DNA from: an uncultured Desulfobulbia bacterium | GTDB lineage: Bacteria; Desulfobacterota; Desulfobulbia; Desulfobulbales; CG2-30-60-27 | Assembly: GCA_964443295.1 (NCBI GenBank) | Contig: CAYUCH010000001.1 | Span: forward strand, 57,456-121,455 | Direction of reading: 5' to 3' | DNA length: 64,000 nt | Shown here: piece after piece, positions 1 through 64,000 of the stretch | How the letters are laid out: the number at the start of each line of letters is the position of its first letter | How positions within the stretch are numbered: position 1 is the stretch's first letter | Program-made: the position numbers and the translations under genes | Notes under the pieces: generated by a model | The model's input: the letters and a program-made list of their open reading frames with translations, nothing else | The model's database searches: none | Told to the model about the DNA's origin: nothing

Positions 1-127
1 CATTTGTTAAATGATTAAAATATCCACCAAATGTAACAGATATGTCCTATTTCCGGTAAAAAAAACACCGAAAAAAATCCAAAATGTGGCTTGATAGGAG
101 AAATATTTCTCCAAAGCAAGAAAAAAA

Positions 128-205
<78 letters not shown>

Positions 206-209
206 GCGA

Positions 210-285
210 TGGTGGGTCGTGCGCGGCTCGAACGCGCGACTCTCTGCTTAAAAGGCAGATACTCTACCAGCTGAGTTAACGACCC
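210..285 (-). tRNA. tRNA-Lys (anticodon UUU), CCA encoded
   Basis: In the reverse complement the acceptor stem is GGGTCGT/ACGACCC, the anticodon stem-loop is TCTGC-CTTTTAA-GCAGA, and the T-arm is GCGCGTTCGAGCCGCGC. Confidence 0.9.
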
Positions 286-581
286 ACGAGCTTAAGCCGA
301 TCTTTTTACAGTAGAGGCTCTCTCATGTCAAGAGAGACATGATACTTTTTTAAGTTTTTTTCATTCCCATTTCAAATTATTAATCTCTGATTATGCATCT
401 CGATTTCATCCAGCAACTATTAATGATGCGTGTATGGCTTGTATTTGGATGCAAAATCCCTTGTGACTGGTCTTCAGGTCTGGTATATCCAACCTACCGT
501 CACGGTGAGAACACACTTAAACAATAAAATAACCTGCTGATTTTACATACTATTATACATCCCATACTCAAAGGACACATC

Positions 582-1187
582 ATGGGCCTTTTAGCCAGCT
601 CCAGTCATTTTATCCGCTATTCAGTTGAAGGTGATCCACCGGCTGACTTCTGGAATGTTGCCGCCGATTGTATTGCCTCCCATTCTTTTCGTGATATTGA
701 CGATACCTATGAAGAATTATCCATCGGCTGGGTGGCGGTGGATAATATGTTTGATGCAGAGTTTGCCGGCGCTTCATTTGCAGTTGGTGACTATCTCGTC
801 CTGGGTTTGAGAGTTGATGAACGGAAAGTCGCCCCTGCAATGTTGAAAAAATTCTGCATGAAGGAAGAGGAGCGCATTAAAAAAGAACGACAGCTCCCCC
901 GACTTTCCAGGGGACAGAAGACCGAGTTAAAAGAAAATGTTCGCCTGGCGCTGATGAAAAAGACATTACCAGTTGCCAAAGTATATGATCTTGCCTGGAA
1001 TCTGGCCGAAGGCTCTCTTTTGTTTTTCTCCACCAATGATAAGGCCCAGGAGATATTAGAGAATTTTTTCAAAGAAACATTCGGCCTCACACTTATCCGC
1101 CAAATACCCTTTAATATTGCCGGGAAATTATTGGACGATGCAAGAGACGATAGCCTTGCCGCCCTGCAACCCGACATTTTCATCTAA
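582..1187 (+). CDS. RdgC-like recombination-associated protein (short form)
   Basis: 201-aa ORF. Its pattern (IGWV..., RVDERKVP, KKE-rich central helix, LKENV..L) resembles the RdgC family from memory. No alignment was run. Confidence 0.4.
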   Translation: MGLLASSSHFIRYSVEGDPPADFWNVAADCIASHSFRDIDDTYEELSIGWVAVDNMFDAEFAGASFAVGDYLVLGLRVDERKVAPAMLKKFCMKEEERIKKERQLPRLSRGQKTELKENVRLALMKKTLPVAKVYDLAWNLAEGSLLFFSTNDKAQEILENFFKETFGLTLIRQIPFNIAGKLLDDARDDSLAALQPDIFI

Positions 1188-1198
1188 GAGGAAATTCC

Positions 1199-1726
1199 AT
1201 GGATCTCGTCGATCTCATGACTGAAAAAAGATTTTTAGGGCAAGAATTTCTCACCTGGCTCTGGTTTAAAAGTGAAGAAAGAGGGGGAACTGTTGCCCTG
1301 ACCAATGACGACATCGTCTTGGTTTTTGAACAACACATCCTGCTTGAGTCTGGCGAGGGAGAATCCCACGAACGTGTGGTGTGCCAAGGCAAACAATCTG
1401 AACTGCAGGAAGCCCGGACAGCCCTCGCCATGGGAAAGAAACTCGAACAAGCTCGCATGCGTATGGCCAAGGGTGATTATGAGTGGCGCATCTCAATGTC
1501 CGGCAGCCTCTTGGAATATCGAAATGTCCGGCCCCCCAAAACCATGACCGCTGCCGAAGATAAAGACGAAGCGGCAAGAGAAGGACGTATTCTTGATCGT
1601 ATTGGTCTCTTGGAAGAGGCAATACGTACCATGGACGAACTTTTTCAGCTCTTCTTACAAACAAGACTAAGCACCGGCTGGGAGGAAGAGAGAAATCGTA
1701 TACGTGCCTGGATTGGCAATGCATAA
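1199..1726 (+). CDS. hypothetical protein, apparently co-transcribed with the RdgC-like gene
   Basis: 175-aa ORF starting 11 nt after the upstream stop. I recognise no family. Confidence 0.4.
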   Translation: MDLVDLMTEKRFLGQEFLTWLWFKSEERGGTVALTNDDIVLVFEQHILLESGEGESHERVVCQGKQSELQEARTALAMGKKLEQARMRMAKGDYEWRISMSGSLLEYRNVRPPKTMTAAEDKDEAAREGRILDRIGLLEEAIRTMDELFQLFLQTRLSTGWEEERNRIRAWIGNA

Positions 1727-1833
1727 TTTCATCTTCAAATGCAGTTAATACTGGGAAAAACACACATTCTTTAGCATAATGAGCGGTTATTAAAGGGCAG
1801 AAAACAAAACCACTATAATCACGAGAGACGTTC

Positions 1834-3264
1834 ATGGAATTTGAAACAGTTATTGGGTTGGAAATTCACGCCCAGATGAAAACCAAGAGTAAAATTTTTT
1901 GCGGTTGTACTACTCAATTTGGCAATCCACCTAATGCAAACACCTGCCCCGTTTGCCTAGGCATGCCTGGCGTGCTCCCTGTTCTCAATAAAATGGTGGT
2001 GGAATTTGGCATTAAATTAGCCCTGGCCACAAATTGCGAACTTAATAAAACCAATATTTTTGCCCGAAAAAATTATTTTTATCCTGATCTACCGAAAGGA
2101 TACCAGACGTCCCAATTTGATCTCCCCCTCGCAGAGCATGGTTGGGTGGAAGTCGAAGTTGAGGGGGAAACCAGGCGCATTGGTCTCACCCGAATACACA
2201 TGGAGGAAGACGCTGGCAAACTTGTCCATGACGAGCAGGAGCCAAAAAGTTACGTAGACTTGAACCGTACCGGCACCCCTCTCTTGGAAATAGTCAGTGA
2301 ACCAGACATCCGCTCGCCAGAAGAAGCTGCCGCTTATCTTAAAAAATTACATGCTATCGTGAGATATTTAGATATCTGTGACGGTAATATGCAGGAAGGC
2401 AGCTTTCGCTGCGATGCCAACATCTCATTACGCCCTAAAGGCCAGGAAGAATTCGGGACCCGGACCGAACTCAAAAACATGAACTCCTTCCGGAACGTCC
2501 AACGGGCACTGGAATTTGAGGAGCGACGGCAGCGGGACATTCTCCTTGATGGCGGAAAGATTGTTCAGGAAACCTTACTTTGGGATGCCGACCAAAATGT
2601 CACTAATTCCATGCGGGGCAAAGAAGAAGCCCATGATTACCGCTACTTCCCTTGTCCGGATCTCATTCCTGTTGTTATTGATGATGAATGGGTAAAGGCC
2701 ACTAAAGATACCATGCCGGAGTTACCTGCTCAGCGCAAAATCCGTTTCATGGAAGAGCTGGAATTGCCGGCCTATGATGCCGAAATTCTCACAGATAGTC
2801 GAGATCTGGCAGATTATTTCGAGATAGCCCTCAAAGAATTCCCACAGGCCAAAAAACTCTCCAACTGGGTAATGACAGAGCTCATTCGAGAACTGAGAGA
2901 CCGTGAATTGGAAATTGACGCATGCCCTGTGACACCGATCCATCTCGCAAGCCTGCTCACTATGATCGACAAGGGGACCATCAGCGGTAAAATCGCCAAG
3001 ACTGTATTCTTGGAAATGCTGGATACCGGCAAAGATCCGGAGACCGTGGTCAAAGAAAAAAACCTGGTCCAGATGAGCGACGAGGGAGATCTATTACAGA
3101 TTGTCCAAGAAATCATTGCCGCCAATCCAGGCCAGGCAGAGGAATTTCGTAACGGTAAAACCAAACTTATGGGCTTTTTCGTCGGCCAGTTGATGCAAAA
3201 AACCAAGGGACGGGCAAATCCCAAAATGGCCAATCAGCTCTTTGCCAAAGAACTCAACAAATAG
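1834..3264 (+). CDS. gatB: Asp-tRNA(Asn)/Glu-tRNA(Gln) amidotransferase subunit B
   Basis: 476 aa with typical GatB motifs: [35 protein letters not shown], and a C-terminal GatB/YqeY tail. Confidence 0.95.
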
Positions 3265-3304
3265 AATACATTTTCACAAAACCCCCTTTTATCGAGGTGG
3301 GGAA

Positions 3305-4030
3305 ATGAACAAACAGGACTGGCAAAAAAAAGGAACCGGCCATAGGCAGCGGTTGCGGGATAAATTCCTGGCCATGGGTCTAGAGGCCTTTTCCGATAGC
3401 GAAGTCCTCGAGCTTCTGCTGACCATGGGTACTCCGCGCAAAGATTGCAAGGATACAGCCCGGGAGGCCTTGGACCATTTCGGCTCACTGCCTGCGGTGC
3501 TTGAGGCATCACCGAATGAACTGCAAACCATACACGGCATTGGGCCCAATAATGTTTTTGCCCTGCATTTTCTCCATGGCGTCTCACGGCGTTATCTAAA
3601 AAACCGCCTGAAAGACAAGCAATACCTTCGTTCGTCAATGGAGGTGGCGGAATATCTCTCCCATAGTATGCGAGACCTAAACATCGAAGTACTTCAAGCC
3701 GTTTTCCTGGATACCGGCCATGGCATTATAGACACGGAGATACTGGCCGAAGGAACCCTGTCAAGCAACACAATCTATCCTCGGGAACTTGTCAAAACAG
3801 CCCTCTCTCACCATGCTGCAGCAGTAATTATTGCCCATAACCATCCCTCGGGCGCTATGGCCCCATCGGATGCAGATCTGGAAGTCACCAGATCTCTTTT
3901 TCTGGCCTGCCATTTTGTGGGCATCAAGCTCCTTGACCATTTCATCGTTGGCAAGGGAGACCTCCCCTTTAGTTTTGCCGACAACGGCATCATGGCAGCC
4001 ATCCATGACCAATGCAGTGATCTATTGTGA
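3305..4030 (+). CDS. radC: RadC-family JAB/MPN domain protein (UPF0758)
   Basis: Carries GHRQRLRDKF, a helix-hairpin-helix region, and the JAB motif HNHPSG...PSxxD. I chose the ATG at 3305 rather than the track start at 3242, which overlaps gatB. Confidence 0.85.
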   Translation: MNKQDWQKKGTGHRQRLRDKFLAMGLEAFSDSEVLELLLTMGTPRKDCKDTAREALDHFGSLPAVLEASPNELQTIHGIGPNNVFALHFLHGVSRRYLKNRLKDKQYLRSSMEVAEYLSHSMRDLNIEVLQAVFLDTGHGIIDTEILAEGTLSSNTIYPRELVKTALSHHAAAVIIAHNHPSGAMAPSDADLEVTRSLFLACHFVGIKLLDHFIVGKGDLPFSFADNGIMAAIHDQCSDLL

Positions 4031-5190
4031 TCCAAAATTCTTTGCAAAAAGATAACCAGGCAGGGGTGTATATCCATATCCCCTTCTGCAAAACTAAATG
4101 CCCTTATTGCTCCTTTTCTTCTGCGCCTCTTATTGGTCAAGCGCCGATTACATATTTGGATGCGGTTATCAACCAGGCGCAATTAATGGCCAGCCACCCC
4201 TGGACAAAAACCATTCAATTCTCCAGCCTCTTTATCGGTGGCGGCACTCCCACTATCTACCGGGGTGGAGAACTTGAAAAACTCATTGACTCCTGCCGCT
4301 CTCTTTTTCCCTTTACAATGAATCCTGAAATCACCGTTGAGACCAATCCCAACACCGTATCCAGGGAATCCCTCACTGCTCTACATCGGGCCGGCGTCAA
4401 CCGCCTGAGCATTGGCGTGCAGTCTTTTTCGGATAATCTGCTCAAGACAATCGGACGATCCCACACTAGCTCCCAGGCAAGAGAGAGCGTACAACTGGCT
4501 CAGGAAATCGGTTTTGAAACAGTGAATATCGATCTTATTTTTGGTCTACCTGGGCAAACAGTGAAAGAGTGGCAGGCGTCCCTCGACCAAGCCCTTGCTT
4601 TTGATCCAGGCCATATTTCGCTCTACGAGTTAATGATCGAGGAAGAGACACCCTTTGCACAAAACCATGACCAAGGCATACTGAATCTGCCCTCGGAAGA
4701 TGATGTGGTCCTGATGCTTGAAGCCATTCTGCAGCGAACTGAAAAGGCGGGATATCAGCGCTATGAAATTTCCAATTATGCCAAACCGGGCAAGGAATGC
4801 CGGCACAACATGAACTATTGGCAGAACGGCCAGTATCTGGGATTAGGAGCCTCGGCATTCTCATGCATCGAAGGAATGAGAATCAAAAATGTCGATGCTC
4901 CTGCGTTATTTATCACCCTTGTTAATCAACAAAAATCCCCCTTCGAGAGTATTGAATGCCTATCACTTGAGGCATCATTCCGGGAATCTGTGATCATGGG
5001 ACTACGGATGGTGGAAGGGATTTCCGTTTCTGACATGCAAGAACGTTACGGTATCTCGATGATGGATTATTACGGCTCTACTTTCAAGAATTTAGAAGAC
5101 AGCGGACTCCTGCAACAAAGTGAGAACAGAATTCGCCTCTCTGCCAAAGGCTTTCCCATTGCCAACCAAGTGTTGTCCCAGCTTGTGTAA
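4027..5190 (+). CDS. hemW: radical SAM heme chaperone HemW / oxygen-independent coproporphyrinogen oxidase-like protein
   Basis: Contains the radical SAM motif IHIPFCKTKCPYCSF (CxxxCxxC), GGGTP, and an HemN C-terminal-like domain. GTG start overlaps the radC stop. Confidence 0.85.
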   Translation: MIQNSLQKDNQAGVYIHIPFCKTKCPYCSFSSAPLIGQAPITYLDAVINQAQLMASHPWTKTIQFSSLFIGGGTPTIYRGGELEKLIDSCRSLFPFTMNPEITVETNPNTVSRESLTALHRAGVNRLSIGVQSFSDNLLKTIGRSHTSSQARESVQLAQEIGFETVNIDLIFGLPGQTVKEWQASLDQALAFDPGHISLYELMIEEETPFAQNHDQGILNLPSEDDVVLMLEAILQRTEKAGYQRYEISNYAKPGKECRHNMNYWQNGQYLGLGASAFSCIEGMRIKNVDAPALFITLVNQQKSPFESIECLSLEASFRESVIMGLRMVEGISVSDMQERYGISMMDYYGSTFKNLEDSGLLQQSENRIRLSAKGFPIANQVLSQLV

Positions 5191-5202
5191 GGCAATCTTG
5201 TT

Positions 5203-6705
5203 TTACCTGAGATGTATTTTTTTCTGCTGTTTCTGCTTATACATCAGTTTGTCCGCATCTGTGAGTAATTCCTCAATGGAGCAAGGTAGCAATTCAGGGC
5301 AGCGGACAATACCGCAACTCATATTTAACTCGAAATCAAAGTTATGTTTCTCCGCCCAGGCTTTGAAATTCATTTCAAGTCGTTCTAAAATTGATTTTTC
5401 ATTATCTTTACGTGTTTTATCGCTGAGCAGCACGACAAATTCATCACCGCCGATACGTCCCATGATATCAGACTCACGAAACGTATCCCGCAACACGTGG
5501 GCAACCTTCTCCAAAGCCTGATCTCCAGTCTTATGTCCCAGGGTATCATTGATATGTTTGAGGTTATCAACATCACCATAGAGCAGGAAAACACTCTCCC
5601 GCATTCGATCAGCAAGCTTCAAATGCTGTTGCGCCAGGGTCATAAATCCTCGCCGATTGTTAAGACCGGTTAAGTCATCGGTGATGGATATTTCATGTAA
5701 TCGCTGCTCCATATGTTTTCGTTCGGTAATATCGGTGGCGATTTCCAAACGCACCAACCTGCCGTCAATCCATTGAATTGCCCGGTCCCGAATGTCATAC
5801 CAATGATTATTTACGGTATTCTGGAACTCCCAAACATACGTACCCGTGGACCGTCCCTCGGAATCCAACAATTTATCATTGGTACAAAAACCACAAGGAC
5901 CTGACTGCCCCTCCTGAAAAGTTTCCCAGCATATCCTGCCCACAGCATCACCGAAAATATTTCTGGCAAATTTATTCAGGAACAGGATCTCATAGGTTTT
6001 CAGGTCCGTGACATACACTATGGCATCAAGACTATCGAGAACGGTAAGTAAAATTGAATGCGACTCCATGAGACGGTTCTCAATGTTTTTCCGCCTGGTG
6101 ATGTCTCGCACAATGTCACGTGAACCAACGACCTCTCCTGCTTCATCATAAATAGCAGAGGAACTCACCTCAATATCCAGCCAACGTCCATCTTTTGTTC
6201 TCTGTTTGCCGGTAAATTTTTCATAGCTGCCATAGCGTTGTAATCTTTTAAGCTCATCAAGCGACATCTCCCCCTGTTCAGCAGGAATAACGTCCATAAT
6301 CGACATTGAGAGGAATTCTTCCTTGCTGTATCCAAAAAGTGCCACCGCTTTCTTATTGACGTCGATATATTTAAAATGAGAATCAACAACAAAGATTGCA
6401 TCGTTGGCGTGTTCAAAAAGATCCTGATATTTTTCTTCGGAATAACGAAGCCTTTCTTCAGCACTTGACAGGCTAACAATATCTTTTGAAAACGGCTTGT
6501 ATATGAGTAAAAAGGCAACGGGGCAGAGGAAGAGAGCCAACAAAAAAGCTGCCCAGAATGATTGCTGGCCTTGGGGAACTTTTAAGAGCACCAGAAGCAT
6601 TATGATGCCGTATTCCACCACAACGCTATAGGCGATCAGAGCAACAAATACCTGCAGCGGACCTGTACGACGATCAACATTTCTCAAAAACCGCGGATAG
6701 TTCAA
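5203..6705 (-). CDS. membrane-anchored PAS-PAS-GGDEF diguanylate cyclase
   Basis: The N-terminus has two hydrophobic helices, followed by two PAS-like blocks. The C-terminal GGDEF domain carries RIGGDEFVVLL and DDLTGLNNRRGF. Confidence 0.85.
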   Translation of the reverse strand: MNYPRFLRNVDRRTGPLQVFVALIAYSVVVEYGIIMLLVLLKVPQGQQSFWAAFLLALFLCPVAFLLIYKPFSKDIVSLSSAEERLRYSEEKYQDLFEHANDAIFVVDSHFKYIDVNKKAVALFGYSKEEFLSMSIMDVIPAEQGEMSLDELKRLQRYGSYEKFTGKQRTKDGRWLDIEVSSSAIYDEAGEVVGSRDIVRDITRRKNIENRLMESHSILLTVLDSLDAIVYVTDLKTYEILFLNKFARNIFGDAVGRICWETFQEGQSGPCGFCTNDKLLDSEGRSTGTYVWEFQNTVNNHWYDIRDRAIQWIDGRLVRLEIATDITERKHMEQRLHEISITDDLTGLNNRRGFMTLAQQHLKLADRMRESVFLLYGDVDNLKHINDTLGHKTGDQALEKVAHVLRDTFRESDIMGRIGGDEFVVLLSDKTRKDNEKSILERLEMNFKAWAEKHNFDFELNMSCGIVRCPELLPCSIEELLTDADKLMYKQKQQKKIHLR

Positions 6706-6888
6706 TGGAAACTTACGCTCCTTCCTTTGAGCATCTGCCTACATGCCATTACCCTAAACACTCAACTGACCTCCCATTCATTCCTGTCGCATAGAACTGA
6801 TTGACTGGTAAAATTCAATACCGCCTGTTATATAATGTCACATCATCGCCCTCGGGAATAGCAGTTTTTAAAAAAAGGTTCGGAGAAC

Positions 6889-8247
6889 ATGCCAAAGCCT
6901 ACCAATATATACATTTGCTCCCAATGTGCTGCGGAGCTATCTAAATGGACAGGACAATGTCCTGACTGCGGGGAGTGGGACACCCTGGTGGAATCAGCCG
7001 CGCCACCTCCTGGCAGGCCCGGTGGCCTCGGCTCCACAAAAGGCTATGCCGGCTCTCCTTCCGAAGTTCGAAGCATGACCGATGTTTCCCTTGACCAGGC
7101 CCCCCGCCTAACAACCGGCAATCAAGAGCTGAATCGTGTTCTTGGCGGTGGATTGGTGCCGGGATCTGTTGTCTTAATTGGCGGTGATCCAGGGGTTGGT
7201 AAATCAACCTGCCTCCTGCAGGTGTGCTGTGAACTTGCTCAGAAAACATCAGTCCTCTATGTCACCGGTGAAGAATCCCTGCAACAGATCACCCTGCGCG
7301 CTAAACGATTGGAACTACCTGAGAGCCCGGTAAAACTTGTCACCGAAACCCAGGTTGAGAATATTATAGCCACTGCGGAACAAGAAAAAAGCAAGGTCCT
7401 GGTTATTGATTCCATCCAGACCATGCAAGTCGGCGAAATAAGTTCAGCGCCAGGCAGTGTTTCTCAAGTCCGAGAATCGGCGGCCATGTTGACACGATTT
7501 GCTAAGCAAACTGACACGGCAATCTTTTTAGTAGGCCACGTCACCAAGAGCGGTGATCTTGCCGGTCCCCGCGTCCTTGAACATATAATCGACGCGGTCT
7601 GCTATTTTGAAAATACGAATAGCCGTTTTCGGATATTGCGGGCTGTAAAAAACAGGTTCGGGGCAGCCAACGAAATCGGAGTTTTTGCCATGACCGAAGG
7701 TGGCTTAAAGGAGGTTTCAAATCCTTCTGCCATTTTTCTCACCAGAGCCGGAGATTCTCTACCCGGTAGTGTGGTGATGGTTCACTGGGAAGGAAGCCGG
7801 CCTATCCTCGTTGAAATACAGGCTCTCGTGGATTTAACCAGAGCAGAGATTCCTCGCAGAGTTGCCATCGGTCTTGAACAAAACCGCCTCGCCATGCTCT
7901 TGGCGGTTCTCAGCAGACATGCCGGTATCGCCACCCACGATCACGATGTCTTCGTCAATGTAGCCGGCGGTGTCAAGGTTATGGGTACCAGTGGCGATCT
8001 GGCCGTGGCCCTTGCCATAGTATCGAGCCTGAAGGACAAACCATTTCCGCGGGATTTAATAGCATTTGGCGAGATCGGCTTGGCCGGAGAAATCAGACCG
8101 GTTGCCAATGGCCAGGAACGGCTGGCAGAAGCGGCCAAGCATGGATTTAAAAAAGCCATAGTGCCGCAATCCAACAAAACAAACCAAAAAAACGACCTGA
8201 AAATTTCCGGAGTAGAGACTATCCGCCAGGCCTTGGAATTCCTATAA
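6889..8247 (+). CDS. radA: DNA repair protein RadA/Sms
   Basis: Has an N-terminal zinc ribbon (CSQCAAELSKWTGQCPDCGEW), a Walker A motif (GGDPGVGKST), the KNRFG motif, and a Lon-like C-terminus. Confidence 0.95.
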   Translation: MPKPTNIYICSQCAAELSKWTGQCPDCGEWDTLVESAAPPPGRPGGLGSTKGYAGSPSEVRSMTDVSLDQAPRLTTGNQELNRVLGGGLVPGSVVLIGGDPGVGKSTCLLQVCCELAQKTSVLYVTGEESLQQITLRAKRLELPESPVKLVTETQVENIIATAEQEKSKVLVIDSIQTMQVGEISSAPGSVSQVRESAAMLTRFAKQTDTAIFLVGHVTKSGDLAGPRVLEHIIDAVCYFENTNSRFRILRAVKNRFGAANEIGVFAMTEGGLKEVSNPSAIFLTRAGDSLPGSVVMVHWEGSRPILVEIQALVDLTRAEIPRRVAIGLEQNRLAMLLAVLSRHAGIATHDHDVFVNVAGGVKVMGTSGDLAVALAIVSSLKDKPFPRDLIAFGEIGLAGEIRPVANGQERLAEAAKHGFKKAIVPQSNKTNQKNDLKISGVETIRQALEFL

Positions 8248-8420
8248 AAAGCCCGTTTTTCTATCATTTTTTCTACCCAAACTTCCTGTGTTGTATATGA
8301 AACGAAGCGCTCGCACCCAAACATACCCTGCAAAAAATTTTCCTTCCCATCCCGCACTATATTAGAGTATAACTACAATTTCCTACTTTATCTGGGGCAA
8401 TAATACGTATAGATTTCACC

Positions 8421-10030
8421 ATGATACTTGGGCAAATCACCATAATATTAGTCCTTCTAGGCGCCTGTCTCTTGACCGGGGGACTGTTCCATACCAAGAA
8501 AATTGTATCTACCTTACCAGACTCCAGCGTCAGCTGGAGATCCATGTTTTTTCTTATTATTTTCTTTCTTACCGGCTATTTATTGTTTGCTGCAAATAAC
8601 TACGGCAAGGAAGCAAACATTGTTACCATTTTGGTCTCCCTTATTTTTTTCGGGGGGGGGGATTTTTCGTACACGTGGTAACCAACCTCTCTGCCCGCAC
8701 CATTGACCAAGTAAAACATGTGGGCTCCCTGGAAGCGGAAAATGCCGAAATTAAAGAAATGAAGCAACGTATTGAAACTATTCTCAATACAGCAGCGGAA
8801 GGTATTATCACTTTTGACAATAATGGCATTATCGAAGGCATGAACCATGCCGCGGAAAAACTCTTTGGATATTCAGAAAATGAAGCTATCGGCATGTCTA
8901 TCCAATCATTTATTCCTTTAAGCAGTTCTAATTTCTCAACTTCAAAGGTATTGACCAAGGAGACTATCTATTCTTATCTCAATGCCCTTCTCACCCATGA
9001 CAGCGATACGATTGGAAAAAATAAAAGTGGATTATCTTTTCCAATTTCCATAACAGTTGGCGCTACATTGCTTGATGGCACCCAAATATACACCGCAGTT
9101 ATTTCCGATATCTCCGGCAGAAAAAAAATTGAAGCAGCCCGACGAAATTCTTTAGCAGAGTTAAACCAGATCTTTAACTCCGCTGCCGGTGCCATGTGTG
9201 TCATCAGTACAGGTTTTAAAATTTTGCGGGCTAATGATACCTTTTGTAAATTGTTCGGTTTTAATAGCCAGGACCTCATCGGTAAAAAATGTCACGAAGT
9301 GCTCCCTGACCGGCCTTGCAGCTCGGGCGACTGTCCAATGGAACAAATTAAGAATGGCACGGATCGGGTTGAAATAGAGTGCACCAAGAAAAATTCACAG
9401 GGGAAATACATACCCTGCATTCTAACCTCCACCCCTCTCCTTAGTGCGGATGGTACTCTCCTCGGTATGATTGAAGATTACAAAGATATAACCGAACGAA
9501 AGGAGCTTGAGGCAAAACTCCATGAGATTTCTATAACCGATGATTTAACCGGCCTTTTCAACAGGCGAGGCTTCATGGCCATGGCTGAGAAACAGTTAGC
9601 CAAGGCTGGGCGGAGCCGCAAGCCGGCTTATCTTCTTTATGCCGATCTTGACAATATGAAATGGATAAATGACACTTTTGGCCACAAGGTCGGTGACCAA
9701 GCCCTTATAGAGGCAGCCGAGCTCTTGAAAAAAACATTTCGGCTGGCCGATGTCATAGGTCGACTTGGTGGCGATGAATTTGTTGTTCTTTTAAGTGACG
9801 ATAAACTTCCTGATCAAGGCCAGGCAATTATAAATCGTTTTGAAGATGCCATTAAAATTCGGAATGAAAACCAAAAAGAAAGGGAGTACAGCTTGCAGCT
9901 CTCCACCGGTATTTCCCATTTTGACCCTGAGATGCCTTGCAGCGTCGAAGATCTCTTAAACCGTGCCGATGCATGTATGTATGAAGTCAAACATAGCAAA
10001 AAAATGCAATCGCGACCTGTTTTCCAGTAA
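8421..10030 (+). pseudogene. membrane PAS-PAS-GGDEF diguanylate cyclase interrupted by a frameshift at a G10 tract
   Basis: The 86-aa hydrophobic N-terminal ORF (8421..8681) ends 18 nt after a G10 run. The sensor/GGDEF ORF (8675..10030, motif RLGGDEFVVLL) is in the other frame. One extra G would fuse them into a single ORF of about 537 aa. That fusion has the same architecture as the paralog at 5203..6705. Confidence 0.7.
8652..8661 (+). repeat. G10 homopolymer at the frameshift point
   Basis: Counted directly: c at 8651, followed by ten g at 8652..8661. Confidence 0.95.
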
Positions 10031-10534
10031 CCCCCTCTCTCTAGTATAATTTTTTATACCACCACAACATACTGATATCACACCATATTTTTCACTCGCC
10101 ATCCCTCCCGCCTCAAAAAATTCAAAAAATTGTACTCTACTTTTTCGTGCACACGACCAGCAGCCCCCATAACATACTGAATTTACAGTGTAAAAAAATA
10201 AAGCCAAAGAAAATCAGCGCTTGGCACGCATCTTGCTTTTCTAATGTGCAATTAAGAAGCTAAGAAGCAATTCTTACTCCTTTCTCCTCATGTGATGGTC
10301 GATCTCTATCTCCCCATGGATCGGCCATTACTGTTTCTACCTCCCCAATTTTCTCAATTACCCAACGTAATAATTTTTGAATTCTTCCTGATGAGAAAGT
10401 ATAAAAAATGCTATTTTCAATACGCAGCACGTAATTATCTAAAAGGCATCCTCCTCAACCTCAAGACCACGAAACAGGCAGATGCCCGAACATAACCTCT
10501 TGGATATTTTGCAGGCACTTCAAAACTTTTAACT

Positions 10535-10558
10535 TTGCACCATTGCACCATTGCACCA
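10535..10558 (+). repeat. 3 x 8-bp perfect tandem repeat TTGCACCA upstream of zwf
   Basis: The sequence ttgcaccattgcaccattgcacca is read directly. It lies about 150 nt upstream of the zwf start. Confidence 0.9.
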
Positions 10559-10709
10559 AAGCATCATTCTTAATACAATTACCTAACGGTCGTCACGGAT
10601 AGGCAACACTATCTGTAAACACAGCTCATTAATGAATTCGTATTTCCAAAAATTGCCATACCAATTAAGTATTTCAAAATTCTAATGCTTTCCAGAAGGA
10701 GATGAATAC

Positions 10710-12269
10710 ATGCACTCCTCAGCCCCTGGCAGCAAACCTGAACAGCGCAGTAATTTCACCGGTGAAAGTTGCGCAGTGCCAACAGGTGAGGCACAAAGCC
10801 CCTTCACCATAATTATCTTCGGTGCATCTGGAGATCTGACGGCACGCAAAATTATTCCTTCTCTCTTTCATCTCTATAAATCAAACAACCTGCCAAACCC
10901 TGTTCAAATAGTAGGTGTAAGCAGGACGACAATGTCCTCGGAAGAATATCAAACCCTGCTCAAAGAAACCATGGACAAACGGGGCCACACTCTCGGTGAA
11001 CAGTGGCATAACTTTGCACATCTTATTTCGTATATACCCATAGAATATGACTCCCAGGACTCATATAAAGACTTGGCCCAGCAACTACGCCAGTTAGACC
11101 AGGAAAAGTCCACCCGGGGGAATCGCATATTCTACCTGGCCACGCCCCCTACTCTTTATGCAAGTATTGCCGAACAGATCGGCAATGCTGGACTTGCCGT
11201 AGAAAACTCCAACGGCAATGGCTGGTCCCGTATTGTTGTCGAAAAACCGTTTGGCCGAGACTTATCTTCTTCAGAGGCCCTGGACGCCACCTTGCATCAT
11301 AGTTTCAATGAGCATCAAATTTATCGAATCGACCATTATCTCGCCAAAGAAACCGTGCAAAACGTGCTCATGCTACGGTTCGCCAATACCATTTTTGAGC
11401 CATTATGGAACCGTAACCATGTGTCATATATTGGCATCATGGCTGCAGAAGATCTCGGCGTGGAACATCGAGCTGGATATTACGAACAATCAGGTGTTTT
11501 ACGGGATATGTTTCAAAACCACCTTCATCAACTCCTTGCCCTCACAGCTTTAGAACCACCATCCCATTTTGAAGCAGAAACAGTTCGGGATGAAAAAGCT
11601 AAAATTTTTCGTTCCCTCAAGCCACTTCACGAAGAGACGATGTTTGACAATTTAATCGTTGGACAATACGGCCCTGGTACCATGAATGGTCAACCGGTTC
11701 CAGGATATCGTGAAGAAAAGGGGGTTGCACCGGATTCTCTCACCCCAACCTTTGCGATGATGCGGGTGTTTATTGATAATTGGCGCTGGCGAGGTGTACC
11801 CTTTTATCTCATGTCGGGCAAGCGCCTACAACGAAAAGAAACCAAAATCGTTGTGCAATTTAAAAAGGTTCCCCACTCCATGTTTCGTGATGTATTAGGG
11901 GATCGTATTAGTGCCAATCGCCTCACCCTGGGTATATATCCCGAAGAGAACATTTCACTCGCCTTTCAAACTAAGTCTCCATCCCCCCATATCTGTCTCC
12001 GGCCGGTGAATATGGATTTTAAATATTATCAAGGGACAGAAAAACAAACCCAAGATGCATACGAAAAAGTTCTTCTTGATGTAATTCAAGGAGACCACAT
12101 GCTCTTTTGGAGGCGTGATGGGGTTGGATTATCATGGTCCTTCTTGACCCCGATCCTTGAACTCTGTGAGACCTGCGGACATCGCGCTGAACACCTTCAC
12201 ACCTACCCTGCCGGCAGTTGGGGACCTGAAAAAGCAAGACAATGGGCACGTCTGCTAGTAGATGACTAA
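10710..12269 (+). CDS. zwf: glucose-6-phosphate 1-dehydrogenase
   Basis: Carries the NADP-binding motif IIFGASGDLTARK, the active-site motif RIDHYLAKE, and EKPFG. Confidence 0.95.
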   Translation: MHSSAPGSKPEQRSNFTGESCAVPTGEAQSPFTIIIFGASGDLTARKIIPSLFHLYKSNNLPNPVQIVGVSRTTMSSEEYQTLLKETMDKRGHTLGEQWHNFAHLISYIPIEYDSQDSYKDLAQQLRQLDQEKSTRGNRIFYLATPPTLYASIAEQIGNAGLAVENSNGNGWSRIVVEKPFGRDLSSSEALDATLHHSFNEHQIYRIDHYLAKETVQNVLMLRFANTIFEPLWNRNHVSYIGIMAAEDLGVEHRAGYYEQSGVLRDMFQNHLHQLLALTALEPPSHFEAETVRDEKAKIFRSLKPLHEETMFDNLIVGQYGPGTMNGQPVPGYREEKGVAPDSLTPTFAMMRVFIDNWRWRGVPFYLMSGKRLQRKETKIVVQFKKVPHSMFRDVLGDRISANRLTLGIYPEENISLAFQTKSPSPHICLRPVNMDFKYYQGTEKQTQDAYEKVLLDVIQGDHMLFWRRDGVGLSWSFLTPILELCETCGHRAEHLHTYPAGSWGPEKARQWARLLVDD

Positions 12270-12476
12270 CCACAGCAATGTATAATTCCAGCGAAAAAAT
12301 CGATAAATGATCAGCAGAACCATATTACAGCAGAGAGAGCATAGCCGTTGTTTTATCGTCTCTTTTTCCCACTTTACGGCAACAGCCTTTCATGATATCC
12401 TAGACCACATTAGGCAGGTCTACTCCTTTGGTGGGCCAGTATCTTTAAATTTAAACATGATCCTGGATGGCGCCCC

Positions 12477-13511
12477 ATGTCCGTTGAAAAAAAAATTGAA
12501 GATACCCATACCATTGCAAAAAAAGTTTTTTCCAAGGCAGCCTTGTCTAAACTGGAACTTATCCCAGAAGTGTATGGCGTCTGGTATGCCTATTTTTCAG
12601 GCAATTATGCTGAATTAACCGCAGAGTTGGACGAAGCCATTGCTTCAGGAAAACATCTAGACAAAGAATTCCACGCAAAACTTTTTCTTAAGCACCTGCA
12701 ACCCGAGGAAAGCAAAAGAGCAGCCGAACTAGCGGTTGCCGAAACCCAGCTCATCATCAAAGGGGTTTTAAACGAAATCCTCGGTGCCAGTTCCAGCACT
12801 GCTAATTACACCAAACACCTCAATGACTATGCCAGCCAAATTGAAAAAGCTGACAACTTATCCGACGTCAAGGATCTCATTGGAAACTTGCTCAAACAGA
12901 CTTCCACTGCTGCGGCATCGGGAAATGCCCTGCAAAGTAAATTGTCGGAGGCCACCGAAAAAAGCCGGATGCTGGAGCAGAAGTTGGCAGCCGTGGAAGC
13001 GGAAGCAAGCATTGATGCACTTACCGGCCTTTATAATCGCAAATCCTTCAACAACAAGCTCATGGATCTTTTCGAAGAATATCGTGATCGTGGCACCTAT
13101 TTTTCTGCCATCATGATTGATATCGATTTCTTCAAGAAATTCAATGACACATACGGCCATCAAACAGGCGACCTTGTCCTCCAAGCAGTGGGTGACACCT
13201 TACATCGAAGCGTAAAAGGCGCCGACTTTCCAGCCCGATATGGTGGCGAGGAATTTGTCGTCCTCTTGCCTGAGACCACCTTGGAAAACGCCATTGTAGT
13301 GGCCGAACAATTGCGGGTTCGTATCTCCATGCGAAAAATTGAAGATGATACCCACCCAGACACCGTACTCAAAGTCACCGCCAGCATGGGGGTTGGATTT
13401 GCCACTAAACAGGACACCATGCAGACGCTCATCAGGCGGGCAGACAAGGCCCTGTACCTAGCCAAAGAAGAAGGTCGAAACCAGGTTAAATCAGAGCGAG
13501 ACCTTCACTAG
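12477..13511 (+). CDS. GGDEF-domain diguanylate cyclase with a coiled-coil N-terminal domain
   Basis: Contains DALTGLYNRKSF and RYGGEEFVVLL. No TM segments are evident. Confidence 0.85.
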   Translation: MSVEKKIEDTHTIAKKVFSKAALSKLELIPEVYGVWYAYFSGNYAELTAELDEAIASGKHLDKEFHAKLFLKHLQPEESKRAAELAVAETQLIIKGVLNEILGASSSTANYTKHLNDYASQIEKADNLSDVKDLIGNLLKQTSTAAASGNALQSKLSEATEKSRMLEQKLAAVEAEASIDALTGLYNRKSFNNKLMDLFEEYRDRGTYFSAIMIDIDFFKKFNDTYGHQTGDLVLQAVGDTLHRSVKGADFPARYGGEEFVVLLPETTLENAIVVAEQLRVRISMRKIEDDTHPDTVLKVTASMGVGFATKQDTMQTLIRRADKALYLAKEEGRNQVKSERDLH

Positions 13512-13541
13512 CCACGCCCCACCGATCACCATGGAGTATGA

Positions 13542-13913
13542 ATGGAAAAAGGGCAAAAACTCATTCTCATCGTAGAAGACGATCCCAATTTCACAAAAGC
13601 CATCCAAAGAATCCTGGATAGCGAAGGATATTCAACCCTGACTGCATCAAACGGGTTTGAAGCCGGTATTCACATGGGACGATACCTTCCAGATCTCATC
13701 ACCCTTGACATCAATATGCCCGAAATGAATGGCGAAGAGATGTTGGAGATCATTCGTTTCACAGACTACCTGAGTCATCTCAAAATACTGGTAATCTCCG
13801 GACTAGAGGAAGAGAAACTCCAGGATATGGTGGATAAAGGTGCTGATGATTATCTCCAGAAACCATATGACACTGAAGTTCTGCTGGCCAAAGTACAACA
13901 GCTCACTGCATAA
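13542..13913 (+). CDS. single-domain response regulator (CheY-like receiver)
   Basis: 123 aa with ILIVEDD, the phospho-acceptor context LITLDINMPEMNG, and a conserved K near the C-terminus (LQKP). Confidence 0.85.
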   Translation: MEKGQKLILIVEDDPNFTKAIQRILDSEGYSTLTASNGFEAGIHMGRYLPDLITLDINMPEMNGEEMLEIIRFTDYLSHLKILVISGLEEEKLQDMVDKGADDYLQKPYDTEVLLAKVQQLTA

Positions 13914-13969
13914 ATTGTTACTTATCCCCTTTCCCATAGCTGCTGCTATCCCAAGATGGAAATTGCCTC

Positions 13970-14698
13970 ATGAATGTTGAAGCAAAACAATCTGACAGCC
14001 TGGAAGCGGCGAGTAATTCAGCAGCCAAATATATCGTAAAACAAAGCGTACACAGTATACAAAAACGCGGACTGTTCACCTTGGTTCTTGCAGGTGGCAG
14101 CACCCCTCGCACTCTATACAGTCTTTTGGCTTCCCCCACTTATACACATCAGCTTGATTGGACACGGACCCACTTTTTCTGGGGTGATGAACGATGTGTC
14201 TCACCGGATGATCCTGAGAGCAACTACGCAATGAGCAAGGGTACAATCCTTTCAAAAATTCAGATCCCCCCTGACAATATTCACCGCATGGAAATTGATG
14301 CATCCTCTCCAGACCAAGCAGCCAAAGAGTATGAAAACAAACTACGGTTTTTTTTCAACTCTCCCCAGAAAATTCCAAGCTTTGACCTGGTGCTTTTAGG
14401 AATGGGCAATGATGGCCACACAGCCTCTCTTTTTCCAGGCAATCCATCCTTAGATGAAAAGGATCGACTCGTGGTTGCCACGGAAGACAAAAATGCCTCC
14501 CCAGCTGTGCCTCGCATCACCTTAACGTTGCCCATTTTGAATGAGGCCAAAGATATTCTCTTTCTCATTTCCGGCGAACAGAAAGGCAATATACTCAAAG
14601 ACATAATGGACCATCCTCAAGAGGCAAAACTAAAATACCCCGCAGCACGAATCAGAGCCAAGGACCAGCTTATGTGGTATTATTCAGAAACCCCTTGA
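13970..14698 (+). CDS. pgl: 6-phosphogluconolactonase
   Basis: Carries LAGGSTPRTLY, FWGDERCV and LLGMGNDGHTASLFPG. Confidence 0.9.
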   Translation: MNVEAKQSDSLEAASNSAAKYIVKQSVHSIQKRGLFTLVLAGGSTPRTLYSLLASPTYTHQLDWTRTHFFWGDERCVSPDDPESNYAMSKGTILSKIQIPPDNIHRMEIDASSPDQAAKEYENKLRFFFNSPQKIPSFDLVLLGMGNDGHTASLFPGNPSLDEKDRLVVATEDKNASPAVPRITLTLPILNEAKDILFLISGEQKGNILKDIMDHPQEAKLKYPAARIRAKDQLMWYYSETP

Positions 14699-14703
14699 TA
14701 AAT

Positions 14704-15723
14704 ATGCCAATGACAACAAAAAACACCTTTTTAATCCTGGCCGGTGACATTGGTGGCACAAAAACCACCCTGGCCCTTTTTTCCACTGAGAAAGGGATCA
14801 ACAGCCCGTTAACCGAACAGACATACGCCAGTCAAGATCACCCTGGATTATCGGTGATTATTGATGATTTTCTTTCCAATCGTGACGAACATCCCCGGTC
14901 AGCCTGTTTCGGAGTGGCAGGTCCCGTGGTTTCAAACACTGTGCAGACCACCAATCTTCCATGGGTTATTTCCTCCGAGCAATTGAAAGCACAACATGGT
15001 TTTACACAAGCTGATTTATTAAACGACCTGCAGGCCATTGCCGCTTCAACACCCTATCTACCCGAGAAAGACCTCTTCACCATTCAACCGGGCATCCCGG
15101 AGCCCAATGGCGCCATTGGAGTTATTGCCCCAGGAACAGGCCTGGGAGAGGCATTTTTGATATGGGACGGTAACGGATATACCCCCTGCGCCTCGGAGGG
15201 TGGCCATGTTGATTTTGCCCCCACTGACGAAATCCAAAGCGAGCTGCTCACTTTTCTTAAAACAGAATACGAACATGTGAGCTATGAAAGGGTATGCTCA
15301 GGAATGGGAATTCCCAACATCTATACTTTTTTTAATAGTCTGCCGGACAATTCGGCATCCCCGGACATTGCCAGGCGTGTCAAAGACGCTGATGATCCCA
15401 CCCCGGTCATCGTTCAAGCTGCCATGGATACAACTTGCCCTGTCTGCGAAAAAACTCTGGATATGTTCATCGCAATCCTGGGAAGTGCCACAGGCAATTT
15501 GGCCCTCAAAGTTATGAGCACAGGTGGACTCTATATTGGTGGAGGGATACCACCTCGTATCTTAAACGTACTGGACAGTGACAATTTTCGTAGCCATTTT
15601 CAAAGCAAAGGACGTCTTTCCACACACTTAGAAAAGATGCCGGTCCACGTTATTACAAATCCCAAAGCAGCACTTCTGGGTGCCGCTGCACATTGTATGA
15701 ATAGGCTGAAGGCTGAAGGCTGA
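14704..15723 (+). CDS. glk: glucokinase
   Basis: Has the ROK/glucokinase ATP-binding N-terminus LAGDIGGTKT and the Glk family pattern (GPV...NLPW, GGLYIGGGI). The ATG at 14704 is preferred over the track start at 14674, which overlaps pgl. Confidence 0.85.
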   Translation: MPMTTKNTFLILAGDIGGTKTTLALFSTEKGINSPLTEQTYASQDHPGLSVIIDDFLSNRDEHPRSACFGVAGPVVSNTVQTTNLPWVISSEQLKAQHGFTQADLLNDLQAIAASTPYLPEKDLFTIQPGIPEPNGAIGVIAPGTGLGEAFLIWDGNGYTPCASEGGHVDFAPTDEIQSELLTFLKTEYEHVSYERVCSGMGIPNIYTFFNSLPDNSASPDIARRVKDADDPTPVIVQAAMDTTCPVCEKTLDMFIAILGSATGNLALKVMSTGGLYIGGGIPPRILNVLDSDNFRSHFQSKGRLSTHLEKMPVHVITNPKAALLGAAAHCMNRLKAEG

Positions 15724-15838
15724 AGGTAAAACCCAAATAAGTCCTCGATATTTACCATTATATTTTTATTATTCTGTTCTTCAGATTTATTGACATGGCG
15801 GCTATGATTTGGTACATGAGGAGGTCACCATTTGCTGT

Positions 15839-15924
15839 GGAGGAGTGGCCGAGTGGTCGAAGGCGGCGGTCTTGAAAACCGTTGAACGAAAGTTCCGTGG
15901 GTTCGAATCCTACCTCCTCCGCCA
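15839..15924 (+). tRNA. tRNA-Ser (anticodon UGA), long variable arm, CCA encoded
   Basis: Acceptor stem is GGAGGAG/CTCCTCC, anticodon loop CTTGAAA, T-loop GGTTCGAATCC. Confidence 0.9.
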
Positions 15925-15956
15925 TTGCAATCAAAAATGATGTTTTTTCAGTATGC

Positions 15957-16049
15957 GGAGAGATGACCGAGCTGGCTGAAGGTGCTCGCCTGCTAAGCGA
16001 GTGATGGGGTTATTCCTATCCGAGGGTTCGAATCCCTCTCTCTCCGCCA
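15957..16049 (+). tRNA. tRNA-Ser (anticodon GCU), long variable arm, CCA encoded
   Basis: Acceptor stem is GGAGAGA/TCTCTCC, anticodon stem-loop CTCGC-CTGCTAA-GCGAG, T-loop GGTTCGAATCC. Confidence 0.9.
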
Positions 16050-16061
16050 TTGAATGATCAA

Positions 16062-16100
16062 GCCGGGTTGCCTTATAGGCAACGCGGCTTTTTTTATTTT
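16062..16100 (+). terminator. intrinsic terminator after the tRNA-Ser pair
   Basis: Hairpin GCCGGGTTGCC-ttatag-GGCAACGCGGC, followed by TTTTTTTATTTT. Confidence 0.8.
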
Positions 16101-16225
16101 GAGAGAATACGCTGATCGGATTTTACCGATTGTAAAAATTTCAATATAATGTCCTCATATTACAAAAGCAGGACAGTGCATTGGGCATATCCTCCCCCTC
16201 TAACTACAGGCCTTTTGAATTCTAA

Positions 16226-17308
16226 ATGAAGAACATTCCAGCTCGCCTCTTACAACTTGGTTTCAATTCATGCTTCCAGGATAATCTTGATCCTGAGCAC
16301 GTAGAAAGTTTTGAGATTGCCAGGGTGATTGCTGTTCATAAAGACAGCTACACGATCAGCAACGGGGAGGAAGAACTTCTGGCAGAATTAGTTGGCAAGA
16401 TTATTTACACCGCCTCTTCACCCCTTGACTACCCTGCTGTTGGTGATTGGATTCTCGCCTCTTTTTACGATGAGAACACATTCTCAATTATCCATGAAAT
16501 TCTACCGCGCAAAACTCTCCTCAAAAGAAAAACGCCAGGCAAGAAAATAGATTTTCAGCTGATTGCCGCCAATATCGATGTCGCTTTCATCGTCCAATCC
16601 CTGGACGAAAATTTCAATCTTAGGCGACTTGAGCGGTATCTGGTCATGTGTAACGAAAGCAATATCCACCCCATTGTATTGCTCAGTAAAAGCGATCTCC
16701 TCCCCCATGATGAGATTGCGGATAGGATCGAAAAAATTAAAAATATCATGCCACACCTGGAGGTGGTTCCTTTCAGCAATGAACAGGAGTCTGATCGGGA
16801 TATCATCGAGGATTTCTTAGAACCTGGCCTGACATATTGCCTGCTGGGATCATCGGGGGTTGGTAAAACAACCTTATTGAATAATCTCCTGGGCGAATCT
16901 CTCTTTAAAACAAAAACCGTCAGCAAAAAAGAAAGCAAGGGAAGACATGCCACGACCCACCGGCAGTTGATCAAACTGGATTGCGGCGCCCTGATAATAG
17001 ACACACCGGGCATGCGGGAACTGGGGAATTTTGCAATTGAGTCAGGTCTTGATGAAACTTTTTCTGAGATTACCGAATTCTCGAAACATTGCCGGTTTCA
17101 TGATTGCGCCCATATTAATGAAAAAGGCTGTGCAGTACTAAAGGCTATAGAAGATGGCCGGCTTTCTGAAGAGAGATACCAGAATTACATGAAAATGAAC
17201 AAGGAATCCATGTACAATGAGATGTCCTATCATGAAAAGAGAAGAAAAGATAAAGAGTTCGCGAAAATGTGCAAGACTGTGATGAAGAGTAAAAAGAACC
17301 GGAGATAG
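16226..17308 (+). CDS. rsgA: ribosome small-subunit-dependent GTPase A
   Basis: Shows the circularly permuted GTPase pattern: LSKSDL, GSSGVGKTTLLN, DTPGMRE, and the zinc motif CRFHDCAHINEKGCAV. Confidence 0.9.
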   Translation: MKNIPARLLQLGFNSCFQDNLDPEHVESFEIARVIAVHKDSYTISNGEEELLAELVGKIIYTASSPLDYPAVGDWILASFYDENTFSIIHEILPRKTLLKRKTPGKKIDFQLIAANIDVAFIVQSLDENFNLRRLERYLVMCNESNIHPIVLLSKSDLLPHDEIADRIEKIKNIMPHLEVVPFSNEQESDRDIIEDFLEPGLTYCLLGSSGVGKTTLLNNLLGESLFKTKTVSKKESKGRHATTHRQLIKLDCGALIIDTPGMRELGNFAIESGLDETFSEITEFSKHCRFHDCAHINEKGCAVLKAIEDGRLSEERYQNYMKMNKESMYNEMSYHEKRRKDKEFAKMCKTVMKSKKNRR

Positions 17309-17336
17309 GGCTAACCGGCACAATGAGAGGTCAACC

Positions 17337-17993
17337 ATGAACGACACAGCAAAAGGCGCCATTCTCCAACGAGATAAAGAAACCTACGCTATTGTCCCTC
17401 GGATTCCAGCTGGGCTTGTTACTCCAGAAATTTTAAGAAAAATATCTGATGTTGTTGAAAAGTATAATATCCCAATCACCAAAATTATCTCTGGTCAACG
17501 CATGGCCCTTGTTGGGTTACAAGAAGATGATATTGCAAAAGCCTGGCACGACCTGGGAATGGACACCGGCAAAGCAACGGAACTCTGTGTTCATTATGTG
17601 CAAGCCTGCCCGGGTACAGCTGTATGCAAATTTGGTAAACAAGATTCCCTTGGCATAGGAGTGGAACTTGAATCACTCTTTGACAGCAGAGACCTGCCCG
17701 CAAAAGTGAAAATCGGTGTGTCCGGCTGTCCATTCTGTTGTGGAGAGAGTTTTGTGCGTGATGTCGGGCTAATAGGTAAAAGCAAGGGATGGACTGTGAT
17801 TTTCGGTGGCAACTCAGGTGGGAAACCGCGCATTGGTGATGTGGTTGCAGAGAACCTCAGCAAAGAAGACGCCACTCAGATGGCCAAGGACTGTCTGCAA
17901 TACTATAAAGAAAATGCTAAAAAGAAGGAGCGAACCTCTAAATTCATTAACCGGGTCGGTATCGAGGCCTTGAAGGAACACGTTGCTGCTTGA
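17337..17993 (+). CDS. small nitrite/sulfite reductase-family protein (low-molecular-weight assimilatory-type sulfite reductase-like)
   Basis: 218 aa. Cys cluster is CPGTAVC ... SGCPFCCGES, typical of the siroheme-[4Fe-4S] binding site. Size and layout match the monomeric alSiR type known from Desulfovibrio (from memory). Confidence 0.55.
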   Translation: MNDTAKGAILQRDKETYAIVPRIPAGLVTPEILRKISDVVEKYNIPITKIISGQRMALVGLQEDDIAKAWHDLGMDTGKATELCVHYVQACPGTAVCKFGKQDSLGIGVELESLFDSRDLPAKVKIGVSGCPFCCGESFVRDVGLIGKSKGWTVIFGGNSGGKPRIGDVVAENLSKEDATQMAKDCLQYYKENAKKKERTSKFINRVGIEALKEHVAA

Positions 17994-18020
17994 CCTCTTT
18001 TCTCAAAAAAAATAAAAAAA

Positions 18021-18048
18021 GGGCCCTTCCGATTATTCGGAAGAGCCC
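18021..18048. terminator. hairpin between convergent genes (possible bidirectional terminator)
   Basis: Stem GGGCCCTTCCGA-ttat-TCGGAAGAGCCC with one bulge. It is preceded by an A-run and followed by a weakly T-rich stretch. Confidence 0.55.
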
Positions 18049-18124
18049 TTAATACTTTACCAGCCCTGTCAGCCGCCCGCGTGGGCTGCGCGTTGTCTAA
18101 ACACCTCAACCTCGAACAGGTTAA

Positions 18125-18571
18125 CTATTCGCGCGCGGCTTCCGTTTTTTTTCGTGCGGCCTCTTTCTTAGCCACTTCGGCGTCTTTGGCCTTTTTCTCA
18201 CTGGCCGCATCACCGAGTTTTCGTAATGAACGTGGAGCAGATCGATCAACACGCGCTGCACAAGTATCACATACATCAGAAGGACATTCAGCAATTTCCC
18301 AACATGGCGCCAATTCTAAAAGACGTTTGATGCCGGGGATACTGATCCCCTGGTCATGTATCATAGACCTGATACAAGAAATCCATTTAATATCGTTTGG
18401 CGAAAAGAGCCTTCGGCTTCCCTTATGAAAAGGCTTTACCAGCCCTTCCGCCTCATAAATCCTTAGAGTTCTTGGATGGACGTCCAGCAGCCGGGCTGCC
18501 ACGCCGATTGGATATATCGGCGTGTCATCCCTAAGAGGCTGAACTGATGATTTCTTCTTGGCGACCATCAC
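18125..18571 (-). CDS. MerR/HspR-type transcriptional regulator with a Cys-rich segment and a Lys/Ala-rich tail
   Basis: N-terminal HTH is YPIGVAARLLDVHPRTLRIYEAEGLV. Next comes the Cys cluster CWEIAECPSDVCDTCAA. The C-terminus is KKAKDAEVAKKEAARKK. Confidence 0.7.
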   Translation of the reverse strand: MMVAKKKSSVQPLRDDTPIYPIGVAARLLDVHPRTLRIYEAEGLVKPFHKGSRRLFSPNDIKWISCIRSMIHDQGISIPGIKRLLELAPCWEIAECPSDVCDTCAARVDRSAPRSLRKLGDAASEKKAKDAEVAKKEAARKKTEAARE

Positions 18572-18589
18572 ACTTCTCCCATTAAAAAA

Positions 18590-19783
18590 TTAGTGGTCTT
18601 CAGACAGGTGGCCTCGGAAAAGGCGCTCGCCCATGAGAAAGCCCATGGCGCAGAGTCCGATGCCGCCCAGGGTGACCATTACTTCATGCAAAGACGGCAT
18701 GTAGTGGAAGAAATGTGGCAGATCAACAATATTCATGCCATGGAAGTGAGGAACGATTTGTCCTACAACAACCAGGTCATAGCGCATGAAGAAAATGCCG
18801 ATGATGGAAGAGGTAGCGGCAACAAACAGGACCGACATATTCTGGGCACGGCAGGCCAGGATAAGAATGAAAGGAATAATCAATCCCAGGGCCATCTCAC
18901 CAACCCAGAAGTTCACGGAGTAAGGACCACTAATAAGAGCCATCATTGCTTCGTATTTTCCTGGAGGATGATTTGTCACACCGGTAATCATTTTCCAGCA
19001 GGTGAAGAAGGCAATAACAGAGACGAGCATGGCGCCAAGTTTGGCAACAACCGTGAGAGAAGCTTTATGCTCTTCGCTCAATTTCCAGCCATTGGCTTTG
19101 TAAGCAATCCAGGTGAAGAAGATAACCGCAAAACAACCGGACATCGCGGCAGAGGTGATGAAGTAGATGGGCATATAAGGACCATGCCAGAATTCACGAC
19201 CACCAAGGAGACCGAAAACAGCGCCTAGATTACTGTGGGCGGCGACACCGGAAATAACTCCCATGAGGCCGAGGATTCCAGCTTCTTTATGGCGTCCCAG
19301 CTGGAGCAGGCCAAACTCAATGACCATGAAAAAGAGATAGGCGCCATACAGGGTACCCATCCACCAGATATTGGAAGTCAGGTTGGGGGATACCATATTA
19401 TTAATGGGCATACGCCAGGAGTTCTCAATCTCAAAACCGATGATAAGAAAACCGGCCAAAATGGAAACGATGGCCATGAAAACACTTCGCTTGGCAATGG
19501 GTTGTAATGCTTTAACGCCAAAGACATGGCCGATTGAGGAAATAAGACAGAGACCGGTGGAGGTTACAACAAAAAAGACATAGGCGGCGATGAGCAGCCC
19601 CCAGGGCACCTCACGGGTGACACCAAAGGCATGTTCATGACCGATCAAGAATGCATGCAAACCAAAAGCTACACCGGCTGCTGCAAACAAACCGGAGATC
19701 AGAATTGCCGCATTGTAGGCTCTAGACGACGGGATTGTAAGTGTATTGTCTTTAGGCAAGACACTGGCAAGAAAATTGTTCAT
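18590..19783 (-). CDS. NrfD/PsrC-family polytopic membrane protein, with no adjacent Fe-S or catalytic partner
   Basis: 397 aa, about 10 hydrophobic segments, with an NrfD-like N-terminal pattern (REVPWGLLIAAYVFFVVTSTG). Confidence 0.65.
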   Translation of the reverse strand: MNNFLASVLPKDNTLTIPSSRAYNAAILISGLFAAAGVAFGLHAFLIGHEHAFGVTREVPWGLLIAAYVFFVVTSTGLCLISSIGHVFGVKALQPIAKRSVFMAIVSILAGFLIIGFEIENSWRMPINNMVSPNLTSNIWWMGTLYGAYLFFMVIEFGLLQLGRHKEAGILGLMGVISGVAAHSNLGAVFGLLGGREFWHGPYMPIYFITSAAMSGCFAVIFFTWIAYKANGWKLSEEHKASLTVVAKLGAMLVSVIAFFTCWKMITGVTNHPPGKYEAMMALISGPYSVNFWVGEMALGLIIPFILILACRAQNMSVLFVAATSSIIGIFFMRYDLVVVGQIVPHFHGMNIVDLPHFFHYMPSLHEVMVTLGGIGLCAMGFLMGERLFRGHLSEDH

Positions 19784-19877
19784 GGGACCTCACTCCTATA
19801 AAAATTAATGTTCGCCTTAGTATTGAAAATGGAAAAACGATGTCTTCTGTGACATTGTGCCGATCTCTCTTTCCCTT

Positions 19878-20000
19878 TTACCAGGGAGAATTGGCACTTT
19901 CTTCTTCTTCCGCTTCCAACAAAGGTTTAATTTTCAGATCAAAAATTGTGTGAAGAATTGCGCAACCAAACCAAAAAACGAGAAATATAATTCCTTCCAT
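19878..20000 (-). CDS. 40-aa small membrane peptide upstream of the NrfD-like gene (below the ORF-track cutoff)
   Basis: Hand translation gives MEGIIFLVFWFGCAILHTIFDLKIKPLLEAEEEESANSPW. A GGAG lies 7 nt upstream of the ATG. The peptide has one hydrophobic helix and an acidic tail. Confidence 0.4.
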   Translation of the reverse strand: MEGIIFLVFWFGCAILHTIFDLKIKPLLEAEEEESANSPW

Positions 20001-20849
20001 ACTTTCACTCCAAATTTAGCAACCCTGAACTTTCAGGATTCGATCAGCTGAATAATTACCTGGGGGTGCTTTCCCAGTTTAAAAAATTTCTGCCTCTCGT
20101 TACTCTCGCTTCCACCTCCTTTTTCGTTTTTGTTCCTCCGGGATCATATTGCGTCCATTTTGGCGGAAATGGACTGTAATCGTTACTTAAGGTTCAGCCT
20201 ATAACTTAAAAACTCTATTGTCAAGTTTTGAAGACATAATATGTATATTTTTTTGAAATCTTCCAATTTCCCCGAAACTTCAACAGCTTACGTGTGCTTT
20301 TTTGGGATATTCAAATTTCCTATTAATAGAACATTAGACAACTAAATCTTTTAATTACAACAAGTTAACGACACACGGTATTGTTTTTAAAAAACTCTAC
20401 AAAAAATATAAATCGGCAGCAAAAATAGCCCATCGCCATCCAATTTCGGCCAAAAAAATAGGGCCAAAGAGGACATTCTAAAGTCGCATTTCCGCCACAA
20501 AAAAACACCCAAAACAAACTATCTGCCTGTTTTTATTGAGAATAATTAAAACAGAAAGACAGCACTTAATTAAAAAATTAATTGGGCGCCAACATACACG
20601 GCTTTAAGACGCAAAACAAGCCCCATTGTTAATTATTTGTCCTTTTCCATTGTCAATTAATCTGCGGAGAAAGAAACACACTTAGTCATCAACGGCGCCA
20701 AAATGCTCATTCAAAAACGGGCAAAATACGTGACGGAATCATCTTTATTAATGAAGGGAGGTAAAAACCTGGAAAAGGACCAAATCACTGGTCGAGAATG
20801 TGAGAGTAAAAAATACGAAGTTTAAAAGAGAATGACTACGAGGGACTGC

Positions 20850-21341
20850 TTATTCTTTTGTTTTGATGAGCTCAGCAAGTTTCTTTTCAATCTTCTTTTT
20901 ATTAAAGAGATTCTGTTCTTTATATATCATTTCTCCTTGTGAAAACAGTAAGACAGCGGGAAGATCTTTCACAGAGAAATTTTTCGAAATCTCATCAAAC
21001 ACGGCCTCCTCTTTTGAGTGATCTAATTTCAAAAGGATCATCTTATTCTCATAATTTTTCTCTATGACGTCGATGACCATATTGCCTGCCTTGCAACGAG
21101 CCAGGATACAGTAACAATTATCAGTGGTATGGATATATAGAAGTACAGGGCTTTTCTTTGATTTCTCCAAAAGTTTAGCTGTAGTGAGTTTTTTCCTATC
21201 CTTGCGGCGAATGAATTTTTTTGATTTCTGAGATTCACCTGCCAAGGCTGGCTCGACTCCAACCGAAAACACAACGCAAGGCGATATGCCAAGAAGACTA
21301 ATCCAGGAAACCAAGAACATGGACACAATGAGCAATCTCAC
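20850..21341 (-). CDS. secreted thioredoxin-fold protein with a CxC motif
   Basis: Has an N-terminal signal-like helix and a Trx-fold pattern. NCYC occupies the position where CxxC is expected. This is the last gene of the ArsR-linked cluster. Confidence 0.45.
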   Translation of the reverse strand: MRLLIVSMFLVSWISLLGISPCVVFSVGVEPALAGESQKSKKFIRRKDRKKLTTAKLLEKSKKSPVLLYIHTTDNCYCILARCKAGNMVIDVIEKNYENKMILLKLDHSKEEAVFDEISKNFSVKDLPAVLLFSQGEMIYKEQNLFNKKKIEKKLAELIKTKE

Positions 21342-21354
21342 AACACATCACCTC

Positions 21355-22053
21355 TCACAGAAAGGGGCTTACAATAAAATATACTCCCAGACAACCAATA
21401 AGCACACCCGCACCTTTACGAAACCAGAAACTGGCTTGACTGAAGGAAGAGCTATCCAGCATCTTCCTGACCGTGGCAGTAGAACTACCGGCTATTGCTA
21501 TGGGCAAGCAATGACCGAGGGCAAAAAGGAGAATAAACAAGACTCCGGTGATGATTTTCTCCTGGACCGTGATAATGGCAAGAATTGGAGCAATAAAACC
21601 AAATGTGCACGATCCGGACAAAAGGCCATATGCAAGGCCGAGCACAAAGGCTCCCATTGCTCCTTTCAGCTGAAGTCGACCCATTATATTCCCCGATAAT
21701 GAACAACCGGGTATACCAAGCATATTGGCCGCCACCCATAAAAGGATGAGCCCAATCAAAATACTCCAATAGGGACCGATGTCACCGAGCATTCTCCCAA
21801 GCACGGCGCAGATGACACCTACAATTGTGATGGAAAGAAAGAGCCCGGCGCTGAAAAGGACAGCATATTTCACCGCCTGCTTGCCTTCAACAATCTTCTC
21901 CTGCCCACCAACATAGGCGATTATTAAAGGTATAGAAGCGAGATGACATGGACTGAGCAAGACACTGAGTACACCCCAGACAAAGCACCCCAGGGTGGCA
22001 ATGGCTGTGCCACTCATTATCCATTCATTTACGAGGAGAAAAAAAGAATCCAT
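21355..22053 (-). CDS. ccdA: CcdA/DsbD-family thiol:disulfide electron-transfer membrane protein
   Basis: 232 aa with 6 TM segments. Cys residues conserved in this family sit in TM1 (LLSPCHLASIP) and TM4 (LSGSCTFGF). Confidence 0.8.
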   Translation of the reverse strand: MDSFFLLVNEWIMSGTAIATLGCFVWGVLSVLLSPCHLASIPLIIAYVGGQEKIVEGKQAVKYAVLFSAGLFLSITIVGVICAVLGRMLGDIGPYWSILIGLILLWVAANMLGIPGCSLSGNIMGRLQLKGAMGAFVLGLAYGLLSGSCTFGFIAPILAIITVQEKIITGVLFILLFALGHCLPIAIAGSSTATVRKMLDSSSFSQASFWFRKGAGVLIGCLGVYFIVSPFL

Positions 22054-22445
22054 TATTTTTCAATAGTGCCAGGTTTTGGAACATTCATACTGTCTAACTG
22101 CGCCACAATGGCCTCTTCGGACATAAAACCGACATGACGCCACACCTCTTTACCTGTGGCATCAAAAAAAATCTGGGTAGGAATTATCTGAACTTTAAAG
22201 CGAGCAGCCTGCTCACGATTCTTCCATACATCAATAAAGACAATGGACGCAATGCCTTGATACTCTTTTTCAAGTTTCTCCAAAACCGGAGCCATCATTT
22301 TACATGGCACACATGATTTAGCGCCCAAATCCACCATGGTTACCATGCCTTCCACCGGCAGATCACGCACTACAGCTTGAGCAACCCCAGCAATTAAAAA
22401 GATGGCACTTGTGAATGCAACAACACCCAGTTTTTTCAAATCCAC
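22053..22445 (-). CDS. membrane-anchored/periplasmic thioredoxin
   Basis: Has a signal-anchor followed by the CVPC active site in a Trx context (DLGAKSCVPCKMMAP). Its stop overlaps the ccdA start. Confidence 0.8.
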   Translation of the reverse strand: MDLKKLGVVAFTSAIFLIAGVAQAVVRDLPVEGMVTMVDLGAKSCVPCKMMAPVLEKLEKEYQGIASIVFIDVWKNREQAARFKVQIIPTQIFFDATGKEVWRHVGFMSEEAIVAQLDSMNVPKPGTIEK

Positions 22446-22449
22446 AGTC

Positions 22450-22680
22450 TCACCTAATCCATTCTTCTATTTCAGATTGTTTCGGAACCCGTCCCACACA
22501 TTTCACTTCCCCATTTATAACTACGGCGGGAGTGGTAAACACTCCTAATTTGGCTATTTCATTAAAATCGGCCACCTTTTGAACAGTGGCATCCACTCCT
22601 GATTCAGACACAGCCTCTTTGACAATTCGCTCAGCCTCATGACATTTGGCGCAGCCCGGACCGCAAACCTTGATTTCCAT
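22450..22680 (-). CDS. small thioredoxin-like protein (redox-active disulfide protein 2 family)
   Basis: 76 aa with an N-terminus characteristic of this family (MEIKVCGPGCAKC) and TPAVVINGEV. Confidence 0.75.
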   Translation of the reverse strand: MEIKVCGPGCAKCHEAERIVKEAVSESGVDATVQKVADFNEIAKLGVFTTPAVVINGEVKCVGRVPKQSEIEEWIR

Positions 22681-22695
22681 AATATTCCTCCGTGT

Positions 22696-23994
22696 TTAAA
22701 AATACGAACCGTATATAAGGCCGCTTGTGGTTGCCATGACCACCACAAGGGCGACAAAGACCAATGTCTTTTTTGTACCCATAACACTGCGAATAACCAA
22801 CATGTTGGGCAGAGAAAGGGCTGGTCCGGCCAACAGGAGAGCCAGTGCCGGGCCTTTACCCATACCATTACTGATCAATCCCTGCAGGATGGGCACCTCC
22901 GTAAGCGTGGCAAAATACATAAAAGCCCCGGCAAAAGAAGCTGCAAAATTAGCAGCTAAAGAGTTACCACCCACTGCCCGGCTCACCCATTCTGAGGGGA
23001 TCAAACCTTCGGTTGCCGGTCTGCCCAGGAGCAATCCGGCAATAAGGACACCAAAAAGCAGTAACGGCAGGATCTGTTTGGCAAATCCCCAGGACTCCCG
23101 AAACCACTCCCCATTCTCATCTTCCCTGGGACTGATCAACACAGACAGCCCAAGCACTCCTGCCACAAAGGCGATTGCTGGATGACCGGAAAAAACAAGA
23201 GCCATAATGACTGGTGGCGTGGACGCTAAAAGCACCTGCCATCTTGGTAATCCGAACCAAAGCATGAGAGTGATGGCCAGGCCGGCAGAAAAAATTGCGG
23301 TGACCAACCACTTATTGGCATGGATTACAAACCAGAGTCCAGTGCTTTCCTGAGGTTTGCCCCAATTGGCAAAAACCAGTATGCCGATCATCATGGCAAA
23401 GAAAACAATATTTTGCCATAATGGCCTGCTCACCTCATGCTCAGGCATGGCCATCTGGGCCTCGGCCTTTTCCTTTTCCTCGTTTCTAAAGAAGAAATGC
23501 ATGATAAGGCCTATTATTACACTGAAAACAATGGCCCCGATTGCCCTGGCCAGACCAATTTCAAGTCCAAGGATACGGGCAGTAAGAATGATGGCAAGGA
23601 TATTGATTGCCGGTCCGGCGTAGAGAAAGGCCGTGGCCGGACCGAGGCCAGCTCCCATCCGATAAATCCCGGCAAACAGGGGCAGAATGGTACAGGAACA
23701 GACGGCCAGGATGGTGCCGGAAACCGAGGCCACTCCATAAGCCACCACCTTATTTGCTGTGGCTCCAAGATACTTTAGTACTGATGCTTGGCTGACAAAG
23801 ACGGCGATGGCACCGGCAATAAAAAAAGCCGGAATCAGGCAGAGCAGAACATGCTCCCGGGCATACCATTTGGCAAGGTGCAGGGCCTCCATCACCGCAT
23901 TATCAAATCGGCCACTCCCCACCGGCAGATAATAGAAGCCGATAAAAAACGCCACAATCCAGAAGAGGGGCTTTATTTCACGTTTCCATTCCAT
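22696..23994 (-). CDS. COG0701/ArsP-type permease
   Basis: 432 aa, polytopic. The vicinal Cys motif LAVCSCTILPLFAG is typical of this permease family, which is frequently ArsR-linked. Confidence 0.7.
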   Translation of the reverse strand: MEWKREIKPLFWIVAFFIGFYYLPVGSGRFDNAVMEALHLAKWYAREHVLLCLIPAFFIAGAIAVFVSQASVLKYLGATANKVVAYGVASVSGTILAVCSCTILPLFAGIYRMGAGLGPATAFLYAGPAINILAIILTARILGLEIGLARAIGAIVFSVIIGLIMHFFFRNEEKEKAEAQMAMPEHEVSRPLWQNIVFFAMMIGILVFANWGKPQESTGLWFVIHANKWLVTAIFSAGLAITLMLWFGLPRWQVLLASTPPVIMALVFSGHPAIAFVAGVLGLSVLISPREDENGEWFRESWGFAKQILPLLLFGVLIAGLLLGRPATEGLIPSEWVSRAVGGNSLAANFAASFAGAFMYFATLTEVPILQGLISNGMGKGPALALLLAGPALSLPNMLVIRSVMGTKKTLVFVALVVVMATTSGLIYGSYF

Positions 23995-24090
23995 CTCTGC
24001 ATCTCTTCTTTACTCATAAACATAGCAGTAATACCGATGAATCCCTTGACGGTATTTATCGCATAAACCCTGAACTCATAAAGTTGCTAC

Positions 24091-24414
24091 TCAGGCCACG
24101 CTCAATCGTTCCCGATCAATCTGTGGAAGCTTGCTCAGGATGTCCCGAACCTCCTCATCTTCATCAAGCCAATCATTGAGGTGGCTTAACATGGCACGGG
24201 CATAGGGCGATTCACTGCCGTCTGTCAGCCGATAGTTAACCCAGGAACCTTCCCGACGGGAAATGACCAGACCAGCATCTTCAAGAGCCTTAAGGTGTTT
24301 TGAGACAGTGGGCTGCGCCAGACCAAGCAATGCCGTTATTTCACAGACGCATAACTCCCGCTTTTCAAGCATCTTGATAACCATAATTCTGTTTCGATCA
24401 GACAACGCCTTCAT
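24091..24414 (-). CDS. arsR: ArsR/SmtB-family metalloregulator
   Basis: Contains ELCVCEITALLGLAQPTVSKHLKALEDAGLV, i.e. a CVC metalloid-binding motif plus a wHTH. The start is placed at the internal Met (MKALSD); the track ORF extends to 24489. Confidence 0.85.
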   Translation of the reverse strand: MKALSDRNRIMVIKMLEKRELCVCEITALLGLAQPTVSKHLKALEDAGLVISRREGSWVNYRLTDGSESPYARAMLSHLNDWLDEDEEVRDILSKLPQIDRERLSVA

Positions 24415-24451
24415 AACGCGGACAAATGTTTTCACTGTGGAACCTCTTAGA

Positions 24452-24481
24452 CATATTGCCATATAGGAATATGGCAATATG
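24452..24481. promoter_or_regulatory. perfect 13-bp inverted repeat, candidate ArsR operator
   Basis: CATATTGCCATAT-agga-ATATGGCAATATG, read directly. It lies 38 nt upstream of the arsR start. Confidence 0.7.
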
Positions 24482-24588
24482 TAATTCAATATACATATTT
24501 GTCAAGGGAATTAAAGATCTTTCCTTTGACAAATATGTGCGCGTCTACTTTCTCAGACACTCCAAATCAGTCAAGAACGTTGATATAT

Positions 24589-25410
24589 TTAGGAAAGAAC
24601 TTTATCCAGTTCAAAGGAAAGGTGGTTAAGGTGGGCACGTTCTTCATCCATCATCCGAACAAACAAGTGCCTTGATTCATCGTCAGTGCACTTGTGAGCC
24701 ATACGCCCATACAGATCATAGGCCTGGGCTTCTAGTGCCATGGCAAACTCCAGAATTTCATTCACAGAGGCAAAGGCAGGGGTTCGAGCCTGCATCTCCT
24801 CTATAGTCATGCCGCCTTCCATGACACCAGGATCGGAACCGGCAGCACTTACCTCTTCCAAGCCAGCCCTTTGGCACTCTTTTACCAGCCTCTCCATGTG
24901 TATGTTTTCATACCCGGCAAGTTGTTCAAAAAGCTTTTTTTCATTTGGACTTGAAGCGTTTTCCGCCATATTGCCGTAAAACTTTTGCAACCCATCCTCC
25001 ATGGCATATGCAAGATGCACAGCATCGGGATACTCTTCGTCACCTTGGAACCATAAAAGGCCAAGGTCCAATGGCCCGTAAGCTTTTTCACCGGCCCATG
25101 CTTTGATCCCCCCAGCAAGGTTGTACACCTCTTCAAATCCCTGTGCTAAAAGATATTGCGCAGCAGCCCTGCTGCGACCACCTACTGCTCAGTAAACAAT
25201 TAGGGGCTTCCCCCGGTCCAATTCATCCAAGCGACCGGGTAATTCAGCTATGGGAATGAGCCTGGCGCCGGGGATATGGTGTTGCTCGTATTCTTTGGGT
25301 TGACGTACATCCAGGAGCTGATACTCCCCGGCAGAGTGTTTTTTAATATAGGTCCGGGCATCATCACAGCCCATATTCTCCACGGATTGGAAGAGATTTT
25401 TCAATTGCAT
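24589..25410 (-). CDS. selenocysteine-containing rhodanese domain fused to a ferritin/rubrerythrin-like domain
   Basis: The two track ORFs (25189..25461 and 24589..25128) are in the same frame and are separated only by a TGA at 25189..25191. That TGA replaces the catalytic Cys of the rhodanese loop (LIVY-U-AVGGRS). A hairpin follows 12 nt downstream. A GGAG lies 8 nt upstream of the ATG at 25410. Confidence 0.7.
25159..25176 (-). promoter_or_regulatory. SECIS-like hairpin downstream of the in-frame UGA
   Basis: On the minus strand: UGA, then 12 nt, then CGCAGCA-GGGC-UGCUGCG (a 7-bp perfect stem with a G-rich apical loop). Confidence 0.6.
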
Positions 25411-25841
25411 ATTTAACTCCGGTATCCAGGGATATTTCATGTAGCAAGACTTACAAATCACCCTGAAAGCTAATACCTCGGCCCAAGGCTTATTATTTTA
25501 ATGCCATTTCACGCAGCCGAGCAGCACAAAATTGGTCGGACTAGCGCGAGGACTGTTTGAGCATTCCTCTAAGAAATATAATCGTAGCGAGTTCCGCAAG
25601 CGCCCGACCAATTCGAGCAGCGCAGGGAAGCCAGACGAAGGAGGACCAAGTGAACGGCTGCCCTTTCTTTTGGTTCTTTTCTTTGCACCCGTACCGGGTA
25701 TAAAGGCAAGCAAAGAAAAGAACAGATAAAACAGAAGACTTTTCGACAATCTCTCAAACTAAAGCATAGTAAAATGTGGAGCATCTGCCAAGCTGATGTA
25801 CTTAAGGTCAAAAAAAGCCAAGCCCCTTCAGCTTAATCACC

Positions 25842-26630
25842 TCACTTACTCTGCTTGGTGAAGGGCATGAGTAACATCTGCCAGAACCCCAACTCCTCAA
25901 ACTTTCGGTGGGAACCTATACCTATAATAATGGAGCCCTGATCCACCTTTGTCACCAAGGTACCAAGCATTCGATCCCAAATGGAAAACAGCACCCCATA
26001 ATTAGCATCACGTTCACGAATTTTTACGGAATGATGAATACGGTGTAAAGCAGGTGGCACGAAAAGCAACATCCAGATTCGCTCAAAAGCCTCAGGGACC
26101 TTAATACTGCTGTGGTGGAACTGAATTGAAATATTAATCAATATCTCAAACAGAATGTACGCAAGAAGAGGAATACCAAAGGTATAAATGATTGCAAGCC
26201 GCAAAAGCCCGGTCACCAGAAACTCTCCAAGATGAAAACGATTGGCTGTAGTGACATCCATATTCATATCAGAATGATGCACACGGTGAAAACGCCAGAG
26301 TAACGGCACTGAGTGGGTTAGTAAATGCCAGAGATAGATGGAGAAATCAAGAATCAGAATCCCCAAAAAAACATGTAACCAGAATGGAAGCTCAACTGTG
26401 TTTAACAGGCCAAGCCTCTGGGCCTCGCTTTGACTGATAACCGCTAAAATGCTGGCAGTGAATATGAAATGATAGACAACACCATTAATAATGGAAAGGG
26501 GAATATTGGTCAGCCATCGTCTCTGCTTGGCAACCGTGGCAGGGCGATAGGAGATCCTCTGCTCCAGCAGGAGAAGAAGAACAATCCCACCCCAGTATAT
26601 AATTGGTTTTAAGAGTACTATATCTATCAT
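25842..26630 (-). CDS. fatty acid hydroxylase / sterol desaturase-family membrane protein
   Basis: Has three His boxes (HLLTH, HRVHHSD, HRIHHS) and four hydrophobic segments. Confidence 0.75.
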   Translation of the reverse strand: MIDIVLLKPIIYWGGIVLLLLLEQRISYRPATVAKQRRWLTNIPLSIINGVVYHFIFTASILAVISQSEAQRLGLLNTVELPFWLHVFLGILILDFSIYLWHLLTHSVPLLWRFHRVHHSDMNMDVTTANRFHLGEFLVTGLLRLAIIYTFGIPLLAYILFEILINISIQFHHSSIKVPEAFERIWMLLFVPPALHRIHHSVKIRERDANYGVLFSIWDRMLGTLVTKVDQGSIIIGIGSHRKFEELGFWQMLLMPFTKQSK

Positions 26631-26889
26631 TCCAGCACCTATTATAAGAATTTTCTCTTCATGATGATAGACACACCCATTTTGCGTGTCAACACAATAT
26701 CTTTTGACAACCGGTCTTCCCTGGTTGACACATATTCTGCTCTTCTCCTAACCGAGTAATCCTAAAAAAATAATTAAAATTGCTTGACAGGCGCCCCTTT
26801 GTTCTGCAAAGGTGTAAGCTGGACCAGTACCACACGGTGGTACTATTTTGTTTGCCCTAAATAGTGGGACACTTTTCTGAGGAAATAAA

Positions 26890-27285
26890 ATGACCAAATA
26901 TGCCATTATCGGCTTTGCCCTCTTCTTGGGAGGGATTTTTGTTGGTGGTGCCATTTTAGCTTCCAAGCTTTTGGCCTTTAGCACACCTCACAGCGCCCGT
27001 AAAGTTCAGGCATATGAATGTTCTGTTACACCCATGGGTGACGCTCGAATTCAATTCAAGGTCGACTACTACCTTTTTGCCTTACTCTTTCTCATCTTCG
27101 ACATCGAATCACTCTTTCTCTTTCCATGCGTACGCATCTTCAAATCCGTCATAAACGGCGATCTACCGACTATTCCAGCCGGAGTGCTCGCCATAGAACT
27201 CCTATTATTTATACTCATCCTCCTGGCCGGCCTTGCCTATGCCTGGAGAAAAGGAATCCTGGCATGGGAAAAGTTGGACTTGTAA
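26890..27285 (+). CDS. nuoA: NADH-quinone oxidoreductase subunit A
   Basis: 131 aa with 3 TM segments and the motif YECG-like ([12 protein letters not shown]), followed by FDIE. Confidence 0.85.
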
Positions 27286-28472
27286 CACGAGGTGTCCCGA
27301 AACTTGTCGACCCAATTCCAGGCGGCCGGCATTTAATAGACGGGATAGAATACATCGTAAGTTGGGCAAGGGCTAATTCCCTTTGGCCTCTGGTGTATGG
27401 TACTGCCTGCTGTGCCATGGAAATGATGTCCACTGGAGCCTCCCGCCATGATTGGGCCCGTTTTGGAGTTGAAGTAGCTCGGGCCACACCGCGCCAGGCA
27501 GATCTCATCGTGCTGGCCGGTACCATAGTGGAGAAAATGGCCGAGCCATTGGCCACCCTCTACACACAGATGCCTGGACCTAAATATGTTATTGCCATGG
27601 GGTCATGCGCCATTTCTGGTGGCCCTTTTTTCTATGATTCCTATTCAGTTATTAAAGGCGGTGACCGCATCATCCCGGTGGACGTGTATATCCCCGGCTG
27701 CCCTCCCCGCCCAGAGGCATTACTCTATGGAATAATGGAGTTACAGAAAATAATCCGCACTGAAGGACGCAGGAATCCCTGGAAAGTCAAAGACGTATAT
27801 TCAGTTCCCGCTGGCGACCTGTATACCGAAACAAAAAATAAGTGGGCTGCAGACCAACAAGAAAGAGAAGAAAACGGCCAAGCAGCTTTTAAAGCCAACC
27901 CAGACAGACAAAAACCAACCCGCCTTCCTAAACCAAAATTCCCTGAAGTTGAATACCAGCCGCCTGCTCAGGCAGGCTTGAGCCCAGAAGAAATAATGAA
28001 CCTTGTGCAGGAAAACTTTCCCAAGGCTGAAATTTTTTCTCAAAAAGAGCTCAATGGGGAAGACAAGCCTGTTGGCATTGAAGAACAGAGTGTTGTCATT
28101 GAAATCGCTGACTACCTTGCCCTTATCCATTTCCTAAAATCAAACCAAGCCCTCGAGATGACCATGTTGGTACAGATGACTGCTGTGGATCTGGCAGATC
28201 GTTTCGAAATCGTTGTTCAGCTTCAATCAGTTCATCACGGGCACATGTTTTTTGTACGCGTACCTGTGGACCATGAGCACCCTGATCTGCCAACTATTGT
28301 CCCACTTTTTTGCGGCGCAGAATGGCACGAAAGGGAGATATACGACTTTTTTGGCATTGAATTTACCGGCCACCCGGATCTCCGCCGTCTTTTTCTAAAT
28401 GAAGATTTTATCGGCCATCCCCTCAAAAAGGATTTCAGCGATGCAACCAGAGTCATCCCCAGACCGTATTAA
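27264..28472 (+). CDS. nuoBC: fused NADH-quinone oxidoreductase subunits B and C
   Basis: The N-terminal part is NuoB ([28 protein letters not shown]). A roughly 60-aa Pro/Gln-rich linker follows. The C-terminal part is NuoC ([26 protein letters not shown]). The start is taken at the ATG at 27264, not the track start inside nuoA. Confidence 0.85.
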
Positions 28473-29634
28473 CGGATTCCGTACAGATCCGGCCATACGC
28501 AACATTCCTCCCGGATTCTTCCGAGGCCCGGTTTCCGATGGCCATACGGATGAGTATTTCCTTAATATGGGTCCGCAACACCCGAGCACCCATGGGGTAT
28601 TACGGTTGGTACTGCGACTGGACGGTGAAAACATCCTTGAGGTGGTTCCCCATCTGGGCTATGTCCATCGCGGCATTGAAAAAATGGCCGAAAACCAAAC
28701 CTACATCCAGAACATCCATCTCACCGACCGGCTGGATTACCTCTCAGCCCATAGCAATAATCTCTGCCTCTGCATGGCCATTGAAAACGCATTGGAAATA
28801 GGTGTACCGGAACGAGGCGAATATATCAGGGTAATAGTGTGCGAATTACAGCGGCTTGCTTCACATCTCTTATGGTGGGGTGTCCTGGGCATGGACGTTG
28901 GAGCCATAACCTCATTCCTTTATGGATTTAAAGAACGGGAATTCATCACCGACATTTTTGAAGAAATGTGTGGAGCCCGCTTGACCATGAATTTCTTCCG
29001 GCCCGGCGGCTCTGTGGTAGACGTACCAGATACTTTCATTCCCCGGATAAAGGAAGTAATTGAACGGCTGAAAAAAGCCATCGACGAATACAATACGCTA
29101 TTGACTGGCAACATAATTTTCCAGGAGCGTTCCAAAGGCATTGGGATTCTTACGGCCGACAAGGCACTTTCATTTGGTTGCACGGGAGGTGTTCTCAGAG
29201 GATCGGGGGTAGATTTTGACGTGCGCCGGAAAAATCCCTATTCAATTTACGACCGATTCGACTTCGACATCCCAACCGCCGCCACTGGTGATTGCTTTGC
29301 ACGTTACCAGGTGCGCATGGAAGAAATGGTTCAATCGGTCAAAATACTGGAACAAGCGGTGGACAACTTTCCCCAGGGCCCACATCGTTCAAAAGAGCGA
29401 GCCCAGTATCGCCTGCCAGCCGGCAACCATTACGCCCAGGTTGAAACATCCCGTGGGCTTTTCGGTGTGTATATCGTGGCCGACGGTTCTGCGAAACCCT
29501 ACCGGATTAAATACCGATCACCGAATTTTTCCAACCTTTCAGCTGTAAACCATATGGCCAAGGGACATAAAATCGCCGACCTGGTTACCATCTTGGCTAC
29601 CCTTGACCTCGTTATCCCGGACATTGATCGATGA
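28441..29634 (+). CDS. nuoD: NADH-quinone oxidoreductase subunit D
   Basis: Carries [15 protein letters not shown], the RxEK-like HRGIEK, and a C-terminal DLVIPDIDR. The start is uncertain (28399 or 28441). Confidence 0.9.
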
Positions 29635-30740
29635 ATGCTGTAACCAGTGCTGCAGAAAACATAATGTACCCAACAAACAACCCAATCGGCGACCTGGTCC
29701 GCACCCATCTGGCCTCACCGGCCAGCGACATAGTGAATGGCGTATTAGCCATCGGCGCATTGCTTGCCCTCGTCGGACTCACCCCCGTCGCTCTCATCTG
29801 GCTGGAACGTAAGGTCTGCGCTCATTTCCAGGCCCGTCTCGGTCCCATGCGGGTTGGTTGGCACGGCCTCATGCAACCCCTGGCCGATGGAATCAAATTA
29901 ATGTTCAAAGAGATATTGAAACCCGAGGGTGCCGACTCCTTTCTTTTTTTTCTGGCCCCCATTCTGCCGGCCACCGGTACGTTTCTGGTGCTCACGGTAA
30001 TCCCCTTCGACCATCACCTCCAACTTGCAGATCTGGATGCCGGCGTCCTTTTTGTTATCGCCGCCTCGGGCTTAAATGTATTTGGCGTCCTTTTAGCCGG
30101 CTGGGCCTCAAACAATAAATATTCCCTGTTGGGTGGCATCCGGGCTGGAGCACAAATGATCTCCTTCGAGATTTCCCTGGCCCTCATCATGTTACTGGTG
30201 GTCCTTTTAAGCGGCACCGCCTCTTTGCGCGAAATTGTTCTTTCCCAGCAGGGCAATATTTTCGACTGGTGGCTCTTCAAGTTTCCGTTGTTCGGGGCCG
30301 TCTCTTTTTTGATGTATCTTATCTCTTCCACCGCCGAATTAAACAGAGGCCCCTTTGACATTGTGGAGGCCGAATCCGAGCTCACCGGAGGCTTCACCAC
30401 CGAGTACTCGGGTATCAGTTTTGCCATGTTCTTCCTGGCCGAATTTGTCAACATGTTTGCCTCGGCTGCTTTGGCCACCACCTTTTTCCTGGGAGGCTTT
30501 CTGGCGCCCCAATTCGGTTTCGCCCCATTGGACACTCTCTTGAACAACGTACCTGGAGTGATTTGGTTTTTCCTGAAATCCTACGGCATTATTCTTTGCT
30601 ATATGTGGTTTCGCTGGACATTTCCCCGCCCCAGGGTGGATCAAGTCATGATTCTGGAATGGAAAATTCTGCTGCCCATTAATCTCTTTCTGCTTTCCAT
30701 GGGTGGGCTTTTCATGGCAATGGGGTGGATCATCAAATGA
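29631..30740 (+). CDS. nuoH: NADH-quinone oxidoreductase subunit H
   Basis: Carries ERKVCAHFQARLGP, the GPFD...AESEL motif and TEYSG. Confidence 0.9.
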   Translation: MNAVTSAAENIMYPTNNPIGDLVRTHLASPASDIVNGVLAIGALLALVGLTPVALIWLERKVCAHFQARLGPMRVGWHGLMQPLADGIKLMFKEILKPEGADSFLFFLAPILPATGTFLVLTVIPFDHHLQLADLDAGVLFVIAASGLNVFGVLLAGWASNNKYSLLGGIRAGAQMISFEISLALIMLLVVLLSGTASLREIVLSQQGNIFDWWLFKFPLFGAVSFLMYLISSTAELNRGPFDIVEAESELTGGFTTEYSGISFAMFFLAEFVNMFASAALATTFFLGGFLAPQFGFAPLDTLLNNVPGVIWFFLKSYGIILCYMWFRWTFPRPRVDQVMILEWKILLPINLFLLSMGGLFMAMGWIIK

Positions 30741-31183
30741 AGTATATCAGCAAAATATTTCAAGGATTCAGCTCTCTTACCAAGGGCATGCGCCTCACCA
30801 TGGGCTATTTACTGGACCCACGCAAAACCGTCACTCGACAATATCCAGAAAACAGAGAGACCCTCACCATGTTTCCCCGGTTTAGAGCAAGCCTGGTTAT
30901 GTTTCGAAACGATGAGGGCGACCACTTATGTACGGCCTGCGGCTTATGCGAGAAAGCCTGCCCCAACGGCACAATTTCCATGCTGACCACCAAAAACGAC
31001 CAGGGCAAAAAAATCCTCGGGAAATACGTATATCGTCTCATGCAATGCACTTTATGCAATCTATGCGTAGAAGCCTGCCCTTTTGGAGCCATTGGCATGG
31101 AGCAGGATTTTGAACTGGCTGCCTACAGTCGAGATGATCTCATTTACGTACTCTACGATTATACTGAAGGGGGGAAACCATAA
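30725..31183 (+). CDS. nuoI: NADH-quinone oxidoreductase subunit I (2x[4Fe-4S])
   Basis: Has two ferredoxin motifs, CTACGLCEKACP and CTLCNLCVEACP. Confidence 0.9.
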   Translation: MDHQMKYISKIFQGFSSLTKGMRLTMGYLLDPRKTVTRQYPENRETLTMFPRFRASLVMFRNDEGDHLCTACGLCEKACPNGTISMLTTKNDQGKKILGKYVYRLMQCTLCNLCVEACPFGAIGMEQDFELAAYSRDDLIYVLYDYTEGGKP

Positions 31184-31716
31184 TGGAAGATATCCTGTTT
31201 TATTCCTTCGGCGGGCTCCTGGTAATTTTTTCAATATTAGTAGTGATGACCCCTAATCTCCTGCACGGGGCCATTGCCCTAGTGGCCTCCTTTTTCATGA
31301 CTGCCAGCCTGTATCTCCTTTTCCAGATGGAATTCGTGGCCATTGCCCAAGTTATGATCTATATCGGTGGCATTGTCATCTTTGTGGTAATCACCATACT
31401 TCTTACCACCCGGCTGGGAGAACTCCACAACCCACCAACCCAGAAACAGAGACTGTGGGGGTTTTTCGTAGCCTCCACTCTCCTGGTGATGCTCCTCTCT
31501 GTGCTTATCAACCAGGACATTATCCAAACAATCAACCAACAGACCGCAGCGGCAACATCGGCGGACCTGGCCACCATCGGCACTCGGCTCCTCCAGCCGA
31601 CAACCGGCGGCTTCATCGTTCCTTTCGAATTAGTGTCTGTGTTGCTTCTTATTGCTCTCATCGGGTCGGTGGTCATTGCTCGTAAAGAGACGAGAAAGGG
31701 CGAGGAACCAACATGA
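31183..31716 (+). CDS. nuoJ: NADH-quinone oxidoreductase subunit J
   Basis: 177 aa, hydrophobic. The call rests on its position and a NuoJ-like pattern (VMIYIGGIVIF). Confidence 0.8.
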   Translation: MEDILFYSFGGLLVIFSILVVMTPNLLHGAIALVASFFMTASLYLLFQMEFVAIAQVMIYIGGIVIFVVITILLTTRLGELHNPPTQKQRLWGFFVASTLLVMLLSVLINQDIIQTINQQTAAATSADLATIGTRLLQPTTGGFIVPFELVSVLLLIALIGSVVIARKETRKGEEPT

Positions 31717-32018
31717 ACTTGACCAATTGCCTCATACTTTCCACCATATTGCTCTGCATTGGTGTCTTTGGCGTAATCACCCGGCGAAATTTCATCGGCA
31801 TCCTCCTCTCCGTTGAGATAATTCTTAATGCAGCCAATATAAATTTCATCGCCTTTGCCCGGTTCAGTGCCAGCGACTCCACTGCAGGCGCGGTGTTCCC
31901 TGTGTTTGTCATGGCCATATCAGCCTGTGAAATGGCCGTTGCCCTGGCCATCATCATTGCCATGTATCGTAAGAAGAGACATCTGGACAGCCGGCTACTT
32001 GGTGAACTCCATGGATAA
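31713..32018 (+). CDS. nuoK: NADH-quinone oxidoreductase subunit K
   Basis: 101 aa with 3 TM segments and the conserved-Glu context EIILNAANINF...ACEMAVALAI. Confidence 0.85.
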   Translation: MNLTNCLILSTILLCIGVFGVITRRNFIGILLSVEIILNAANINFIAFARFSASDSTAGAVFPVFVMAISACEMAVALAIIIAMYRKKRHLDSRLLGELHG

Positions 32019-33975
32019 CTTTTTCATATCCCATAGCTACCTGACGCCATTGCTGCCCCTGGTCTCTTTTCTTATCCTCGGGCTTGTGATCGGCGGGAAA
32101 AATCGTCGGGCTTCCACCCTTGTCGCATTGACTCTGTCCCTCCTGTCCATGCTTTCCGCCTTTGGAGTGGCATGGGCTTATTTCCGAACCGTCTTGAAGC
32201 ATCCTGAAACATATCCGGACAAAACCATCATCGCCTTTGACTACCAATGGCTTAACTTCACCCCCGACCTCACGGCCCATATCGGCGCCTATCTTGACCC
32301 AATTTCCGTCATGATGCTCCTGGTGATCACGGTCATTGCCTTTCTGGTAAGTATCTACTCGGTAGGCTACATGCATGACGATCCAGGATTCGGTAGGTTT
32401 TTTGCCCTCTTGAATCTATTCGCCTTTTCCATGCTGGGCCTGGTCCTCTCAACCAATCTCATACAGATCTTTGTTTTCTGGGAATTGGTGGGCGTTTCTT
32501 CTTATTCCTTAATAGGTTTCTGGTACGAAAAACCAAGCGCTGTGGCGGCAAGCAAAAAAGCCTTCATTGTCACCCGTTTTGCCGACGCGTTTTTCCTCAC
32601 CGGCATAATCACCGTTGCAACCCTGGCCGGCAGCTTTGATTTTCTGACTTTAAATTCTCCTCAAACAGCTGACCAACTCAATCAATCAACGCTCATTTTC
32701 GGCATGGATGTTAACTTGCTTGCCCTTGCCGGTCTGTTGATTTTTGCCGGCGGCTGGGGTAAATCAGCCATGTTCCCCCTCCATATCTGGCTGCCCGATG
32801 CCATGGAAGGACCGACTCCTGTTTCATCCATTATCCACTCCGCCACCATGGTTGTGGCCGGTGTATATCTTACAGCCCGCATGCTGCCACTTTTCGCTGC
32901 ATCCCATGTAGTTCTGGAAACTGTCCGTATCGTCGGTGTTTTCACCGCCCTCTTCGCCGGGGTTATTGCCCTGACTCAAAAGGACATCAAACGCATTCTG
33001 GCCTTTTCCACCCTGTCTCAACTGGGATACATGATGTTCGCCTTAGGGGCGGTACAAATGGCTGGAGACCATGCTGAACTCGGCCAGAACATCCTGGGAT
33101 ACAGCTCCTCAATGTTCCACGTTTTCACCCATGCCTTCTTTAAATGTCTCCTCTTTCTGGGTGCCGGTGCCATCATTCATGCCGTGCACAGCAATGACAT
33201 TGAGGATATGGGTGGCTTAAAAACAGTTATGCCATGGACTTACTGGTCACTCCTGGCTGCGTGCTTAGCCATTGCCGGGGTGCCTCCCCTTTCCGGCTTC
33301 TGGTCCAAAGATGCGATATTGCTCACAGCATTGCAATCAGGCCATTATGTCACTTTCGCAACCGGATTAGTAGTTGGCGGCATCACCGCCTTGTATATGT
33401 TCCGTTTCTTCTTTCTGATCTTTCATGGCCCATCAACCCCGGCCAAACTATCCATTAAAGAAGATCCATGGATGACTGTTCCCATAGTCATTCTGGCTAT
33501 TCCATCCTTGTTGATTGGTTATTTCAGTAAAGATTTCTTTTTCAACCAATTCCAGATTCCCATGTTTACAGGAGACCACCATGGCCACCACCCTGCCTGG
33601 CTTCCCATGGTGGCGTCGGCAATGGGTATCGCCGGGGTGATTTTAGCATGGATTTTCTATGGGCAAGGGAAAGTACAACTTGCTGAAAAATTGCGAGAAC
33701 GCTTGTCCTTCTTACACCGCCTGACCTTCAACAAATTTTATATTGATGAGATATATCTGTTTATCACCAAAAAAATAATTTTCGGGCTGGTTGCTGCGCC
33801 AATCAAGTGGTTTGACCGAAATGTGGTGGATGGCCTCATGAACGCAACTGCCTGGATACTTCAAGCCGGAGGCACCCTTGTCCGCTTGATTCAAAACGGC
33901 CAGTTAACCTTTTATCTTGGAGGTGCGGCCCTGGGCCTCATCTTCCTTTATATGTTTGGCGGATTACCGTTGTAG
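32011..33975 (+). CDS. nuoL: NADH-quinone oxidoreductase subunit L
   Basis: Antiporter-like subunit (WELVGVSSYSLIGFW, HAFFKCLLFLGAG) with a long C-terminal lateral-helix region. The start is at the ATG at 32011 (MDNFF); the track ORF begins inside nuoK. Confidence 0.9.
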   Translation: MDNFFISHSYLTPLLPLVSFLILGLVIGGKNRRASTLVALTLSLLSMLSAFGVAWAYFRTVLKHPETYPDKTIIAFDYQWLNFTPDLTAHIGAYLDPISVMMLLVITVIAFLVSIYSVGYMHDDPGFGRFFALLNLFAFSMLGLVLSTNLIQIFVFWELVGVSSYSLIGFWYEKPSAVAASKKAFIVTRFADAFFLTGIITVATLAGSFDFLTLNSPQTADQLNQSTLIFGMDVNLLALAGLLIFAGGWGKSAMFPLHIWLPDAMEGPTPVSSIIHSATMVVAGVYLTARMLPLFAASHVVLETVRIVGVFTALFAGVIALTQKDIKRILAFSTLSQLGYMMFALGAVQMAGDHAELGQNILGYSSSMFHVFTHAFFKCLLFLGAGAIIHAVHSNDIEDMGGLKTVMPWTYWSLLAACLAIAGVPPLSGFWSKDAILLTALQSGHYVTFATGLVVGGITALYMFRFFFLIFHGPSTPAKLSIKEDPWMTVPIVILAIPSLLIGYFSKDFFFNQFQIPMFTGDHHGHHPAWLPMVASAMGIAGVILAWIFYGQGKVQLAEKLRERLSFLHRLTFNKFYIDEIYLFITKKIIFGLVAAPIKWFDRNVVDGLMNATAWILQAGGTLVRLIQNGQLTFYLGGAALGLIFLYMFGGLPL

Positions 33976-34074
33976 AGGTTCCTGGTTTTTCGGAATCACA
34001 AGGGCAATTGCTCTATCCTAAACCTTTGAACCTTGAACCCTGAACGTTGAACCTGCAACCGGAGTATCGCTTAA

Positions 34075-35586
34075 ATGAACGGATCGACCCTATTAACATC
34101 AATCTGGCTTTTGCCATTTATCACCGCGTTTTGCACCCTACCGGTTGCCAGACACAACCATCGTCTCATCAAAAAAATAACCCTGGTGGGCACCAGCATC
34201 AATCTCCTGCTTATTATCGGACTGGTTGGCAAATTCATGACCAGTGCCGCACTCCATGGAACAGGAATGGGCTCACGCAGCACCATGTTGCACTTCACCC
34301 AGAAAGTCCCCTGGTTTCATCTAATGAACATCCAATACAATATCGGTGTAGACGCCATATCGGTGCTCATGATGTTACTCACAGGTATAGTCATTTTCTG
34401 CGGCGTCCTTGCCAGTTGGAATGTAGAAAAACAGGCCAAGGAGTTCTTTGCTTTGCTGAATGTCCTGGTGGGTGGAGTATACGGCGTCTTTATCTCCTTT
34501 GACCTTTTTACATTTTTTCTGTTTTACGAAGTGGCTGTTCTCCCCATGTACCTTTTAATAGGTCTCTGGGGTACCGGAAAAAAAGAATACTCGGCCATGA
34601 AACTCACTTTGATGCTGGTGGCCGGTTCTGCCTTTATTCTGGCCGGCATCCTGGCTCTCTATTTTGAATCGGGCATACAGACCTTTGATATTACCCTTCT
34701 TTCCCAGGTGGAATTTTCAAACGCTTTTCAGTCTTGGGTCTTTCCACTTATTTTTATCGGCTTTGGCGTTTTGGGGGCTCTTTTCCCATTCCACACCTGG
34801 TCACCAGACGGCCATGCCTCCGCCCCCACCGCGGTCTCCATGCTCCATGCCGGAGTATTGATGAAATTAGGCGGCTACGGCTGCCTGCGGGTTGCCATGT
34901 ACCTCATGCCTGAGGGGGCCCAATTATGGATGCCTGTTTTCCTCATCCTGGTCACCGTTAATGTTGTCTATGGCGCCTTTGGGGCCATTCGCCAGACCGA
35001 CCTGAAATACATAACCGCCTACTCCTCTGTCTCCCATTGCGGTTTGGTGCTTTTTGGTTTGACAGCAATGACCTACGCCGGTTTCAAGGGTGCAGTTCTG
35101 CAGATGATTTCCCACGGTTTAATGACCGCCCTCTTTTTCTGTCTCATCGGAATGATCTATGGCCGCACCCATACCAGGAATATTCACGAAATGGGTGGTT
35201 TGATGAAAGTGATGCCCTTCTTGTGTGTGAGCTTTGTTATTGCTGGTCTTGCTGGCCTTGGCCTCCCAGGCCTTTCAGGCTTTGTGGCGGAGATCACTGT
35301 GTTTCTCGGCGCCTTTGCCAACAGCAATCCTTTGAATCGAGTCTGCACTGTATTAGCGGTTCTCTCCATCGTGGTGACAGCGGTCTATATTTTACGAACT
35401 GCCAACTCGGTCATGAACGGCCCCATACGGCAATCATTTCAGGACTTGAAAGATGCCACTCTGATGGAAAAATTACCGGTCTCCATCTTGCTCTTTACAC
35501 TCTTTGCCATGGGATTATTGCCGGGTTGGATAATCAATTTGGTAAATGGGGCCATTGATCCCATTTATAACAATATAATGCGGTGA
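34075..35586 (+). CDS. nuoM: NADH-quinone oxidoreductase subunit M
   Basis: 503 aa, antiporter-like (FFLFYEVAVLPMYLLIG, HTWSPDGHASAPTAVSMLHAGVLMKLGGYG). Confidence 0.9.
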   Translation: MNGSTLLTSIWLLPFITAFCTLPVARHNHRLIKKITLVGTSINLLLIIGLVGKFMTSAALHGTGMGSRSTMLHFTQKVPWFHLMNIQYNIGVDAISVLMMLLTGIVIFCGVLASWNVEKQAKEFFALLNVLVGGVYGVFISFDLFTFFLFYEVAVLPMYLLIGLWGTGKKEYSAMKLTLMLVAGSAFILAGILALYFESGIQTFDITLLSQVEFSNAFQSWVFPLIFIGFGVLGALFPFHTWSPDGHASAPTAVSMLHAGVLMKLGGYGCLRVAMYLMPEGAQLWMPVFLILVTVNVVYGAFGAIRQTDLKYITAYSSVSHCGLVLFGLTAMTYAGFKGAVLQMISHGLMTALFFCLIGMIYGRTHTRNIHEMGGLMKVMPFLCVSFVIAGLAGLGLPGLSGFVAEITVFLGAFANSNPLNRVCTVLAVLSIVVTAVYILRTANSVMNGPIRQSFQDLKDATLMEKLPVSILLFTLFAMGLLPGWIINLVNGAIDPIYNNIMR

Positions 35587-37031
35587 TGAATATGATTGAT
35601 TTAGGAACAAACCTCCTCATCCTGCCGGAAATCTTCCTGTTTCTCCTGGCATGCCTGGTGCTGACCACGGACCTTATTCGTCAAAGACCGCTGTCCAAAG
35701 CACCATACACTCTGTCGTGGACTGGCCTGCTCCTTTTATTTTCTCTTCTGCTCGTGACACCACATGGCGAGGAAGCTACCTATTTTGGCACCTATCGGGT
35801 CACCGGTCTCTCCCTGTTTTTCAAACAGGTTTTCGTTTTTTCAGCGCTCTGCACCGTACTCCTGTCCCGCACCTATTTCGTTCCCGGAGGAAACTTTCGC
35901 GGTACCATGCACAATCAAGGAGAATTCTATACTATCCTGCTTGTCTGCACTCTGGGCATGTTTACCGTGGTAAGTGCGACTGATTTACTGACATTGTTTG
36001 TCGGCTTGGAAATGGCCACCATACCGCTCTATGTTCTCAGTGCCTTTTTAAAAGGGGATGACCATTCCGCCGAGGCTTCCACCAAATATATCATCATGGG
36101 ATCCCTTTCCACCGGCTTTCTCCTTTTTGGTTATTCATTTATATACGGCGCGGCCGGCGGAACCCAATTCGACCAGATATTGCTTGCTGCCCAGACTTCC
36201 CCTACAAATCCGTTATTAAACCTGGGGGTTCTTTTTGTGCTGGCGGCCATCGGTTTCAAACTGACCTTATTCCCTTTTCATATGTGGGCCCCGGATGTCT
36301 ATGAAGGTGCCCCAACCCCGGTGACCGCCTTTCTGGCCATTTCCTCGAAAGCCACAGCCATCGCTTTTTTAGTTATGCTTCTACACGGCCCCCTTGCCCC
36401 ATTGCTGCCAAGCCTACACTGGGTTCTTCTCCTGTTGGCCGCTGCCACTATGACCGTGGGAAACCTGGGTGCTTTACGACAAACAAACCTACGGCGTTTC
36501 ATGGCCTATTCCTCAATCGCCCAGGCAGGCTATATTGTCATGGCTTTGACCGGTACGCAAGCAATGGCCCAGTCATCCATCCTCTTTTACCTCTTCGTAT
36601 ACGCAGCGGCCAACTTTGCGGCCTTTTTCATAATTTCCCTGGTGGGTCAAAAACAAGAGGAAACATTTTCGGCCTTACGCGGTCTTGGACAACAACATCC
36701 AGGCTTGGCGTTAATCCTGATGCTTTCGCTTTTTTCTCTTGGGGGTATTCCGCCAATGGCCGGATTCATGGGAAAATTCTTGTTATTCGCCGCAGCAGCC
36801 GAGCAGGGATATTACTTCATGGTGGTCTTCGCGGCTTTAAACTCGACCATCTCGCTTTATTATTATCTGTTGCTCATCAAAGAAGCCTATATCAATGAAT
36901 CGCCAGCGGAACCACTGACTCTCAGTATAAACCTACATCAAAAAGCCAGCCTTGCCTTACTTACCATGGGCATGATCCTACCCGCCTTCTTGCCTCAACT
37001 ATTAGCTGCCATCACAAATAGTACCCCATAA
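35583..37031 (+). CDS. nuoN: NADH-quinone oxidoreductase subunit N
   Basis: 482 aa, antiporter-like (GLEMATIPLY, FHMWAPDVYEGAPTPVTAF). It is the last gene of the operon. Confidence 0.9.
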   Translation: MMNMIDLGTNLLILPEIFLFLLACLVLTTDLIRQRPLSKAPYTLSWTGLLLLFSLLLVTPHGEEATYFGTYRVTGLSLFFKQVFVFSALCTVLLSRTYFVPGGNFRGTMHNQGEFYTILLVCTLGMFTVVSATDLLTLFVGLEMATIPLYVLSAFLKGDDHSAEASTKYIIMGSLSTGFLLFGYSFIYGAAGGTQFDQILLAAQTSPTNPLLNLGVLFVLAAIGFKLTLFPFHMWAPDVYEGAPTPVTAFLAISSKATAIAFLVMLLHGPLAPLLPSLHWVLLLLAAATMTVGNLGALRQTNLRRFMAYSSIAQAGYIVMALTGTQAMAQSSILFYLFVYAAANFAAFFIISLVGQKQEETFSALRGLGQQHPGLALILMLSLFSLGGIPPMAGFMGKFLLFAAAAEQGYYFMVVFAALNSTISLYYYLLLIKEAYINESPAEPLTLSINLHQKASLALLTMGMILPAFLPQLLAAITNSTP

Positions 37032-37123
37032 AGGAGTATAAGCTTCGCATTCATCAACGGTGCCTGATGCAGGATTGTTTGGCTGAAGGAATCAAAATAC
37101 TGAGATTTGAAACAGATAGTCCG

Positions 37124-38968
37124 CTAGCGTGCCACATCAGCGAGTTCATCTGGCGCATCTTCCGTCACAGACCGGCCTTGCTGCCAACGGCTGGTGGCCA
37201 CAGATCCTAAAGCGGCCAATACACCGAATGAAAACACGCTCGCGATAAGCGGTATTCCATTTGAAGTGAACATGTCGTAAAAGAAAACTTTCGCAGCCCC
37301 GAATATTCCCACAATAACCGCCAGAGATACTGCTTCCATCTTTCTCTTTTTCAGGGACCAATAAAGCAGCGCAGCAGCGCCGATGTTGATTAGAACTGTC
37401 TGGCCACAACGAAAAGCATTTGTCGGATCTACCAGAAAGTTTACCAGGACAGAATGGAGGCTAAGCCGTAGACCAGCAAATGCTCCAATCAGCCCGGCAA
37501 CCAACAAAATTACAGCACTGGAATCTTTAACATCCAACCAGGAGAAATAGAGAGATCCTTCACTAGGAGGACTATTGCTCCTGCACCACTGGTATTGAAG
37601 AGTTGCCATTAATGCAAGAAGAAGAGCAAGTGGAATGCCGATAAACACTGGCAAAGCATCCACAGCCCAGGCACCGGAACTTATCGCTGCAAGGCAGGCG
37701 AACAATTGAAAAAGATAGGATGTTGCTCTCACCCCACCACTCTGCCATCGTTCTGAAAGAAGGACCAATAAAAAACCACCTACAGACCACAAAGGTAGCG
37801 CCCAGGTAACACCACCGGCTGCAAAAGGCAAGCCCATGCCTAATAAAATCACTCCTGCAACTACCAATGCATTGGTACCGGTTCCATCCCCTTTTCCCTT
37901 CTTTGCTAGAAAAGCAGCGCATAAAAAATACCCTAAAGCCAGAACAACCGTTAGAATGCCGGCTTTACTGGCAGTCCACTGCCACAGCACTGCAACGCTT
38001 ATGCCGCTAATGAATGCTCCAGTGGCATTTATTGAAGGGAGCAATGCATCATACACATTCAGGGACCCATCGCTGCGCCTGAACTGCACAAAGCTATAAA
38101 CGAATAACGTAGCGAACTGGATAAACAAAACAGGGAAGTACCAACCGGGATAAATAGTTGCGACGGGTGTCTCCCCTGCTTTTAAAGGAGTAAACATTTT
38201 AACCCACCATATGAGCCAGAAAAACATGAGAACCAGCAAAACTATCCAACGTAATGAATGGGTTACTTGGCGTCCGGAGGCCAGGAAGGCAATAAACATT
38301 CCGGCTAAAAGCATTAATCCTGTCGCGGGGAACATGGGATTGGGAAAATTAAGACTGAGCCCCACTAATACCGAACCAATGACACCAACAAAAAGCGGCG
38401 TCGATGTATTAAATCTAAGCCCAACAGCAGCCATGCCGAGCAAGGCCAGCAAAAGAACAATGTGGGAGGAAAAAGTGGACAGTATGCCAAAACGTGAATG
38501 GACTTCCAGTACAACTGTGAATAACAATAGATTACCGCAAACGGGGTATACCGGTGCAACGGCAGATTTTTTAGCATACAAGCGCCAGCCTAACAGGATT
38601 AAAGCTATGGAATAACTCAGACCTATAATGGAGCCAAGGTGGACGTTAATCATACCATTGTCGGTAACCGTCCGAAGAATAAGAGCGAATACTAAAAGGA
38701 AACAAATCGTTGCGAGGCGAGGCAAAAATGCATTTGCACCAGACCAATTTTTTGGTTGAAATGAAAGCAAATCCTCTTCATAATAATACTGGTCTGGGTG
38801 GTTGCCTGATTCAACCTGATACGGTGCTCCATTTTTTTCAATGGTCTCAAGACGACTTGTAACATTGTCCAGCTGTGTTTTTAACTGGCCTAGTTCTTCC
38901 ACAAGTTGGTTAATTACTTTTTCTTGAGAATTCTCTTTTCCGTTCTCGGCACCAATCATGCTTGCCAC
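37124..38968 (-). CDS. large polytopic membrane protein with an N-terminal coiled coil (possibly DUF2339-like)
   Basis: 614 aa. The N-terminal roughly 50 aa form a heptad-like helix (VINQLVEELGQLKTQLDNVTSRLETIEK), followed by about 16 hydrophobic segments. The family assignment is from memory only. Confidence 0.4.
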   Translation of the reverse strand: MASMIGAENGKENSQEKVINQLVEELGQLKTQLDNVTSRLETIEKNGAPYQVESGNHPDQYYYEEDLLSFQPKNWSGANAFLPRLATICFLLVFALILRTVTDNGMINVHLGSIIGLSYSIALILLGWRLYAKKSAVAPVYPVCGNLLLFTVVLEVHSRFGILSTFSSHIVLLLALLGMAAVGLRFNTSTPLFVGVIGSVLVGLSLNFPNPMFPATGLMLLAGMFIAFLASGRQVTHSLRWIVLLVLMFFWLIWWVKMFTPLKAGETPVATIYPGWYFPVLFIQFATLFVYSFVQFRRSDGSLNVYDALLPSINATGAFISGISVAVLWQWTASKAGILTVVLALGYFLCAAFLAKKGKGDGTGTNALVVAGVILLGMGLPFAAGGVTWALPLWSVGGFLLVLLSERWQSGGVRATSYLFQLFACLAAISSGAWAVDALPVFIGIPLALLLALMATLQYQWCRSNSPPSEGSLYFSWLDVKDSSAVILLVAGLIGAFAGLRLSLHSVLVNFLVDPTNAFRCGQTVLINIGAAALLYWSLKKRKMEAVSLAVIVGIFGAAKVFFYDMFTSNGIPLIASVFSFGVLAALGSVATSRWQQGRSVTEDAPDELADVAR

Positions 38969-39271
38969 CTGCCTTACTTCTCTCTGACAAATAAAAACCT
39001 TTATGGCTTCTAACGTTCAATAGATTTTTACTTTAATTCTAATAAGTTAACAGCAACAAAGAAGTATTTTGATTCTCAAACAAGCAAACTTAATGCATAG
39101 TTTTTTCAATGGAGAGCAAGAAATCTCTTTACAACTTGCGTTATTTTTACTCCTATTAATCTGCGTACCACAATGTCATACGAGGCGCAAGTTTTAATCT
39201 AAAATTTGAGTATAACTGATTTTTTTTTGATATCTTCAAGCTAACATTCAAATTGCAAAGGAGGTGTTATC

Positions 39272-39742
39272 ATGAGAAATCATGTGCTAAGGCCACTTTA
39301 TGTGGCTTTAGGAGTTGTGGCTCTGATCCTGTTGGCCCGGAGCATGATTGTTCCCCCTGATTTCAAGGCACAAAGAGGAGATTTCACCTTTGGTTTTCAT
39401 CGTGCAAGCAACGTGGATGAATGGAAAGCCGTCCCGATAAAATACCGTGGTAAAGAATCGTGTGCAGAATGCCACGAAGAAAATGTAGAAGAGCACGCAT
39501 CATCTCCTCACTCCACCATTGAATGCGAAAATTGTCATGGGCCAGCCATAAACCACCCTGACAATCCAGAAGCACTGGAAATTGACAAAAGCAGGGCTCA
39601 ATGCCTGCGATGTCATGCAGACCTTCCCTATCCGTCAAGTCACCGATCTGAAATAGCCGGCATAGACCCCGCAGATCATAATGCGTCGTCACAGTGTATA
39701 GAATGCCATCAACCCCATAATCCGGATCTGGAGAATATGTGA
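39272..39742 (+). CDS. membrane-anchored tetraheme c-type cytochrome
   Basis: Has an N-terminal anchor helix and four CxxCH motifs (CAECH, CENCH, CLRCH, CIECH). A strong RBS (AAGGAGG) precedes the start. Confidence 0.85.
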   Translation: MRNHVLRPLYVALGVVALILLARSMIVPPDFKAQRGDFTFGFHRASNVDEWKAVPIKYRGKESCAECHEENVEEHASSPHSTIECENCHGPAINHPDNPEALEIDKSRAQCLRCHADLPYPSSHRSEIAGIDPADHNASSQCIECHQPHNPDLENM

Positions 39743-40512
39743 TGAGTTGCTCGCGAAGGAAATTCCTTAAGAATACCCTTGCCGGGGCCGTTGCATCTTC
39801 ACTGCCCCTTTCTGCCTTTAAATTATTAAGTCCTGCTGAAGTTAAAGCAGCCATTGGCGATGCCAAGGTACGCTGGGCTTTTCTGGTCGACACCTATAAG
39901 TGTGTCGGCTGTGGCATGTGTGTCAAAGCATGTAAAAGTGAAAATGATATTCCATACAACATTCCCGTCACCAGAACGTGGGTTGAAAGATATGTCGTGA
40001 AAAAAAACGGCGAGACCTTAATCGATTCGCCCGATGGTGGCCGAGAGGGGTATACCACTCCTACAATCCACGGAGAAAAAATAGATCCTGACGATATTGT
40101 TAAAGGTTTTTTTGTCCCCAAACTATGCAATCAGTGTGAGACACCGGCCTGTGTACAAGTGTGTCCGGTGGGTGCTACCTACCAGACCCAGGATGGTGTT
40201 GTTTTAGTCGATCGGAGTTGGTGTATCGGCTGTGGGTACTGCATCATGGCCTGTCCATTTGGAGCACGCTTTTTCCATCCGATTCACAAAGTGGCAGAAA
40301 AATGTACCTTTTGTTACCACCGAATTTCCAATGGCATGACCACCGCTTGTGTGCAGGGATGCGCATTTGGCGCTCGACAAATCGGAAATTTGAAAGATCC
40401 CGAAGATCCCGTTACCAAAATAGTAATGACAGAAAGAGTCTCGATTTTAAAAGATGAGTACGGCACCAAACCGCAGGTTTTCTACATCGGCTTGGATGCA
40501 AACGTGAGGTAG
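39739..40512 (+). CDS. Tat-exported 4x[4Fe-4S] ferredoxin subunit (NrfC/PsrB/DmsB family)
   Basis: Has the twin-arginine signal SRRKFLK and four Cys clusters (CVGCGMCVKAC, CNQCETPACVQVCP, CIGCGYCIMACP, CTFCYHRI...CVQGC). Confidence 0.85.
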   Translation: MMSCSRRKFLKNTLAGAVASSLPLSAFKLLSPAEVKAAIGDAKVRWAFLVDTYKCVGCGMCVKACKSENDIPYNIPVTRTWVERYVVKKNGETLIDSPDGGREGYTTPTIHGEKIDPDDIVKGFFVPKLCNQCETPACVQVCPVGATYQTQDGVVLVDRSWCIGCGYCIMACPFGARFFHPIHKVAEKCTFCYHRISNGMTTACVQGCAFGARQIGNLKDPEDPVTKIVMTERVSILKDEYGTKPQVFYIGLDANVR

Positions 40513-40519
40513 ATACATT

Positions 40520-41767
40520 ATGGAAGAGTTAATACACGTACATGGTATGGAATGGACGGCCAAGGAGCTCTTTACCTACCCTAATGAGTTCATCTATTGG
40601 AGTATTCAGATTGTAATGTACCCGTATATGACCGGGCTGGTGGCAGGAGCTTTTGTCCTTTCGTCCCTTTATCATGTTTTTGGTCAAAAGGACCTGAAAG
40701 ACATAGCGAAGTTTTCACTTGTTTTTTCTTTGGCCCTGTTGCCGGTGGCCATGATGCCGCTTATGTTGCATTTGCAGCAACCCTTGCGTGGTATGAACGT
40801 AATGTTCACACCCCATTTTACTTCTGCCATTGCTGCTTTCGGTATTGTCTTTACCTTTTACGCTATGATTGTTTTAAGTGAAATCTGGTTTGTCTACCGA
40901 GAATTTTTTGTCCAACAGACAATTGCCCTGAAAGACGATGATACCACCAGCGGCACTTTAAAACGCTGGACCTACCACCTTTTTTGTCTTGGCGCCTACA
41001 ACACTGATGAAGACTCCATCAGCAAAGACAAAAAAGCCGTTACAATACTTGCCGCCATCGGTATACCGGTTGCCTGCTTCCTGCATGGGTATGCCGGTTT
41101 CATTTTTGGCTCTGTTAAAGCAAACGCACTCTGGATGTCACCTCTTATGCCGGTTATCTTCATTATGTCTGCCGTTGTTTCCGGCATTGCTCTTTGCATG
41201 CTGACATATATTATCATTATGGAATTCAAACATTTTAGTACCGCTTTTGCCAAGGGCAGGGGAGATGAATCGGTACAATTAATCCGCGGTGTAGAGATGG
41301 ACGTCATTACTAAGGCTTCCAAATATCTCATTGGTTTCCTGGTTGCGGCTATCAGCCTGGAGCTGCTTGACTTAATTTTCAGGGGGTATACCGCCATGAA
41401 GTCGTGGGATATCCTCCGAACGGTCATGTTTAAAACTGACTTTATAAAAATCTTTATCTTGCAGTATGGCCTGGGCAACTTATTGCCATTTGCCCTCCTT
41501 TTGATGCCTAAACTCACCATTAGACGCACCGTTGTTGCTTTGTTGCTCATTCTCTTCGGTGTCTTTATGATGCGTTGGAATGTTGTCATAGGCGGGCAGG
41601 CATTTTCTCTGTCATTTGCAGGATATATGCATTACCACATGCCAATTATCCCCCATCACCTTGAAGCATATAAAGAAGGCTTACTTGGTGCTCTGACAGT
41701 TATGGCGACACCTTTTCTGCTTTTCTGGCTTATAAACAAATTTGTCCCGTCTTTACGCTACGATTAA
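40520..41767 (+). CDS. NrfD/PsrC-family quinone-interacting membrane subunit
   Basis: 415 aa, about 10 TM segments, directly downstream of the FeS subunit. Confidence 0.8.
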   Translation: MEELIHVHGMEWTAKELFTYPNEFIYWSIQIVMYPYMTGLVAGAFVLSSLYHVFGQKDLKDIAKFSLVFSLALLPVAMMPLMLHLQQPLRGMNVMFTPHFTSAIAAFGIVFTFYAMIVLSEIWFVYREFFVQQTIALKDDDTTSGTLKRWTYHLFCLGAYNTDEDSISKDKKAVTILAAIGIPVACFLHGYAGFIFGSVKANALWMSPLMPVIFIMSAVVSGIALCMLTYIIIMEFKHFSTAFAKGRGDESVQLIRGVEMDVITKASKYLIGFLVAAISLELLDLIFRGYTAMKSWDILRTVMFKTDFIKIFILQYGLGNLLPFALLLMPKLTIRRTVVALLLILFGVFMMRWNVVIGGQAFSLSFAGYMHYHMPIIPHHLEAYKEGLLGALTVMATPFLLFWLINKFVPSLRYD

Positions 41768-41821
41768 AATGTTTATCGTCAGTTAGCATTCTTCTACATA
41801 TCTATTTGATCCAAAATAAAA

Positions 41822-41855
41822 CTGGGAACCTGCTGCAAAGTCAGCAGGTTCCCAG
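41822..41855 (+). terminator. perfect 14-bp stem hairpin after the NrfD gene (terminator-like, no clear U-tract)
   Basis: CTGGGAACCTGCTG-caaagt-CAGCAGGTTCCCAG, read directly. Confidence 0.5.
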
Positions 41856-41978
41856 GGAGAGGTAATGATATAGCTTTATATAACAAAGAGTATTGGCTAA
41901 TCGTATGCATGCCTTTCAGGGTGTTTTACTCTAGCTGAAACACCATTCCATCAACTCAAACAAACCTTTTCTTCAAAA

Positions 41979-43007
41979 ATGAAATTCACTGTCCGGCTTT
42001 CAAGCTATTTCTTTACTTTTTTGCTCCTTTTTAATATCCCTGCTGTCCATCCCTTTCCTTTCCGTGAGATTTCCGTCGGTAATCCTGTACCAAATGTAAA
42101 TCTACAAAGCTTCAATGAGCACAATTCGATAACTTTTTCCCGATACAAAGGCAAACCGTTCATCGCCGTTTTTTGGGGAGCTGACCTGACGGAAAAATTG
42201 AATCGATCATCACACGTTCTAACAGGTATGGAAAGCATGGCCACTTTCCTGGCAGAGCGTGATATCCAAGTGCTTTCTGTCAACACCCAGGGTGATAATC
42301 GGGATATAATCGATGAAGTAGTCAGGCTATCCCAAAGCAGCTATCCCGTATATCTGGATCAGGACCGAGAAGCCTACAGGCTCCTCGGTATCTTTGTTAT
42401 GCCAGCAATACTATTGATTGATAAGGACGGCAATATCGTAGCCGGAATGGGATATTCTCACAATATTATCGATCAACTTAAGGGTGCTGTTGAAATAATG
42501 CTGGGAGAAAAAACAGCAGAACAGGTACAGGCCGATCTACAACCCAAAATGATTGACAAGTCTTCTCGAGAAAAAAGTGGGAACCGGCATCAAAATTTAG
42601 GCATGGTTTTATTAGAAATGGGAATGACGGATAGAGCCATCTCAGAATTCAAGAAAGCACTGGAACTCAATAATTCTCTCAGCCAGCCCCATATAGAGCT
42701 TGGCTGTCTCTATGTTGAAAAGAATCAGTTGATTTTGGCAGAGGTTGAACTCTCTAAAGGACTTGAACTTGCACCCGACTCTCTTCGCGGGAGGACCTGT
42801 GAAGGAATACTCAAAATGGAAAGCGGCCATTTAGACGATGCCGCGAAAGACTTTAAATCAATTCAGGAGATAACACCATCAAGCCACGAACCACACTACC
42901 TTCTCGGCAAGGTTTATGAGGCCCAAAACATGCTAGACAAGGCCATTGTCGAGTATAAACAGGCATATGTACTACTCAATCGCAGGCGAGCTGACATAGA
43001 CGAATAA
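41979..43007 (+). CDS. secreted redoxin(TlpA)-fold protein lacking the CxxC motif, fused to TPR repeats
   Basis: Has a signal peptide and a redoxin-like N-terminal domain. The expected WxxxCxxC position reads FWGADLTEK, with no Cys. The C-terminal half has TPR-like repeats. Confidence 0.55.
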   Translation: MKFTVRLSSYFFTFLLLFNIPAVHPFPFREISVGNPVPNVNLQSFNEHNSITFSRYKGKPFIAVFWGADLTEKLNRSSHVLTGMESMATFLAERDIQVLSVNTQGDNRDIIDEVVRLSQSSYPVYLDQDREAYRLLGIFVMPAILLIDKDGNIVAGMGYSHNIIDQLKGAVEIMLGEKTAEQVQADLQPKMIDKSSREKSGNRHQNLGMVLLEMGMTDRAISEFKKALELNNSLSQPHIELGCLYVEKNQLILAEVELSKGLELAPDSLRGRTCEGILKMESGHLDDAAKDFKSIQEITPSSHEPHYLLGKVYEAQNMLDKAIVEYKQAYVLLNRRRADIDE

Positions 43008-43031
43008 TCCTACACTATTTTTTCCAAAAAA

Positions 43032-43062
43032 AGAGGCGCCGGTGTTGAACTCCGGCGCCTCT
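43032..43062. terminator. bidirectional intrinsic terminator between convergent genes
   Basis: AGAGGCGCCGG-tgttgaact-CCGGCGCCTCT, flanked by an A-run upstream and a T-run downstream. Confidence 0.8.
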
Positions 43063-43091
43063 TTTGGGATTAATACTCTATAGCGTAACCG

Positions 43092-44555
43092 CTATTCCGG
43101 TTCATCATGGCAAAGTGCACAATCCTGGGTGATGGTATCACCGTTTTCATTCTCATGTTCTTCGTCATGACATCGCCAACAACCATACCCATCATCGGCA
43201 TATTGATGCCCCAGATGGCTTTTATAGGTACCCCAATGGATATCCATTCTCGGCCAAACATTGTTCAAATACGTTTCAAGGAGATATTCCCCGGTATTGC
43301 GGATCTCAGCCTCAAATTTCTGAGCTACTTCCGGGTCTCTCTCTTTCTGCATGGCCAATAACTTACCAATCATCTGGGCTTGGGCCTCGTCTCTATCGGT
43401 GTACCCAAACGTGAGAACAGCGAGACTGTCTTCACGGATACCTGGAATTTCACCATTGATCCGCTTACTCAAGAGACCAAAATCAACTCGCTCTTCCGGC
43501 ATATCATAGACATGGGTGGGTCGGTTATGACAATCGATGCAGTCCATAATCCTCCAACCGCCACCATGACCATCGTCCTCAGCAGGTTCATGTACTTCGA
43601 TGTCAGCCTTGACAAATTCATCTTTAGAACCGTCCGGCCTTTTCACCCTGACCTTGCCAATCTCGGTTCGCTTCTGATCTGCAGCAAGATAGCTCACCTC
43701 AACATCCTGGCTGACATGCCAGTGAATTCCTTCAAAAGCATCGGTAACAGGATTCCGCCCACCAATATGGAGTGCAATATCAGCTACTTCGGGATTCACT
43801 TGGTCTTCATCGCTGAAACTTGTAAAACTCTTGACTTTTTTGCCATGGAATTTTTCAGGCCAATGGCACTCTTCGCAGATGTCCGGGGCGGGGCGCAGAT
43901 GTTCTACCGGAGCGGCAATGGGTCGGGAATATGTATCTGCCACCACTGCAACAACCTGACGCAATCCTGAAATCTTTGCTTTTACAAACCAACCTGCCCC
44001 GGAACCAATATGACACTCAACGCAAACAACTTTCGCATGGGGAGAGCGCTGATACACCTCATATTCAGGCTCCATAACGGTATGACAAACCTTGCCACAG
44101 AAATAGGGGGAATCGCTGAAATGATACCCTTCATAAGCGACAAAGGCCAAAATACAAAAATTTATCACTGTTAATACGATAAATCCAACGACCCAGCGAC
44201 GATGCTTATGGTCACTTAAATTTATTTTAAGATGCTCCCTGGATATACCATATTTATACCATTTCCTTCGTCGCAGATAAGCTGCAAAAGGAATTAGCAG
44301 CAAACCGGTTATCATCCCACCAGGCAAAATAAGATATGTGAAAAATCCAGCATATGGATTGTCGAAATACCCAAACAAATCGACAAGCGTCCCTATTACC
44401 AATAAGGTGGTGCTGACTGTAGTAATGGTGACACCCATCAGGCCCAGAGGCGAGCGCCACATGCCACGAATTATATTACTCCATGGACTCCGAGACAGTT
44501 GTTCAGAGTCCTCCCCTTTATTTTCTTCTTTTTGATTTGTCTCATTTTCAGACAT
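43092..44555 (-). CDS. inner-membrane multiheme c-type cytochrome (3 TM helices plus a NapC/NirT-like heme domain)
   Basis: Five CxxCH motifs (CVECH, CEECH, CIDCH, CWRCH, CALCH) plus one CxxxCH (CGKVCH). Three N-terminal hydrophobic helices. The architecture is reminiscent of ImcH-type quinol-oxidising cytochromes (from memory, not aligned). Confidence 0.75.
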   Translation of the reverse strand: MSENETNQKEENKGEDSEQLSRSPWSNIIRGMWRSPLGLMGVTITTVSTTLLVIGTLVDLFGYFDNPYAGFFTYLILPGGMITGLLLIPFAAYLRRRKWYKYGISREHLKINLSDHKHRRWVVGFIVLTVINFCILAFVAYEGYHFSDSPYFCGKVCHTVMEPEYEVYQRSPHAKVVCVECHIGSGAGWFVKAKISGLRQVVAVVADTYSRPIAAPVEHLRPAPDICEECHWPEKFHGKKVKSFTSFSDEDQVNPEVADIALHIGGRNPVTDAFEGIHWHVSQDVEVSYLAADQKRTEIGKVRVKRPDGSKDEFVKADIEVHEPAEDDGHGGGWRIMDCIDCHNRPTHVYDMPEERVDFGLLSKRINGEIPGIREDSLAVLTFGYTDRDEAQAQMIGKLLAMQKERDPEVAQKFEAEIRNTGEYLLETYLNNVWPRMDIHWGTYKSHLGHQYADDGYGCWRCHDEEHENENGDTITQDCALCHDEPE

Positions 44556-44678
44556 AAACAGCCTCCTCCCACATTTTTTTTTAACTTAGAGCTTCAAGAA
44601 TTTTTCAGCACGTATAAATTACTCACAGATTCAGAGAGCACATTTCGCCCTGGACTCGTGACAATTTCAGTATAAGGC

Positions 44679-44695
44679 TTGCAATATAAATGCCA
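44679..44695 (-). promoter_or_regulatory. sigma-54 (-24/-12) promoter upstream of the multiheme cytochrome gene
   Basis: The minus strand reads TGGCAT-ttata-TTGCAA. GG/GC spacing is canonical. It lies about 125 nt upstream of the ATG at 44555. Confidence 0.7.
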
Positions 44696-44820
44696 GACAG
44701 GACTTTTTTTTCATACTTCTTCTCAACCACCCCAAGTTGAGACACAAATCGCCTGTCTTACGACCTTTTTTCACACCCCTTACAGCCGCCACCTCCTTTT
44801 CATTGGTTCCGTGAACACCC

Positions 44821-44870
44821 CATTGTTGCAACAATTATGTTGCAACACACCTGTCGCATGCAACACATGA
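44821..44870. promoter_or_regulatory. TGCAACA repeat cluster (candidate enhancer/UAS)
   Basis: TGCAACA occurs at 44827, 44841 and 44859. The first two lie inside TGTTGCAACA palindromes. The cluster is 130-180 nt upstream of the sigma-54 promoter at 44679..44695. Confidence 0.5.
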
Positions 44871-44876
44871 AACACT

Positions 44877-46673
44877 TTAGCTCCCTGCTACAACAGGTAG
44901 GTCCAGCAACACTGTAGTATGATTTCCAGCCACACTATCTACGGAAAGTTTGCCGCCATTTTCTTCCACCAGAAATTTACTGATTGTCAAACCGAGTCCT
45001 GTGCCACCATCCTTGCCTTTGGTTGAGAAAAATGGCTCCATAAGACTGGAAAGCACTTCAGGCTCCACACCAACTCCCCAGTCGGTAACCGAACTCCGCA
45101 ACCAATTACGACCTTCGGAATAAACAACTTCCCCGTGTACTTCTAATTTCTTTTGCTCGTCTCTGGCCGGGAATCGCTCGTTAAGGGCATGGCGAGCATT
45201 CATAAATACATTTAAAAACACCAAATGCATATGCTCTTTATTGACATGCACTGCCGGCAACTCAATTGGGAAAGCCACGTCCAAAATTATTCCATCATTT
45301 TTTAAGAGTTGGTCCACAAGGGAAAGTGCTTCTCCCACCACTGTAGCCATAGGAACAGAATCCTTCGCTTTCCCTTGCTCCCGTGCTAAGTATTGAACTT
45401 GGTGCAACACTGTTGCCGCACGCTCACCATCACGGACCATATTGCTGAGCAATCCCACCTTGGCACTATCTTTTTCTTGTTGACCAAATTCATCCAGCAA
45501 AACTTGGCCATAGTTAATTATGCCGTTAATGAGGTTAGAAACTTCATGAACTACGCCAGAACAAAGCTCGCCAATTGCCGCCAAGCCGCACACTCTAATC
45601 GTCAGATCGGAAAGGCCGGCGTTTTGATCATCACCTTTCTGTGCTACAACAAGACAGAGCGAAGGAGCTCCACATTCAGGAAAAGAAATTTTAAACCGAA
45701 TACGTTTACCAAATCCGTCTGGCAGAACGTGAAAGGACGAGGACTCATCCGCTTGCAAAGCCTTAACAAGCTGAGACGCCTGATTTGATCCTATATCATT
45801 GAAAAACAAAGAAACAACTGAAAAACCATGGATGACATCGAGGTCACGGCCTAAAAAACGTGCCGCTGCTTCATTAGCCTTAAGCACCTCTCCCTGGGCA
45901 TCCACCAGGAACAGGGCATCATCAGTGCTACTGAAGAGCAATTCTGCCTGAGCTTGATACGTTACAGCTTTTTCAGAACTATCCAGCCATTGCTCTTGCA
46001 ATTGGCTGTGTGTTGACGCCAACAATGAAAGCTCATCAAAAGCTTGACTGTCGTACTGCAAAGGTGCCTTGCCTGAATCATCTTTTTGTATTTGGCGGGC
46101 AATACCAATGATAGGCACGGCGAGCTTTCTATACCATAGGACCAGGAGAAAACTAAAAATACAAAGAACAATGGCAAGTCCACCGATCACAACATTTTGA
46201 AAACGAACCAACGTCGCTTTGGCCTGGCCGACGATAATCCGGTCAAACCGCATAAGACGATCACCCAGAAGTCGCATTTTCACGTTGAGTTCATTGGCTA
46301 GACTTTGCTTGTCTGTCTCTGCTTCAATTTTTCGCAAAAGCAGTACAATCCCGGAGAGATCGACTTGATTGATAAAGGTTAATTTATATTCACCTGGAAT
46401 CAGGCTATTCTCTAATAATCCGGAAAGGGCGGTATTTAATGATTCAATTTCTTCTACAATGGGACCCAATTGTTGATAGCGACCAGCCAGTAGCGACTCG
46501 GTTACATGGTCTCGAATGGTGGCAAACTGAAAAATGAGTTTTTCACTTTGGTCAATGATTGAGTCATACCTGCCGGCCAGAGAGTATTGACGCACTCCCA
46601 TCATTAATACGACGCACAAGATAACGGCCGCTGTCAAGGTCGTGCCATACAGGGTTTTTCTCAGTGAAAACAT
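44877..46673 (-). CDS. membrane sensor histidine kinase
   Basis: Has an N-terminal TM, an extracytoplasmic region, a second TM and a PAS-like segment. H-box is HEVSNLINGIINY. The HATPase domain carries GTGLGLTISKFLV. Its ATG directly abuts the ftsH stop (TAAATG). Confidence 0.85.
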   Translation of the reverse strand: MFSLRKTLYGTTLTAAVILCVVLMMGVRQYSLAGRYDSIIDQSEKLIFQFATIRDHVTESLLAGRYQQLGPIVEEIESLNTALSGLLENSLIPGEYKLTFINQVDLSGIVLLLRKIEAETDKQSLANELNVKMRLLGDRLMRFDRIIVGQAKATLVRFQNVVIGGLAIVLCIFSFLLVLWYRKLAVPIIGIARQIQKDDSGKAPLQYDSQAFDELSLLASTHSQLQEQWLDSSEKAVTYQAQAELLFSSTDDALFLVDAQGEVLKANEAAARFLGRDLDVIHGFSVVSLFFNDIGSNQASQLVKALQADESSSFHVLPDGFGKRIRFKISFPECGAPSLCLVVAQKGDDQNAGLSDLTIRVCGLAAIGELCSGVVHEVSNLINGIINYGQVLLDEFGQQEKDSAKVGLLSNMVRDGERAATVLHQVQYLAREQGKAKDSVPMATVVGEALSLVDQLLKNDGIILDVAFPIELPAVHVNKEHMHLVFLNVFMNARHALNERFPARDEQKKLEVHGEVVYSEGRNWLRSSVTDWGVGVEPEVLSSLMEPFFSTKGKDGGTGLGLTISKFLVEENGGKLSVDSVAGNHTTVLLDLPVVAGS

Positions 46674-48560
46674 TTAGGCAGCACTCGGCATATGGGAACA
46701 ATGAGCTGCAGCCGGGCATGTGCTGCAATCGTGATGTTCGTCTGTCACATCATGTTCCTTGTCTTTTTCTTTTTTAGCCTGTTTTTTCTGGGTGCAATCA
46801 AAAATAATCTGCAACTCCTCACTGTCTAACGTCTCGGTCTGTAAGAGAATCTCAGCAAGGTTACTCAAAAAATCCTTTTCATTCTCCACAATGGCAACTG
46901 CATCTCTATAGCAACTTTCCACAAGGTCTCTTACTTCTTTATCAATACGCCGAGCGGTTTCTTCACTGTGAGCCATAAGCGCTGTCTGATCACCTAAAAA
47001 ACCACTGGAATCCTTAGCATAGGACAAAGGCCCCATAGCCTCACTCATCCCCCACTTACAAACCATTTTTGTGGCAATATCCGTAGCGCGCATAAGATCA
47101 TCCTGGGCTCCGGTGGTCTGCTGATGCAAAATCACCTCTTCTGCGGCCCTGCCACCCATAAAAATAATGATCTTATTCCGCAGATACTCTTTGGAATAGG
47201 CATGCCTGTCTTTGAGAGGCAATTGCTGCGTATGCCCCATGGCCTGTCCCCGGGGAATAATAGTAATTTTATGCAGAGGATCTGATTCGGGCAGATAGCG
47301 TGCCATAATGGCGTGACCAGCCTCATGGTATGCCATGGTCCGCCGGTCCTTCTCGGTAATCACCAATCCCTTCCGTTCAACACCCATCAATATTCGATCT
47401 TTGGCTGCTTCAAAATCCGGCAGCTCAATAACATCTTTCCCTTGGCGTGCGGCCATAAGCGCAGCTTCGTTTACAAGGTTGGCAAGTTCCGCTCCGGTAA
47501 AGCCCGGTGTGCTTTGAGCGACACTATGCAGGTCTATATTTTCTGCCAAGCTGACCTTTTCGGAGTAGACCTCAAGAATTTTAAATCGCCCCTTCACATC
47601 AGGAGCCAAAATATTTATTTGCCGATCAAAACGGCCGGAACGGAGTAAAGCCGGATCCAGAATATCAGGCCTATTTGTTGCGGCAAGTACAACGATGGTA
47701 TCTTTCGAACTAAATCCATCCATTTCTACCAAGAGAGCATTCAGTGTTTGACCGCGTTCATCCTGGCCACCGCTCATTCCTGAACCTCGATGCGCCCCTA
47801 CGGCATCAATTTCATCAATAAAAATAATACTGGCTGGATTCTTTTTAGCCTCCTTAAAAAGATCACGAACCCTGGAAGCGCCAACCCCCACAAACATTTC
47901 AACAAAATCAGAGCCACTGAAGCTATAAAAAGGCACGCCAGCCTCACCGGCAATAGCCCGGGCGAGAAGTGTCTTTCCTGTCCCCGGGGGGCCCTGCAGC
48001 AAAACCCCTTTGGGAATAGAAGCGCCAATGCGGCTGAAATGCTCTGGATTTTTAAGAAATTCGATGATCTCCAAAAGCTCTTCTTTTGCCTCGGGTATCC
48101 CCGCCACATCTTTAAAGGTTACCTGTTTTTCGCTGGCACTATATTTAATCACCTTATCTTTGGTGAATTCACTTTCATCCTCTCCACCTTGCTGCTTGCG
48201 GAATAAATAAATCCAAATTCCAAGCACAAGTAACATCGGAATGATAATCGAAATGGCATTCCACAGAATAGAAGACCGATCAGGACTGGCGGAAAAGGTG
48301 ACATCTTTCTCTATTAACTTTGGCAGCAAACTTCCTACTTCAGGTGAAAATGTGGCAAACTCCCGGTCAAACTCATCGGTAAACCGGATGTCTCCCCCCT
48401 GCAATTCAACCTCGGCAATCTTTCCTTGCTCCAATTTAGTAAGGAACTCAGTATATGGCAGGCTTTCCAATTTGTTTTCCAGGTTCCAGAAAACAACTGC
48501 TGATATTCCAATACTGGCTAAAATGAGGAGAATAAAGAGATTGCGAATGAGAATAACCAT
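46674..48560 (-). CDS. ftsH: ATP-dependent zinc metalloprotease FtsH (with a Cys/His-rich C-terminal tail)
   Basis: Carries Walker A (GPPGTGKT), the SRH, and the zinc motif HEAGHA. The C-terminal tail reads [26 protein letters not shown]. Confidence 0.9.
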
Positions 48561-48648
48561 GAGCGTTCCTTAAAAGGCCGGGATCCCAAGTGAACAATTA
48601 CGTTCCCGACTGTGGGTTGTATCGCGTCAAAAGAGTACGACACTTTTG

Positions 48649-48665
48649 TTGCAATGAGAATGCCA
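48649..48665 (-). promoter_or_regulatory. sigma-54 (-24/-12) promoter upstream of ftsH and the kinase
   Basis: The minus strand reads TGGCAT-tctca-TTGCAA, about 90 nt upstream of the ftsH ATG. Confidence 0.65.
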
Positions 48666-48761
48666 CCATGTTGTATATATTTCTAATCAAATTTACTCAT
48701 GATTACCAGAAATTATCACGGTTATTTAACAACACATATTTCCACTGTTGCTGCTACCCTT

Positions 48762-48802
48762 AAAAAAAAAGCCGGTGAAGGGTTTGCCTACCCCTCACCG
48801 GC
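48762..48802 (-). terminator. intrinsic terminator after the small-gene array
   Basis: The minus strand reads GCCGGTGAGGGG-taggcaaa-CCCTTCACCGGC, followed by T9. Confidence 0.85.
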
Positions 48803-48836
48803 TCAAAATAAGAACCAATTTTTGCTTGCCGCTTAT

Positions 48837-49082
48837 TTAACCACCGAGTACTGCTTGAACCCAGGCTGATACGAAATTAAGCGGATTTCCTGCGCTCATA
48901 AGGCCGCCCAGTAAGAAAAGCAGCCCCATGGTACCAACCACACCGCCAACAGCGAGGATCGCGATAAGACCAACCTTACTGACCTCAAGATCCACTTCGG
49001 TGTTTTCGCCAGCATGGCTTAGTACACCGGTGTTGTTGTGTTCCCTAGTTTTTGCGATAGCAACTGATGATGTATCTTTCAT
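48837..49082 (-). CDS. small membrane protein, paralog 4 of the tandem array (81 aa, most divergent)
   Basis: RBS AAGGAG. The C-terminal block GLLFLLGGLMSAGNPLNFVSAWVQAVLGG aligns with the three upstream paralogs. Confidence 0.7.
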   Translation of the reverse strand: MKDTSSVAIAKTREHNNTGVLSHAGENTEVDLEVSKVGLIAILAVGGVVGTMGLLFLLGGLMSAGNPLNFVSAWVQAVLGG

Positions 49083-49108
49083 TATATTTCTCCTTAAATA
49101 ATAGAATA

Positions 49109-49333
49109 TTAAATACCCAGAACGGCGCTAAACCAATCTTTAACAAATGCCAGTGGACCACCACTACTTATCAATCCACCGACCAAGCAGGCCACACCCC
49201 AGACGCCTATAAGAGCGGCGACAAAACCAATAACTGTTATTCCGACCCGAGAGACTTCAACATCAACTTGTCCTGCAGACTGGGTAGCTGCTTTTATCTC
49301 GGTGTTAGCTTGTATCGGGTTGTCCTGGGCCAT
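49109..49333 (-). CDS. small membrane protein, paralog 3 of the tandem array (74 aa)
   Basis: RBS AGGAGG. The C-terminus is SRVGITVIGFVAALIGVWGVACLVGGLISSGGPLAFVKDWFSAVLGI. Confidence 0.75.
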   Translation of the reverse strand: MAQDNPIQANTEIKAATQSAGQVDVEVSRVGITVIGFVAALIGVWGVACLVGGLISSGGPLAFVKDWFSAVLGI

Positions 49334-49377
49334 TTTATCCTCCTACACTCAATCTTTCTCAATATTTCAAGCTGTCA

Positions 49378-49596
49378 TTAACCCATAACAGCGCCGAACC
49401 AACTTTTTACGAATGCAAGTGGGCCACCACTTTGAACAAGGCCACTTACCATACATGCTACTGCCCATAGTCCGATAAGACCTGAAGCAACAGCAAATCC
49501 GCCGACACCGATCTTAGAAATTTCTGTTTCCACATGGGAAGCATCTTGGGTGCGGGCATTAATTTCAGTTTTTGTTTTATTGGTTGCAGTGTTCAT
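49378..49596 (-). CDS. small membrane protein, paralog 2 of the tandem array (72 aa)
   Basis: The internal ATG at 49596 has RBS AAGGAG and gives MNTATNKTK... The C-terminus is SKIGVGGFAVASGLIGLWAVACMVSGLVQSGGPLAFVKSWFGAVMG. The longer track ORF overlaps paralog 1. Confidence 0.75.
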   Translation of the reverse strand: MNTATNKTKTEINARTQDASHVETEISKIGVGGFAVASGLIGLWAVACMVSGLVQSGGPLAFVKSWFGAVMG

Positions 49597-49643
49597 GTTG
49601 ATCTCCTTTTCAAGTGAATTATTGGGTCGCTCGAGTTCTATAA

Positions 49644-49856
49644 TTAACCGCCAATTACGGCGCTCATCCATGTACCGATGAAGGACAGAGGGCCACCACT
49701 CTGAACCAGCCCACTTACCAGACATACAATCCCCCATACTCCGATCAAACCGCCGGCGATGAACATCGCTGTAATTCCAACCTTGCTCAGCTCACCATCT
49801 AAAGTAGCGTCTGTTGATTTCGTGATTGCTTTAGTTTGAGTTGTTGCGCTTGTCAT
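49644..49856 (-). CDS. small membrane protein, paralog 1 of the tandem array (70 aa)
   Basis: RBS GGAGG. The C-terminus is SKVGITAMFIAGGLIGVWGIVCLVSGLVQSGGPLSFIGTWMSAVIGG. Confidence 0.75.
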   Translation of the reverse strand: MTSATTQTKAITKSTDATLDGELSKVGITAMFIAGGLIGVWGIVCLVSGLVQSGGPLSFIGTWMSAVIGG

Positions 49857-49906
49857 GTTTTTATCCTCCGTTAGAAGTGTTTTTGTTGCTTTGTGAAAAG
49901 TCTATA

Positions 49907-49923
49907 TTGCAATGGCAATGCCA
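49907..49923 (-). promoter_or_regulatory. sigma-54 (-24/-12) promoter upstream of the small-gene array
   Basis: The minus strand reads TGGCAT-tgcca-TTGCAA, about 50 nt upstream of the ATG at 49856. Confidence 0.7.
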
Positions 49924-50284
49924 AAAAGAAATAAATATTTAAAGAAACCAGATAACACACTGAAAATATTATATTATTTTTTTTATATTTTTTTGGCACA
50001 CTATTGTCCTTTTTTCACTCAAACTAGCTAACATACTTAAATAATTATACTTTTTCAGATATAGCTAACAAGAAGCTCAGAAACTCCGGCGTGGAGAGAA
50101 AATCACCAGGCAACTTTCAGGTCTATATAAGGAAAGGGAGACTAAAACGGGGTGGGTTTGAACGTAACGCAACACTCATTTTGATGAAAAAGATAGGGTG
50201 TGAAGATTGTCAGCAACGGCACAAATATTTGTAATTACTACAAAAATAATAATTATTTCAATTTCACCACATCAAAACCATGCC

Positions 50285-50340
50285 ACATTTGCAACACATG
50301 CAACACAACACAGGTGTTGCAAATGTGTCGCAACAAACAT
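50285..50340. promoter_or_regulatory. TGCAACA/TGTTGCA repeat cluster (candidate enhancer/UAS)
   Basis: TGCAACA at 50290 and 50299, its complement TGTTGCA at 50316, and CGCAACA at 50329. The reverse complement aligns with the 44821..44870 cluster (GTTGC[A/G]ACA ... TGCAACAC..CTGT). Confidence 0.5.
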
Positions 50341-50345
50341 ACGCG

Positions 50346-52178
50346 CTACACTTTTACAGCGTTTAATTCGATTTTGTAGGTGTGCATTTTTCTATAAAGA
50401 GTACTGCGGTCCATTCCAAGAATTCGTGCAGCCTTTGCCTTGTTTCCACCAGCTTTATGCAAAGCAGCAAGGATTCGTTGAGGTTCATCTAATCCATCAT
50501 CCACAGTTTCTTCAATAACCTCGATCTTCTTCTTAGCTGTATCGCTGATGTGGCGCCGCTCTACTGGATAAGATCGAGAATCTTCCTTTATGGATGATTG
50601 AGCAAGTTCTCCGTGCCGTATTTCTTCAGGGAAATGATCCAAGGTTAAAGTAGAGCCTTCACACAGAATACAAGCTCTTTCCATAACGTGTTCAAGCTCT
50701 CGAACATTACCAGGCCATCCAAAATTTCTGAGAGCTTCCATGGCCTGATCTGAAATCCCACTAATTTCCCGACCTAGCTTCTCCTGGAATTGCGACAGAA
50801 AATGGGCCACAAGGATTGGAATCCCCTCATATCTTTCACGTAGAGGGGGTAATTTAATTTCCATAACCCGCAAACGGAAAAAAAGGTCCTCACGAAAATC
50901 ACCATCTAAAACTTTCTTTCTCAGGTCTGCATTGGTTGCGGCAACAACTCTCACGTCTACCTGAATGGGACGGTCACGTCCGACTGGATAAAAAGACCGC
51001 TCCTGGAGAAATCGTAACAGCCGGAGTTGCATGCGGGAAGAGATGTCACCTATCTCATCGAGAAATAATGTACCGCCGTCGGCCTGCAGGATCCTTCCCA
51101 TCCGATCTCGATCTGCTCCGGTGAATGATCCCTTTTTATGACCGAACAACTCACTCTCAAGAAGATCATCGGTAATTGCTGCACAATCAACCTTGACCAA
51201 TGGCTTATTATGCCGTGGACTTTCCGCATGCAGCGCCTCAACAGCCAACTCTTTGCCGGTCCCTGATTCACCTGTGATCAGTACAGTTGTATCGACCTTA
51301 CCAACATTTTCTATTAGAGAATAAACAGACTGCATAGCCGGGCTCGAGCCGACATATCGATGAAAACGAGATCGTTTGGCCCTGTTACTGCTTTCCTCAA
51401 GACTTGTTACATCTCGGGCAACAAAAACAACCCCCTGAAACCCACCACTTCCATCCTGGAGCGGCGCAGCATTGAGACTGAGAATTTTTTTACCACCATC
51501 TGGCCGAGAACACTCAACACGATGCTCACGAACCTCCTCACGGGTGCGCAACACTTTCTGGGCATCTTTCAGGCAACAATTTCGCATCCCCTCAGGAAGC
51601 ATCTCAAGTGAAATGGGGGTATTACTTTTCAATCCCATGCCGCCCATCCACTCTTTGGCCATCTCATTGAAATGCACAACCTGCATTTCATTATCCACAG
51701 TGATTATGGCATCACGCACTGATCGAAAAATCGTATCAAGATATTGCCGATAATGCTCATTTTCCTTCTCAAGCCTCTTTTTCTCTTTTTGCAAATGCCA
51801 TTGCTTGAGGGCCTGTCTGGTAAATTTGAGCAGCGTTTCCTTATTGACGGGCTTGGGAATATAATCAAAGGCACCTAAGCGAACAGCCTCGGCAGCTGTT
51901 TGCAAATTTGGAAAACCAGTGATCATCACCACTGGACATTGCACATTGGCCGCGCGAATTTCACCCAACAGATCGGTACCGGAAGTGCCTTCGAGAACAA
52001 TATCGCTGATGATGAGATCAAACTCATGTTCATGAATAGCTGCCAAAGCCTCCTGATAGGTAGCAGCCGTGCGAACCGGCCCGTAGCCTTCCCTTGTAAG
52101 GAACATCTCAAAAGTAAGGCGAAGGCTCTCTTCATCATCAACAATTAATATGCTGGTTGAATCTTTTTTTGCATCCAC
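50346..52178 (-). CDS. sigma-54-dependent response regulator (REC-PAS-AAA+-HTH, NtrC family)
   Basis: The receiver carries ILIVDDE ... IISDIVLEGTSG. The AAA+ domain has Walker A GESGTGKE and a GAFTGA-type loop (KKGSFTGA). The C-terminus is a Fis-type HTH (AARILGMDRSTLYRKM). Confidence 0.9.
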   Translation of the reverse strand: MDAKKDSTSILIVDDEESLRLTFEMFLTREGYGPVRTAATYQEALAAIHEHEFDLIISDIVLEGTSGTDLLGEIRAANVQCPVVMITGFPNLQTAAEAVRLGAFDYIPKPVNKETLLKFTRQALKQWHLQKEKKRLEKENEHYRQYLDTIFRSVRDAIITVDNEMQVVHFNEMAKEWMGGMGLKSNTPISLEMLPEGMRNCCLKDAQKVLRTREEVREHRVECSRPDGGKKILSLNAAPLQDGSGGFQGVVFVARDVTSLEESSNRAKRSRFHRYVGSSPAMQSVYSLIENVGKVDTTVLITGESGTGKELAVEALHAESPRHNKPLVKVDCAAITDDLLESELFGHKKGSFTGADRDRMGRILQADGGTLFLDEIGDISSRMQLRLLRFLQERSFYPVGRDRPIQVDVRVVAATNADLRKKVLDGDFREDLFFRLRVMEIKLPPLRERYEGIPILVAHFLSQFQEKLGREISGISDQAMEALRNFGWPGNVRELEHVMERACILCEGSTLTLDHFPEEIRHGELAQSSIKEDSRSYPVERRHISDTAKKKIEVIEETVDDGLDEPQRILAALHKAGGNKAKAARILGMDRSTLYRKMHTYKIELNAVKV

Positions 52179-52227
52179 GATAAAAGTCCAAGTTGGTAAA
52201 TTTTAATATGACACTCTGCCATTTTCT

Positions 52228-53778
52228 TCAGCCTTCCTCTGCATCAACATACTCACTAGTGTTGTCTACCTTTCTACCATCAACTGGAATATCCACAGTT
52301 ATTATGGTGTAATTATCCAGCACCGAATCCACCCGCATAACTCCACCATGATCACGAACAATTCCATGGGTAATAGACAGTCCTAGCCCGGTACCTTCCC
52401 CCGGTGGTTTGGTGGAAAAAAAAGGGTCAAAAAGTCGCTCTAAAATACCTTGAGGCATCCCCTTTCCCCAGTCCATCACCATGGTTCGCACATGCTCCTC
52501 ACCATCAACATCCACTGCGTGACAGCTTATGCGCAATTTCTTTTCCGGATCCTGCTGGGGATATCGTTCGTTCAAAGCGTATCGACTGTTGCTGAGCAAA
52601 TTTAAAATAACCTGCTGAAGTTGCTGGGCATTACCATGCAGTGGGGGCAAATCATCTTCAATTTCCACCGCAAAATTAATACCGTCTTTTTTTATCTGGT
52701 GCTGCACCAAAGTCAGACTGTCTTGAATCACTGCAGACATTTCAACATTGTGATCTTCATGCTCACTCTCCCGGGCAAAAGATAACAATTTATAAATGAT
52801 GGAGGATATCCGTTCTCCTTCTTTAATAATCCGTTGCAACAGGTCATTTTTTGTCACATCCTCACCGACATCGTCCATGAGAACCTGGGCATAATTAATT
52901 ATGCCGTTAATGGGGTTATTTATCTCATGCGCAACACCTGCGGCCAACTCACCGATTGCCGCCAATTGCCCGGTCCGCATAGCTTCCAGTTTGCGAACCT
53001 CTTCCTTGGTGAGATCCCGGGCAATTAACATGATCTGGCGAACCTCGCCATTCAGGTCCGGAACCGGTGAGACGGTGAGCAAATACTCTCCAAACAGACC
53101 AGGAAGTTTGGTCTCCATGATTTTTCGAGAACGGGTTAAAAGTAATTCTTCCAAAGGACATTTTATGTGGGGAAGTCGACCACCATGGATTATCTGACAA
53201 ACGCCATATCCAATAATTTCTTCTCTGGTCTTGCGAGCTGCATGGATAGTGGCTGGATTGACATCGCTAATTTTACCCTCGGGTGTAACAATGAGAATGG
53301 GATCCTGAACAGCGTTAAAAACCTCCCCCCACCCTGGCTGGGAAGGGCCAATATACTGTTCCCGAAATTTAAACTCCGTTACGTAAAAACCAAGATGGCG
53401 CATACCATCACGTAATTTATCCCAGGTAACGGGCTGAACGATGAAATCGCTGGCCCCGGCCTCAAATGCTCGGTCCACGGAAGAATCATCATCATCAGGG
53501 ACAACGAGAATGATCAAACTTCTTTCCGCATTGGGAAGTTTCATTATCTGGCTGCAGAGATAATAGCCGCTGGTATCCGGCAAGTTGCCATCCAGAATTA
53601 CTACATCGGGCTGATTTCGTATAAAAGATGCCAGGGCGGATTCACCATCTTCCACATCTTCTACGTTATAGCCACTAATTTCTAAAAATCGACGGATCAT
53701 AAGCCGCTGCTCACGATCGGAGTATGCAACTAAAAACTGTGACCAATTTTTTTTGGTCTTAGAAGGACTTTTTTCCAT
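52228..53778 (-). CDS. hybrid sensor kinase with an N-terminal receiver (REC-PAS-HisKA-HATPase)
   Basis: The receiver is VVILDGNLPDTSG, the H-box is HEINNPINGIINY, and the HATPase domain carries GTGLGLSITHGIV. Confidence 0.85.
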   Translation of the reverse strand: MEKSPSKTKKNWSQFLVAYSDREQRLMIRRFLEISGYNVEDVEDGESALASFIRNQPDVVILDGNLPDTSGYYLCSQIMKLPNAERSLIILVVPDDDDSSVDRAFEAGASDFIVQPVTWDKLRDGMRHLGFYVTEFKFREQYIGPSQPGWGEVFNAVQDPILIVTPEGKISDVNPATIHAARKTREEIIGYGVCQIIHGGRLPHIKCPLEELLLTRSRKIMETKLPGLFGEYLLTVSPVPDLNGEVRQIMLIARDLTKEEVRKLEAMRTGQLAAIGELAAGVAHEINNPINGIINYAQVLMDDVGEDVTKNDLLQRIIKEGERISSIIYKLLSFARESEHEDHNVEMSAVIQDSLTLVQHQIKKDGINFAVEIEDDLPPLHGNAQQLQQVILNLLSNSRYALNERYPQQDPEKKLRISCHAVDVDGEEHVRTMVMDWGKGMPQGILERLFDPFFSTKPPGEGTGLGLSITHGIVRDHGGVMRVDSVLDNYTIITVDIPVDGRKVDNTSEYVDAEEG

Positions 53779-53887
53779 TTATAATTCCTCGCTCTAGGAA
53801 AAAAAGGACCAAACGTATCAGATTATGTGCCTTTTATTTTTTAATTTCTTGCGGAGTTTTTACTATTTCACGATATATGGCCGAACC

Positions 53888-54868
53888 TTATCCACCTATT
53901 GTAGCCATGGATTTTTTAACCGCCGACCCTTGAGTTGCCTCTGCCTCAAATCCATTCTTTGCCCTTTGAGCCACACAATGTCTGAGAATATCACCAATCT
54001 CTCTGTCCGTTTTTTCACTCCTGAGCAATTGCCTGAGATCGAGAACACCATCATCGTAAAGACAGGTTTTCAATTGACCGCGTGAAGTTATGCGCAACTT
54101 ACCACAGCTACCGCAGAAAGTACGTGAATATGCTCCTATAATTCCAACTTTGCCTAAAAATCCTGGAACCTTAAGAATTTTGGCTGTACCCGAAACCCCT
54201 TCGGTCAATTCCAGGTCTGGATATCGCTGTTGAAGGCGATTAATAATTTCCGCCGATTTCCAACCTTCTCCCACCCCGGAACAACCACCGGAAAATGGCA
54301 TCTGCTCAATAAACCGCACTTCAATGGGCTGGCTGCGTGCTAATTCTGCAAGATCAATGATCTCATCATCATTGATGCCCTCTTGAATGACTGAATTCAC
54401 CTTGAGGGGGATATCCAAAGCAAGAGCCTGCTTTATAGTCTCCAGGACTGCTTGCATTTGGTCGCGCCTGGTTATGGATTTAAAGCGTTCGGGCTTGAGG
54501 GTGTCCAGGCTTACATTCAATCCGGAAATGCCCAGTTTTTTTAGGCCATCAAGCTCTGGCGCCACAGCAACTCCGTTGGTCGTGAGGCTGAGTATTTCAA
54601 GACCGGGCATGGATTTTAGCCTTTTCAAAAAAACCATGAGTCCTTTGCGGACAAAAGGCTCCCCCCCAGTTATCCTTACTTTATTAACTCCCATGCTGAC
54701 AAATATGCTCACCAGCCGTTCGAGCTCATCTAAAGATAAAATTTCTTCCCGCGGGAGAAAATCAATCCCCTCAGCCGGCATACAATACACACAACGCAAA
54801 TTGCACCTGTCGGTAATGGCAAGTCTAATATATGTAATGTCCCGACCATGGTTGTCGATCAATTGCAT
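53888..54868 (-). CDS. moaA: GTP 3',8-cyclase (molybdenum cofactor biosynthesis protein A)
   Basis: Carries the radical SAM motif ITDRCNLRCVYCMP, the C-terminal cluster CGSCGKLRITSRGQLKTCL, and a GG tail. The start is uncertain (54868 or further upstream, up to 54976). Confidence 0.9.
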   Translation of the reverse strand: MQLIDNHGRDITYIRLAITDRCNLRCVYCMPAEGIDFLPREEILSLDELERLVSIFVSMGVNKVRITGGEPFVRKGLMVFLKRLKSMPGLEILSLTTNGVAVAPELDGLKKLGISGLNVSLDTLKPERFKSITRRDQMQAVLETIKQALALDIPLKVNSVIQEGINDDEIIDLAELARSQPIEVRFIEQMPFSGGCSGVGEGWKSAEIINRLQQRYPDLELTEGVSGTAKILKVPGFLGKVGIIGAYSRTFCGSCGKLRITSRGQLKTCLYDDGVLDLRQLLRSEKTDREIGDILRHCVAQRAKNGFEAEATQGSAVKKSMATIGG

Positions 54869-55098
54869 ACCATCGTCTTTAGGCGGGGTATTCTTATTTT
54901 CCGTTTTTAAAACCACAAAAAACTCCTCTAAATTTATTAGACGCAACAACCTTCTTTTTTGACATATTTCATGCAATACCGCAAGGTATCGCAGTCATAT
55001 GGTTGCCCCTACATTATTCTTCAATAAATACATGTTCCCTGGTATTACATAAATTGATACAATGTATCCATCTTCAATGAAATTCGGGAATACAGGCC

Positions 55099-55860
55099 AT
55101 GCTTAAGAATGACTACATAGACCAACTCGCTTTTGAAATAAAGAAAGAAATTGCCGACCAATATTTCGGCTTTAGAAAACTCATTGAAGAGGACTCCCTT
55201 GATCTCACGGAAAAAATCCGCCAACACTCTATTATCTTAGAGAAACGGATCAGTTTCGACCTGGTCCGAATATACATCCTTTTGAAAAACGAAGAGACCA
55301 TTCTCGCCTTTCTCGAACTCATCGGACTTGATGAACAGCTTTTTTACGATCCATATCTCGCTGATTCGATAAATATCAGGAAAAGGGTTTTTGAAGGACA
55401 ACGCTTACGTGGTTTCACACAATCCGGCCGGTTTAAAAATCTGGTTTTCGATTGCTACGAAAGGCTAACGGAACACGTACAGATGTACCGCCTCAAATTC
55501 CTTGAACTCCAGGAGTTGCAAGACACAATCAGTGGTGAGATTGACCTGTTTTACCGAAAACACGATTTGGGAACCATTATGGGTTTTTTGCACACCCTTG
55601 ATGAACCAGCTATGAACTCTGGCATGGAAGGTGGCATAGAAAGTGGAGTTGCTGAAGGACTTGACCAAAAAATGAAAATTAAAGCGCCTCGCCCGGTGGA
55701 GCAGTACCTGCCAATCCTGCCACCATTTCCAGAACTGGCTACCATTAAAAAGCCCTTAAAAAATCTTACTACTATCGCCTACCGTTTGCATGGCAAACAA
55801 TTTTTGGCCACCTGCGGGTTAGATGAAAAACGGCATAAGAGTGCAAGAAATAGAGCATGA
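55099..55860 (+). CDS. hypothetical protein
   Basis: 253-aa ORF, largely helical and charged. I recognise no family. It directly precedes the two-CW gene. Confidence 0.5.
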   Translation: MLKNDYIDQLAFEIKKEIADQYFGFRKLIEEDSLDLTEKIRQHSIILEKRISFDLVRIYILLKNEETILAFLELIGLDEQLFYDPYLADSINIRKRVFEGQRLRGFTQSGRFKNLVFDCYERLTEHVQMYRLKFLELQELQDTISGEIDLFYRKHDLGTIMGFLHTLDEPAMNSGMEGGIESGVAEGLDQKMKIKAPRPVEQYLPILPPFPELATIKKPLKNLTTIAYRLHGKQFLATCGLDEKRHKSARNRA

Positions 55861-55914
55861 TTTTTGTTTGCCATTTTTTATTCAAGTAGATTCTCGGCCC
55901 GATTGGAGATATTT

Positions 55915-56232
55915 ATGAAAAAAAATTGTTGGGAATTCAAAAAATGCGGGCGTGAAACGGAAGGTAAGAAGGTAGAAGAACTTGGCGAATGCCCTGCCTC
56001 ACAGGAAACGAGACTAAACGGCAAGAATAGCGGTAAAAATGGTGGGCGCTGTTGTTGGGTAGTTGAGGGTACTTTTTGTGCTTCAAGAATCCAGGCAAGT
56101 TTTGTCCATAAACTGAGAATTTGCAAACAATGCCCATTTTACCAATTAGTCCATGAGGAAGAAGGTATTGAGGCGGAAGATCTCATGAAACTTTTTGACT
56201 GTATAATGGATCTGAATAGCGGTATCCGTTGA
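55915..56232 (+). CDS. cysteine-rich two-CW-domain protein
   Basis: 105 aa starting MKKNCWEFKKCGRE, with a second CW motif (GGRCCWVVEGTFC) and CKQCPF. RBS is GGAG. The start is at the internal ATG at 55915. Confidence 0.6.
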   Translation: MKKNCWEFKKCGRETEGKKVEELGECPASQETRLNGKNSGKNGGRCCWVVEGTFCASRIQASFVHKLRICKQCPFYQLVHEEEGIEAEDLMKLFDCIMDLNSGIR

Positions 56233-56362
56233 CTAATATCCTCCGGAAAGAAGTGTTTGTCTTTTCAACTCTTCCCTTAATTCCATAGAGACACACCTAG
56301 CAGCAACTGAACTTTAACCGTATGATAATTTTTTCTTATCCATTTCAGGATATGAGGATTAA

Positions 56363-56824
56363 ATGACGACGCGCCCCCCTCCCCGCATTCTCTTTCTCTG
56401 CACCGGCAACTCCTGCCGCAGCCAAATGGCTGAAGGATGGGCTCGTCACATACATGGAAATCGTTTCCAATTTTTCTCTGCTGGGATTGAAAAACATGGC
56501 GTAAATCCAACAGCAGTATCGGTCATGACAGAAGTTGGTATTGATATATCTTTCCAACGATCAAATACGATTGATGAACTTCCCACTCAACAATTTGACT
56601 TGGTCATAAGCCTCTGCAGCCATGCAGACGAACATTGCCCAATGTTTCCCGGTGATACAAAAAAAATACATCACGGATTTGATGACCCACCTAAATTAGC
56701 AAGTAAGGTTAAGTCAGAAAAAAAAGGGATGAATTGCTATCGACGGGTTCGAGATGAAATCAAAACTTTCATTTCCTCCCTTCCTGAACTTTTCAACAAT
56801 AACACGGATTTTAATGCCAAATGA
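56363..56824 (+). CDS. arsC: arsenate reductase (LMW-PTPase / thioredoxin-coupled type)
   Basis: Has the P-loop ILFLCTGNSCRSQMAEG and downstream Cys residues (LCSHADEHCP) typical of Trx-coupled ArsC. Confidence 0.85.
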   Translation: MTTRPPPRILFLCTGNSCRSQMAEGWARHIHGNRFQFFSAGIEKHGVNPTAVSVMTEVGIDISFQRSNTIDELPTQQFDLVISLCSHADEHCPMFPGDTKKIHHGFDDPPKLASKVKSEKKGMNCYRRVRDEIKTFISSLPELFNNNTDFNAK

Positions 56825-56834
56825 GCATAAGAAA

Positions 56835-56858
56835 GGCCCGCAATGCGGGCCTTTTTTT
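56835..56858 (+). terminator. intrinsic terminator after arsC
   Basis: GGCCCGC-aat-GCGGGCC, followed by T7. Confidence 0.85.
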
Positions 56859-56885
56859 GCCTGAGTTGTTACAGCATAAATGAAA

Positions 56886-57332
56886 TTATGAAGTACCCTC
56901 CACGCAGTCAGGGCAATGACCGAAAAAATCCAGCCTGTGGCTGTTAATCACATAACCTGAGCTTTTTTCCAATTTGCGAGATAGTTTGCCCATGGCGCTC
57001 ACTTCGGCATCGACTATTTTTTCACAGCCTGTACAAACTATATGGGGATGTGGCATGGGATGCAAACCATCATAATGGTTACGTCCTGCACCAAAGCCCA
57101 ACTCCAACACTTCACCCAGTTCTTTCAGCAATGTCACGGTCTTATAGACTGTGGCAAGACTGGTAGCAGGAAAATCAACCTGCAACTTTTCATAAATTTC
57201 TTCAACACTGGGATGGGTACTCGTCTCAGCTAAAATTTTTACCACAGCCATCCGCTGTGGCGTTAATCTACCACCATTGTCTTTCAGTGCAGATGTCATT
57301 TCTGCAGCACGTTTCTCACTCTCCATCATCAC
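56886..57332 (-). CDS. Fur-family transcriptional regulator (Fur/Zur/PerR; subtype unresolved)
   Basis: Carries TPQRMAVVKIL and HPSVEEIY, and two CxxC pairs (VCTGCEKI, HCPDC). Confidence 0.8.
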   Translation of the reverse strand: MMMESEKRAAEMTSALKDNGGRLTPQRMAVVKILAETSTHPSVEEIYEKLQVDFPATSLATVYKTVTLLKELGEVLELGFGAGRNHYDGLHPMPHPHIVCTGCEKIVDAEVSAMGKLSRKLEKSSGYVINSHRLDFFGHCPDCVEGTS

Positions 57333-57543
57333 GGACCTTTCCCTCCCTTAACCCTAAACAGCACATTACAAAAACATGGTCCTATTTCATGCGTTTCAAC
57401 AATTATGTTACATATGAGCACTATCAAATTCTAAAGCGCCAAGTCAACATAAAAGGTTCAATTCCTTTAATTATACATATCACCGAAACAAATTCCAGCT
57501 TTACGCTACTTTTTTACTCCAATTCTCAACAGAAAAAAATGAA

Positions 57544-57577
57544 TTGACAGTTTGTTAGAATTTTATTAATTAATTAA
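57544..57577 (+). promoter_or_regulatory. candidate sigma-70 promoter with an overlapping AT palindrome (possible Fur-family box)
   Basis: TTGACA at 57544..57549, a 17-nt spacer, then TAATTA at 57567..57572. The 12-bp palindrome TTAATTAATTAA (57566..57577) overlaps the -10. It lies about 75 nt upstream of the outer-membrane protein gene. Confidence 0.4.
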
Positions 57578-57650
57578 ACGCTAACAATGGAGGGTTTTGC
57601 CCAAGTAATTATGCGACGTAATCACGTCACATTTTGCAGGAGGAACGAGA

Positions 57651-59378
57651 ATGAATTGCACACGTAAACTGGCAAGCAAAACGCTTGCCCTTTCACTGGT
57701 TAGTGCTTTAGCACTGCCAGCCGCGGCCTTAGCCGCTCCTTCAGCCAACGACCTGGCTGCCAAATATGATGCACTACAAAGAGAGATGGAAGAACTCAAA
57801 GCAGAAATGGAAGAGTTCAAGGGAGATACCGAAGAACAACTGGAAGCCATGGATGAAAAATCCGAAGACTGGACCCTGGCATCCCGTATTACAATCTCCG
57901 GCGATATCCGCTCACGAATTGATTGGAATGACACCAAAGTACCTGAATACTGGAATGCCCGCGAAGTTGCCGTAGCAATGCGAAATTTCCAAATGGTTAA
58001 TGAAAATTCAACGCCGGATAACATGAACACTGCGTTCAATCAATTTGCCGGAATGGCACCCACTGTTGCTGAACGTCGAGGCATGATGGCAATGGGCGGT
58101 GTTGCTGCTCAACCAGAAACAGATTATGACAATGACAGTGTTTACACCACTCGTTTACGTCTCAATTTCCGAGTGAAAGCCACTGAAAATGTGGAAGTAA
58201 AAGCCCGCCTTGTAGGATATAAACTCTGGGGCATGGATAGTCCGCTTCATTCTGAAGAAGGCATCGATGGTGTGTACAGCCCATACTTTTTGACCAGTCG
58301 TTCTTTTGACGGTACCAATGGTCGTCAGCCAGGCAACAGCGCCATCATGATGGATCGCGCTTTCATGAACTGGAACAACATCGCCGGTATGCCTTTATGG
58401 TTCTCCATCGGACGCCGCCCCACCAGTGATGGTCCTCCAGCCCACCTTCGCATGGGAATGGATAAAAGAATGGCTACCCCAATCAATTATATGGACTACC
58501 CTTTTGATGGTGTCTCCGTAGGATATGCATACGCTGCTCCATTTGACATGGAAGGATCAGGACGGGTCCGGATTTGTTACGGTCGTGGTTTTGAAGCAGG
58601 TTCCAAAGTTGATGGCGTTGGCATGAACGATGTGGACTTTGCTGGAGTGAGTTGGGATGTATATAAAAGTGGCTCCCGCTTTATCAACATCCAATCTTTT
58701 GGTGCTTTCAATATCTTCAACGTACCAGGTGACACCAATTACCCCAACCCAATTGAGATTGCTGCCAAGTATGATGAAAACACACCAAACAATCCATACG
58801 CCGATAGCGAAGACATCTACCTTGACCGTAAAAATCTTGGCAACATATACCACACCAGTGCCCTGTATCTCGACAAAGTCGGCGGTCTCAACTACTTCTT
58901 GACCGGTGGCTGGAGCCGTACCGCTGCCAAAGGAATCGACGAGTTGGGTGCAAGCCTTCTTGGTTCTTGGGGTGCTACACCAGAGGACAAGGACGGTTAT
59001 GGTGTATATTTTGGTGTACGCTACGATATGGACGAACTTGGCCTGAAACTTGGTGCTGAGTACAACTGGGGTTCTGAAAACTGGTTGGCCTTCACACCTG
59101 GCCATGATGACATGTACTCCAGCAAGCTCTACACCCGTGGTTCAGTTTACGAAGTATATATGGTATATGACCTGCCAAGCGGCGAGGCTTTCTCTAAATA
59201 CGGTAAAGCCTTCATGCGCTTAGGATATCAGCATTATTCTTATGATTACACCTACAGTGGAATGTGGCTGGGAACACCTGCTGACATTGATGATCTCGCC
59301 GATCCGCTTACCGCACAATTCTATGCCCCAATTGAAGAGATGGATCAGATCTATCTCACCTTTGAGGCAGCATTCTAA
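57651..59378 (+). CDS. outer-membrane beta-barrel protein / porin-like, with an N-terminal coiled coil (possibly DUF3373-like)
   Basis: Has a signal peptide (ALALPAAALA-AP) and a coiled coil (YDALQREMEELKAEMEEFK). Alternating aromatic/Gly-rich beta-strand patterns follow. The C-terminus is TFEAAF, with a terminal Phe. Confidence 0.6.
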   Translation: MNCTRKLASKTLALSLVSALALPAAALAAPSANDLAAKYDALQREMEELKAEMEEFKGDTEEQLEAMDEKSEDWTLASRITISGDIRSRIDWNDTKVPEYWNAREVAVAMRNFQMVNENSTPDNMNTAFNQFAGMAPTVAERRGMMAMGGVAAQPETDYDNDSVYTTRLRLNFRVKATENVEVKARLVGYKLWGMDSPLHSEEGIDGVYSPYFLTSRSFDGTNGRQPGNSAIMMDRAFMNWNNIAGMPLWFSIGRRPTSDGPPAHLRMGMDKRMATPINYMDYPFDGVSVGYAYAAPFDMEGSGRVRICYGRGFEAGSKVDGVGMNDVDFAGVSWDVYKSGSRFINIQSFGAFNIFNVPGDTNYPNPIEIAAKYDENTPNNPYADSEDIYLDRKNLGNIYHTSALYLDKVGGLNYFLTGGWSRTAAKGIDELGASLLGSWGATPEDKDGYGVYFGVRYDMDELGLKLGAEYNWGSENWLAFTPGHDDMYSSKLYTRGSVYEVYMVYDLPSGEAFSKYGKAFMRLGYQHYSYDYTYSGMWLGTPADIDDLADPLTAQFYAPIEEMDQIYLTFEAAF

Positions 59379-59446
59379 AGCCTTCCAAAGAAAGTAACCG
59401 CATGGCTTTACAAGCGGTTAAGGATTTTTCCTCCTTTCTTCCTTAT

Positions 59447-59483
59447 GAGCCGGAACCCGTTGTGGGTTCCGGCTCTTTTTTTT
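59447..59483 (+). terminator. intrinsic terminator after the outer-membrane protein gene
   Basis: GAGCCGGAACCC-gttgt-GGGTTCCGGCTC, followed by T8. Confidence 0.85.
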
Positions 59484-59675
59484 GTTTTCCACAAAGAGAG
59501 TCCAACCGGACATCCATTACTACAAAGCAGTGAAGACATCCTTTCTTCATTTGAATTTCCCAACTTTTTATGCGAACATTTATTTAAGCATATGAAACTG
59601 AAGACACATGGCTTTTGTATCTCCCCTACAGAAATTGATTAATACGAATCAGGATTCTCTTTATAACGGTGCGTA

Positions 59676-62600
59676 ATGGAAAAAAAATGCCGGAAGCTCA
59701 ACTCTCCCTGTTTTCGATCACTGAGGATCGCCTTATTTTTTGCGTTTTTTTCCGTTCTCTATATTCTCTTCTCCGACAAGCTTGTTCTCTCTCTCTTCAA
59801 GAACGTTGAAGTATTAACCACAGTACAGACCATCAAAGGCTGGATTTTTGTCCTTGTCACAGCGGTTCTCATTTTTTTTCTTCTCAAACGAGAAATCGAA
59901 AAACATCAAAAGGCTGAAGAAAAATTTCGCAGGCTGGTGGAGTCATTGGAAAGAGAATACTTTATGTATTCCCATAATACCGATGGTGTATTTGCCTATA
60001 TCAGCCCATCTATTACCAGTGTTTTGGGGTATACCCAAGAGGATTTTTTAGCCCATTATTCTGAATATATGACCGACAACCCCATTAATAAGGACGTCGA
60101 ACACCATTCCAGACAGAGTATCAAGGGTCTACAGCAACCACCATATAAGGTCGAATTATTCCATAAGAACAGTGGAGTCAGGCTTTTGGAGGTTTTGGAA
60201 AATCCAATCTTTAATGAGAAGGGCGATGTTATAGCTGTCGAAGGAATTGCTCATGATATAACCGAGCAAAAACAGGCGGAAAAGGCCCTTGCAAAAAGTG
60301 AAACTCAGTTTCGCTCCTTTATGGATAACTTTCCGGACCATGTCTATATCAAAAACAACGAGTTGAAACATATCTATGCCAATCACCGGACGCTGAGTCT
60401 GGCTCATAAACCAATAAAGGAAATTGCCGGAACTACATCCCACGATCTGTTTGCTCCGGAGGTGGCGCGGCAGCTGGAAGAATCAGATCGATTGGTCCTC
60501 AAGGAAAATCATCCCGTTGACCTGGTGTTCTCATATAAAAGTCTCACCGGCGAGAAAGGGTGGCTGCGGGATATCAAGTTCCCCATTGAAATGCCCGATG
60601 GTGAGGGCCTGCTGGGGGGAATTGCCGTTGATATCACCGAACAAAAACAAGCCCTTGAAAAACTGCAAGTCAGTGAGAGAAATTACCGTACACTTTTTGA
60701 CGCTGCCGGTGACGCAATAATTATCCGCAAGTTACCGGATGGCAGATGTGTTGATTGCAACAAGAAAGCACTGGAGATGTTACGATGTAGGTCAGACCAG
60801 ATTATTGACAAGATTCCGGGAGATATATCACCGCCAACACAAGCGGATGGCAGGGATTCACACAAGAAGGCCCAGGAAGTAATTGACGTAGTTTTGAAAC
60901 AGGGTTCCTTGACATTTGAATGGCAGCTCCAGCGATCTAATGGCGAAGTCTTTGATACTGAAGTCACCCTGACTCTCCTTGAAATCGATTCGGAGAAATT
61001 TATCCAATCGATAATTCGCGATATCTCTGAAAGAAAACAGATGGAAGATGCGCTTGCCATCAGTGAAAAAAAATACCGTACCCTTATTGATTCTGCTGCC
61101 GATGCAATACTCCTTCATAAAGCATCGAATGGCACTATAGTTGAAGTCAACAGGAAGGCATTGGATATTTTCAAATGTACTGCTGAAGAGATGATCGGTA
61201 AATCTCCAGCTGATTTTTCAGCTTCAATGCAGGCGGATGGCAGAGGCTCGTTTGAAAGGGTTCGGGAAATTGTTGCAGGTTTACCTGAGCAACAAACAAT
61301 GCATTTCGAATGGCTGCATAAACGGCATGACGGCGAGGTCTTTGACGCTGAAGTCAGTGTGAGTCTCCTTGAAACTGAATCGGATAAGTATATCCAGTCC
61401 ATCGTACGGGATATCACGGAAAGGAAGAGGCTCTACGCAGAACTGCGATATGAACGTGATTTCAATAATCTCCTGATCCACGCCTCACCAATGTTCCTGG
61501 TTACCCTTGATGGCCAGGGTAAAACCTTGATAATGAATCAGGCAATGCTAAACACCGTTGGTTACAGCCAGGAAGAGGTTTTTCACAAAGATTACATTAC
61601 ATTATTTGTTCCGAAAGAGGACCAGGAGGTTGTCAGGGAAACATTCAACAATATCGCCAAAGAAAACAAGGCCACTGTCAATGAGAATAGAGTTGTTGCC
61701 AAAGATGGCAGAGAGATCCTTGTTGAATGGCATGGCCGACCAATAATGAACAGCGATGGCGAATTCGATTTTTTCTTTGGCGTAGGAATTGATATCACCG
61801 AACGGAAACGATTGCAAAAAGAGTTGCACCAGGCCCAGAAGATGGAGGCCCTTGGGACACTCGCCGGAGGCATTTCCCACGATTTCAACAATATCCTTTC
61901 AGCAATTTTCGGCTACATTGAAATGGCAGAGATGCATATTGAGAAACCGGATAAACTTCAGAGGGATCTTGGTGAGGCGTTCAAGGGTGCTAAGCGTGCC
62001 AAGGATCTAGTAAAACAAATTCTCACCTTCAGCCGCCAGCGCGAGTTTGAAGCAAAACCAATACAACCCAGGCTGGTCATCAAGGAGGCTCTGAAACTCA
62101 TGCAACCTTCATTACCAACCTCTATTCAACTCAGGCAGGATGTCCAATCGGAAAGTCTGGTCCTGGCCGATCCGACCAATATCCATCAGGTGATCATGAA
62201 TCTCTGCACCAATGCCTACCATGCTATGGAAGGCAGGGAAGGAATGCTGGATGTAACGCTTACCGATTGTGAGCTTGATGAGAGTTTTACCAAGAGCCGA
62301 CCTGAGATTGAAACCGGCAAGTTCATCAAACTTTCAGTAAGTGACAATGGCCACGGCATGACACAAGAGACCCTTGATAAAATTTTCGATCCCTTCTTTA
62401 CCACCAAGGCAGAAGGCAAGGGTACTGGCCTTGGCCTGGCAGTGGTGCATGGTATTGTAAAAGATTGCAAAGGGACAATCACGGCCTACAGCGAATTGGG
62501 AAAAGGCACTACCTTCAATGTATTTCTCCCTGTCGTTCAAAAAGAACTGGCAGAAGAAGAGCAGGTAGCACTACAACTTCCCGAGGGCAGTGAATCCATC

Positions 62601-62957
62601 CTCTTTGTTGATGATGAAGAAGTTCTGTTGAATATTGGCGAGGAGATGCTCACAGAGCTGGGATATCAAATTGTGACCATGTCTGATCCTGTTGCAGCAT
62701 TGAATCTGTTTAAGGAGAACCCGCAGCAATTCGACATTCTGATCTCCGACATTACCATGCCGGAAATGAGCGGTGTTGAGTTGGTCAAAGAAATAAAAGC
62801 TCTTCGGCCTGATATGCCAATCATTCTGGCCACCGGTTTCAGCGCCAATATCACTGAAGATTCAATCAAGGATATCGGAGTTGCGAGACTCCTTATGAAA
62901 CCCCTCATTAAGAAAGAAATGGTCACCGCCATTCGAGAAGTGTTGGACAAAATCTAG
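59676..62957 (+). CDS. multi-PAS hybrid sensor histidine kinase with a C-terminal receiver
   Basis: 1093 aa with 2 N-terminal TM segments and at least 5 PAS blocks. Two of the PAS blocks are near-duplicates ([23 protein letters not shown] / [23 protein letters not shown]). H-box is SHDFNNIL, the HATPase domain carries [13 protein letters not shown], and the receiver is [13 protein letters not shown]. Confidence 0.9.
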
Positions 62958-63229
62958 GCCGTTTCTGCAGGAGATGATCTCTTGCGCTGCCAGACCAGCT
63001 GACTGTCTTTGTGAACTTCATAGATTCTATGCATGGGTATGGAATGAATGACGCCGTCCTGGTCCATGATTTGAATGACATGGTGATCGTCCGTAGGAAA
63101 AACAACCTCTGAGAACGGAACTCTTATAATGGAGTTGAGGATCCGGTCGTAATAGCCGATCTGAAAATCTCCCTGCCCGAATTCCCTGTCCCAGCGGATG
63201 CGGCTGAGCAGTTCATGGATTGGAATCAC
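62954..63229 (-). CDS. DUF504/UPF0248-like small protein downstream of the hydrogenase gene
   Basis: 91 aa with a GTG start. The pattern LLSRIRWD ... IPMHRIYEV ... VWQR matches my memory of UPF0248. Confidence 0.5.
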   Translation of the reverse strand: MIPIHELLSRIRWDREFGQGDFQIGYYDRILNSIIRVPFSEVVFPTDDHHVIQIMDQDGVIHSIPMHRIYEVHKDSQLVWQRKRSSPAETA

Positions 63230-63232
63230 CGT

Positions 63233-64000
63233 TCAATGCACTGAACAGGAAATACAGGGATCGTAGGCCCTAACCAGCATGGAAGCCAGAAGCTCAATTT
63301 CCTCGTCACTCTTCCCTTCTCCAGCACATTTTGCCGCCAATGCTTCGATGTCCATATGAATATTGGCATGGTTCTGACTGGTGGGGATAACACAGTCGCA
63401 CTTGGTAATCTTCCCACTATCATCAAATGTATAGGAATGATAGAGAATGCCCCGTGGCACCTCAACTGCTGCCACCCCGGTTCCAGCACAAGGAGTCACA
63501 GGCTGCCGAGGTTCTTCTTGTTTTTGGTCTACAAGCTCCGCAATGAGCTCTATTGACTCCCACACTACATGCGCAACTTCCACCAATTGGGCTATATTAC
63601 ACATATAGGGATTATGATTAACCGGGTTCAACCTGAACACATGCGCTACTTCTTTCGCCTTTGTGTGGAGGAAATCAAAATTATTATTAAATCGCGCCAA
63701 TGCTCCCACTGCGAGTGCCTCCCTGGAGAGTTTGCTCCACTTTGAGGTGGACTGCTCCACGCAGTACTCATTGGTCATTGCAAGGTACTCTGCCTCCGGC
63801 TTAACGATCCCATCGGTGGAAACCAGATCTCCACCGATAAAGGGATAATGGTCCGCACCCTTCAAAGAGACAAATTCCGTCTCACGGATAAAATCCGGGA
63901 TTTTCAATGAACTGAACAGACGCACCGATCCCTCCAGATCTGCTGCTGCTGCTTCAAGACGCCTTTTAAGAAGTTCCAGTTCTCGACGATCGGGCAGCAT
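63233..64000 (-). CDS. [NiFe] hydrogenase large subunit, C-terminal 255 aa (gene continues beyond the window)
   Basis: Carries VEVPRGILYH and the C-terminal Ni-binding motif DPCISCSVH, immediately followed by the stop. The ORF is open to the window edge. Confidence 0.85.
   Translation of the reverse strand: MLPDRRELELLKRRLEAAAADLEGSVRLFSSLKIPDFIRETEFVSLKGADHYPFIGGDLVSTDGIVKPEAEYLAMTNEYCVEQSTSKWSKLSREALAVGALARFNNNFDFLHTKAKEVAHVFRLNPVNHNPYMCNIAQLVEVAHVVWESIELIAELVDQKQEEPRQPVTPCAGTGVAAVEVPRGILYHSYTFDDSGKITKCDCVIPTSQNHANIHMDIEALAAKCAGEGKSDEEIELLASMLVRAYDPCISCSVH

Follow-up and report, generated by a model that had tools for sequence, protein, structure and literature searches.

A probable selenoprotein gene joining a rhodanese and a ferritin-like domain, with a short SECIS-type hairpin, in a Desulfobulbia contig

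The locus at positions 24589 to 25410 (minus strand) of the window, as we call the whole 64,000-nucleotide stretch of DNA analysed here, is very probably one gene for a selenoprotein of 273 residues, in which selenocysteine (Sec) stands in for the catalytic Cys of the rhodanese, with a SECIS hairpin and a ferritin-like C-terminal domain. This conclusion rests on a single in-frame TGA that aligns with Cys in the homologues, on the conservation of the frame downstream of it and on a hairpin specific to the Sec forms. Sec-containing rhodaneses with a UxxG motif are already known; the gene described here adds a member to them, and current understanding is not overturned. The features of the locus are as follows.

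25417..25420, minus strand: GGAG motif resembling a Shine-Dalgarno sequence, 6 nt 5' of ATG 25410 (direct sequence reading)
24589..25410, minus strand: read-through gene of 273 codons and a TAA stop, Sec being proposed at codon 74; the product has two domains, rhodanese and ferritin-like
25090..25344, minus strand: rhodanese domain, aa 23-107, with the UGA inside it (Pfam PF00581, E 4.4e-24, 85.3 bits against a cutoff of 22.2)
25189..25191, minus strand: UGA in frame at codon 74, proposed to encode the catalytic Sec of the rhodanese loop U-A-V-G-G-R-S
25159..25176, minus strand: SECIS-type hairpin CGCAGCA-GGGC-UGCUGCG, with a perfect 7-bp stem and a 4-nt loop whose first base is G
24619..25020, minus strand: ferritin-like / rubrerythrin-like four-helix bundle, aa 131-264 (Pfam PF02915, E 4.1e-12, 47.1 bits against a cutoff of 22.8)

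Reading frame and domains

From ATG 25410 to the TAA at 24591-24589 a single frame runs along the minus strand. Its sole interruption is the TGA at 25191..25189, where the translation reads ...GKPLIVY*AVGGRSRAAAQYL..., so that the two halves share one frame across the TGA, as had been claimed in the first-pass annotation of the sequence. The start was placed at ATG 25410 because the N-terminus that it gives, MQLKNLF, aligns with the homologue start MNWKNLF; the upstream GTG 25461 was rejected on the same alignment. No sigma-54 promoter was found upstream of the gene, and a scan of the window for further genes split at TGA gave nothing convincing. The locus is divided at the TGA in the ORF list as well as in the JGI gene calls, the JGI annotation of the contig giving an 83-aa 'Rhodanese' and a 179-aa 'Rubrerythrin', and the NCBI annotation of Desulforhopalus singaporensis splits its member of the family likewise. 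It must be noted that gene calling systematically breaks a two-domain selenoprotein in this way, leaving a truncated 'Rhodanese' beside a 'Rubrerythrin', and hundreds of genomes consequently under-report the selenoprotein and mis-state two protein families.

The active-site loop U-A-V-G-G-R-S fits the pattern C/U-x-x-G-x-R-[ST]; in the family R79 does not vary and S80 hardly does. All 23 aligned homologues have Cys at the UGA column, which is also invariant in an alignment of 59 sequences, and the motif YCAxG[GN]RS was found in 117 of the 119 full-length matches of a first search, as was a YCAxGGRS-type motif in 118 of the 120 matches of a second. Together with the rhodanese profile match, these data agree with the earlier proposal that the UGA replaces the catalytic Cys of C-x-x-G-x-R-[ST], for which a U/C pairing at this column had been named as a check. 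In the PDB, the sequence and fold matches of the rhodanese domain are GlpE-type and fused rhodanese domains. The score against the GlpE thiosulfate sulfurtransferase equivalog (NF001195) was 64.9 bits, below the cutoff of 102, and judged by sequence the domain has a fold related to GlpE and is not a GlpE equivalog. It is a member neither of NCBIfam NF041203, rhodanese_LYCAU (form 3, CxU; 37.6 bits against a cutoff of 115), nor of NF045694, the TsoB rhodanese/DsbD selenoprotein (form 5; 19.2 bits against 805), and NCBIfam holds no selenoprotein model for the rhodanese / ferritin-like two-domain family.

The statement, in the first-pass annotation, that Sec-rhodaneses occur in deltaproteobacteria is correct, since they have been reported in deltaproteobacterial selenoproteomes (PMC1976440, PMC13188914). 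The forms 2 and 4, described as 'rhodanese-related sulfurtransferase' or 'rhodanese-like domain-containing protein', carry UxxG in PF00581 / COG0607 (PMC13188914 table, PMC9312934, PMC1976440) and are represented by MBM9537886.1 and MCY3690685.1. The window motif U-A-V-G within PF00581 fits their UxxG criterion, this assignment being made by motif and domain. As in those forms, Sec is placed at the rhodanese catalytic position in a UxxG motif and the distribution is deltaproteobacterial / Desulfobacterota; the published surveys class the forms by the rhodanese domain only, and the comparison made here is by motif and description. The words ferritin and rubrerythrin are absent from the 2026 review (PMC13188914). 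One of the genome matches obtained here (L123) comes from the Delta 4 symbiont of Olavius algarvensis, and this Sec-rhodanese family was reported from that symbiont.

With respect to the C-terminal half, the suggestion of a ferritin/rubrerythrin-like four-helix bundle was confirmed by the PF02915 match and by a complete di-iron ligand set E...ExxH...E...ExxH (E138, E168, H171, E227, E257, and H260), all six positions of which are invariant across 59 homologues. In the AF2 model of the closest Cys homologue, long helices span residues 127-150, 155-183, 218-242, and 246-275 (pLDDT 91), and the PDB sequence match of the bundle is 1vjx, the TM1526 ferritin-like di-iron carboxylate protein. True rubrerythrins have a C-terminal rubredoxin-like Cys4 domain. 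Such a domain is absent from the window protein, which ends at residue 273 directly past the fourth helix and whose only Cys residues are C15, C179, and C241, with no CxxC pairs. By its sequence it is a member of the ferritin-like di-iron family (PF02915) but not a true rubrerythrin; it shares the four-helix bundle and the E...ExxH...E...ExxH ligands with rubrerythrin / erythrin-type di-iron proteins (PF02915; TM1526, 1vjx), and differs from them in having no Cys4 domain and in being fused to a rhodanese.

The protein was also compared with solved rhodanese fusions, namely persulfide dioxygenase-rhodanese (5ve3-5), CoA-disulfide reductase-RHD (3icr) and NADH persulfide reductase (3nta, 6pfz). 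The rhodanese domain of the modelled Cys homologue superposes on those of the fusions at 1.2-2.4 A with 31-42% identity, and the architecture is alike in that a catalytic Cys/Sec carrier domain is tethered to a redox or metal domain. In contrast, the partner in the window protein is a ferritin-like di-iron bundle, which is found in none of them, and sequence and fold searches of the PDB returned no solved structure with both rhodanese and ferritin-like domains.

The SECIS-type hairpin

The hairpin begins 12 nt past the UGA, its loop begins 19 nt past it, and its letters are those of the codons R79-S80-R81-A82-A83-A84. In the bacterial consensus model of Zhang and Gladyshev (bSECIS), as summarised in PMC13188914, the apical loop has 3-9 nt with a G within its first two positions, the stem has 4-16 bp, the distance from UGA to loop is 16-37 nt and the MFE is at most -7.5 kcal/mol. 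All the values of the window hairpin lie within these limits (loop GGGC of 4 nt, stem of 7 bp, spacing of 19 nt and bare-hairpin MFE of -10.4 kcal/mol), in accordance with the first-pass description of a perfect 7-bp stem at this distance with the shape of a bacterial SECIS element. The archetype of such elements is that of E. coli fdhF. The hairpin resembles bacterial SECIS elements in being a stem-loop within the coding region, directly 3' of the UGA, with a small G-first apical loop at a 19-nt spacing; unlike them, it is very short and simple (7 bp, no bulged U) and is built entirely from active-site loop codons. No Rfam model covers it, the Rfam search giving no SECIS family match at gathering or permissive thresholds.

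When the same peptide was recoded by synonymous-codon resampling, at least 7 Watson-Crick pairs in the two SECIS registers were obtained with P = 0.00035, and in the same stem test in any register P was ~0.02. Among the matches listed (n = 221), at least 5 contiguous Watson-Crick pairs in register A or B are present in 92% of the Sec forms and at least 6 in 70%, the window having 7. The Cys-form genes of the window's own subclade (n = 7) have 1-3 contiguous pairs at the hairpin site, and Cys forms reach at most 4/7 paired positions, which are non-contiguous. The conserved peptide does not by itself account for the hairpin, because the seven Cys-form genes reach only 1-3 contiguous pairs and the synonymous null gives a P of ~0.00035.

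Two alternative pairing registers are found across the family. In the window's register, pairing amounts to 80% over 117 species-level sequences (among the matches listed) versus 6-67% in slid controls, and double-sided CG<->AU changes are seen in the stem, one of which swaps Ala for Ser. The covariance analysis proposed in the first-pass annotation thus yielded register-specific pairing and some compensatory changes, but covariation in the stem is modest, as expected of a coding sequence in which two registers are mixed. Folding energies gave no significant signal, either for the whole-region fold against shuffles (z -0.86) or for the local MFE against a codon-shuffled null (p ~0.15); GC-rich alternative folds mask this signal, and register-specific pairing was therefore used. 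A generic best-stem measure (G-U allowed, any register) was too noisy and was dropped.

The proposed SECIS consists of codons for the loop peptide R-S-[RK]-[AV]-A-A, which is conserved, with Arg CGC pairing with Ala GCG and Ser AGC with Ala GCU, so that the hairpin can arise or vanish mostly through synonymous changes. A minimal coding SECIS of this kind may be of use for engineering short SECIS-compatible coding sequences.

Family distribution and the exchange of Sec and Cys

Searches with the pattern VY-TGA-A-x-GGRS[RK][AV]AxQ, in which the TGA is fixed and whose chance expectation in the window is 0, matched at least 120 metagenome contigs and at least 119 species genomes. The matches listed are nearly all from Desulfobacterota and include isolate genomes. 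Among them, the frame stays open for 200-224 codons beyond the UGA in 201 of 209 complete loci (199 codons in the window), and the downstream parts of at least 150 aa match the window's ferritin-like domain in 213 of 213 cases. Orthologues all ending at the UGA, which had been named beforehand as evidence against a Sec gene, were not seen; more than 200 independent UGA-bearing orthologues keep both the downstream frame and the domain. An alignment of 24 sequences including the window has 60 invariant columns, hence kept in the window by definition, and many of them, with the six di-iron ligands, lie past the UGA. Every Cys homologue is a single chain of 272-286 aa.

At least 14 switches between Sec and Cys were counted on a 152-leaf tree. 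A clean Sec/Cys split in a first tree was a sampling artefact, overturned by a broader Cys sample. The window gene is placed in a mostly-Cys subclade, apart from most of the Sec forms retrieved, and a second Sec form of this subclade (L250) has a related hairpin with the same A-U closing pair. As judged from these sequences, the family is large, belongs to Desulfobacterota and has many Sec/Cys interchanges. It offers a large natural series of such switches in which a minimal SECIS lies within the active-site codons, and this series is of use for studies of SECIS origin. In the main Sec subfamily the gene forms a tight operon with that of an oxidoreductase, a relative of the SelD-N-terminal family (TIGR03169).

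Taking these data together, we tentatively consider a joint reading that is possible, though on balance doubtful. The loop would be pre-adapted for Sec, given that G-G-R-S-[RK]-[AV]-A-A-Q may be written as a SECIS by synonymous codons alone and at the right distance, and lineages would for this reason flip repeatedly between Cys and Sec; the window gene and L250 would be independent, fairly recent Cys-to-Sec conversions; and the family would handle selenium besides sulfur, for instance as a perselenide carrier, as the operon with the TIGR03169-related oxidoreductase suggests.

Alternative explanations, decoding and gene context

The window gene might be a recent pseudogene, in which a TGY-to-TGA nonsense mutation inactivated a gene of the Cys type and the conserved R-S-R-A-A-A codons produced the hairpin by coincidence. 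It nests among Cys forms, and the nearest relatives of its protein are all Cys forms with ~55% identity, so phylogeny alone leaves room for such a mutation; besides, the loop peptide is partly self-complementary, as the 4/7 non-contiguous pairs of Cys forms indicate, and no Sec machinery was seen in ~79 kb. However, a random nonsense substitution would land on codon 74 with P ~0.009, and multiplied by the 0.00035 to 0.02 of the hairpin this gives a joint chance of 3e-6 to 2e-4. No further lesion is present, the family-invariant downstream residues are all kept, and the register of the hairpin is exactly that of over 150 orthologues of the Sec form. Two samples share the allele, the TGA being identical in a contig from the second one (99.98% identity over 15 kb), and L250 provides another Sec form in the same subclade with the same A-U closing pair. 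A pseudogene is therefore improbable.

It is very unlikely that two products are made, one stopping at UGA-74 and the other, the ferritin-like part, started separately from GTG 25128. The JGI and NCBI pipelines annotate the locus so, and a GAGG stands just 5' of this GTG; nevertheless, it touches the GTG with zero spacer, the first product would be a 73-residue fragment without the catalytic loop and half the rhodanese fold, and the 179-aa ORF would start at aa 95, within the final stretch of the rhodanese domain. Moreover, all Cys homologues are single polypeptides, and the conserved hairpin would be left unexplained. Even less credible is a Sec-independent decoding of the UGA as Trp, Cys or Gly, by a variant code or leaky read-through, or an error of sequencing or assembly. 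All window data come from metagenomic assemblies, but TGA is the normal stop of 8 of the 28 well-annotated window genes, among them that of the hydrogenase large subunit, where it falls at the conserved C-terminus, the TGA of codon 74 is identical in independently assembled contigs of different samples, and it stands at the same column in more than 200 orthologues of other genomes, isolates included.

For the Sec gene that we prefer, the competence of the organism to insert Sec is assumed from phylogeny. No selA, selB, selD, tRNA-Sec or second selenoprotein gene was found in the ~79 kb formed by the window and L249, L251, and L252, and the sequence beyond both window ends, within the same ~79 kb, contains neither sel genes nor a tRNA-Sec. 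A hydrogenase encoded at the right-hand edge of the window was considered as a second selenoprotein and rejected, as it ends in DPCISCSVH and is of the Cys type. It is encoded in a four-subunit group-3b-like operon, without MvhD or HdrA.

By analogy with the established bacterial mechanism, UGA-74 would be decoded as Sec and not as a stop, and translation would run into the C-terminal domain. The selenolate in the loop U-A-V-G-G-R-S would take the place of the thiolate that accepts sulfane sulfur, and it may also accept selenium. As to the biochemical role of the rhodanese / di-iron fusion, which we infer throughout, the di-iron domain is probably a redox partner that would process or regenerate the chalcogen adduct on Sec, by comparison with the rhodaneses fused to persulfide dioxygenase or to persulfide/CoA-disulfide reductases. 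A Sec-rhodanese tethered to a predicted di-iron centre may serve sulfur or selenium trafficking in sulfur-cycling anaerobes.

The gene adjoins a cluster of ArsR, ArsP-permease, thioredoxin and DsbD genes, at whose head the first-pass annotation had placed it. The physical adjacency stands, but a shared operon was rejected and a functional link is not supported: homologues of ArsR, ArsP or Thioredoxin_3 adjoin the family loci in 0 of 239 Sec-form cases (among the matches listed) and in 0 of 7 Cys-form cases, and a separate promoter-like site, with operator-like inverted repeats, belongs to the ArsR gene. The adjacency is probably coincidental.

The interrupted frame and its UGA column

Gene calling by JGI and the mechanical ORF list alike break the gene at a TGA; JGI reports the pieces as "Rhodanese" (83 aa) and "Rubrerythrin" (179 aa). 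As the first-pass annotation had proposed, the two halves belong to a single minus-strand frame:

25410 to 24591-24589, minus: read-through frame from ATG to TAA, 273 residues with one internal TGA
25191..25189, minus: in-frame TGA, sole interruption of the rhodanese/ferritin frame
residues 23-107, minus: Rhodanese domain (Pfam, E 4e-24)
residues 131-264, minus: Rubrerythrin domain (Pfam, E 4e-12, above the gathering score)

A GGAG is located 6 nt ahead of the ATG, and the start codon was fixed by the agreement of the N-terminus (MQLKNLF) with that of homologues (MNWKNLF). With read-through, the peptide around the UGA is ...GKPLIVY-U-AVGGRSRAAAQYL..., and the UGA thus occupies the Cys codon of the rhodanese active-site loop (U-A-V-G-G-R-S). 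This placement and the ferritin/rubrerythrin-like nature of the C-terminal half had also been claimed, and both were confirmed, as was everything else that the annotation stated about the sequence.

A large protein search with the window protein gave more than 1,000 homologues, and the best 120 of them, mainly from Desulfobulbales-type MAGs and Thiovibrio, were almost all full-length (272-286 aa) with the same two domains. The suggested alignment with Cys orthologues showed Cys at the UGA column in 23 of 23 aligned homologues (motif V-Y-C-A-x-G-G-R-S), with 47-56% identity to the window protein across both halves. In a 59-sequence alignment, C74, R79 and the ligands E138, E168, H171, E227, E257 and H260 were invariant, and the window protein keeps the whole set, position 74 being the UGA/Cys column. 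The same codon was found in a contig from another sample (15 kb at 99.98% identity). In the source organism TGA otherwise serves as a regular stop, closing 8 of 28 annotated genes, among them the one for the hydrogenase large subunit, at its conserved C-terminus. Neither a sequencing error nor an altered code is thus a likely explanation of the TGA.

UGA-bearing orthologues were sought with a degenerate DNA pattern back-translated from V-Y-[TGA]-A-x-G-G-R-S-[RK]-[AV]-A-x-Q, which matched once in the window and never in 100 shuffles. In public collections it matched at least 120 metagenome contigs and at least 119 species-representative genomes. Among the matches listed, the genomes were nearly all Desulfobacterota (Desulfobacula, Desulfotignum, Desulfosarcina alkanivorans PL12, Desulfospira joergensenii DSM 10085, Desulfomonile, Desulforhopalus singaporensis DSM 12130, Desulfatiglandales and the Olavius Delta 4 symbiont), with a few Acidobacteriota and Myxococcota MAGs. 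The first-pass annotation had considered that all orthologues might stop at the UGA; the opposite was seen among these matches, with 200-224 codons open past it in 201 of the 209 loci with a complete 3' end. The downstream parts of at least 150 aa all matched the window's ferritin-like domain (213/213), and at least two ExxH motifs were kept in 201 of 206 parts of at least 190 aa. Given that independent pseudogenes would not show such an open frame and intact domain, the family is, on sequence evidence, one that holds genuine Sec forms on a large scale.

The hairpin downstream of the UGA

The hairpin described in the first-pass annotation was found as claimed:

25176..25159, minus: CGCAGCA-GGGC-UGCUGCG, a perfect 7-bp stem 12 nt past the UGA

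Its likeness to bacterial SECIS elements in position and shape was upheld against a published model, which specifies a loop of 3-9 nt, a stem of 4-16 bp, a G in the first two loop positions, a UGA-to-loop distance of 16-37 nt and an MFE of at most -7.5 kcal/mol (PMC13188914). The window element has a 4-nt GGGC loop, 7 bp, a spacing of 19 nt and a bare hairpin energy of -10.4 kcal/mol. It matched no Rfam family, folding of the whole region around the UGA was no better than that of shuffles, and the local MFE was unexceptional against a codon-resampled null (p ~0.15).

The stem lies within the codons for R79-S80-R81-A82-A83-A84 (CGC AGC AGG GCU GCU GCG), and since these encode a conserved peptide, a control for the peptide was needed. 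Contiguous Watson-Crick pairs were scored in the two registers observed among Sec forms, counted from the U of the UGA: register A pairs nt +15..21 with +26..32 and register B +17..23 with +27..33. The window hairpin has 7 such pairs; among 221 distinct Sec-form sequences from the matches listed, 92% had at least 5 and 70% at least 6, while the Cys-form genes of the window's own subclade (n = 7) had only 1-3. When the window peptide was fixed and synonymous codons were redrawn from the window's own codon usage, the probability in registers A/B was 0.00035 for at least 7 pairs and 0.003 for at least 6, and ~0.02 for at least 7 pairs in any register. The manual covariance analysis that had been recommended gave register A pairing in 80% of cells in 117 species-level sequences from the matches listed, versus 6-67% when the 3' arm was slid by 1-3 columns, the statistics of both registers being diluted because a minority of sequences uses register B (GAGCCGC-GUG-GCGGCUC). 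CG<->AU changes on both sides of the stem occurred at two positions, and one double-sided change (CGA...UCG) turns Ala into Ser.

Sec and Cys forms within the family

The window protein is nearest to Cys forms (~55% identity, as against at most 49% to the retrieved Sec forms), and in a first NJ tree it was grouped as the sole Sec form with 53 Cys forms, which raised the alternative that the gene is a pseudogene of a Cys form. This is argued against by a second split Sec-form gene of the same mostly-Cys subclade, found by a search with the C-terminal fragment alone:

L250 (metagenome locus, protein P0123) 2238-3071: Sec-form gene, JGI Ga0136851_10175490

It reads ...KPVIAY-U-ASGGRSKAAAQ... and carries a related but weaker hairpin (CGGAGCA-AGGC-UGCUGCG, one G.G mismatch, -6.3 kcal/mol). 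Its A-Y in place of V-Y escaped the pattern, so pattern scans under-count Sec forms. In addition, with a broader Cys sample from a search with the Desulforhopalus protein, the clean Sec/Cys split of the first tree disappeared as a sampling artefact: Sec and Cys forms were interspersed across the 152-leaf tree, which needs at least 14 switches, a number that, like their independence, is indicative only because the NJ tree has no support values. Finally, a random nonsense substitution would fall on codon 74 with a probability of ~0.009, or 3e-6 to 2e-4 jointly with the hairpin odds. We consider it very probable that the window gene is a functional Sec-encoding gene. At the family level, the data are indicative of recurrent Sec/Cys switching with the SECIS written in active-site codons.

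Sec-rhodaneses are already known from selenoproteome surveys, and the window gene adds a member. Those mentioned for deltaproteobacteria in the first-pass annotation are indeed on record, as eight Sec genes for a "Rhodanese-related sulfurtransferase" in Olavius delta-symbionts (PMC1976440), and a 2026 review lists five Sec-rhodanese forms, two with a UxxG motif (PMC13188914). The window's U-A-V-G fits that motif, and the likeness is one of motif, the protein scoring below the curated cutoffs of the NCBIfam models for form 3 (LYCAU), TsoB and GlpE. The survey classes rest on the rhodanese domain only and leave the ferritin/rubrerythrin domain unmentioned (PMC13188914). Mis-annotation of the family appears to be systematic. 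NCBIfam has no selenoprotein model for the family, U was absent from all 260 retrieved proteins, and NCBI's entry for the UGA-containing gene of the cultured species Desulforhopalus singaporensis DSM 12130 (L136, NZ_FNJI01000020.1) amounts to a "Rubrerythrin" fragment of 161 aa (P0163). To the specialist, finding a Sec-rhodanese in Desulfobacterota will be no surprise; the interest of the case lies in the fusion architecture, the mis-annotation and the recurrent switching with a SECIS made of active-site codons, a family-level picture that is useful and testable.

Pfam annotation of the remaining window (nuo genes, NrfD/Fe-S/cytochrome genes, two-component systems, FtsH, MoaA-like, DUF3373, hydrogenase) included no SelA, SelB or SelD. 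The window's four tRNAs did not include tRNA-Sec, no other convincing split-at-TGA gene was seen in it, and no Sec machinery was found in the 10 kb past its left edge or the ~5 kb past its right edge. We infer the Sec competence of the organism from the family distribution, which among the matches listed includes Desulfobulbales (Desulforhopalus, Desulfopila, Desulfofustis).

The gene presents a single conserved frame, Cys/UGA pairing, both domains intact with their catalytic and metal-ligand residues, and a Sec-form-specific hairpin at SECIS distance from the UGA. By the established bacterial pathway (PMC13188914, PMC9312934), SelB with Sec-tRNA(Sec) would bind the hairpin loop and insert Sec at UGA-74. 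Judging from what is known of the family, a selenolate in the U-A-V-G-G-R-S loop would replace the persulfide-forming rhodanese thiolate; more speculatively, the di-iron bundle might act on, or regenerate, an adduct on Sec. For the nearest Cys homologue, AF2 gave a confident model (pLDDT 91.4, pTM 0.88). Matches of the rhodanese half are GlpE-type domains, among them the ones that occur in fusions with persulfide dioxygenase, CoA-disulfide reductase and persulfide reductase. In sequence, the C-terminal half comes closest to the ferritin-like di-iron protein TM1526. No solved structure was seen to combine the two domains in these sequence and fold comparisons.

Gene neighbourhood and other genes of the window

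Downstream of the gene and on the same strand, an ArsR-family gene is followed by those for an ArsP_1-type permease, a Thioredoxin_3 protein, a thioredoxin and a DsbD-type membrane protein:

24489..24091, minus: ArsR-family gene
TTGACA at 24505: sigma-70-like promoter (18-nt spacer, CATATT) in the 100-nt gap before ArsR
24451-24464 / 24469-24482: inverted repeat, perfect 14-nt arms, overlapping the promoter
24493-24510 / 24521-24538: inverted repeat, 18-nt arms, overlapping the promoter

The repeats (24451-24538) are probably the ArsR operator/promoter of this cluster, which, with its own promoter and repeats, looks like an autonomous, autoregulated unit, its adjacency to the window gene seeming coincidental. 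The place of the gene beside an ArsR/thiol-relay cluster, noted in the first-pass annotation, thus stands as an adjacency but not as a conserved one: no ArsR, ArsP_1 or Thioredoxin_3 homologue adjoins any of 239 Sec-form loci among the matches listed or 7 Cys-form loci, the thioredoxin recurring in 5 of those Sec-form loci and the DsbD protein in 1. Some of the surroundings are shared within the window's subclade. The FA_hydroxylase gene upstream of the window gene recurs in that position in 2 of 7 Cys-form loci, and also in 13 Sec-form loci among the matches listed. Directly downstream in Cys-form relatives (loci L243-L245, L247) are genes for a PAS histidine kinase, a sigma-54 response regulator, two small ORFs and FtsH, and their window counterparts lie apart:

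46674-53778, minus: PAS kinase/sigma-54 regulator/two small ORFs/FtsH block, ~21-25 kb from the gene
49908-49923 and 48650-48665, minus: good sigma-54-like sites in this block

This indicates a rearrangement in which the gene was parted from the genes that normally adjoin it.

In the main Sec subfamily, a pyridine-nucleotide-disulfide oxidoreductase gene is directly downstream in 107 of 179 loci among the matches listed (376 aa, median gap ~26 nt in loci L003-L241; e.g., contig L215, 4391-5522), and a SagB/nitroreductase-type gene is upstream in 42. The best NCBIfam match of the oxidoreductase is TIGR03169 "Nterm_to_SelD" (E 1e-72; 245 bits, against a curated cutoff of 310), a possible link of the family to selenium metabolism; neither the window and its flanks nor L250 has this partner.

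At the right edge of the window, the hydrogenase was ruled out as a selenoenzyme by its Cys-type C-terminus:

63233-64000, minus: NiFe hydrogenase large subunit, C-terminus (...AYDPCISCSVH)

This subunit belongs to a four-gene operon (window 63233-64000 and contig L251, 13558-17592), which, with subunits matching NiFeSe_Hases, Oxidored_q6, FAD/NAD-binding and Fer4_22, looks like the group-3b sulfhydrogenase type. The window also contains a nuo-type complex I operon (26890-37031, plus) with a fused NuoB/C-like ORF (Oxidored_q6 + Complex1_30kDa); from nuoD to nuoH, no gene for NuoE, NuoF or NuoG is visible. Region 39739-44555 encodes, on the plus strand, an iron-sulfur protein of the Fer4_11 type and an NrfD-type membrane protein, close to an AhpC/TSA-TPR fusion gene and the gene of a NapC/NirT-like cytochrome, and a sigma-54-like site, TGGCATTTATATTGCA (44680-44695, minus), is located upstream of the cytochrome gene.

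Follow-up and report, generated by a model that had tools for sequence, protein, structure and literature searches.

Do sites of one promoter type tie a cytochrome gene, an ftsH-histidine kinase pair and an array of small genes into a single regulon? The question was raised by a 64,000-nucleotide stretch of DNA, analysed as a whole and referred to here as the window. A first-pass annotation had described three minus-strand sigma-54 sites sharing a TGGCAT/TTGCAA core. All three were found: P1 (TGGCATtgccaTTGCAA; 49907..49923), P2 (TGGCATtctcaTTGCAA; 48649..48665) and P3 (TGGCATttataTTGCAA; 44679..44695). Each has the canonical GG-N10-GC spacing that had been claimed. Distances to the start codons, previously given as 50–125 nt, are 50 nt from P1 to the ATG of the first small gene (49856), 88 nt from P2 to the ftsH ATG (48560) and 123 nt from P3 to the cytochrome ATG (44555). 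All three sites are intergenic. Transcription start sites are predicted near 49897, 48639 and 44669, which would leave 5′ UTRs of about 41, 79 and 114 nt, respectively.

The first-pass annotation considered chance an unlikely source of these sites, and the counts agree. TGGCAT-N5-TTGCAA matches the window three times, against 0.07 matches expected, and none of 100 shuffled windows reached three. The looser strict consensus TGGCAY-N5-TTGCW yields four matches (0.26 expected), the sole addition being at 10222-10237 (+). All four are intergenic and co-oriented with the downstream gene. Sites were also ranked with a sigma-54 position weight matrix (PWM), an approximation of the consensus given by Barrios et al. 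(1999) that served for ranking only. All other sites in the window scoring 13 or more fall inside coding sequence. No flanking similarity among P1, P2 and P3 was found beyond the 12 specified bases. Hence, the three did not arise by duplication of a segment. Chance occurrence without function finds nothing in its favour but the general AT-richness of the spacers; it is opposed by the match statistics, the intergenic placement, the conservation of P1 and P3 and the repeat clusters described below. We give it practically no credence and, for P1 and P3, cross-genome conservation effectively refutes it. Judged by sequence, P1, P2 and P3 are confirmed as correctly placed −24/−12 elements that did not arise by chance.

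The genes downstream, all on the minus strand, encode membrane proteins. Small protein 1 (70 aa; 49644..49856) starts with a polar segment, crosses the membrane with a single helix and, besides an SGGP kink, contains a short helix at its C-terminus. It is followed by three paralogs of 72 aa (49378..49596), 74 aa (49109..49333) and 81 aa (48837..49082). The small proteins have no match in Pfam or NCBIfam. An intrinsic terminator on the same strand (48769..48804), with a 15-bp stem containing 9 G-C pairs and a T9 tail, ends the unit. Terminator-like hairpins with T runs occupy the same position in loci L006, L009, L011, L012 and L014. Next is an FtsH paralog (46674..48560; TIGR01241 at 757 bits, cut-off 600), comprising two membrane helices, an AAA+ domain and an M41 protease domain with the HEAGH zinc site. 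Its C-terminal tail is Cys-rich (12 residues). The gene is directly abutted by that of a membrane histidine kinase (44877..46673) with sensor, PAS, DHp and HATPase domains. Most relatives have, in this slot after ftsH, a gene whose product (about 305 aa) is limited to the sensor and DHp parts. The multihaem membrane cytochrome of the first-pass annotation (43092..44555) can be specified as an ImcH-type inner-membrane protein. Briefly, it has three membrane helices, a CX3CH motif at residue 153, a NapC/NirT-like region and five CXXCH motifs.

Many Desulfobulbales loci keep the genes for small protein(s), an FtsH paralog and an ImcH-type cytochrome in synteny. The three module genes are tightly packed or overlapping in Desulfobulbaceae bacterium A2. 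At L015 and L024/L027/L030/L039, the cytochrome gene or ftsH lies directly 3′ of small genes that have a sigma-54 site. Such synteny is independent support for a functional link among the three transcription units.

P1 is the most widely conserved element. Sites with PWM scores of at least 12 lie closely upstream of the first small gene in 25 homologous arrays, from 20 other loci, against a background in those loci of about 4e-5 sites per nt and strand. Most are 39-101 nt from the start of the small-gene ORF. When P1 is aligned with L006 it forms an island of conservation. About 120 nt before P1 there is a sigma-70-like match (10/12 positions). That P1 is the sigma-54 promoter of the small-gene array is, on this evidence, certain in practice.

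P3 is retained by the closest relative, GCA_054043525.1 (L175/L176). There it reads TGGCATTTTTATTGCAA, with one substitution, 66 nt upstream of an orthologous cytochrome gene whose product is 84% identical to that of the window. The spacer is otherwise diverged. Upstream of P3, GTTGC/TGTYGCRACA repeats are likewise conserved in L175. A weak sigma-70-like sequence, CTGGCA-16-TATACT (9/12 positions), overlaps P3. Hence the sites might be read as mainly sigma-70 promoters, with TTGGCA/CTGGCA as the −35 hexamer and an incidental likeness to −24/−12 elements. TTGAC(A/T)-type promoters do drive the same genes in relatives. However, TATACT is not conserved in L175, where both sigma-54 elements are kept. 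P1-type sites in the 20 loci hold GG and GC at fixed spacing while other positions vary, and the region contains 12 sigma-70-like matches, below the shuffle expectation of 14.7. An activator gene and repeats are also found alongside. We therefore regard the sigma-70 reading as highly improbable, and assignment of P3 as the sigma-54 promoter of the cytochrome gene is well supported.

The predicted activator is encoded at 50346..52178 (minus strand), where the first-pass annotation had placed a bacterial enhancer-binding protein. Domains found are REC (with Asp59), PAS, an AAA+ sigma-54 interaction domain (Sigma54_activat, 225 bits) and a Fis-type HTH (HTH_8). The activator loop reads GSFTGA, versus the canonical GAFTGA. 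A soluble hybrid kinase with REC-PAS-HisKA-HATPase architecture (52228..53778, minus strand) is its presumed partner. Activator orthologues adjoin small-gene arrays in L006, L009, L011, L029, L031, L036, L040, L042, L043 and L178, and in seven of these (L006, L011, L029, L036, L042, L043 and L178) the activator and hybrid kinase genes form a pair.

Two repeat clusters are presumed to be binding sites for this activator. The first, UAS-A (50290..50335), consists of a TGTTGCA half-site cluster and the palindrome TGTTGCGACA. It begins 10 nt past the activator stop codon and about 370-410 nt upstream of P1. The second, UAS-B (44824..44865; TGTTGCatGCGACAggtgTGTTGCAACAtaatTGTTGCAACA), contains two perfect 10-bp palindromes 14 bp apart, and begins 11 nt past the kinase stop codon and about 130-170 nt upstream of P3. 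The window has three perfect copies of TGTYGCRACA (at 44824, 44838 and 50326), and 80-nt stretches with at least four GTTGC/GCAAC are confined to the UAS-A and UAS-B regions. UAS-B is the densest such cluster, with 5 in 80 nt, a count reached in none of 200 shuffles. In seven other genomes the orthologous activator gene is followed by the same repeats. In L009, L011, L029, L031, L040 and L042 the clusters precede the −24 element by about 85-340 nt, in most cases by 120-220 nt, and the distance from P1 to its cluster is unusually long by comparison. The repeats are absent from loci with a different, shorter activator. This correlation suggests that the GTTGC repeats belong to this particular activator.

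P2 is the weak member. It has no counterpart in L006 or L178, the two nearest relatives having the region. At the P2 position, L006 has TGGCAC with no GC at −12 (PWM score 7.6), and L178 has nothing sigma-54-like. Only two GTTGC/GCAAC occur in the 450 nt upstream of P2, which is near background. Hence, with no repeat cluster, it is the motif match that makes P2 a candidate member of the regulon. Among the loci compared, only the window and its sister genome have a sigma-54 site belonging to ftsH or the cytochrome gene itself. The first-pass claim of one regulon thus stands for P1 and P3, which are conserved in relatives and share upstream repeats, but is weakened for P2.

These observations allow a regulon of two members. 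P1 and P3 would be real, P2 would be recent, fortuitous or silent, and ftsH and its kinase gene would owe their transcription to terminator read-through from P1 or to a promoter that escaped recognition. Relatives provide no sigma-54 site before ftsH. Furthermore, a block upstream of P2, GGTAATCAT...TTAGAA..ATATACAA, is shared with L006, unlike the −24/−12 element of P2, and may reflect another, older control element. On the other side, P2 is an exact 12/12 match to P1 and P3 in the right orientation within a 276-nt spacer. The probability of this by chance, estimated from 0.07 per window, is about 1e-4 or below, and even a loose PWM threshold of 15 gives about 0.02. In addition, the strong terminator lies shortly upstream of P2, and a search of the minus strand of the ftsH spacer gave no sigma-70-like site. 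Hence, ftsH would require a promoter of its own. Finally, sigma-54 activators such as this one are able to work from distant sites or from solution. We consider the exclusion of P2 unlikely, though it is the most serious rival to the regulon that includes it.

Alternatively, P1, P2 and P3 could all be sigma-54 promoters answering to different activators or signals. The missing cluster at P2 fits with this, as does the second kinase encoded under P2. At least two activator types adjoin the module in Desulfobulbales relatives, and related deltaproteobacteria, Desulfovibrio vulgaris among them, encode unusually many sigma-54 activators (PMC4641369). Yet the window contains just two GTTGC/TGTYGCRACA clusters, which belong to P1 and P3, and the part of its genes that was examined, those around the locus, includes a single activator gene. 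We think separate regulons decidedly unlikely. Overall, we favour, as the probable reading, an activator-driven sigma-54 regulon over a conserved membrane module, comprising P1, P3 and probably P2. The host would be an uncultured member of the Desulfobulbales, probably of the Desulfurivibrionaceae.

How might the favoured regulon work? The hybrid kinase would phosphorylate Asp59 of the activator, and the membrane PAS kinase may feed in too. Co-conservation suggests that the Fis-type HTH binds the GTTGC half-site arrays and TGTYGCRACA palindromes of UAS-A and UAS-B; the predicted target of the DNA-binding domain is DNA containing TGTTGCAACA. The activator would then oligomerise and use ATP to remodel sigma-54 holoenzyme pre-bound at −24/−12, a step established for this activator class. 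P1 would yield the four paralogous single-pass membrane proteins, from a transcript ending at the strong terminator, and P3 the ImcH-type cytochrome, which is putatively quinol-oxidising. P2 shares the 12-base core yet lacks a clear enhancer; it would probably yield the FtsH paralog and kinase. In evolutionary terms, P1 appears ancestral to the module. P3 may have arisen in the common ancestor of the window organism and GCA_054043525.1, and P2 may be specific to the window organism. In relatives, the same genes form single operons, depend on transcription that continues from the small-gene promoter, or have sigma-70-type promoters.

Individual parts of this arrangement resemble known systems. 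At glnAp2, under NtrB/NtrC, a phosphorylated REC-AAA+-HTH activator binds clustered palindromes 100-400 bp upstream of TGGCAC-N5-TTGCA. The activator architecture and the clustered palindromic sites upstream of a sigma-54 promoter are common to both systems. However, the best NCBIfam NtrC match of the window's activator (432 bits) is under the 559-bit cut-off. Hence, it is not an NtrC orthologue. It also differs in its extra PAS domain, its GTTGC repeat motif and its targets, which are respiratory or membrane genes instead of nitrogen genes. Sigma-54 activators drive small membrane protein genes elsewhere. PilS/PilR with sigma-54 gives very strong expression of pilA, a terminator-closed gene for a short single-helix membrane protein, and PspF with sigma-54 controls a small membrane protein set, psp, as a membrane-stress response. 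The small proteins of the window differ in having neither type IV pilin leader nor Psp domains, and their module includes a cytochrome and a protease.

The cbcBA operon of Geobacter sulfurreducens encodes an inner-membrane cytochrome under BccR/sigma-54 control (10.1101/2021.04.15.440034). Here too, a REC-AAA+-HTH activator is encoded beside an operon with a −24/−12 promoter, and induction follows a respiratory or redox signal, as we infer for the window's locus. In cbcBA, genes for two hypothetical proteins come first and that for a quinone-linked multihaem cytochrome of the inner membrane comes last, an order resembling that of our locus. In contrast, the window's cytochrome is of ImcH type instead of CbcBA bc-type, its targets are spread over three promoters, its module additionally contains an FtsH paralog and a tandem set of paralogous small membrane proteins, and its activator has a PAS domain that BccR lacks. 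Geobacter ImcH (GSU3259) shares the three N-terminal membrane helices with an atypical CX3CH right after (PMC4251993, PMC6295460), then a NapC/NirT-like region and CXXCH motifs. It has 7 haem motifs versus 6 in the window's cytochrome (family range 6-10). Homologues of the two have the same taxonomic spread, across Geobacterales, Syntrophus, Anaeromyxobacter, Acidobacteriota and Ignavibacteria. Geobacter imcH is monocistronic and constitutively expressed (PMC4251993; 10.1101/2021.04.15.440034), whereas the window's gene has a predicted activator-dependent sigma-54 promoter and belongs to a module that includes small proteins and FtsH. No paper mentioning both FtsH and ImcH was found in the literature searched.

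The first-pass annotation had suggested membrane or respiratory remodelling, a putative physiology. It is likely that the module adjusts an inner-membrane route of electron export to a redox or respiratory signal. If P2 does drive ftsH and the kinase gene, the system would have a dedicated protease and a feedback sensor. The regulation is ordinary in kind; what it marks is a conserved, uncharacterised and apparently unreported respiratory gene module.

Three candidate sigma-54 promoters, P1, P2 and P3, lie on the minus strand of the window. P1 (TGGCATtgccaTTGCAA, 49907-49923) faces an array of small genes, P2 (TGGCATtctcaTTGCAA, 48649-48665) faces ftsH and a histidine kinase gene, and P3 (TGGCATttataTTGCAA, 44679-44695) faces a multihaem cytochrome gene. 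All are in spacers, with start codons in the same orientation 50, 88 and 123 nt downstream of P1, P2 and P3, respectively. Each fits TGGCAY-N5-TTGCW without mismatch, and GG and GC are exactly 10 nt apart. The three minus-strand sites of identical core and canonical spacing described in the first-pass annotation are present where it placed them. Its view that they are unlikely to be chance is borne out. Briefly, TGGCAT-N5-TTGCAA has three matches in 64 kb (P1, P2 and P3), compared to 0.07 expected from dinucleotide-preserving shuffles, and 0 of 100 shuffles reached three matches. For TGGCAY-N5-TTGCW there are four matches versus 0.26 expected. A common origin of the promoters by duplication was ruled out; beyond the 12 specified bases of the core the flanks are unrelated, so the sites are not copies of one segment.

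Sites were also ranked using a position weight matrix (PWM); this is approximate, was rebuilt after the published sigma-54 consensus and served for ranking alone. The four strict-consensus matches are the only intergenic ones, and the remaining sites with a PWM score of at least 13 are all within coding sequence. The sole extra match to the strict consensus, at 10222-10237 (+), is the best in the window (TTGGCACGCATCTTGCTTT, PWM 18.7). Its spacer is 680 nt long, and the gene approximately 470 nt downstream (10710-12269) encodes glucose-6-phosphate dehydrogenase. Rfam gave no match there and no convincing small ORF follows, so a long leader or a small RNA that is not annotated may be transcribed from this site. 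Another site, at 47290-47305 (-) inside ftsH (TGGCACGCTATCTGCC, PWM 15.1), codes for residues just past the HEAGH zinc site and recurs at the same codons in L006 (L numbers denote homologous loci in other genomes). This is plainly a false positive that reflects coding constraint.

P1 lies in a 489-nt spacer (49857-50345). In a scan of the module loci, a site with a PWM score of at least 12 was found just upstream of the first small gene for 25 arrays in 20 loci (L006, L009, L011 with four arrays, L013, L015 with two, L017, L024, L025, L026, L027, L029, L030 with two, L031, L032, L036, L039, L040, L042, L043 and L178). Elsewhere in the same loci the background of such matches is approximately 4e-5 per nt and strand. 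The P1-type sites are mostly 39-101 nt from the ORF start. TGGCA(C/T) and GC(A/T) never vary, nor does their spacing, in contrast to the other positions; the L178 counterpart, TGGCATTGCCCTTGCA, differs from P1 by one base. Comparison with L006 shows a 490-nt spacer that has diverged except for an island of identity over the P1 -24/-12 elements and roughly the first 30 nt of the leader. Sigma-70-like promoters of the TTGAC(A/T) type occur instead in L007, L012, L014, L051, L066 and L179, which have a single small gene and no activator alongside. Judged by sequence, P1 is almost certainly a sigma-54 promoter, and we infer that it is ancient.

Two features of individual loci are worth recording. 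Array amplification is extreme in L011 (5278-10458), where twelve tandem small-protein genes are followed by ftsH and four arrays have their own sigma-54 site (5278, 6443, 8201 and 9632). In L051 (9462-11413), L066 (1149-3076) and L179 (5665-11443) the sigma-70-like promoters take the form TTGAC(A/T)-N16/17-T-rich, with no sigma-54 site.

Clusters of the half-site TGTTGCA, or GTTGC, are found ahead of P1 and P3. The first, UAS-A (50290-50335), contains TGTTGCGACA, TTTGCAACA and two more TGTTGCA copies, and is 372 to 411 nt upstream of P1. The second, UAS-B (44824-44865, TGTTGCatGCGACAggtgTGTTGCAACAtaatTGTTGCAACA), is 134-169 nt upstream of the P3 -24 element. The perfect palindrome TGTYGCRACA occurs in the window at 44824, 44838 and 50326 only. 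UAS-A and UAS-B are the only 80-nt stretches with at least four copies of GTTGC/GCAAC, and five copies were reached in 0 of 200 shuffles. Clusters of the same repeats separate the orthologous activator gene from the array promoter in L009, L011, L029, L031, L040 and L042, against a background of 0.25 per 100 nt; their distance upstream of -24 is approximately 85-340 nt, in most cases 120-220 nt. L006 and L036 have GTCGC variants, and L175 keeps the repeats upstream of its P3 equivalent. No GTTGC repeats were found in loci with a different, shorter activator. Because the motif co-varies with activator type, we infer that the repeats are bound by the product of the sigma-54 activator gene at 50346-52178; a predicted binding sequence is TGTTGCAACA. 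The repeats might instead be mere terminators of upstream genes, and one hairpin with 3 G-C pairs was flagged among them (50335-50315). We rejected this explanation because the 10-bp palindromes are too short, and direct and inverted copies occur in seven other genomes.

P3 is within a 321-nt spacer (44556-44876). The nearest relative obtained is GCA_054043525.1, to which L006 and L175/L176 belong, and its cytochrome is 84% identical. In this genome, TGGCATTTTTATTGCAA is located 66 nt upstream of the cytochrome start. Alignment of the P3 region to L175 is near-perfect over TCCT.T.TGGCATTT.TATTGCAA, while the rest of the spacer aligns poorly and has a 47-nt indel difference. Conservation of the P3 element was seen in this sister genome only. 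It is highly probable that P3 is a sigma-54 promoter, and control of P1 and P3 by one activator is likely.

The P2 spacer is 276 nt long and opens with a strong terminator (48769-48804, 15-bp stem, T9 tail). We found no sigma-70-like site on the P2 strand of this spacer. The probability of a site like P2 arising here by chance is roughly 1e-4 or less for the exact core, by our estimate, and approximately 0.02 at the loose PWM threshold. L006 aligns well just upstream of P2 (GGTAATCAT...TTAGAA..ATATACAA) but not over the -24/-12 element; the best L006 site at this position, TGGCACTAACTATCCT, is without the GC and has a PWM score of 7.6. L178 has no P2 equivalent, and the PWM scan detected no sigma-54 site before ftsH in the other loci. 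Two copies of GTTGC/GCAAC occur within 450 nt upstream of P2, which is the background level. Metagenome scans provided no relatives closer than L006/L175 for this comparison. The kinase query had no relatives, and the FtsH query returned one truncated close match without upstream DNA and mostly FtsH proteins at approximately 45-56% identity, presumably housekeeping copies. On balance, P2 is somewhat more likely than not a functional sigma-54 promoter, and we rate it a recent acquisition. The conserved block itself (window 48670-48715 (-), L006 11370-11405) reads GGTAATCAT..G..AATTT..TTAGAA..ATATACAA, and inspection by eye gave no convincing match to an IHF site or a sigma-70 promoter within it.

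The first-pass annotation had placed all three promoters in one putative regulon. This is supported for P1 and P3, which share the repeats, and less so for P2, which has the motif but is unconserved and lacks a repeat cluster. Its overall interpretation is supported in part. The odds that a single activator governs P1, P2 and P3 are, in our judgement, even.

We compared gene order at the contexts of divergent small-protein members and of 80 cytochrome relatives, annotated by phmmer with window proteins. The recurrent order is hybrid kinase, activator, 1-12 small genes, FtsH paralog, kinase-like protein and cytochrome. The same or a closely similar module is present at L006+L175, L009, L011, L029, L036, L042, L043 and L178. 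It is partial in L031, L032, L035, L037 and L040, owing to a missing gene, a contig end or ftsH elsewhere in the locus. A variant order of activator, reversed ftsH, two small genes and two cytochromes occurs in L024, L027, L030 and L039. Small gene, ftsH and cytochrome(s) make up a compact form without an adjacent activator in Desulfobulbaceae bacterium A2 (L007), L012, L014 and the complete genome of Thiovibrio sp. JS02 (L179). Two Desulfuromonadales genome bins (L051 and L066) have a small-protein gene directly upstream of a cytochrome homologue. Gene order indicates that the three transcription units belong together independently of their promoters. The window comes from a metagenome contig and has five identical copies in public assemblies, and Rfam identified four tRNAs only across its whole length. 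In Thiovibrio sp. JS02, the small-protein gene is upstream of ftsH and two ImcH-type cytochromes.

In Geobacter, electrons enter the high-potential route of extracellular electron transfer through ImcH (GSU3259). The cytochrome gene of the window (43092-44555, minus strand) encodes 487 amino acids. Hydropathy indicates membrane helices at 36-62, 69-94 and 119-144. A CX3CH motif (CGKVCH, residue 153) directly follows the helices, and five CXXCH motifs are at residues 178, 227, 339, 459 and 479. The protein has a NapC/NirT-like region (PF03264, 27.9 bits versus a 24.1 cut-off) and a weak NrfH match; a PDB sequence search gave no match. Three N-terminal membrane helices, CX3CH, CXXCH motifs and a NapC/NirT-like region are the hallmarks of ImcH (PMC4251993, PMC6295460). 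Full-length relatives, at 35-42% identity, are from Geobacteraceae, Desulfuromonadales, Syntrophus, Anaeromyxobacteraceae, Acidobacteriota and Ignavibacteriaceae, in agreement with the published spread of ImcH homologues. The cytochrome is best classed as ImcH-type by these hallmarks and the taxa of its relatives. Geobacter imcH is described as monocistronic and constitutive (10.1101/2021.04.15.440034), whereas the homologue in the window has a candidate sigma-54 promoter.

A gene set at 39272-43007 (+) converges on the cytochrome gene. Its products are a 156-aa cytochrome resembling c3/c7, a 257-aa 4Fe-4S protein, a 415-aa membrane protein similar to NrfD and a 342-aa TPR/AhpC-like protein. 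In L009 and L011 the module is followed by similar genes for cytochrome, NrfD and Fe-S proteins; in L177 NrfD is encoded next to the cytochrome.

The four paralogous small genes (48837-49856, minus strand) have 70, 72, 74 and 81 codons, and nothing in Pfam or NCBIfam matched their products. A word-seeded search gave 85 relatives. An exhaustive profile search gave 433 cluster representatives, the best 150 of which are 65-114 aa long. Desulfobulbaceae genome bins supply the few named members, each called "hypothetical protein". For small protein 1, AlphaFold predicts one long helix that is kinked at SGGP and followed by a short C-terminal helix (mean pLDDT 63.5). The model fits a single-pass membrane protein and tells little more; its simplicity and low confidence make it unsuitable for fold comparison.

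The adjacent ftsH (46674-48560, minus strand) scores 757 bits against TIGR01241 (cut-off 600), 227 bits against PF01434 and 151 bits against PF00004. Its product, an AAA+/M41 membrane protease, has two membrane segments and HEAGH at residue 412. The tail (46674-46760) carries a conserved C-x(20-30)-C-x-x-C-P-A-x-x-x-C-x-H motif, present in FtsH of the window, L006, L178, L009, L011, L036, L037, L032 and L043. It is absent from FtsH of the variant loci L024, L027, L030 and L039 and of Thiovibrio. Such a tail may be a metal, Fe-S or redox-sensing element in the cytoplasm.

Three signalling genes, all on the minus strand, accompany these units. The activator (50346-52178) comprises REC (Asp59), PAS, AAA+ (PF00158, 225 bits) and Fis-type HTH domains. 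Its sigma-54 contact loop, at residue ~347, is GSFTGA, a variant of the canonical GAFTGA. With TIGR01818 (NtrC) it scores 432 bits, below the cut-off of 559; hence, it is NtrC-class by architecture but not an NtrC orthologue. Upstream of it is a soluble REC-PAS-HisKA-HATPase hybrid kinase (52228-53778), the presumed partner. A membrane PAS histidine kinase (44877-46673) directly abuts ftsH. In most relatives (L009, L011, L029, L031, L032, L035, L036, L037, L040 and L043) the protein after FtsH is approximately 305 aa and matches residues 1-230 (membrane sensor) and 370-425 (DHp/His box) of the window kinase. Since it matches the sensor and DHp only, this form is a kinase without PAS and without an ATP-binding domain. 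Full kinases are encoded in the window (PAS-HATPase) and L178. All three signalling proteins carry PAS domains, which would suit a redox or respiratory cue. Directly upstream of the hybrid kinase gene is a MoaA-type radical-SAM molybdenum-cofactor gene (53888-54976 (-)). We discarded it as a module component, since it adjoins only in the window and L006, and it is probably outside the module.

We propose the following evolutionary scenario. Originally, a small-gene unit with a sigma-54 promoter and a closing terminator would have preceded ftsH, a kinase-like gene and the cytochrome. The downstream genes may have formed one operon (L029, L036, L178 and others have gaps of 0-70 nt) or been split differently. 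A spacer with its own enhancer and promoter would then have been inserted between kinase and cytochrome in the lineage common to the window and GCA_054043525.1. In the window alone, ftsH would have gained a matching -24/-12 element. The cytochrome or ftsH is directly behind sigma-54-driven small genes in L015, L024, L027, L030 and L039, so the window would not be alone in sigma-54 dependence of these genes.

At promoters of this class, it is established that sigma-54 holoenzyme binds -24/-12 as a closed complex, which opens only when an upstream-bound AAA+ activator hydrolyses ATP. Here, phosphorylation of the activator would be controlled by the hybrid kinase, and possibly also by the membrane kinase. 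The activator would bind the GTTGC repeats. P1 and P3 would fire at the same time, and P2 probably with them. The predicted products are small membrane proteins in abundance, a quinol oxidase of the ImcH type and a dedicated FtsH. Among experimentally studied systems, Geobacter BccR/cbcBA is the nearest parallel. BccR, a sigma-54 activator with REC-AAA+-HTH architecture, switches on the cbcBA operon for an inner-membrane cytochrome when redox potential drops, and this operon also starts with two hypothetical proteins (10.1101/2021.04.15.440034).

A joint reading can be offered as speculation, and we consider it improbable as a whole. The small proteins, of approximately 70 aa, would be an unrecognised family of partner or modulator subunits of ImcH-type quinol oxidases. 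A sigma-54 redox switch would determine how abundant they are. A dedicated FtsH, with a conserved cytoplasmic tail (C...CxxCPAxxxC) as metal or redox sensor, would handle turnover of either the small proteins or the cytochrome. If true, Desulfobulbales and some Desulfuromonadales would have a new, self-contained means of rebuilding the gate for electron export at the inner membrane. Desulfobulbales is the order containing cable bacteria.

A sigma-54 promoter with an adjacent activator is routine; hence, the regulatory finding is solid annotation and not discovery. No family annotation covers the module formed by small protein, FtsH and ImcH-type cytochrome, and no paper in the literature searched mentions both FtsH and ImcH. 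The predicted activator site, TGTYGCRACA/GTTGC, is specific enough for a whole-genome search for more regulon members. The value of the finding is as a pointer to a recurring Desulfobulbales module, whose small-protein and cytochrome pair extends into Desulfuromonadales. A switchable ImcH homologue with candidate partners and a dedicated protease would provide a testable handle on cytochrome assembly, regulation or turnover.

Follow-up and report, generated by a model that had tools for sequence, protein, structure and literature searches.

Sites bound by NtrC follow the consensus TGCACCA-N3-TGGTGCA. At glnAp2 of enteric bacteria, a hexamer nucleated by NtrC dimers on two enhancer sites loops to the sigma-54 RNAP (PMC5159524). 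At norVW, multiple closely packed inverted-repeat sites are served by one bEBP, NorR, and are needed for the active oligomer (PMC2831303). Comparative genomics has also been used to infer EBP motifs in Desulfovibrio vulgaris (Kazakov et al. 2015, PMC4641369), in one case with a sigma-54-dependent promoter downstream of the EBP gene (DVU0569).

Here we analyzed a stretch of 64,000 nucleotides from an uncultured Desulfobulbia bacterium (the window), in which TGCAACA repeats form a cluster (cluster 1, 44824-44865) between a histidine kinase gene and a cytochrome gene. This cluster is probably, at about three chances in four, a UAS/enhancer that serves the predicted sigma-54 promoter of the NapC/NirT-type cytochrome gene (44695..44680). 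The 610-aa activator encoded in the same region is most likely the reader of the repeats, as predicted from its gene neighborhood and from the comparison of activator clades described below.

Results

Genes of the locus

The relevant genes all lie on the minus strand and follow one another in the direction of transcription as MoaA, hybrid kinase, bEBP, small genes, FtsH, PAS kinase and cytochrome (Table 1). Only one bEBP, recognized by its GSFTGA motif, is encoded in the 64-kb window; its gene lies 5.5 kb from cluster 1 and has the same motif beside it. The protein scores 431.6 bits against the NCBIfam NtrC model, under the cutoff of 558.6, and none of the NCBIfam equivalogs matched. When it was used to search metagenomes by alignment, only generic NtrC-family paralogues with at most 52% identity were found among the matches listed. 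We also considered a NifA-type site, TGT-N10-ACA, which can be matched at 44852-44867. It was rejected because the pattern carries little information and because the activator is without a GAF domain and falls under the NifA cutoff.

The hybrid kinase encoded next to the activator is its probable cognate sensor. In front of the hybrid kinase gene (53779-53887), the window has no sigma-54 promoter that would point to autoregulation. In one of the other loci (L073, 100-490), a sigma-54 promoter with upstream TGCAACA/TGTTGCA motifs precedes the hybrid kinase gene, which suggests autoregulation of the kinase-bEBP operon.

The four small proteins share a conserved C-terminal motif (SGGPLxFVxxW..AV.G); searches of Pfam and NCBIfam placed them in no family, and no characterized relatives were found. 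The cytochrome belongs to a family that is widespread in Desulfobulbales and is without characterized relatives; a comparison with solved structures gave no match.

Two further perfect matches to the sigma-54 promoter consensus were seen in the window. One of them, TGGCATtctcaTTGCA, lies upstream of FtsH (48636-48665, minus strand) and is not conserved in L166; a dyad-like site, TGCAACAaaagTGTCGTA, overlaps its -12/start region at 48636-48653. The other, TGGCACgcatcTTGCT, is located at 10222-10237 on the plus strand, with an IHF-consensus match at 10065-10077. As there is no TGCAACA cluster near 10065-10237, a different activator presumably acts there.

Table 1. Positions of the features discussed, in window numbering unless a locus is named
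Feature	Position	Strand	Remarks
MoaA	53888-54976	-	
Hybrid histidine kinase, REC-PAS-HisKA-HATPase_c	52228..53778	-	adjacency to bEBP conserved
610-aa bEBP, REC-PAS-AAA+(GSFTGA)-HTH_8, predicted motif reader	50346..52178	-	Sigma54_activat domain
Cluster 2, predicted UAS of small-protein operon	50286..50335	.	half-sites and conservation
Sigma-54 promoter of small-protein operon, TGGCATtgccaTTGCA	49908..49923	-	perfect match; conserved in L166
Four tandem paralogous genes for 70-81-aa single-TM proteins	48837..49856	-	terminator follows
FtsH	46674..48560	-	
PAS histidine kinase, PAS and HATPase_c, 598 aa	44877..46673	-	stop codon 44877-44879
Cluster 1 core, predicted UAS/enhancer	44824..44865	.	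six full TGYNRCA half-sites; L080 alignment
Third TGCAACA copy	44859..44865	+	abuts TGTCGCA half-site; adjacency kept in L080 (TGTCGCG/TGCCACA)
Dyad B, TGCAACA-CACC-TGTCGCA	44841..44858	.	18-bp inverted repeat; 4-bp overlap with dyad A
Dyad A, TGCAACA-ATTA-TGTTGCA	44827..44844	.	perfect 18-bp inverted repeat
Sigma-54 -24/-12 promoter of cytochrome, TGGCATttataTTGCA	44680..44695	-	perfect match; in L080 kept as TGGCATttttaTTGCA
NapC/NirT-type multihaem cytochrome (predicted target gene), 487 aa	43092..44555	-	six CXXCH
Perfect dyads upstream of SPFH genes	L015 2145-2162; L020 6378-6446; L021 4635; L023 5937; L026 5950; L072 5948		
Dyad overlapping the bEBP stop	L002 4327-4344; L166 11812-11829; L167 8479-8496; L168 6272-6289		

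Overlapping dyads in cluster 1

The sequence-only reading had described cluster 1 as three copies of TGCAACA, two of them within TGTTGCAACA palindromes. When we re-read the sequence, the three copies were found on the plus strand exactly where it had placed them (44827, 44841 and 44859), and the two palindromes were found at 44824-44833 and 44838-44847, with the reverse complement TGTTGCA starting at 44824 and 44838. The heptamers are therefore real, and it is the three-heptamer unit that has to be given up: the unit is an 18-bp dyad, TGCNACA-N4-TGTNGCA, of which two copies (dyads A and B) form a 32-bp palindromic composite, TGCNACA-N4-TGTTGCAACA-N4-TGTNGCA. Within cluster 1 the dyad takes the specific form TGCAACA-N4-TGTYGCA, and the half-site generalizes to TGYNRCA. 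In addition to the six full half-sites, there is a degenerate seventh at 44868-44874. The centers of dyads A and B are 14 bp apart, roughly 120 degrees of rotation. This overlapping arrangement is unusual, and because the dyads share 4 bp, it is sterically uncertain whether two dimers could occupy them at once. A degenerate dyad match, TGCAACACTGTTGCCGCA, was also seen at 45403-45420, inside the PAS-kinase coding sequence and ~550 nt upstream of cluster 1.

To assess the non-randomness of the cluster, we counted the heptamer and the dyad over the whole window. On both strands together, cluster 1 holds 5 TGCAACA matches in 42 nt, a density that none of 300 first-order Markov simulations approached, the highest value there being 2 per 50 nt. 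Across the 64 kb, the heptamer is mildly over-represented (20 observed versus 12.9 expected; 3 of 100 shuffles reach 20). At least three heptamer matches per 50 nt occur at only two places, cluster 1 and a second cluster (cluster 2, 50290-50321), both of which are intergenic and upstream of sigma-54 promoters, and the remaining matches are isolated. Exactly two perfect matches to TGCNACA-N4-TGTNGCA exist in the window, both in cluster 1, and none appeared in 100 shuffles.

The cytochrome promoter and the second cluster

The cytochrome promoter lies 125 nt upstream of the ATG and has the GG-N10-GC form in gene orientation. The repeats are located 132-170 nt upstream of it (44695..44680), which bears out the UAS-to-promoter distance of 130-180 nt that had been proposed. 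The spacer between the kinase and the cytochrome is 320 nt long, and the PAS-kinase stop codon precedes the first, degenerate half-site of the predicted enhancer by 7 nt in gene direction. We found no IHF consensus between the UAS and the cytochrome promoter. A plus-strand ORF of 63 aa (44679-44870) spans the region from promoter to enhancer and is almost certainly spurious.

The claim of a related second cluster at 50285..50340 is also correct. TGCAACA occurs there at 50290 and 50299, TGTTGCA at 50315 and TGTCGCA at 50326. The last two form a dyad, TGTTGCA-AATG-TGTCGCA (50315-50332), and 12-nt inverted arms are present at 50286-50297 and 50314-50325. Cluster 2 begins right after the bEBP stop codon, has a degenerate center and is ~390 bp from its promoter. 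The four small-protein genes downstream are the predicted conserved primary targets of the activator.

Conservation beside the activator gene

For the comparison with other genomes, we collected 79 genome loci via the cytochrome and six via bEBP orthologues; metagenome contigs L083-L085 are identical matches to the window itself. Besides the window, the bEBP-orthologue set (group 1) comprises ten loci (L002, L073, L077, L078 and L166-L171) whose activators are 59-83% identical to that of the window. The order kinase, bEBP, small genes and FtsH is kept across the loci collected, with 2 to 7 small-gene copies after the bEBP in every orthologous locus and FtsH usually next.

In all ten of these other loci, a cluster of TGYNRCA half-sites directly follows the bEBP stop and precedes the -24/-12-type promoter from which the small genes would be transcribed. 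A similar cluster upstream of a sigma-54 promoter is present in L076, on a contig without a bEBP gene. A degenerate form of the dyad (at least 11 of 12 positions) reaches 6.8 per kb in the 4 kb of bEBP-adjacent regions versus 0.05 per kb over 1.24 Mb, and 27 of its 65 matches fall inside these regions, a figure to be read with the pattern having been derived partly from the same regions where the enrichment was measured.

Within a dyad the half-sites are 11 bp apart, and across loci the distances between half-sites peak sharply at 11, 14, 3 and 25 bp. The 11- and 14-bp spacings of cluster 1 are repeated in cluster 2 and behind the bEBP orthologue in all ten other loci. The composite with dyads offset by 14 bp is found in cluster 1 of the window, L002, L166, L167, L168 and L080, and several loci (L077, L073 and L169) have direct repeats with an 11-bp period.

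In several genomes, the final codons and stop of the bEBP gene (..VAKV*; Table 1) share sequence with a perfect dyad, TGT(A/T)GCAaaagTGTAGCA, so that the activator gene seems to carry a candidate binding site at the end of its own coding sequence. The version in the window (around 50345-50362) is weaker. Extra complementary arms of 10-15 bp flank the enhancer in L002 (4348-4395), L167 (8500-8548), L168 (6297-6337) and L077 (5745-5835). These arms differ in sequence between loci and may have a hairpin or cruciform function on top of the predicted binding sites.

A different motif beside a divergent activator clade

Other loci (group 2: L005, L018, L028, L034, L041, L043, L056, L064, L067 and others) encode a shorter bEBP beside homologous small genes. 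This bEBP is ~42% identical and has no PAS domain, and its recognition helix reads GLRTLYRK versus DRSTLYRK in group 1. Upstream regions of group 2 contain essentially no TGYNRCA sites (at or below background). They carry a different motif, TTGnCAAAATGnCAA, at 12.9 per kb versus a background of 0.33 per kb, and their promoters have an atypical -12 element, TAGCA. Of the computational evidence, this change of motif with the activator clade speaks most strongly for the adjacent bEBP as the reader. Published reconstructions of EBP regulons argue in the same way (PMC4641369).

Distribution of the cytochrome enhancer

The nearest relative is L080, in which the cytochrome is 84% identical; L080 and L166 (bEBP 83% identical) belong to one genome. 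Beginning at the kinase stop, L080 carries the sites TGTTGCG-TTAG-TGTCGCG/TGCCACA-TAGT-CGTTGCGACA-TAAG-TGTAGTG (the slash marks abutting half-sites), and the promoter TGGCATttttaTTGCA lies ~150 nt downstream of them. Pairwise identity between the window and L080 is 37% in the spacer and 15% in the leader, compared with 65% in the UAS, 73% in the promoter and 74% around the RBS/ATG. Within the half-sites, changes fall on the central N and the TG/CA ends are retained.

In the 79 more distant loci, the cytochrome orthologues with enough upstream sequence show neither the sigma-54 promoter nor the motif. L082 (cytochrome 78% identical) also lacks both. In most genomes the cytochrome comes directly after upstream genes. 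Conservation of the repeats in relatives, which had been put forward as a check on the enhancer proposal, is of two kinds: it is found beside the bEBP orthologue in ten loci, and for the cytochrome copy it extends to L080 and to none of the other loci inspected. As the predicted cytochrome enhancer and its promoter occur in the lineage of the window and in one relative only, just two genomes bear on the conservation of cluster 1 itself. Cluster 1 is lineage specific, being absent upstream of the more distant cytochrome orthologues inspected. On this distribution, the predicted cytochrome enhancer is a lineage-specific addition to what appears to be an older regulon.

Discussion

Alternative explanations

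The dyads could instead be operators of another transcription factor that controls cytochrome and membrane-stress genes, in which case their proximity to the bEBP would be coincidental or reflect co-regulation. Perfect dyads do occur upstream of genes for SPFH and a 670-aa multihaem cytochrome (L015, L020, L021, L023, L026 and L072), and one of these, GCTACACACCTGTCGCATG, differs from cluster 1 at a single position of 19. The SPFH-upstream dyads have a sigma-70-like -10 element nearby and no recognizable sigma-54 promoter. Because perfect dyads exist without a sigma-54 promoter in other genomes, a different regulator could read the motif. The dyad-like site over the -12/start region of FtsH (48636-48653) has a repressor-like position. 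However, a cluster of the motif directly follows the bEBP gene in 11 of 11 group-1 loci, and another motif takes its place where the bEBP belongs to the other clade, with its different recognition helix. Moreover, both sites in the window lie 130-400 bp upstream of -24/-12 promoters, a placement that is enhancer-like and not operator-like, and we therefore consider control by another factor unlikely. In the six SPFH loci, the SPFH/Band_7 gene is followed by a 663-670-aa multihaem cytochrome.

Another possibility is that the inverted repeats fold into hairpins, in RNA or DNA, where the kinase and bEBP transcripts end, and serve as stabilizers, terminators or processing sites. TGCAACA-N4-TGTTGCA is able to form a 7-bp stem with a tetraloop, the complementary flanks of 10-15 bp in L002, L167 and L168 differ in sequence between loci, and the L077 region folds with z = -4.9. 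Folding is inconsistent across loci, however (z = -1.28 for cluster 1, +0.74 for L080 and -0.94 for L169). The direct 11-bp repeats of many loci (L077, L073, L169) cannot pair, and in paired half-sites the central N is often non-complementary, as when TGCAACA is combined with TGTCGCA. Nor is there a T-tract: no intrinsic terminator (GC-rich stem-loop followed by a T-tract) was found in 44400-45000, and Rfam covariance models gave no match in 44556-44876 even at E <= 1. Hairpins as the main explanation are thus very unlikely. A chance low-complexity patch or a REP-like dispersed repeat without regulatory role, to which the mild enrichment of the heptamer alone might point, is effectively excluded. 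The observed clustering was never reached in the 300 simulations, perfect dyads were absent from all 100 shuffles, and the architecture is conserved over at least 11 genomes. The heptamer is also not dispersed, as a generic REP element would be; its only two clusters in 64 kb are intergenic and upstream of sigma-54 promoters.

A possible mechanism

The candidate-enhancer reading is supported computationally by the clustering statistics, the conservation and the covariation with the activator clade. The locus has the features expected of a UAS: a -24/-12 promoter 132-170 nt downstream, inside the expected range of roughly 80-400 bp; two dyads of 18 bp, where at least two of about 17-18 bp are expected; an HTH-containing bEBP encoded nearby; and a motif that tracks its predicted regulator. 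From these we infer a scheme of activator binding, oligomerization, looping and activation, including the choice of signaling kinase. The hybrid kinase (52228-53778), and perhaps also the PAS kinase whose gene immediately precedes the enhancer, would phosphorylate the 610-aa activator (50346-52178). Activator dimers would then bind the dyads via their Fis-type HTH and nucleate a hexamer, looping ~150 bp to the sigma-54 holoenzyme, and ATP hydrolysis would open the closed complex at the cytochrome promoter (44695..44680). The same activator would use cluster 2 for the operon of four small membrane proteins beside its own gene. If it uses both clusters, the cytochrome would be co-regulated with the small-protein operon.

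Implications for the regulon

More tentatively, the clusters could mark an undescribed sigma-54 regulon that is conserved across Desulfobulbales, an order that includes sulfur-cycling bacteria. A PAS-containing response-regulator bEBP with one or two kinases would control tandem genes for novel ~70-aa membrane proteins together with a dedicated FtsH, and some lineages would have respiratory multihaem cytochromes under the same control. Its enhancer would be unusual in having overlapping dyads, with the first site in the last codons and stop of the activator gene in several genomes.

The class of element is a textbook one; what the case offers concerns annotation and the way regulons evolve. 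For an uncharacterized sigma-54 activator that is widespread in Desulfobulbales, the analysis provides a concrete predicted recognition sequence, TGCNACA-N4-TGTNGCA. It also connects a NapC/NirT-type cytochrome with a membrane anchor to a conserved module made up of two kinases, the activator, the small membrane proteins and FtsH, where one lineage seems to have added a respiratory gene to the regulon via an acquired promoter and a predicted enhancer. The motif can be used for regulon reconstruction in metagenome-assembled genomes and so for a guess at the signal that controls an electron-transfer protein.

Comparison with described systems

A literature search on the gene cluster returned nothing relevant. 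The locus resembles the cases in the Desulfovibrio EBP work (PMC4641369) in having an EBP gene beside a sigma-54 promoter and a palindromic motif derived from orthologous upstream regions. It differs from them in its order (Desulfobulbales) and in its motif, EBP and regulon (small membrane proteins, FtsH and a NapC/NirT cytochrome); in the sections of that paper drawn on here we found no motif matching TGCNACA-N4-TGTNGCA.

With NorR the locus shares several tightly packed inverted repeats and a single predicted bEBP reader. In contrast, the NorR sites have the core GT-N7-AC and are three separate sites in a divergent promoter region, and the sensor domain of NorR is a GAF, whereas the activator here has REC-PAS.

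The differences from NtrC lie in the details of the sites and in the target. The half-site has AAC here rather than ACC, the spacing is one bp longer and the period is 11 bp instead of 10 bp. The dyads overlap, with centers 14 bp apart, whereas the NtrC sites are separate and 32 bp apart. A PAS domain is additional in the activator here, whose predicted target is a cytochrome and not a nitrogen-assimilation gene. In its general plan, the locus is nevertheless like NtrC (GlnG) at glnAp2, with a response-regulator bEBP, a Fis-type HTH and dyads with TGCA...TGCA outer ends upstream of a -24/-12 promoter, where NtrC has two sites ~110-140 bp upstream (PMC5159524).

Follow-up and report, generated by a model that had tools for sequence, protein, structure and literature searches.

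The analysed window, a stretch of 64,000 nucleotides from an uncultured Desulfobulbia bacterium, carries an array of four consecutive open reading frames on the minus strand: sp1 (49644–49856), encoding a 70-aa single-pass membrane protein, sp2 (49378–49596; 72 aa, ATG at 49596), sp3 (49109–49333; 74 aa), and sp4 (48837–49082; 81 aa), a divergent subtype. A GGAGG or AAGGAG Shine–Dalgarno sequence lies 6–9 nt upstream of each ATG, confirming the genes and strong ribosome-binding sites recorded in a first-pass annotation of this DNA. The common architecture described there is likewise seen in the full-length alignment (37–48% identity to sp1, 16 invariant columns): a variable, hydrophilic N-terminus, an E-x-S-K/R-V/I-G junction, and a glycine-rich hydrophobic helix followed by an SGGPL...W...AV.G tail. 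The sp4 protein has instead a GNPLNF tail and a helix without the Trp and Cys present in the helices of sp1–sp3; this subtype is seen again in P0005, P0009, P0014, P0022, and P0025. A protein identical to sp1 is already recorded (P0006).

When the four genes were compared with their orthologs in L030, a related genome, pN values of 0.13–0.16 were obtained against pS values of 0.60–0.79, with 74% identity for sp1 (pN 0.15, pS 0.79), 78% for sp2 (dN/dS 0.07), 70% for sp3 (dN/dS 0.15), and 81% for sp4 (dN/dS 0.06). The peptide frames, taken as coding from the start, thus show coding-like conservation, and sp1–sp4 are real coding genes under purifying selection. Among themselves the four proteins share 32–52% identity with saturated synonymous sites, each can be paired one-to-one with an ortholog in related genomes (70–81% identity), and arrays at other loci are built from distinct subtypes in a fixed order. 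Because the paralogs are ancient, their 1:1 orthologs are kept, and subtype order is fixed, the sequences point to distinct subunits of a hetero-oligomer, which would fit better than simple dosage copies. The original proposal of tandem amplification for dosage consequently fails as the main story, although it holds at some loci, such as L028, where 12 copies reflect recent amplification of promoter-plus-triad units.

Across 167 unique members of the family, the N-terminal tail averages 31 aa with 4.5 Lys and Arg residues and the C-terminal tail 21 aa with 0.8, a distribution suggesting an N-in, C-out topology. A face of small residues extends along the whole helix. An AF2 monomer of sp2 comprised helices 4–56 and 59–71 (pLDDT 68); a concatenated sp1–sp4 chain, used as a makeshift multimer, yielded an uninformative model (pLDDT 47). 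No CXXCH motif occurs in any of the 167 members, and neither haem nor FeS motifs were found in the small proteins.

The absence of a recognizable family, asserted at first from the sequence alone, stood up to searches of Pfam, NCBIfam, PHROGs, PADLOC, and the PDB and to a Foldseek comparison, none of which returned a significant match. The Pfam searches by hmmscan used thresholds of E ≤ 10 for the four window proteins and E ≤ 1 for 85 family members; the best match was to Phage_holin_3_6 (Holin-X, PF07332) at E = 0.07, with 13.6 bits against a cutoff of 28.4. There was no match in PHROGs below E = 0.04, the best PDB sequence match had E = 0.22, and the small-protein model found no counterpart in the PDB with Foldseek. 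The models for PspB, PspC, PspD, and PspG were silent on the four window proteins and the 85 family members, and the Flp_Fap and bacteriocin models matched none of the small proteins, in agreement with the initial judgment that the peptides are not PspB/PspG-like, Flp-like, or bacteriocin-like. In metagenomes, the family nevertheless comprises at least 266 sequence clusters at 50% identity: sp1–sp4 are no orphans but members of a widespread family absent from curated databases. The small-protein genes form arrays of 1–12 copies; a locus scan queried with a single small protein reached close relatives only.

Turning to transcription, a near-consensus −24/−12 element, P1 (TGGCATTGCCATTGCA; 49908–49923, minus strand), reads TGGCAT-N5-TTGCA and ends 52 nt upstream of the sp1 ATG. 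It has the features expected of a sigma-54 promoter—a TGGCAC-N5-TTGCA-type motif with GG and GC dinucleotides 10 nt apart, placed 30–200 nt before a gene, with a bacterial enhancer-binding protein (bEBP) present—and is accordingly a strong candidate for the promoter of the small-protein operon. Its pattern class occurs five times in the window compared with 0.24 times in shuffled sequences, which upholds the −24/−12 assignment made originally. The same kind of motif precedes 66 of the 83 homologous arrays, compared with 10 of 664 control ORFs, and its median distance to the start codon is 64 nt. The array is closed, as noted from the outset, by a strong intrinsic terminator after sp4 (48769–48804 on the minus strand, within an annotated element at 48760–48804), with a 15-bp stem containing nine GC pairs, a T9 tail, and a folding energy of −31.9 kcal/mol (z = −4.6); similar hairpins with a T-run separate array and ftsH in L006, L007, L010, L028, and L031. 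A strong terminator between array and ftsH is no less compatible with functions that are independent or simply co-located than with stoichiometric tuning.

Two further minus-strand sites, P2 (TGGCATTCTCATTGCA; 48650–48665), 90 nt before ftsH, and P3 (TGGCATTTATATTGCA; 44680–44695), 125 nt before a gene for an ImcH-like cytochrome, carry TGGCAT-N5-TTGCAA, the same element as P1. The first-pass annotation had delimited the unit to 48762–49923; an operon does lie there, but the full unit is larger, with ftsH–HK2 and the ImcH-like gene bearing the same element. Equivalents of P2 and P3 were not found in L030 or L033, the two nearest relatives, and P2 as a sigma-54 promoter is a prediction for the lineage of the window only. 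Possible activator sites include a cluster of TGTTGC/GCAACA half-sites containing the palindrome TGTTGCGACAC–ATTTGCAACA (50289–50345), a candidate upstream activating sequence (UAS) for P1, and tandem TGTTGCAACA palindromes (44824–44866), a candidate UAS for P3. Palindromes of this type stand 145–360 nt upstream of nine of 57 family promoters against 0.7 expected (about 13-fold), so that the strict form is enriched yet not universal. A scan for sigma-70 promoters showed no enrichment, and an Rfam scan of 43000–54000 returned nothing meaningful.

The array is embedded in a larger set of minus-strand genes. Upstream, domain matches confirm the NtrC-type activator and hybrid kinase reported earlier: a REC-PAS-sigma54_activat (AAA+, GSFTGA)-HTH_8 protein (50346–52178) and HK1, a REC-PAS-HisKA-HATPase kinase (52228–53778). 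Downstream lies ftsH (46674–48560), encoding an AAA and M41 protease assigned through TIGR01241 (757 bits, cutoff 600) and Pfam, in which the AAA Walker motif and HEAGH (HEXXH) are readable, as expected for the FtsH family. Against the model for the E. coli-type equivalog (NF008004) the protein reaches 615 bits where the cutoff is 1008, which sets it apart from that type; it ends in a Cys knuckle, HxCxTCPAAxxCxH. HK2 (44877–46673), whose start abuts the ftsH stop, combines a membrane sensor with PAS, H-box, and HATPase segments; its residues 1–230 are homologous to a pseudo-kinase, c9, of other loci, so that the sensor found elsewhere as a pseudo-kinase is here fused to a real kinase.

The next gene (43092–44555) encodes a 487-aa multihaem cytochrome of the inner membrane. 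ImcH proteins are defined by a length of about 490–520 aa, three N-terminal transmembrane helices, NapC/NirT homology, an atypical CX3CH beside the membrane region, and at least five CX2CH motifs (PMC6295460, PMC4251993). The window protein has three N-terminal hydrophobic stretches, read by eye as transmembrane helices, a NapC/NrfH region with Cytochrom_NNT and NrfH-like matches, one CX3CH (CGKVCH), and five CX2CH motifs (CVECH, CEECH, CIDCH, CWRCH, and CALCH), and judged by this architecture it is ImcH-like. Convergent with the module, on the plus strand, is a trio encoding a cytochrome c, a DsrO-like FeS protein, and a DsrP-like NrfD protein (39272–41767). These gene types follow ftsH–c9 at other loci, and the trio may belong to the sigma-54 regulon of the window.

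The initial suggestion that bEBP, FtsH, and cytochrome genes might co-occur with homologs proved strongly positive. In dozens of Desulfobulbia genomes we found a module with a conserved order, running from kinase to sigma-54 activator, small proteins, FtsH, sensor, and then either ImcH-like or cytochrome/FeS/NrfD genes. Activator orthologs sit directly upstream of the arrays at most loci, with the HK1 kinase conserved upstream of the activator. When loci were collected by small protein, ftsH was immediately 3' of the array in 12 of 23; when they were collected by FtsH, one to five small-protein genes lay directly upstream in 49 of 52, and the same pairing held for 30 of 33 FtsH clusters at 90% identity, with a median gap of 209 nt. 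The pairing of small proteins with FtsH is thus near-obligate across metagenomes. The Cys-knuckle C-terminus recurs in 46 of the 52 FtsH proteins collected in this way, which form a distinct subfamily. L091 and L107 are two complete modules on a single contig, each with its own ftsH. The c9 sensor follows ftsH at most loci, and ImcH-like homologs follow ftsH or c9 at many. The redox partner varies—ImcH-like only, c7 with NrfD and FeS, or FeS with NrfD—while FtsH is constant. About 9–10 arrays stand alone: the genes around them are unrelated housekeeping genes, and within 7 kb there is neither ftsH nor an activator or cytochrome gene. An FtsH encoded next to the array is therefore not required for the small proteins to work. 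The earlier observation of a four-gene array is confirmed and its interpretation partly supported; what is new, and the main link, is the partnership of the family with a Cys-knuckle FtsH, which the earlier reading had missed. A literature search linking FtsH, sigma-54, NrfD, ImcH, and Desulfobulb returned no match.

We propose, with a probability of roughly 40%, that the small proteins are abundant, N-in, glycine-rich single-pass membrane proteins that cooperate with a dedicated FtsH or undergo quality control by it, and that the module governs the export of electrons from quinol to the periplasm. Each would comprise an unstructured cytoplasmic N-tail of about 30 residues, one transmembrane helix lined by glycine and other small residues, an SGGP kink, and a short amphipathic helix on the periplasmic side. 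They would be abundant in the inner membrane and transcribed from the sigma-54 promoter, with the adjacent REC-PAS activator, fed by the neighboring kinases, as the likely switch. The paralog subtypes probably pack into a hetero-oligomer, which may act as one unit with the downstream FtsH and the coupled membrane sensor (c9, or HK2 in the window). Most likely, the small proteins are clients or partners of the module FtsH, which could take hold of the long N-tail and clear away subunits that are unassembled or in excess, while the sensor would feed information on membrane state back to the activator. The output might be the installation or turnover of quinol-oxidizing multihaem cytochrome complexes, either ImcH-like or of the cytochrome c/FeS/NrfD type. 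Precedents exist for this scheme: FtsH removes uncomplexed SecY and F0-a, and PspC when PspB is absent (PMC3467454), and in Geobacter a quinone-oxidoreductase operon whose first two genes encode hypothetical proteins is under the control of BccR, a sigma-54 activator (10.1101/2021.04.15.440034). We infer the topology, oligomerization, the FtsH–client relation, the feedback loop, and the respiratory output. Gene adjacency does not distinguish between a client, a regulator, a scaffold, and a co-effector.

Among the alternatives, the phage shock protein (Psp) response offers a ready model, in which the small proteins would be effectors of envelope or proton-motive-force stress that seal or stabilize the inner membrane, with FtsH co-induced as general quality control and no specific interaction between them. 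Enhancer-dependent sigma-54 transcription of genes for small (about 70–80 aa), single-pass inner-membrane proteins is the Psp pattern, the cluster likewise contains FtsH and a membrane sensor, and the stand-alone arrays suit proteins acting without an adjacent FtsH. Psp, too, has a membrane sensing component, and there FtsH removes an orphan partner (PMC3467454). We nevertheless consider this reading doubtful: the window proteins have no sequence relationship to PspB, PspC, PspD, or PspG, no PspA/IM30 model was matched, and no such gene is found among the annotated neighbors in the window. PspF-type activators are not known to have a receiver domain, and the psp operon includes pspA; the window activator, by contrast, is a response regulator of the REC-PAS type that takes its input from histidine kinases. 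The consistent companions are respiratory, being multihaem cytochrome and NrfD genes, and the linked FtsH, a module-encoded Cys-knuckle paralog, has been duplicated along with the rest of the module, a sign that the partnership is specific. The small proteins might alternatively be structural or anchor subunits of the neighboring quinol:cytochrome complexes, ImcH-like or cytochrome c/FeS/NrfD, resembling the accessory single-TM subunits of NrfD-type complexes. Co-location with quinol:cytochrome genes at more than 50 loci would suit such a role, as would the cable-bacteria DsrOhPh-tetrahaem complex, into which a single-TM protein, TMH1, has been modeled (PMC13047784). However, the redox partner is the variable element of the module and FtsH the constant one, with c9 next to it at most loci; promoter and terminator belong to the arrays themselves, which reach 12 copies and can stand with no redox genes nearby, and the proteins carry no haem or FeS motif, all of which makes a subunit role unlikely.

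The remaining readings concern the peptides themselves. A small-residue helix face of the kind seen here allows tight packing, and this, the weak sub-threshold Holin-X matches (E 0.003–0.07), and the recent amplification at L028 could indicate homo- or hetero-oligomeric channels or holin-like pores whose dosage is set by gene number. We regard pore formation as quite improbable, given a chromosomal, respiratory setting with no phage or lysis context, negative PHROGs and PADLOC searches, paralogs that are old and matched by orthologs instead of being recent duplicates, and the absence of a charged C-terminus; holin identity as such was rejected, the 13.6-bit match being far below its cutoff. 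Least probable is that the genes encode peptides made as precursors for export or processing (bacteriocin, pheromone, or pilin-like) with the variable N-terminus as leader, as short tandem paralogs beside a two-component system, a conserved E-x-S-K-V-G junction, and the T2SS/T4P-type genes flanking a small-protein gene at one locus (L024) might hint. Leader-peptide precursors usually combine a conserved leader with a variable core, and here the pattern is reversed, the N-terminus being variable and the hydrophobic C-terminal part conserved. The alignments contain no conserved GG at the junction, no G/FTLIE, and no Flp-type G/XXXXEY processing motif; a C39-peptidase ABC exporter is absent from the neighborhoods of the window and of 100 loci, and no tad, prepilin peptidase, or modifying-enzyme gene is conserved across those loci. 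Together with the silent Flp and bacteriocin models, this led us to reject the RiPP/bacteriocin and pilin readings.

Partnership with a dedicated FtsH, the reading we prefer, can be set beside several known systems. Short single-helix membrane proteins that influence a histidine kinase or degradation by FtsH include MgtR, SpoVM, MgrB, and SafA, which work through helix–helix contacts and are often feedback products of their own regulon. These are single genes encoding 26–65 aa with no known similarity to the window proteins, and we know of no multi-subtype array, sigma-54 dependence, or FtsH encoded alongside any of them. The BccR–cbcBA locus of Geobacter is similar in that a response-regulator activator of sigma-54 adjoins a sigma-54-driven operon, which is redox-induced, opens with genes for hypothetical proteins, and specifies a quinone oxidoreductase cytochrome of the inner membrane (10.1101/2021.04.15.440034). 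Compared by description, however, its bc-type pair differs from the ImcH-like or cytochrome c/FeS/NrfD proteins of the window, and it has neither the FtsH nor the pseudo-kinase of the small-protein module. Closer in lineage is the dsrOhPh-tetrahaem locus of Desulfobulbales, a trio of cytochrome c, DsrO-like, and DsrP/NrfD-like genes adjoining the unannotated single-TM gene TMH1; the window trio fits this locus type (PMC13047784). TMH1 is reported as a single gene unique to cable bacteria, and, again comparing descriptions, no link to FtsH or sigma-54 is mentioned for it (PMC13047784).

The Desulfobulbia include sulfur disproportionators and relatives of cable bacteria, in which the routing of electrons from the quinone pool is poorly understood. 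The module ties a small-protein family, a specialized FtsH with a probable metal/redox knuckle, and a pseudo-kinase sensor into one promoter-defined unit, conserved in dozens of lineages beside ImcH-like and DsrOP-like cytochrome complexes with open roles (PMC13047784). It provides a naturally occurring example of a membrane protease sharing a locus with small proteins that are likely its dedicated partners, and one promoter, one activator, and one protease offer concrete handles for its study. More speculatively, and in our estimation improbable in this full form, the Cys-knuckle FtsH could form, with the small proteins and the His-less pseudo-kinase sensor, a previously unrecognized, self-contained membrane device of Desulfobulbia: a sigma-54-induced hetero-oligomer that would gate ImcH-like versus NrfD-type electron export, with an FtsH sensitive to redox state or metal metering its abundance and the sensor reading it out. 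Even if the FtsH link proves trivial, the small-protein family merits a database family definition.

The four small-protein genes sp1 (49644–49856), sp2 (49378–49596), sp3 (49109–49333) and sp4 (48837–49082) lie in tandem on the minus strand and encode proteins of 70, 72, 74 and 81 aa; GGAGG or AAGGAG stands 6–9 nt ahead of every ATG, in keeping with the strong Shine–Dalgarno sites reported in the first-pass annotation. The proteins can be aligned over their full length (37–48% identity to sp1, 16 invariant columns), and the alignment bears out the common architecture claimed for them: the N-terminus is hydrophilic and variable, an E-x-S-K/R-V/I-G junction leads into a hydrophobic helix rich in Gly, and the tail reads SGGPL...W..AV.G. 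In L030 (GCA_054043525.1), a related genome, four counterparts share these sizes and this order. These orthologs are 70–81% identical to sp1–sp4, with pN of 0.13–0.16 and pS of 0.60–0.79, a ratio similar to those found for the activator and FtsH genes on either side; the substitution pattern, proposed earlier as a check on the peptide frames, is coding-like. Among themselves, sp1–sp4 share just 32–52% identity, with saturation at synonymous sites; they are therefore old duplicates, each retained, rather than the product of recent amplification. The tandem amplification suggested earlier is thus not recent in the window. At locus L028 (3346–8458), 12 family genes form four units, each with a sigma-54 motif and three with a TGTYGCA-N11-GCRACA palindrome ~185 nt upstream. 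A cassette of promoter plus triad seems to have been amplified here recently, which shows that whole-unit amplification also happens.

The proteins match no recognisable family, as had been stated: searches of Pfam, NCBIfam, PHROGs and PADLOC gave no significant match, the best curated profile being Holin-X at 13.6 bits (cutoff 28.4), and the best PDB sequence match, a hydrogenase membrane anchor, had E = 0.22. The AF2 monomer (pLDDT 68) comprises a long helix (residues 4–56) and a short helix (59–71), and had no match in Foldseek. Profile searches recovered 85 relatives from an indexed protein collection and at least 266 representatives at 50% identity, of which 39 fall below 1e-10, with lengths of 56–116 aa throughout; the few named members are annotated "hypothetical protein" in Desulfobulbaceae or Desulfurivibrionaceae MAGs. 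All 18 genome loci recovered with family genes are from MAGs, and the window too is a metagenome contig; informative labels among the 18 are Desulfobulbia-type (Desulfocapsa, Desulfopila, Desulfofustis, Desulfobulbaceae), the rest reading just Delta- or Proteobacteria. Our literature search returned no account of the family or its module. Judged by sequence, the small proteins are a sizeable uncharacterised family without a curated definition.

In a survey of 100 loci (178 genes, 167 unique proteins, median 74 aa), family genes were always arrayed, at 1–12 per array. The N-terminal tail averages 31 residues and 4.5 Lys+Arg, versus 21 residues and 0.8 Lys+Arg for the C-terminal tail, a bias from which the positive-inside rule predicts an N-in, C-out topology. 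The helix Gly and Trp, the Pro of a GGP kink and the C-terminal Gly are near-invariant. Arrays are built of distinct subtypes in conserved order, such as the A/B pairs of L016–L021 and L027 and the repeated 68/69/73-aa triads of L028, which points to the small proteins being putative hetero-oligomer subunits.

Directly upstream of the array, the expected NtrC-type activator and hybrid kinase are encoded on the minus strand at 50346–52178 (REC-PAS-sigma54_activat-HTH_8, GSFTGA loop) and 52228–53778 (HK1, REC-PAS-HisKA-HATPase). A gene for MoaA (GTP 3',8-cyclase) adjoins this pair upstream, both in the window (53888–54976, minus strand) and in L030 (5017–6045). The predicted −24/−12 promoter before sp1, P1, was located at 49923–49908 (minus strand) as TGGCATTGCCATTGCA, a sigma-54-type pattern of a class with five occurrences in the window versus 0.24 in shuffles. 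The array closes, again as anticipated, with a strong intrinsic terminator (48804–48769, minus strand), a 15-bp GC-rich hairpin with a T9 tail (−31.9 kcal/mol, z = −4.6); a terminator between array and ftsH recurs in other loci and, with the strong Shine–Dalgarno sites, signals probable abundant expression of the array. A TGGCAC-N5-xTGCA element precedes 66 of 83 arrays or sub-arrays (median 64 nt ahead of the start), against only 10 of 664 ORFs taken from these loci as controls; predicted sigma-54 dependence is thus a family trait. The palindrome TGTYGC-N5-13-GCRRCA lies 145–360 nt upstream of 9 of 57 family promoters (0.7 expected), and the window carries one of this type at 50315–50335, just past the activator stop codon, and tandem TGTTGCAACA palindromes at 44824–44847; we infer that these are candidate activator binding sites. 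Two further minus-strand sites are perfect TGGCAT-N5-TTGCAA matches: P2 (48665–48650), 90 nt before ftsH, and P3 (44695–44680), 125 nt before a 487-aa cytochrome gene. No equivalent of either was detectable at the corresponding places in the two closest relatives, L030 and L033, and both are therefore predictions for the window's lineage only.

With a small protein as query, ftsH was directly downstream in 12 of 23 loci, and the FtsH of these 12 shares an invariant C-terminal HxCxxCPAxxxCxH and further conserved cysteines. A reciprocal metagenome scan seeded with this FtsH C-terminus gave 80 loci; in 52 of these, ftsH was complete and preceded by 800 nt or more of sequence. Of the 52, 49 carry 1–5 small-protein genes immediately before ftsH and in its orientation (median gap 209 nt; 30 of 33 when clustered at 90% FtsH identity), and one of the other three has a degenerate 63-aa single-TM ORF in that place. 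These gene orders show a near-obligate pairing of the putative membrane proteins with FtsH, the co-occurrence for which a neighbourhood survey had been proposed. Contig JACKQG010002323.1 (L091 and L107) holds two complete tandem modules (kinase-activator-small protein-FtsH-c9-redox) on 25 kb, one ftsH apiece with differing C-terminal motifs; the FtsH linked to the family is therefore a paralog belonging to the module, not the housekeeping copy. L070, L080 and L084 hint at similar tandem modules, with a gene for NrfD upstream and one for a kinase downstream. The window FtsH keeps its Walker motifs and HEAGH and scores above the TIGR01241 cutoff. Its C-terminal knuckle (46674–46760, minus strand), HxCxxCPAxxxCxH with additional conserved Cys residues upstream, recurs in L006, L007, L009, L010, L028, L030, L031 and most of L033–L112; variants include CSTCTVKENCS, and a CxxC-x4-6-C C-terminus is present in 46 of the 52 loci. 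The knuckle resembles an appendage of metal, Fe-S or redox-sensing type and, to our knowledge, nothing of the kind has been described for FtsH.

Loci recurrently run in the order kinase, activator, small proteins (1–5), FtsH, the sensor c9 and then redox genes; activator and cytochrome genes, which the same survey was to look for, thus also recur around family arrays. FtsH is constant, c9 follows it in most loci, and the redox genes vary: an ImcH-like cytochrome or cytochrome-c7-like protein, plus DsrO-like FeS and NrfD/DsrP-like proteins. The c9 gene (L031 4958–5899, L028 10543–11457 and ~65 further loci) often overlaps the ftsH stop codon and encodes ~300–320 aa. Two TM helices flank a helical periplasmic domain, and a degenerate DHp domain follows the second helix. 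The H-box VAHEINNPINGIINYAQVL of true kinases aligns with IINESTNLSNGIINYAQLL in c9, the phospho-acceptor His being replaced by Asn, and c9 lacks an ATPase domain; on this alignment it is a pseudo-histidine-kinase. In the window and L033, a c9-type sensor (45984–46673, minus strand, in the window) is fused to a genuine PAS-kinase, giving HK2. The window's 487-aa cytochrome, with three hydrophobic N-terminal stretches taken by eye as TM helices, NapC/NrfH homology, one CX3CH (CGKVCH) and five CX2CH, has the architecture published for ImcH (PMC4251993, PMC6295460). Convergent with the module, a plus-strand trio (39272–41767) encodes a 156-aa cytochrome c, a DsrO-like FeS protein and an NrfD/DsrP-like protein; it is of the same kind as the dsrOhPh-tetrahaem locus discussed for Desulfobulbales and cable bacteria (PMC13047784). 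An AhpC/thioredoxin-TPR gene follows the trio, also convergent (39272–43007 in all).

We propose, with a probability of about 0.4, that the small proteins would be N-in, single-pass proteins whose faces of small residues pack together in a hetero-oligomer, and that they would serve the dedicated FtsH as partners or clients. Their unstructured cytoplasmic tails of ~30 residues would offer the type of handle that FtsH uses, as reported by Chiba, Akiyama and Ito. Uncomplexed SecY and F0-a are removed by FtsH, as is PspC in the absence of PspB (PMC3467454). In the same proposal, the sensor or pseudo-kinase encoded alongside FtsH would close a feedback loop to the activator, with the respiratory genes as output; the Geobacter BccR-cbcBA system, in which sigma-54 controls a quinone oxidoreductase operon starting with hypothetical proteins, is a precedent (10.1101/2021.04.15.440034). 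The logic of the module resembles known sigma-54 membrane and respiratory regulons, and the protein family itself is unclassified.

Adjacency alone does not distinguish client, regulator and scaffold roles, and 9–10 arrays stand alone amid unrelated housekeeping genes (Fic, HAD, PNP, RecO, GpsA, CDF), so the small proteins can function without an adjacent FtsH. That they are Psp-like membrane stabilisers is conceivable but unlikely. Accessory subunits of redox complexes, for which the neighbouring cytochrome genes might speak, seem somewhat less likely still; a haem motif was found in none of the 167 unique proteins. We consider channel or holin-like oligomers improbable, the Holin-X match falling below its cutoff, and exported peptides very improbable. 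One variant locus is that of Desulfobulbaceae bacterium A2 (L024/L025), where a single family gene is followed by ftsH and an ImcH-like cytochrome gene with no activator adjacent, amid T2SS/T4P-type genes (GspF-like, GspE/MshE-like, secretin) and a rhodanese gene.

Elsewhere, the window is rich in PAS signalling proteins (5203–13511, 59676–62957), with three PAS/GGDEF proteins and one 1093-aa multi-PAS hybrid kinase, and contains an NADH dehydrogenase nuoL/M/N block (31855–37031) and a DUF3373 protein (57651–59378). Another good sigma-54-type site, TGGCACGCATCTTGCT (10222–10237, plus strand), precedes a glucose-6-phosphate dehydrogenase gene (10710–12269) by ~470 nt; the stretch between them holds no convincing ORF and could be a long leader, a small RNA or a small protein.
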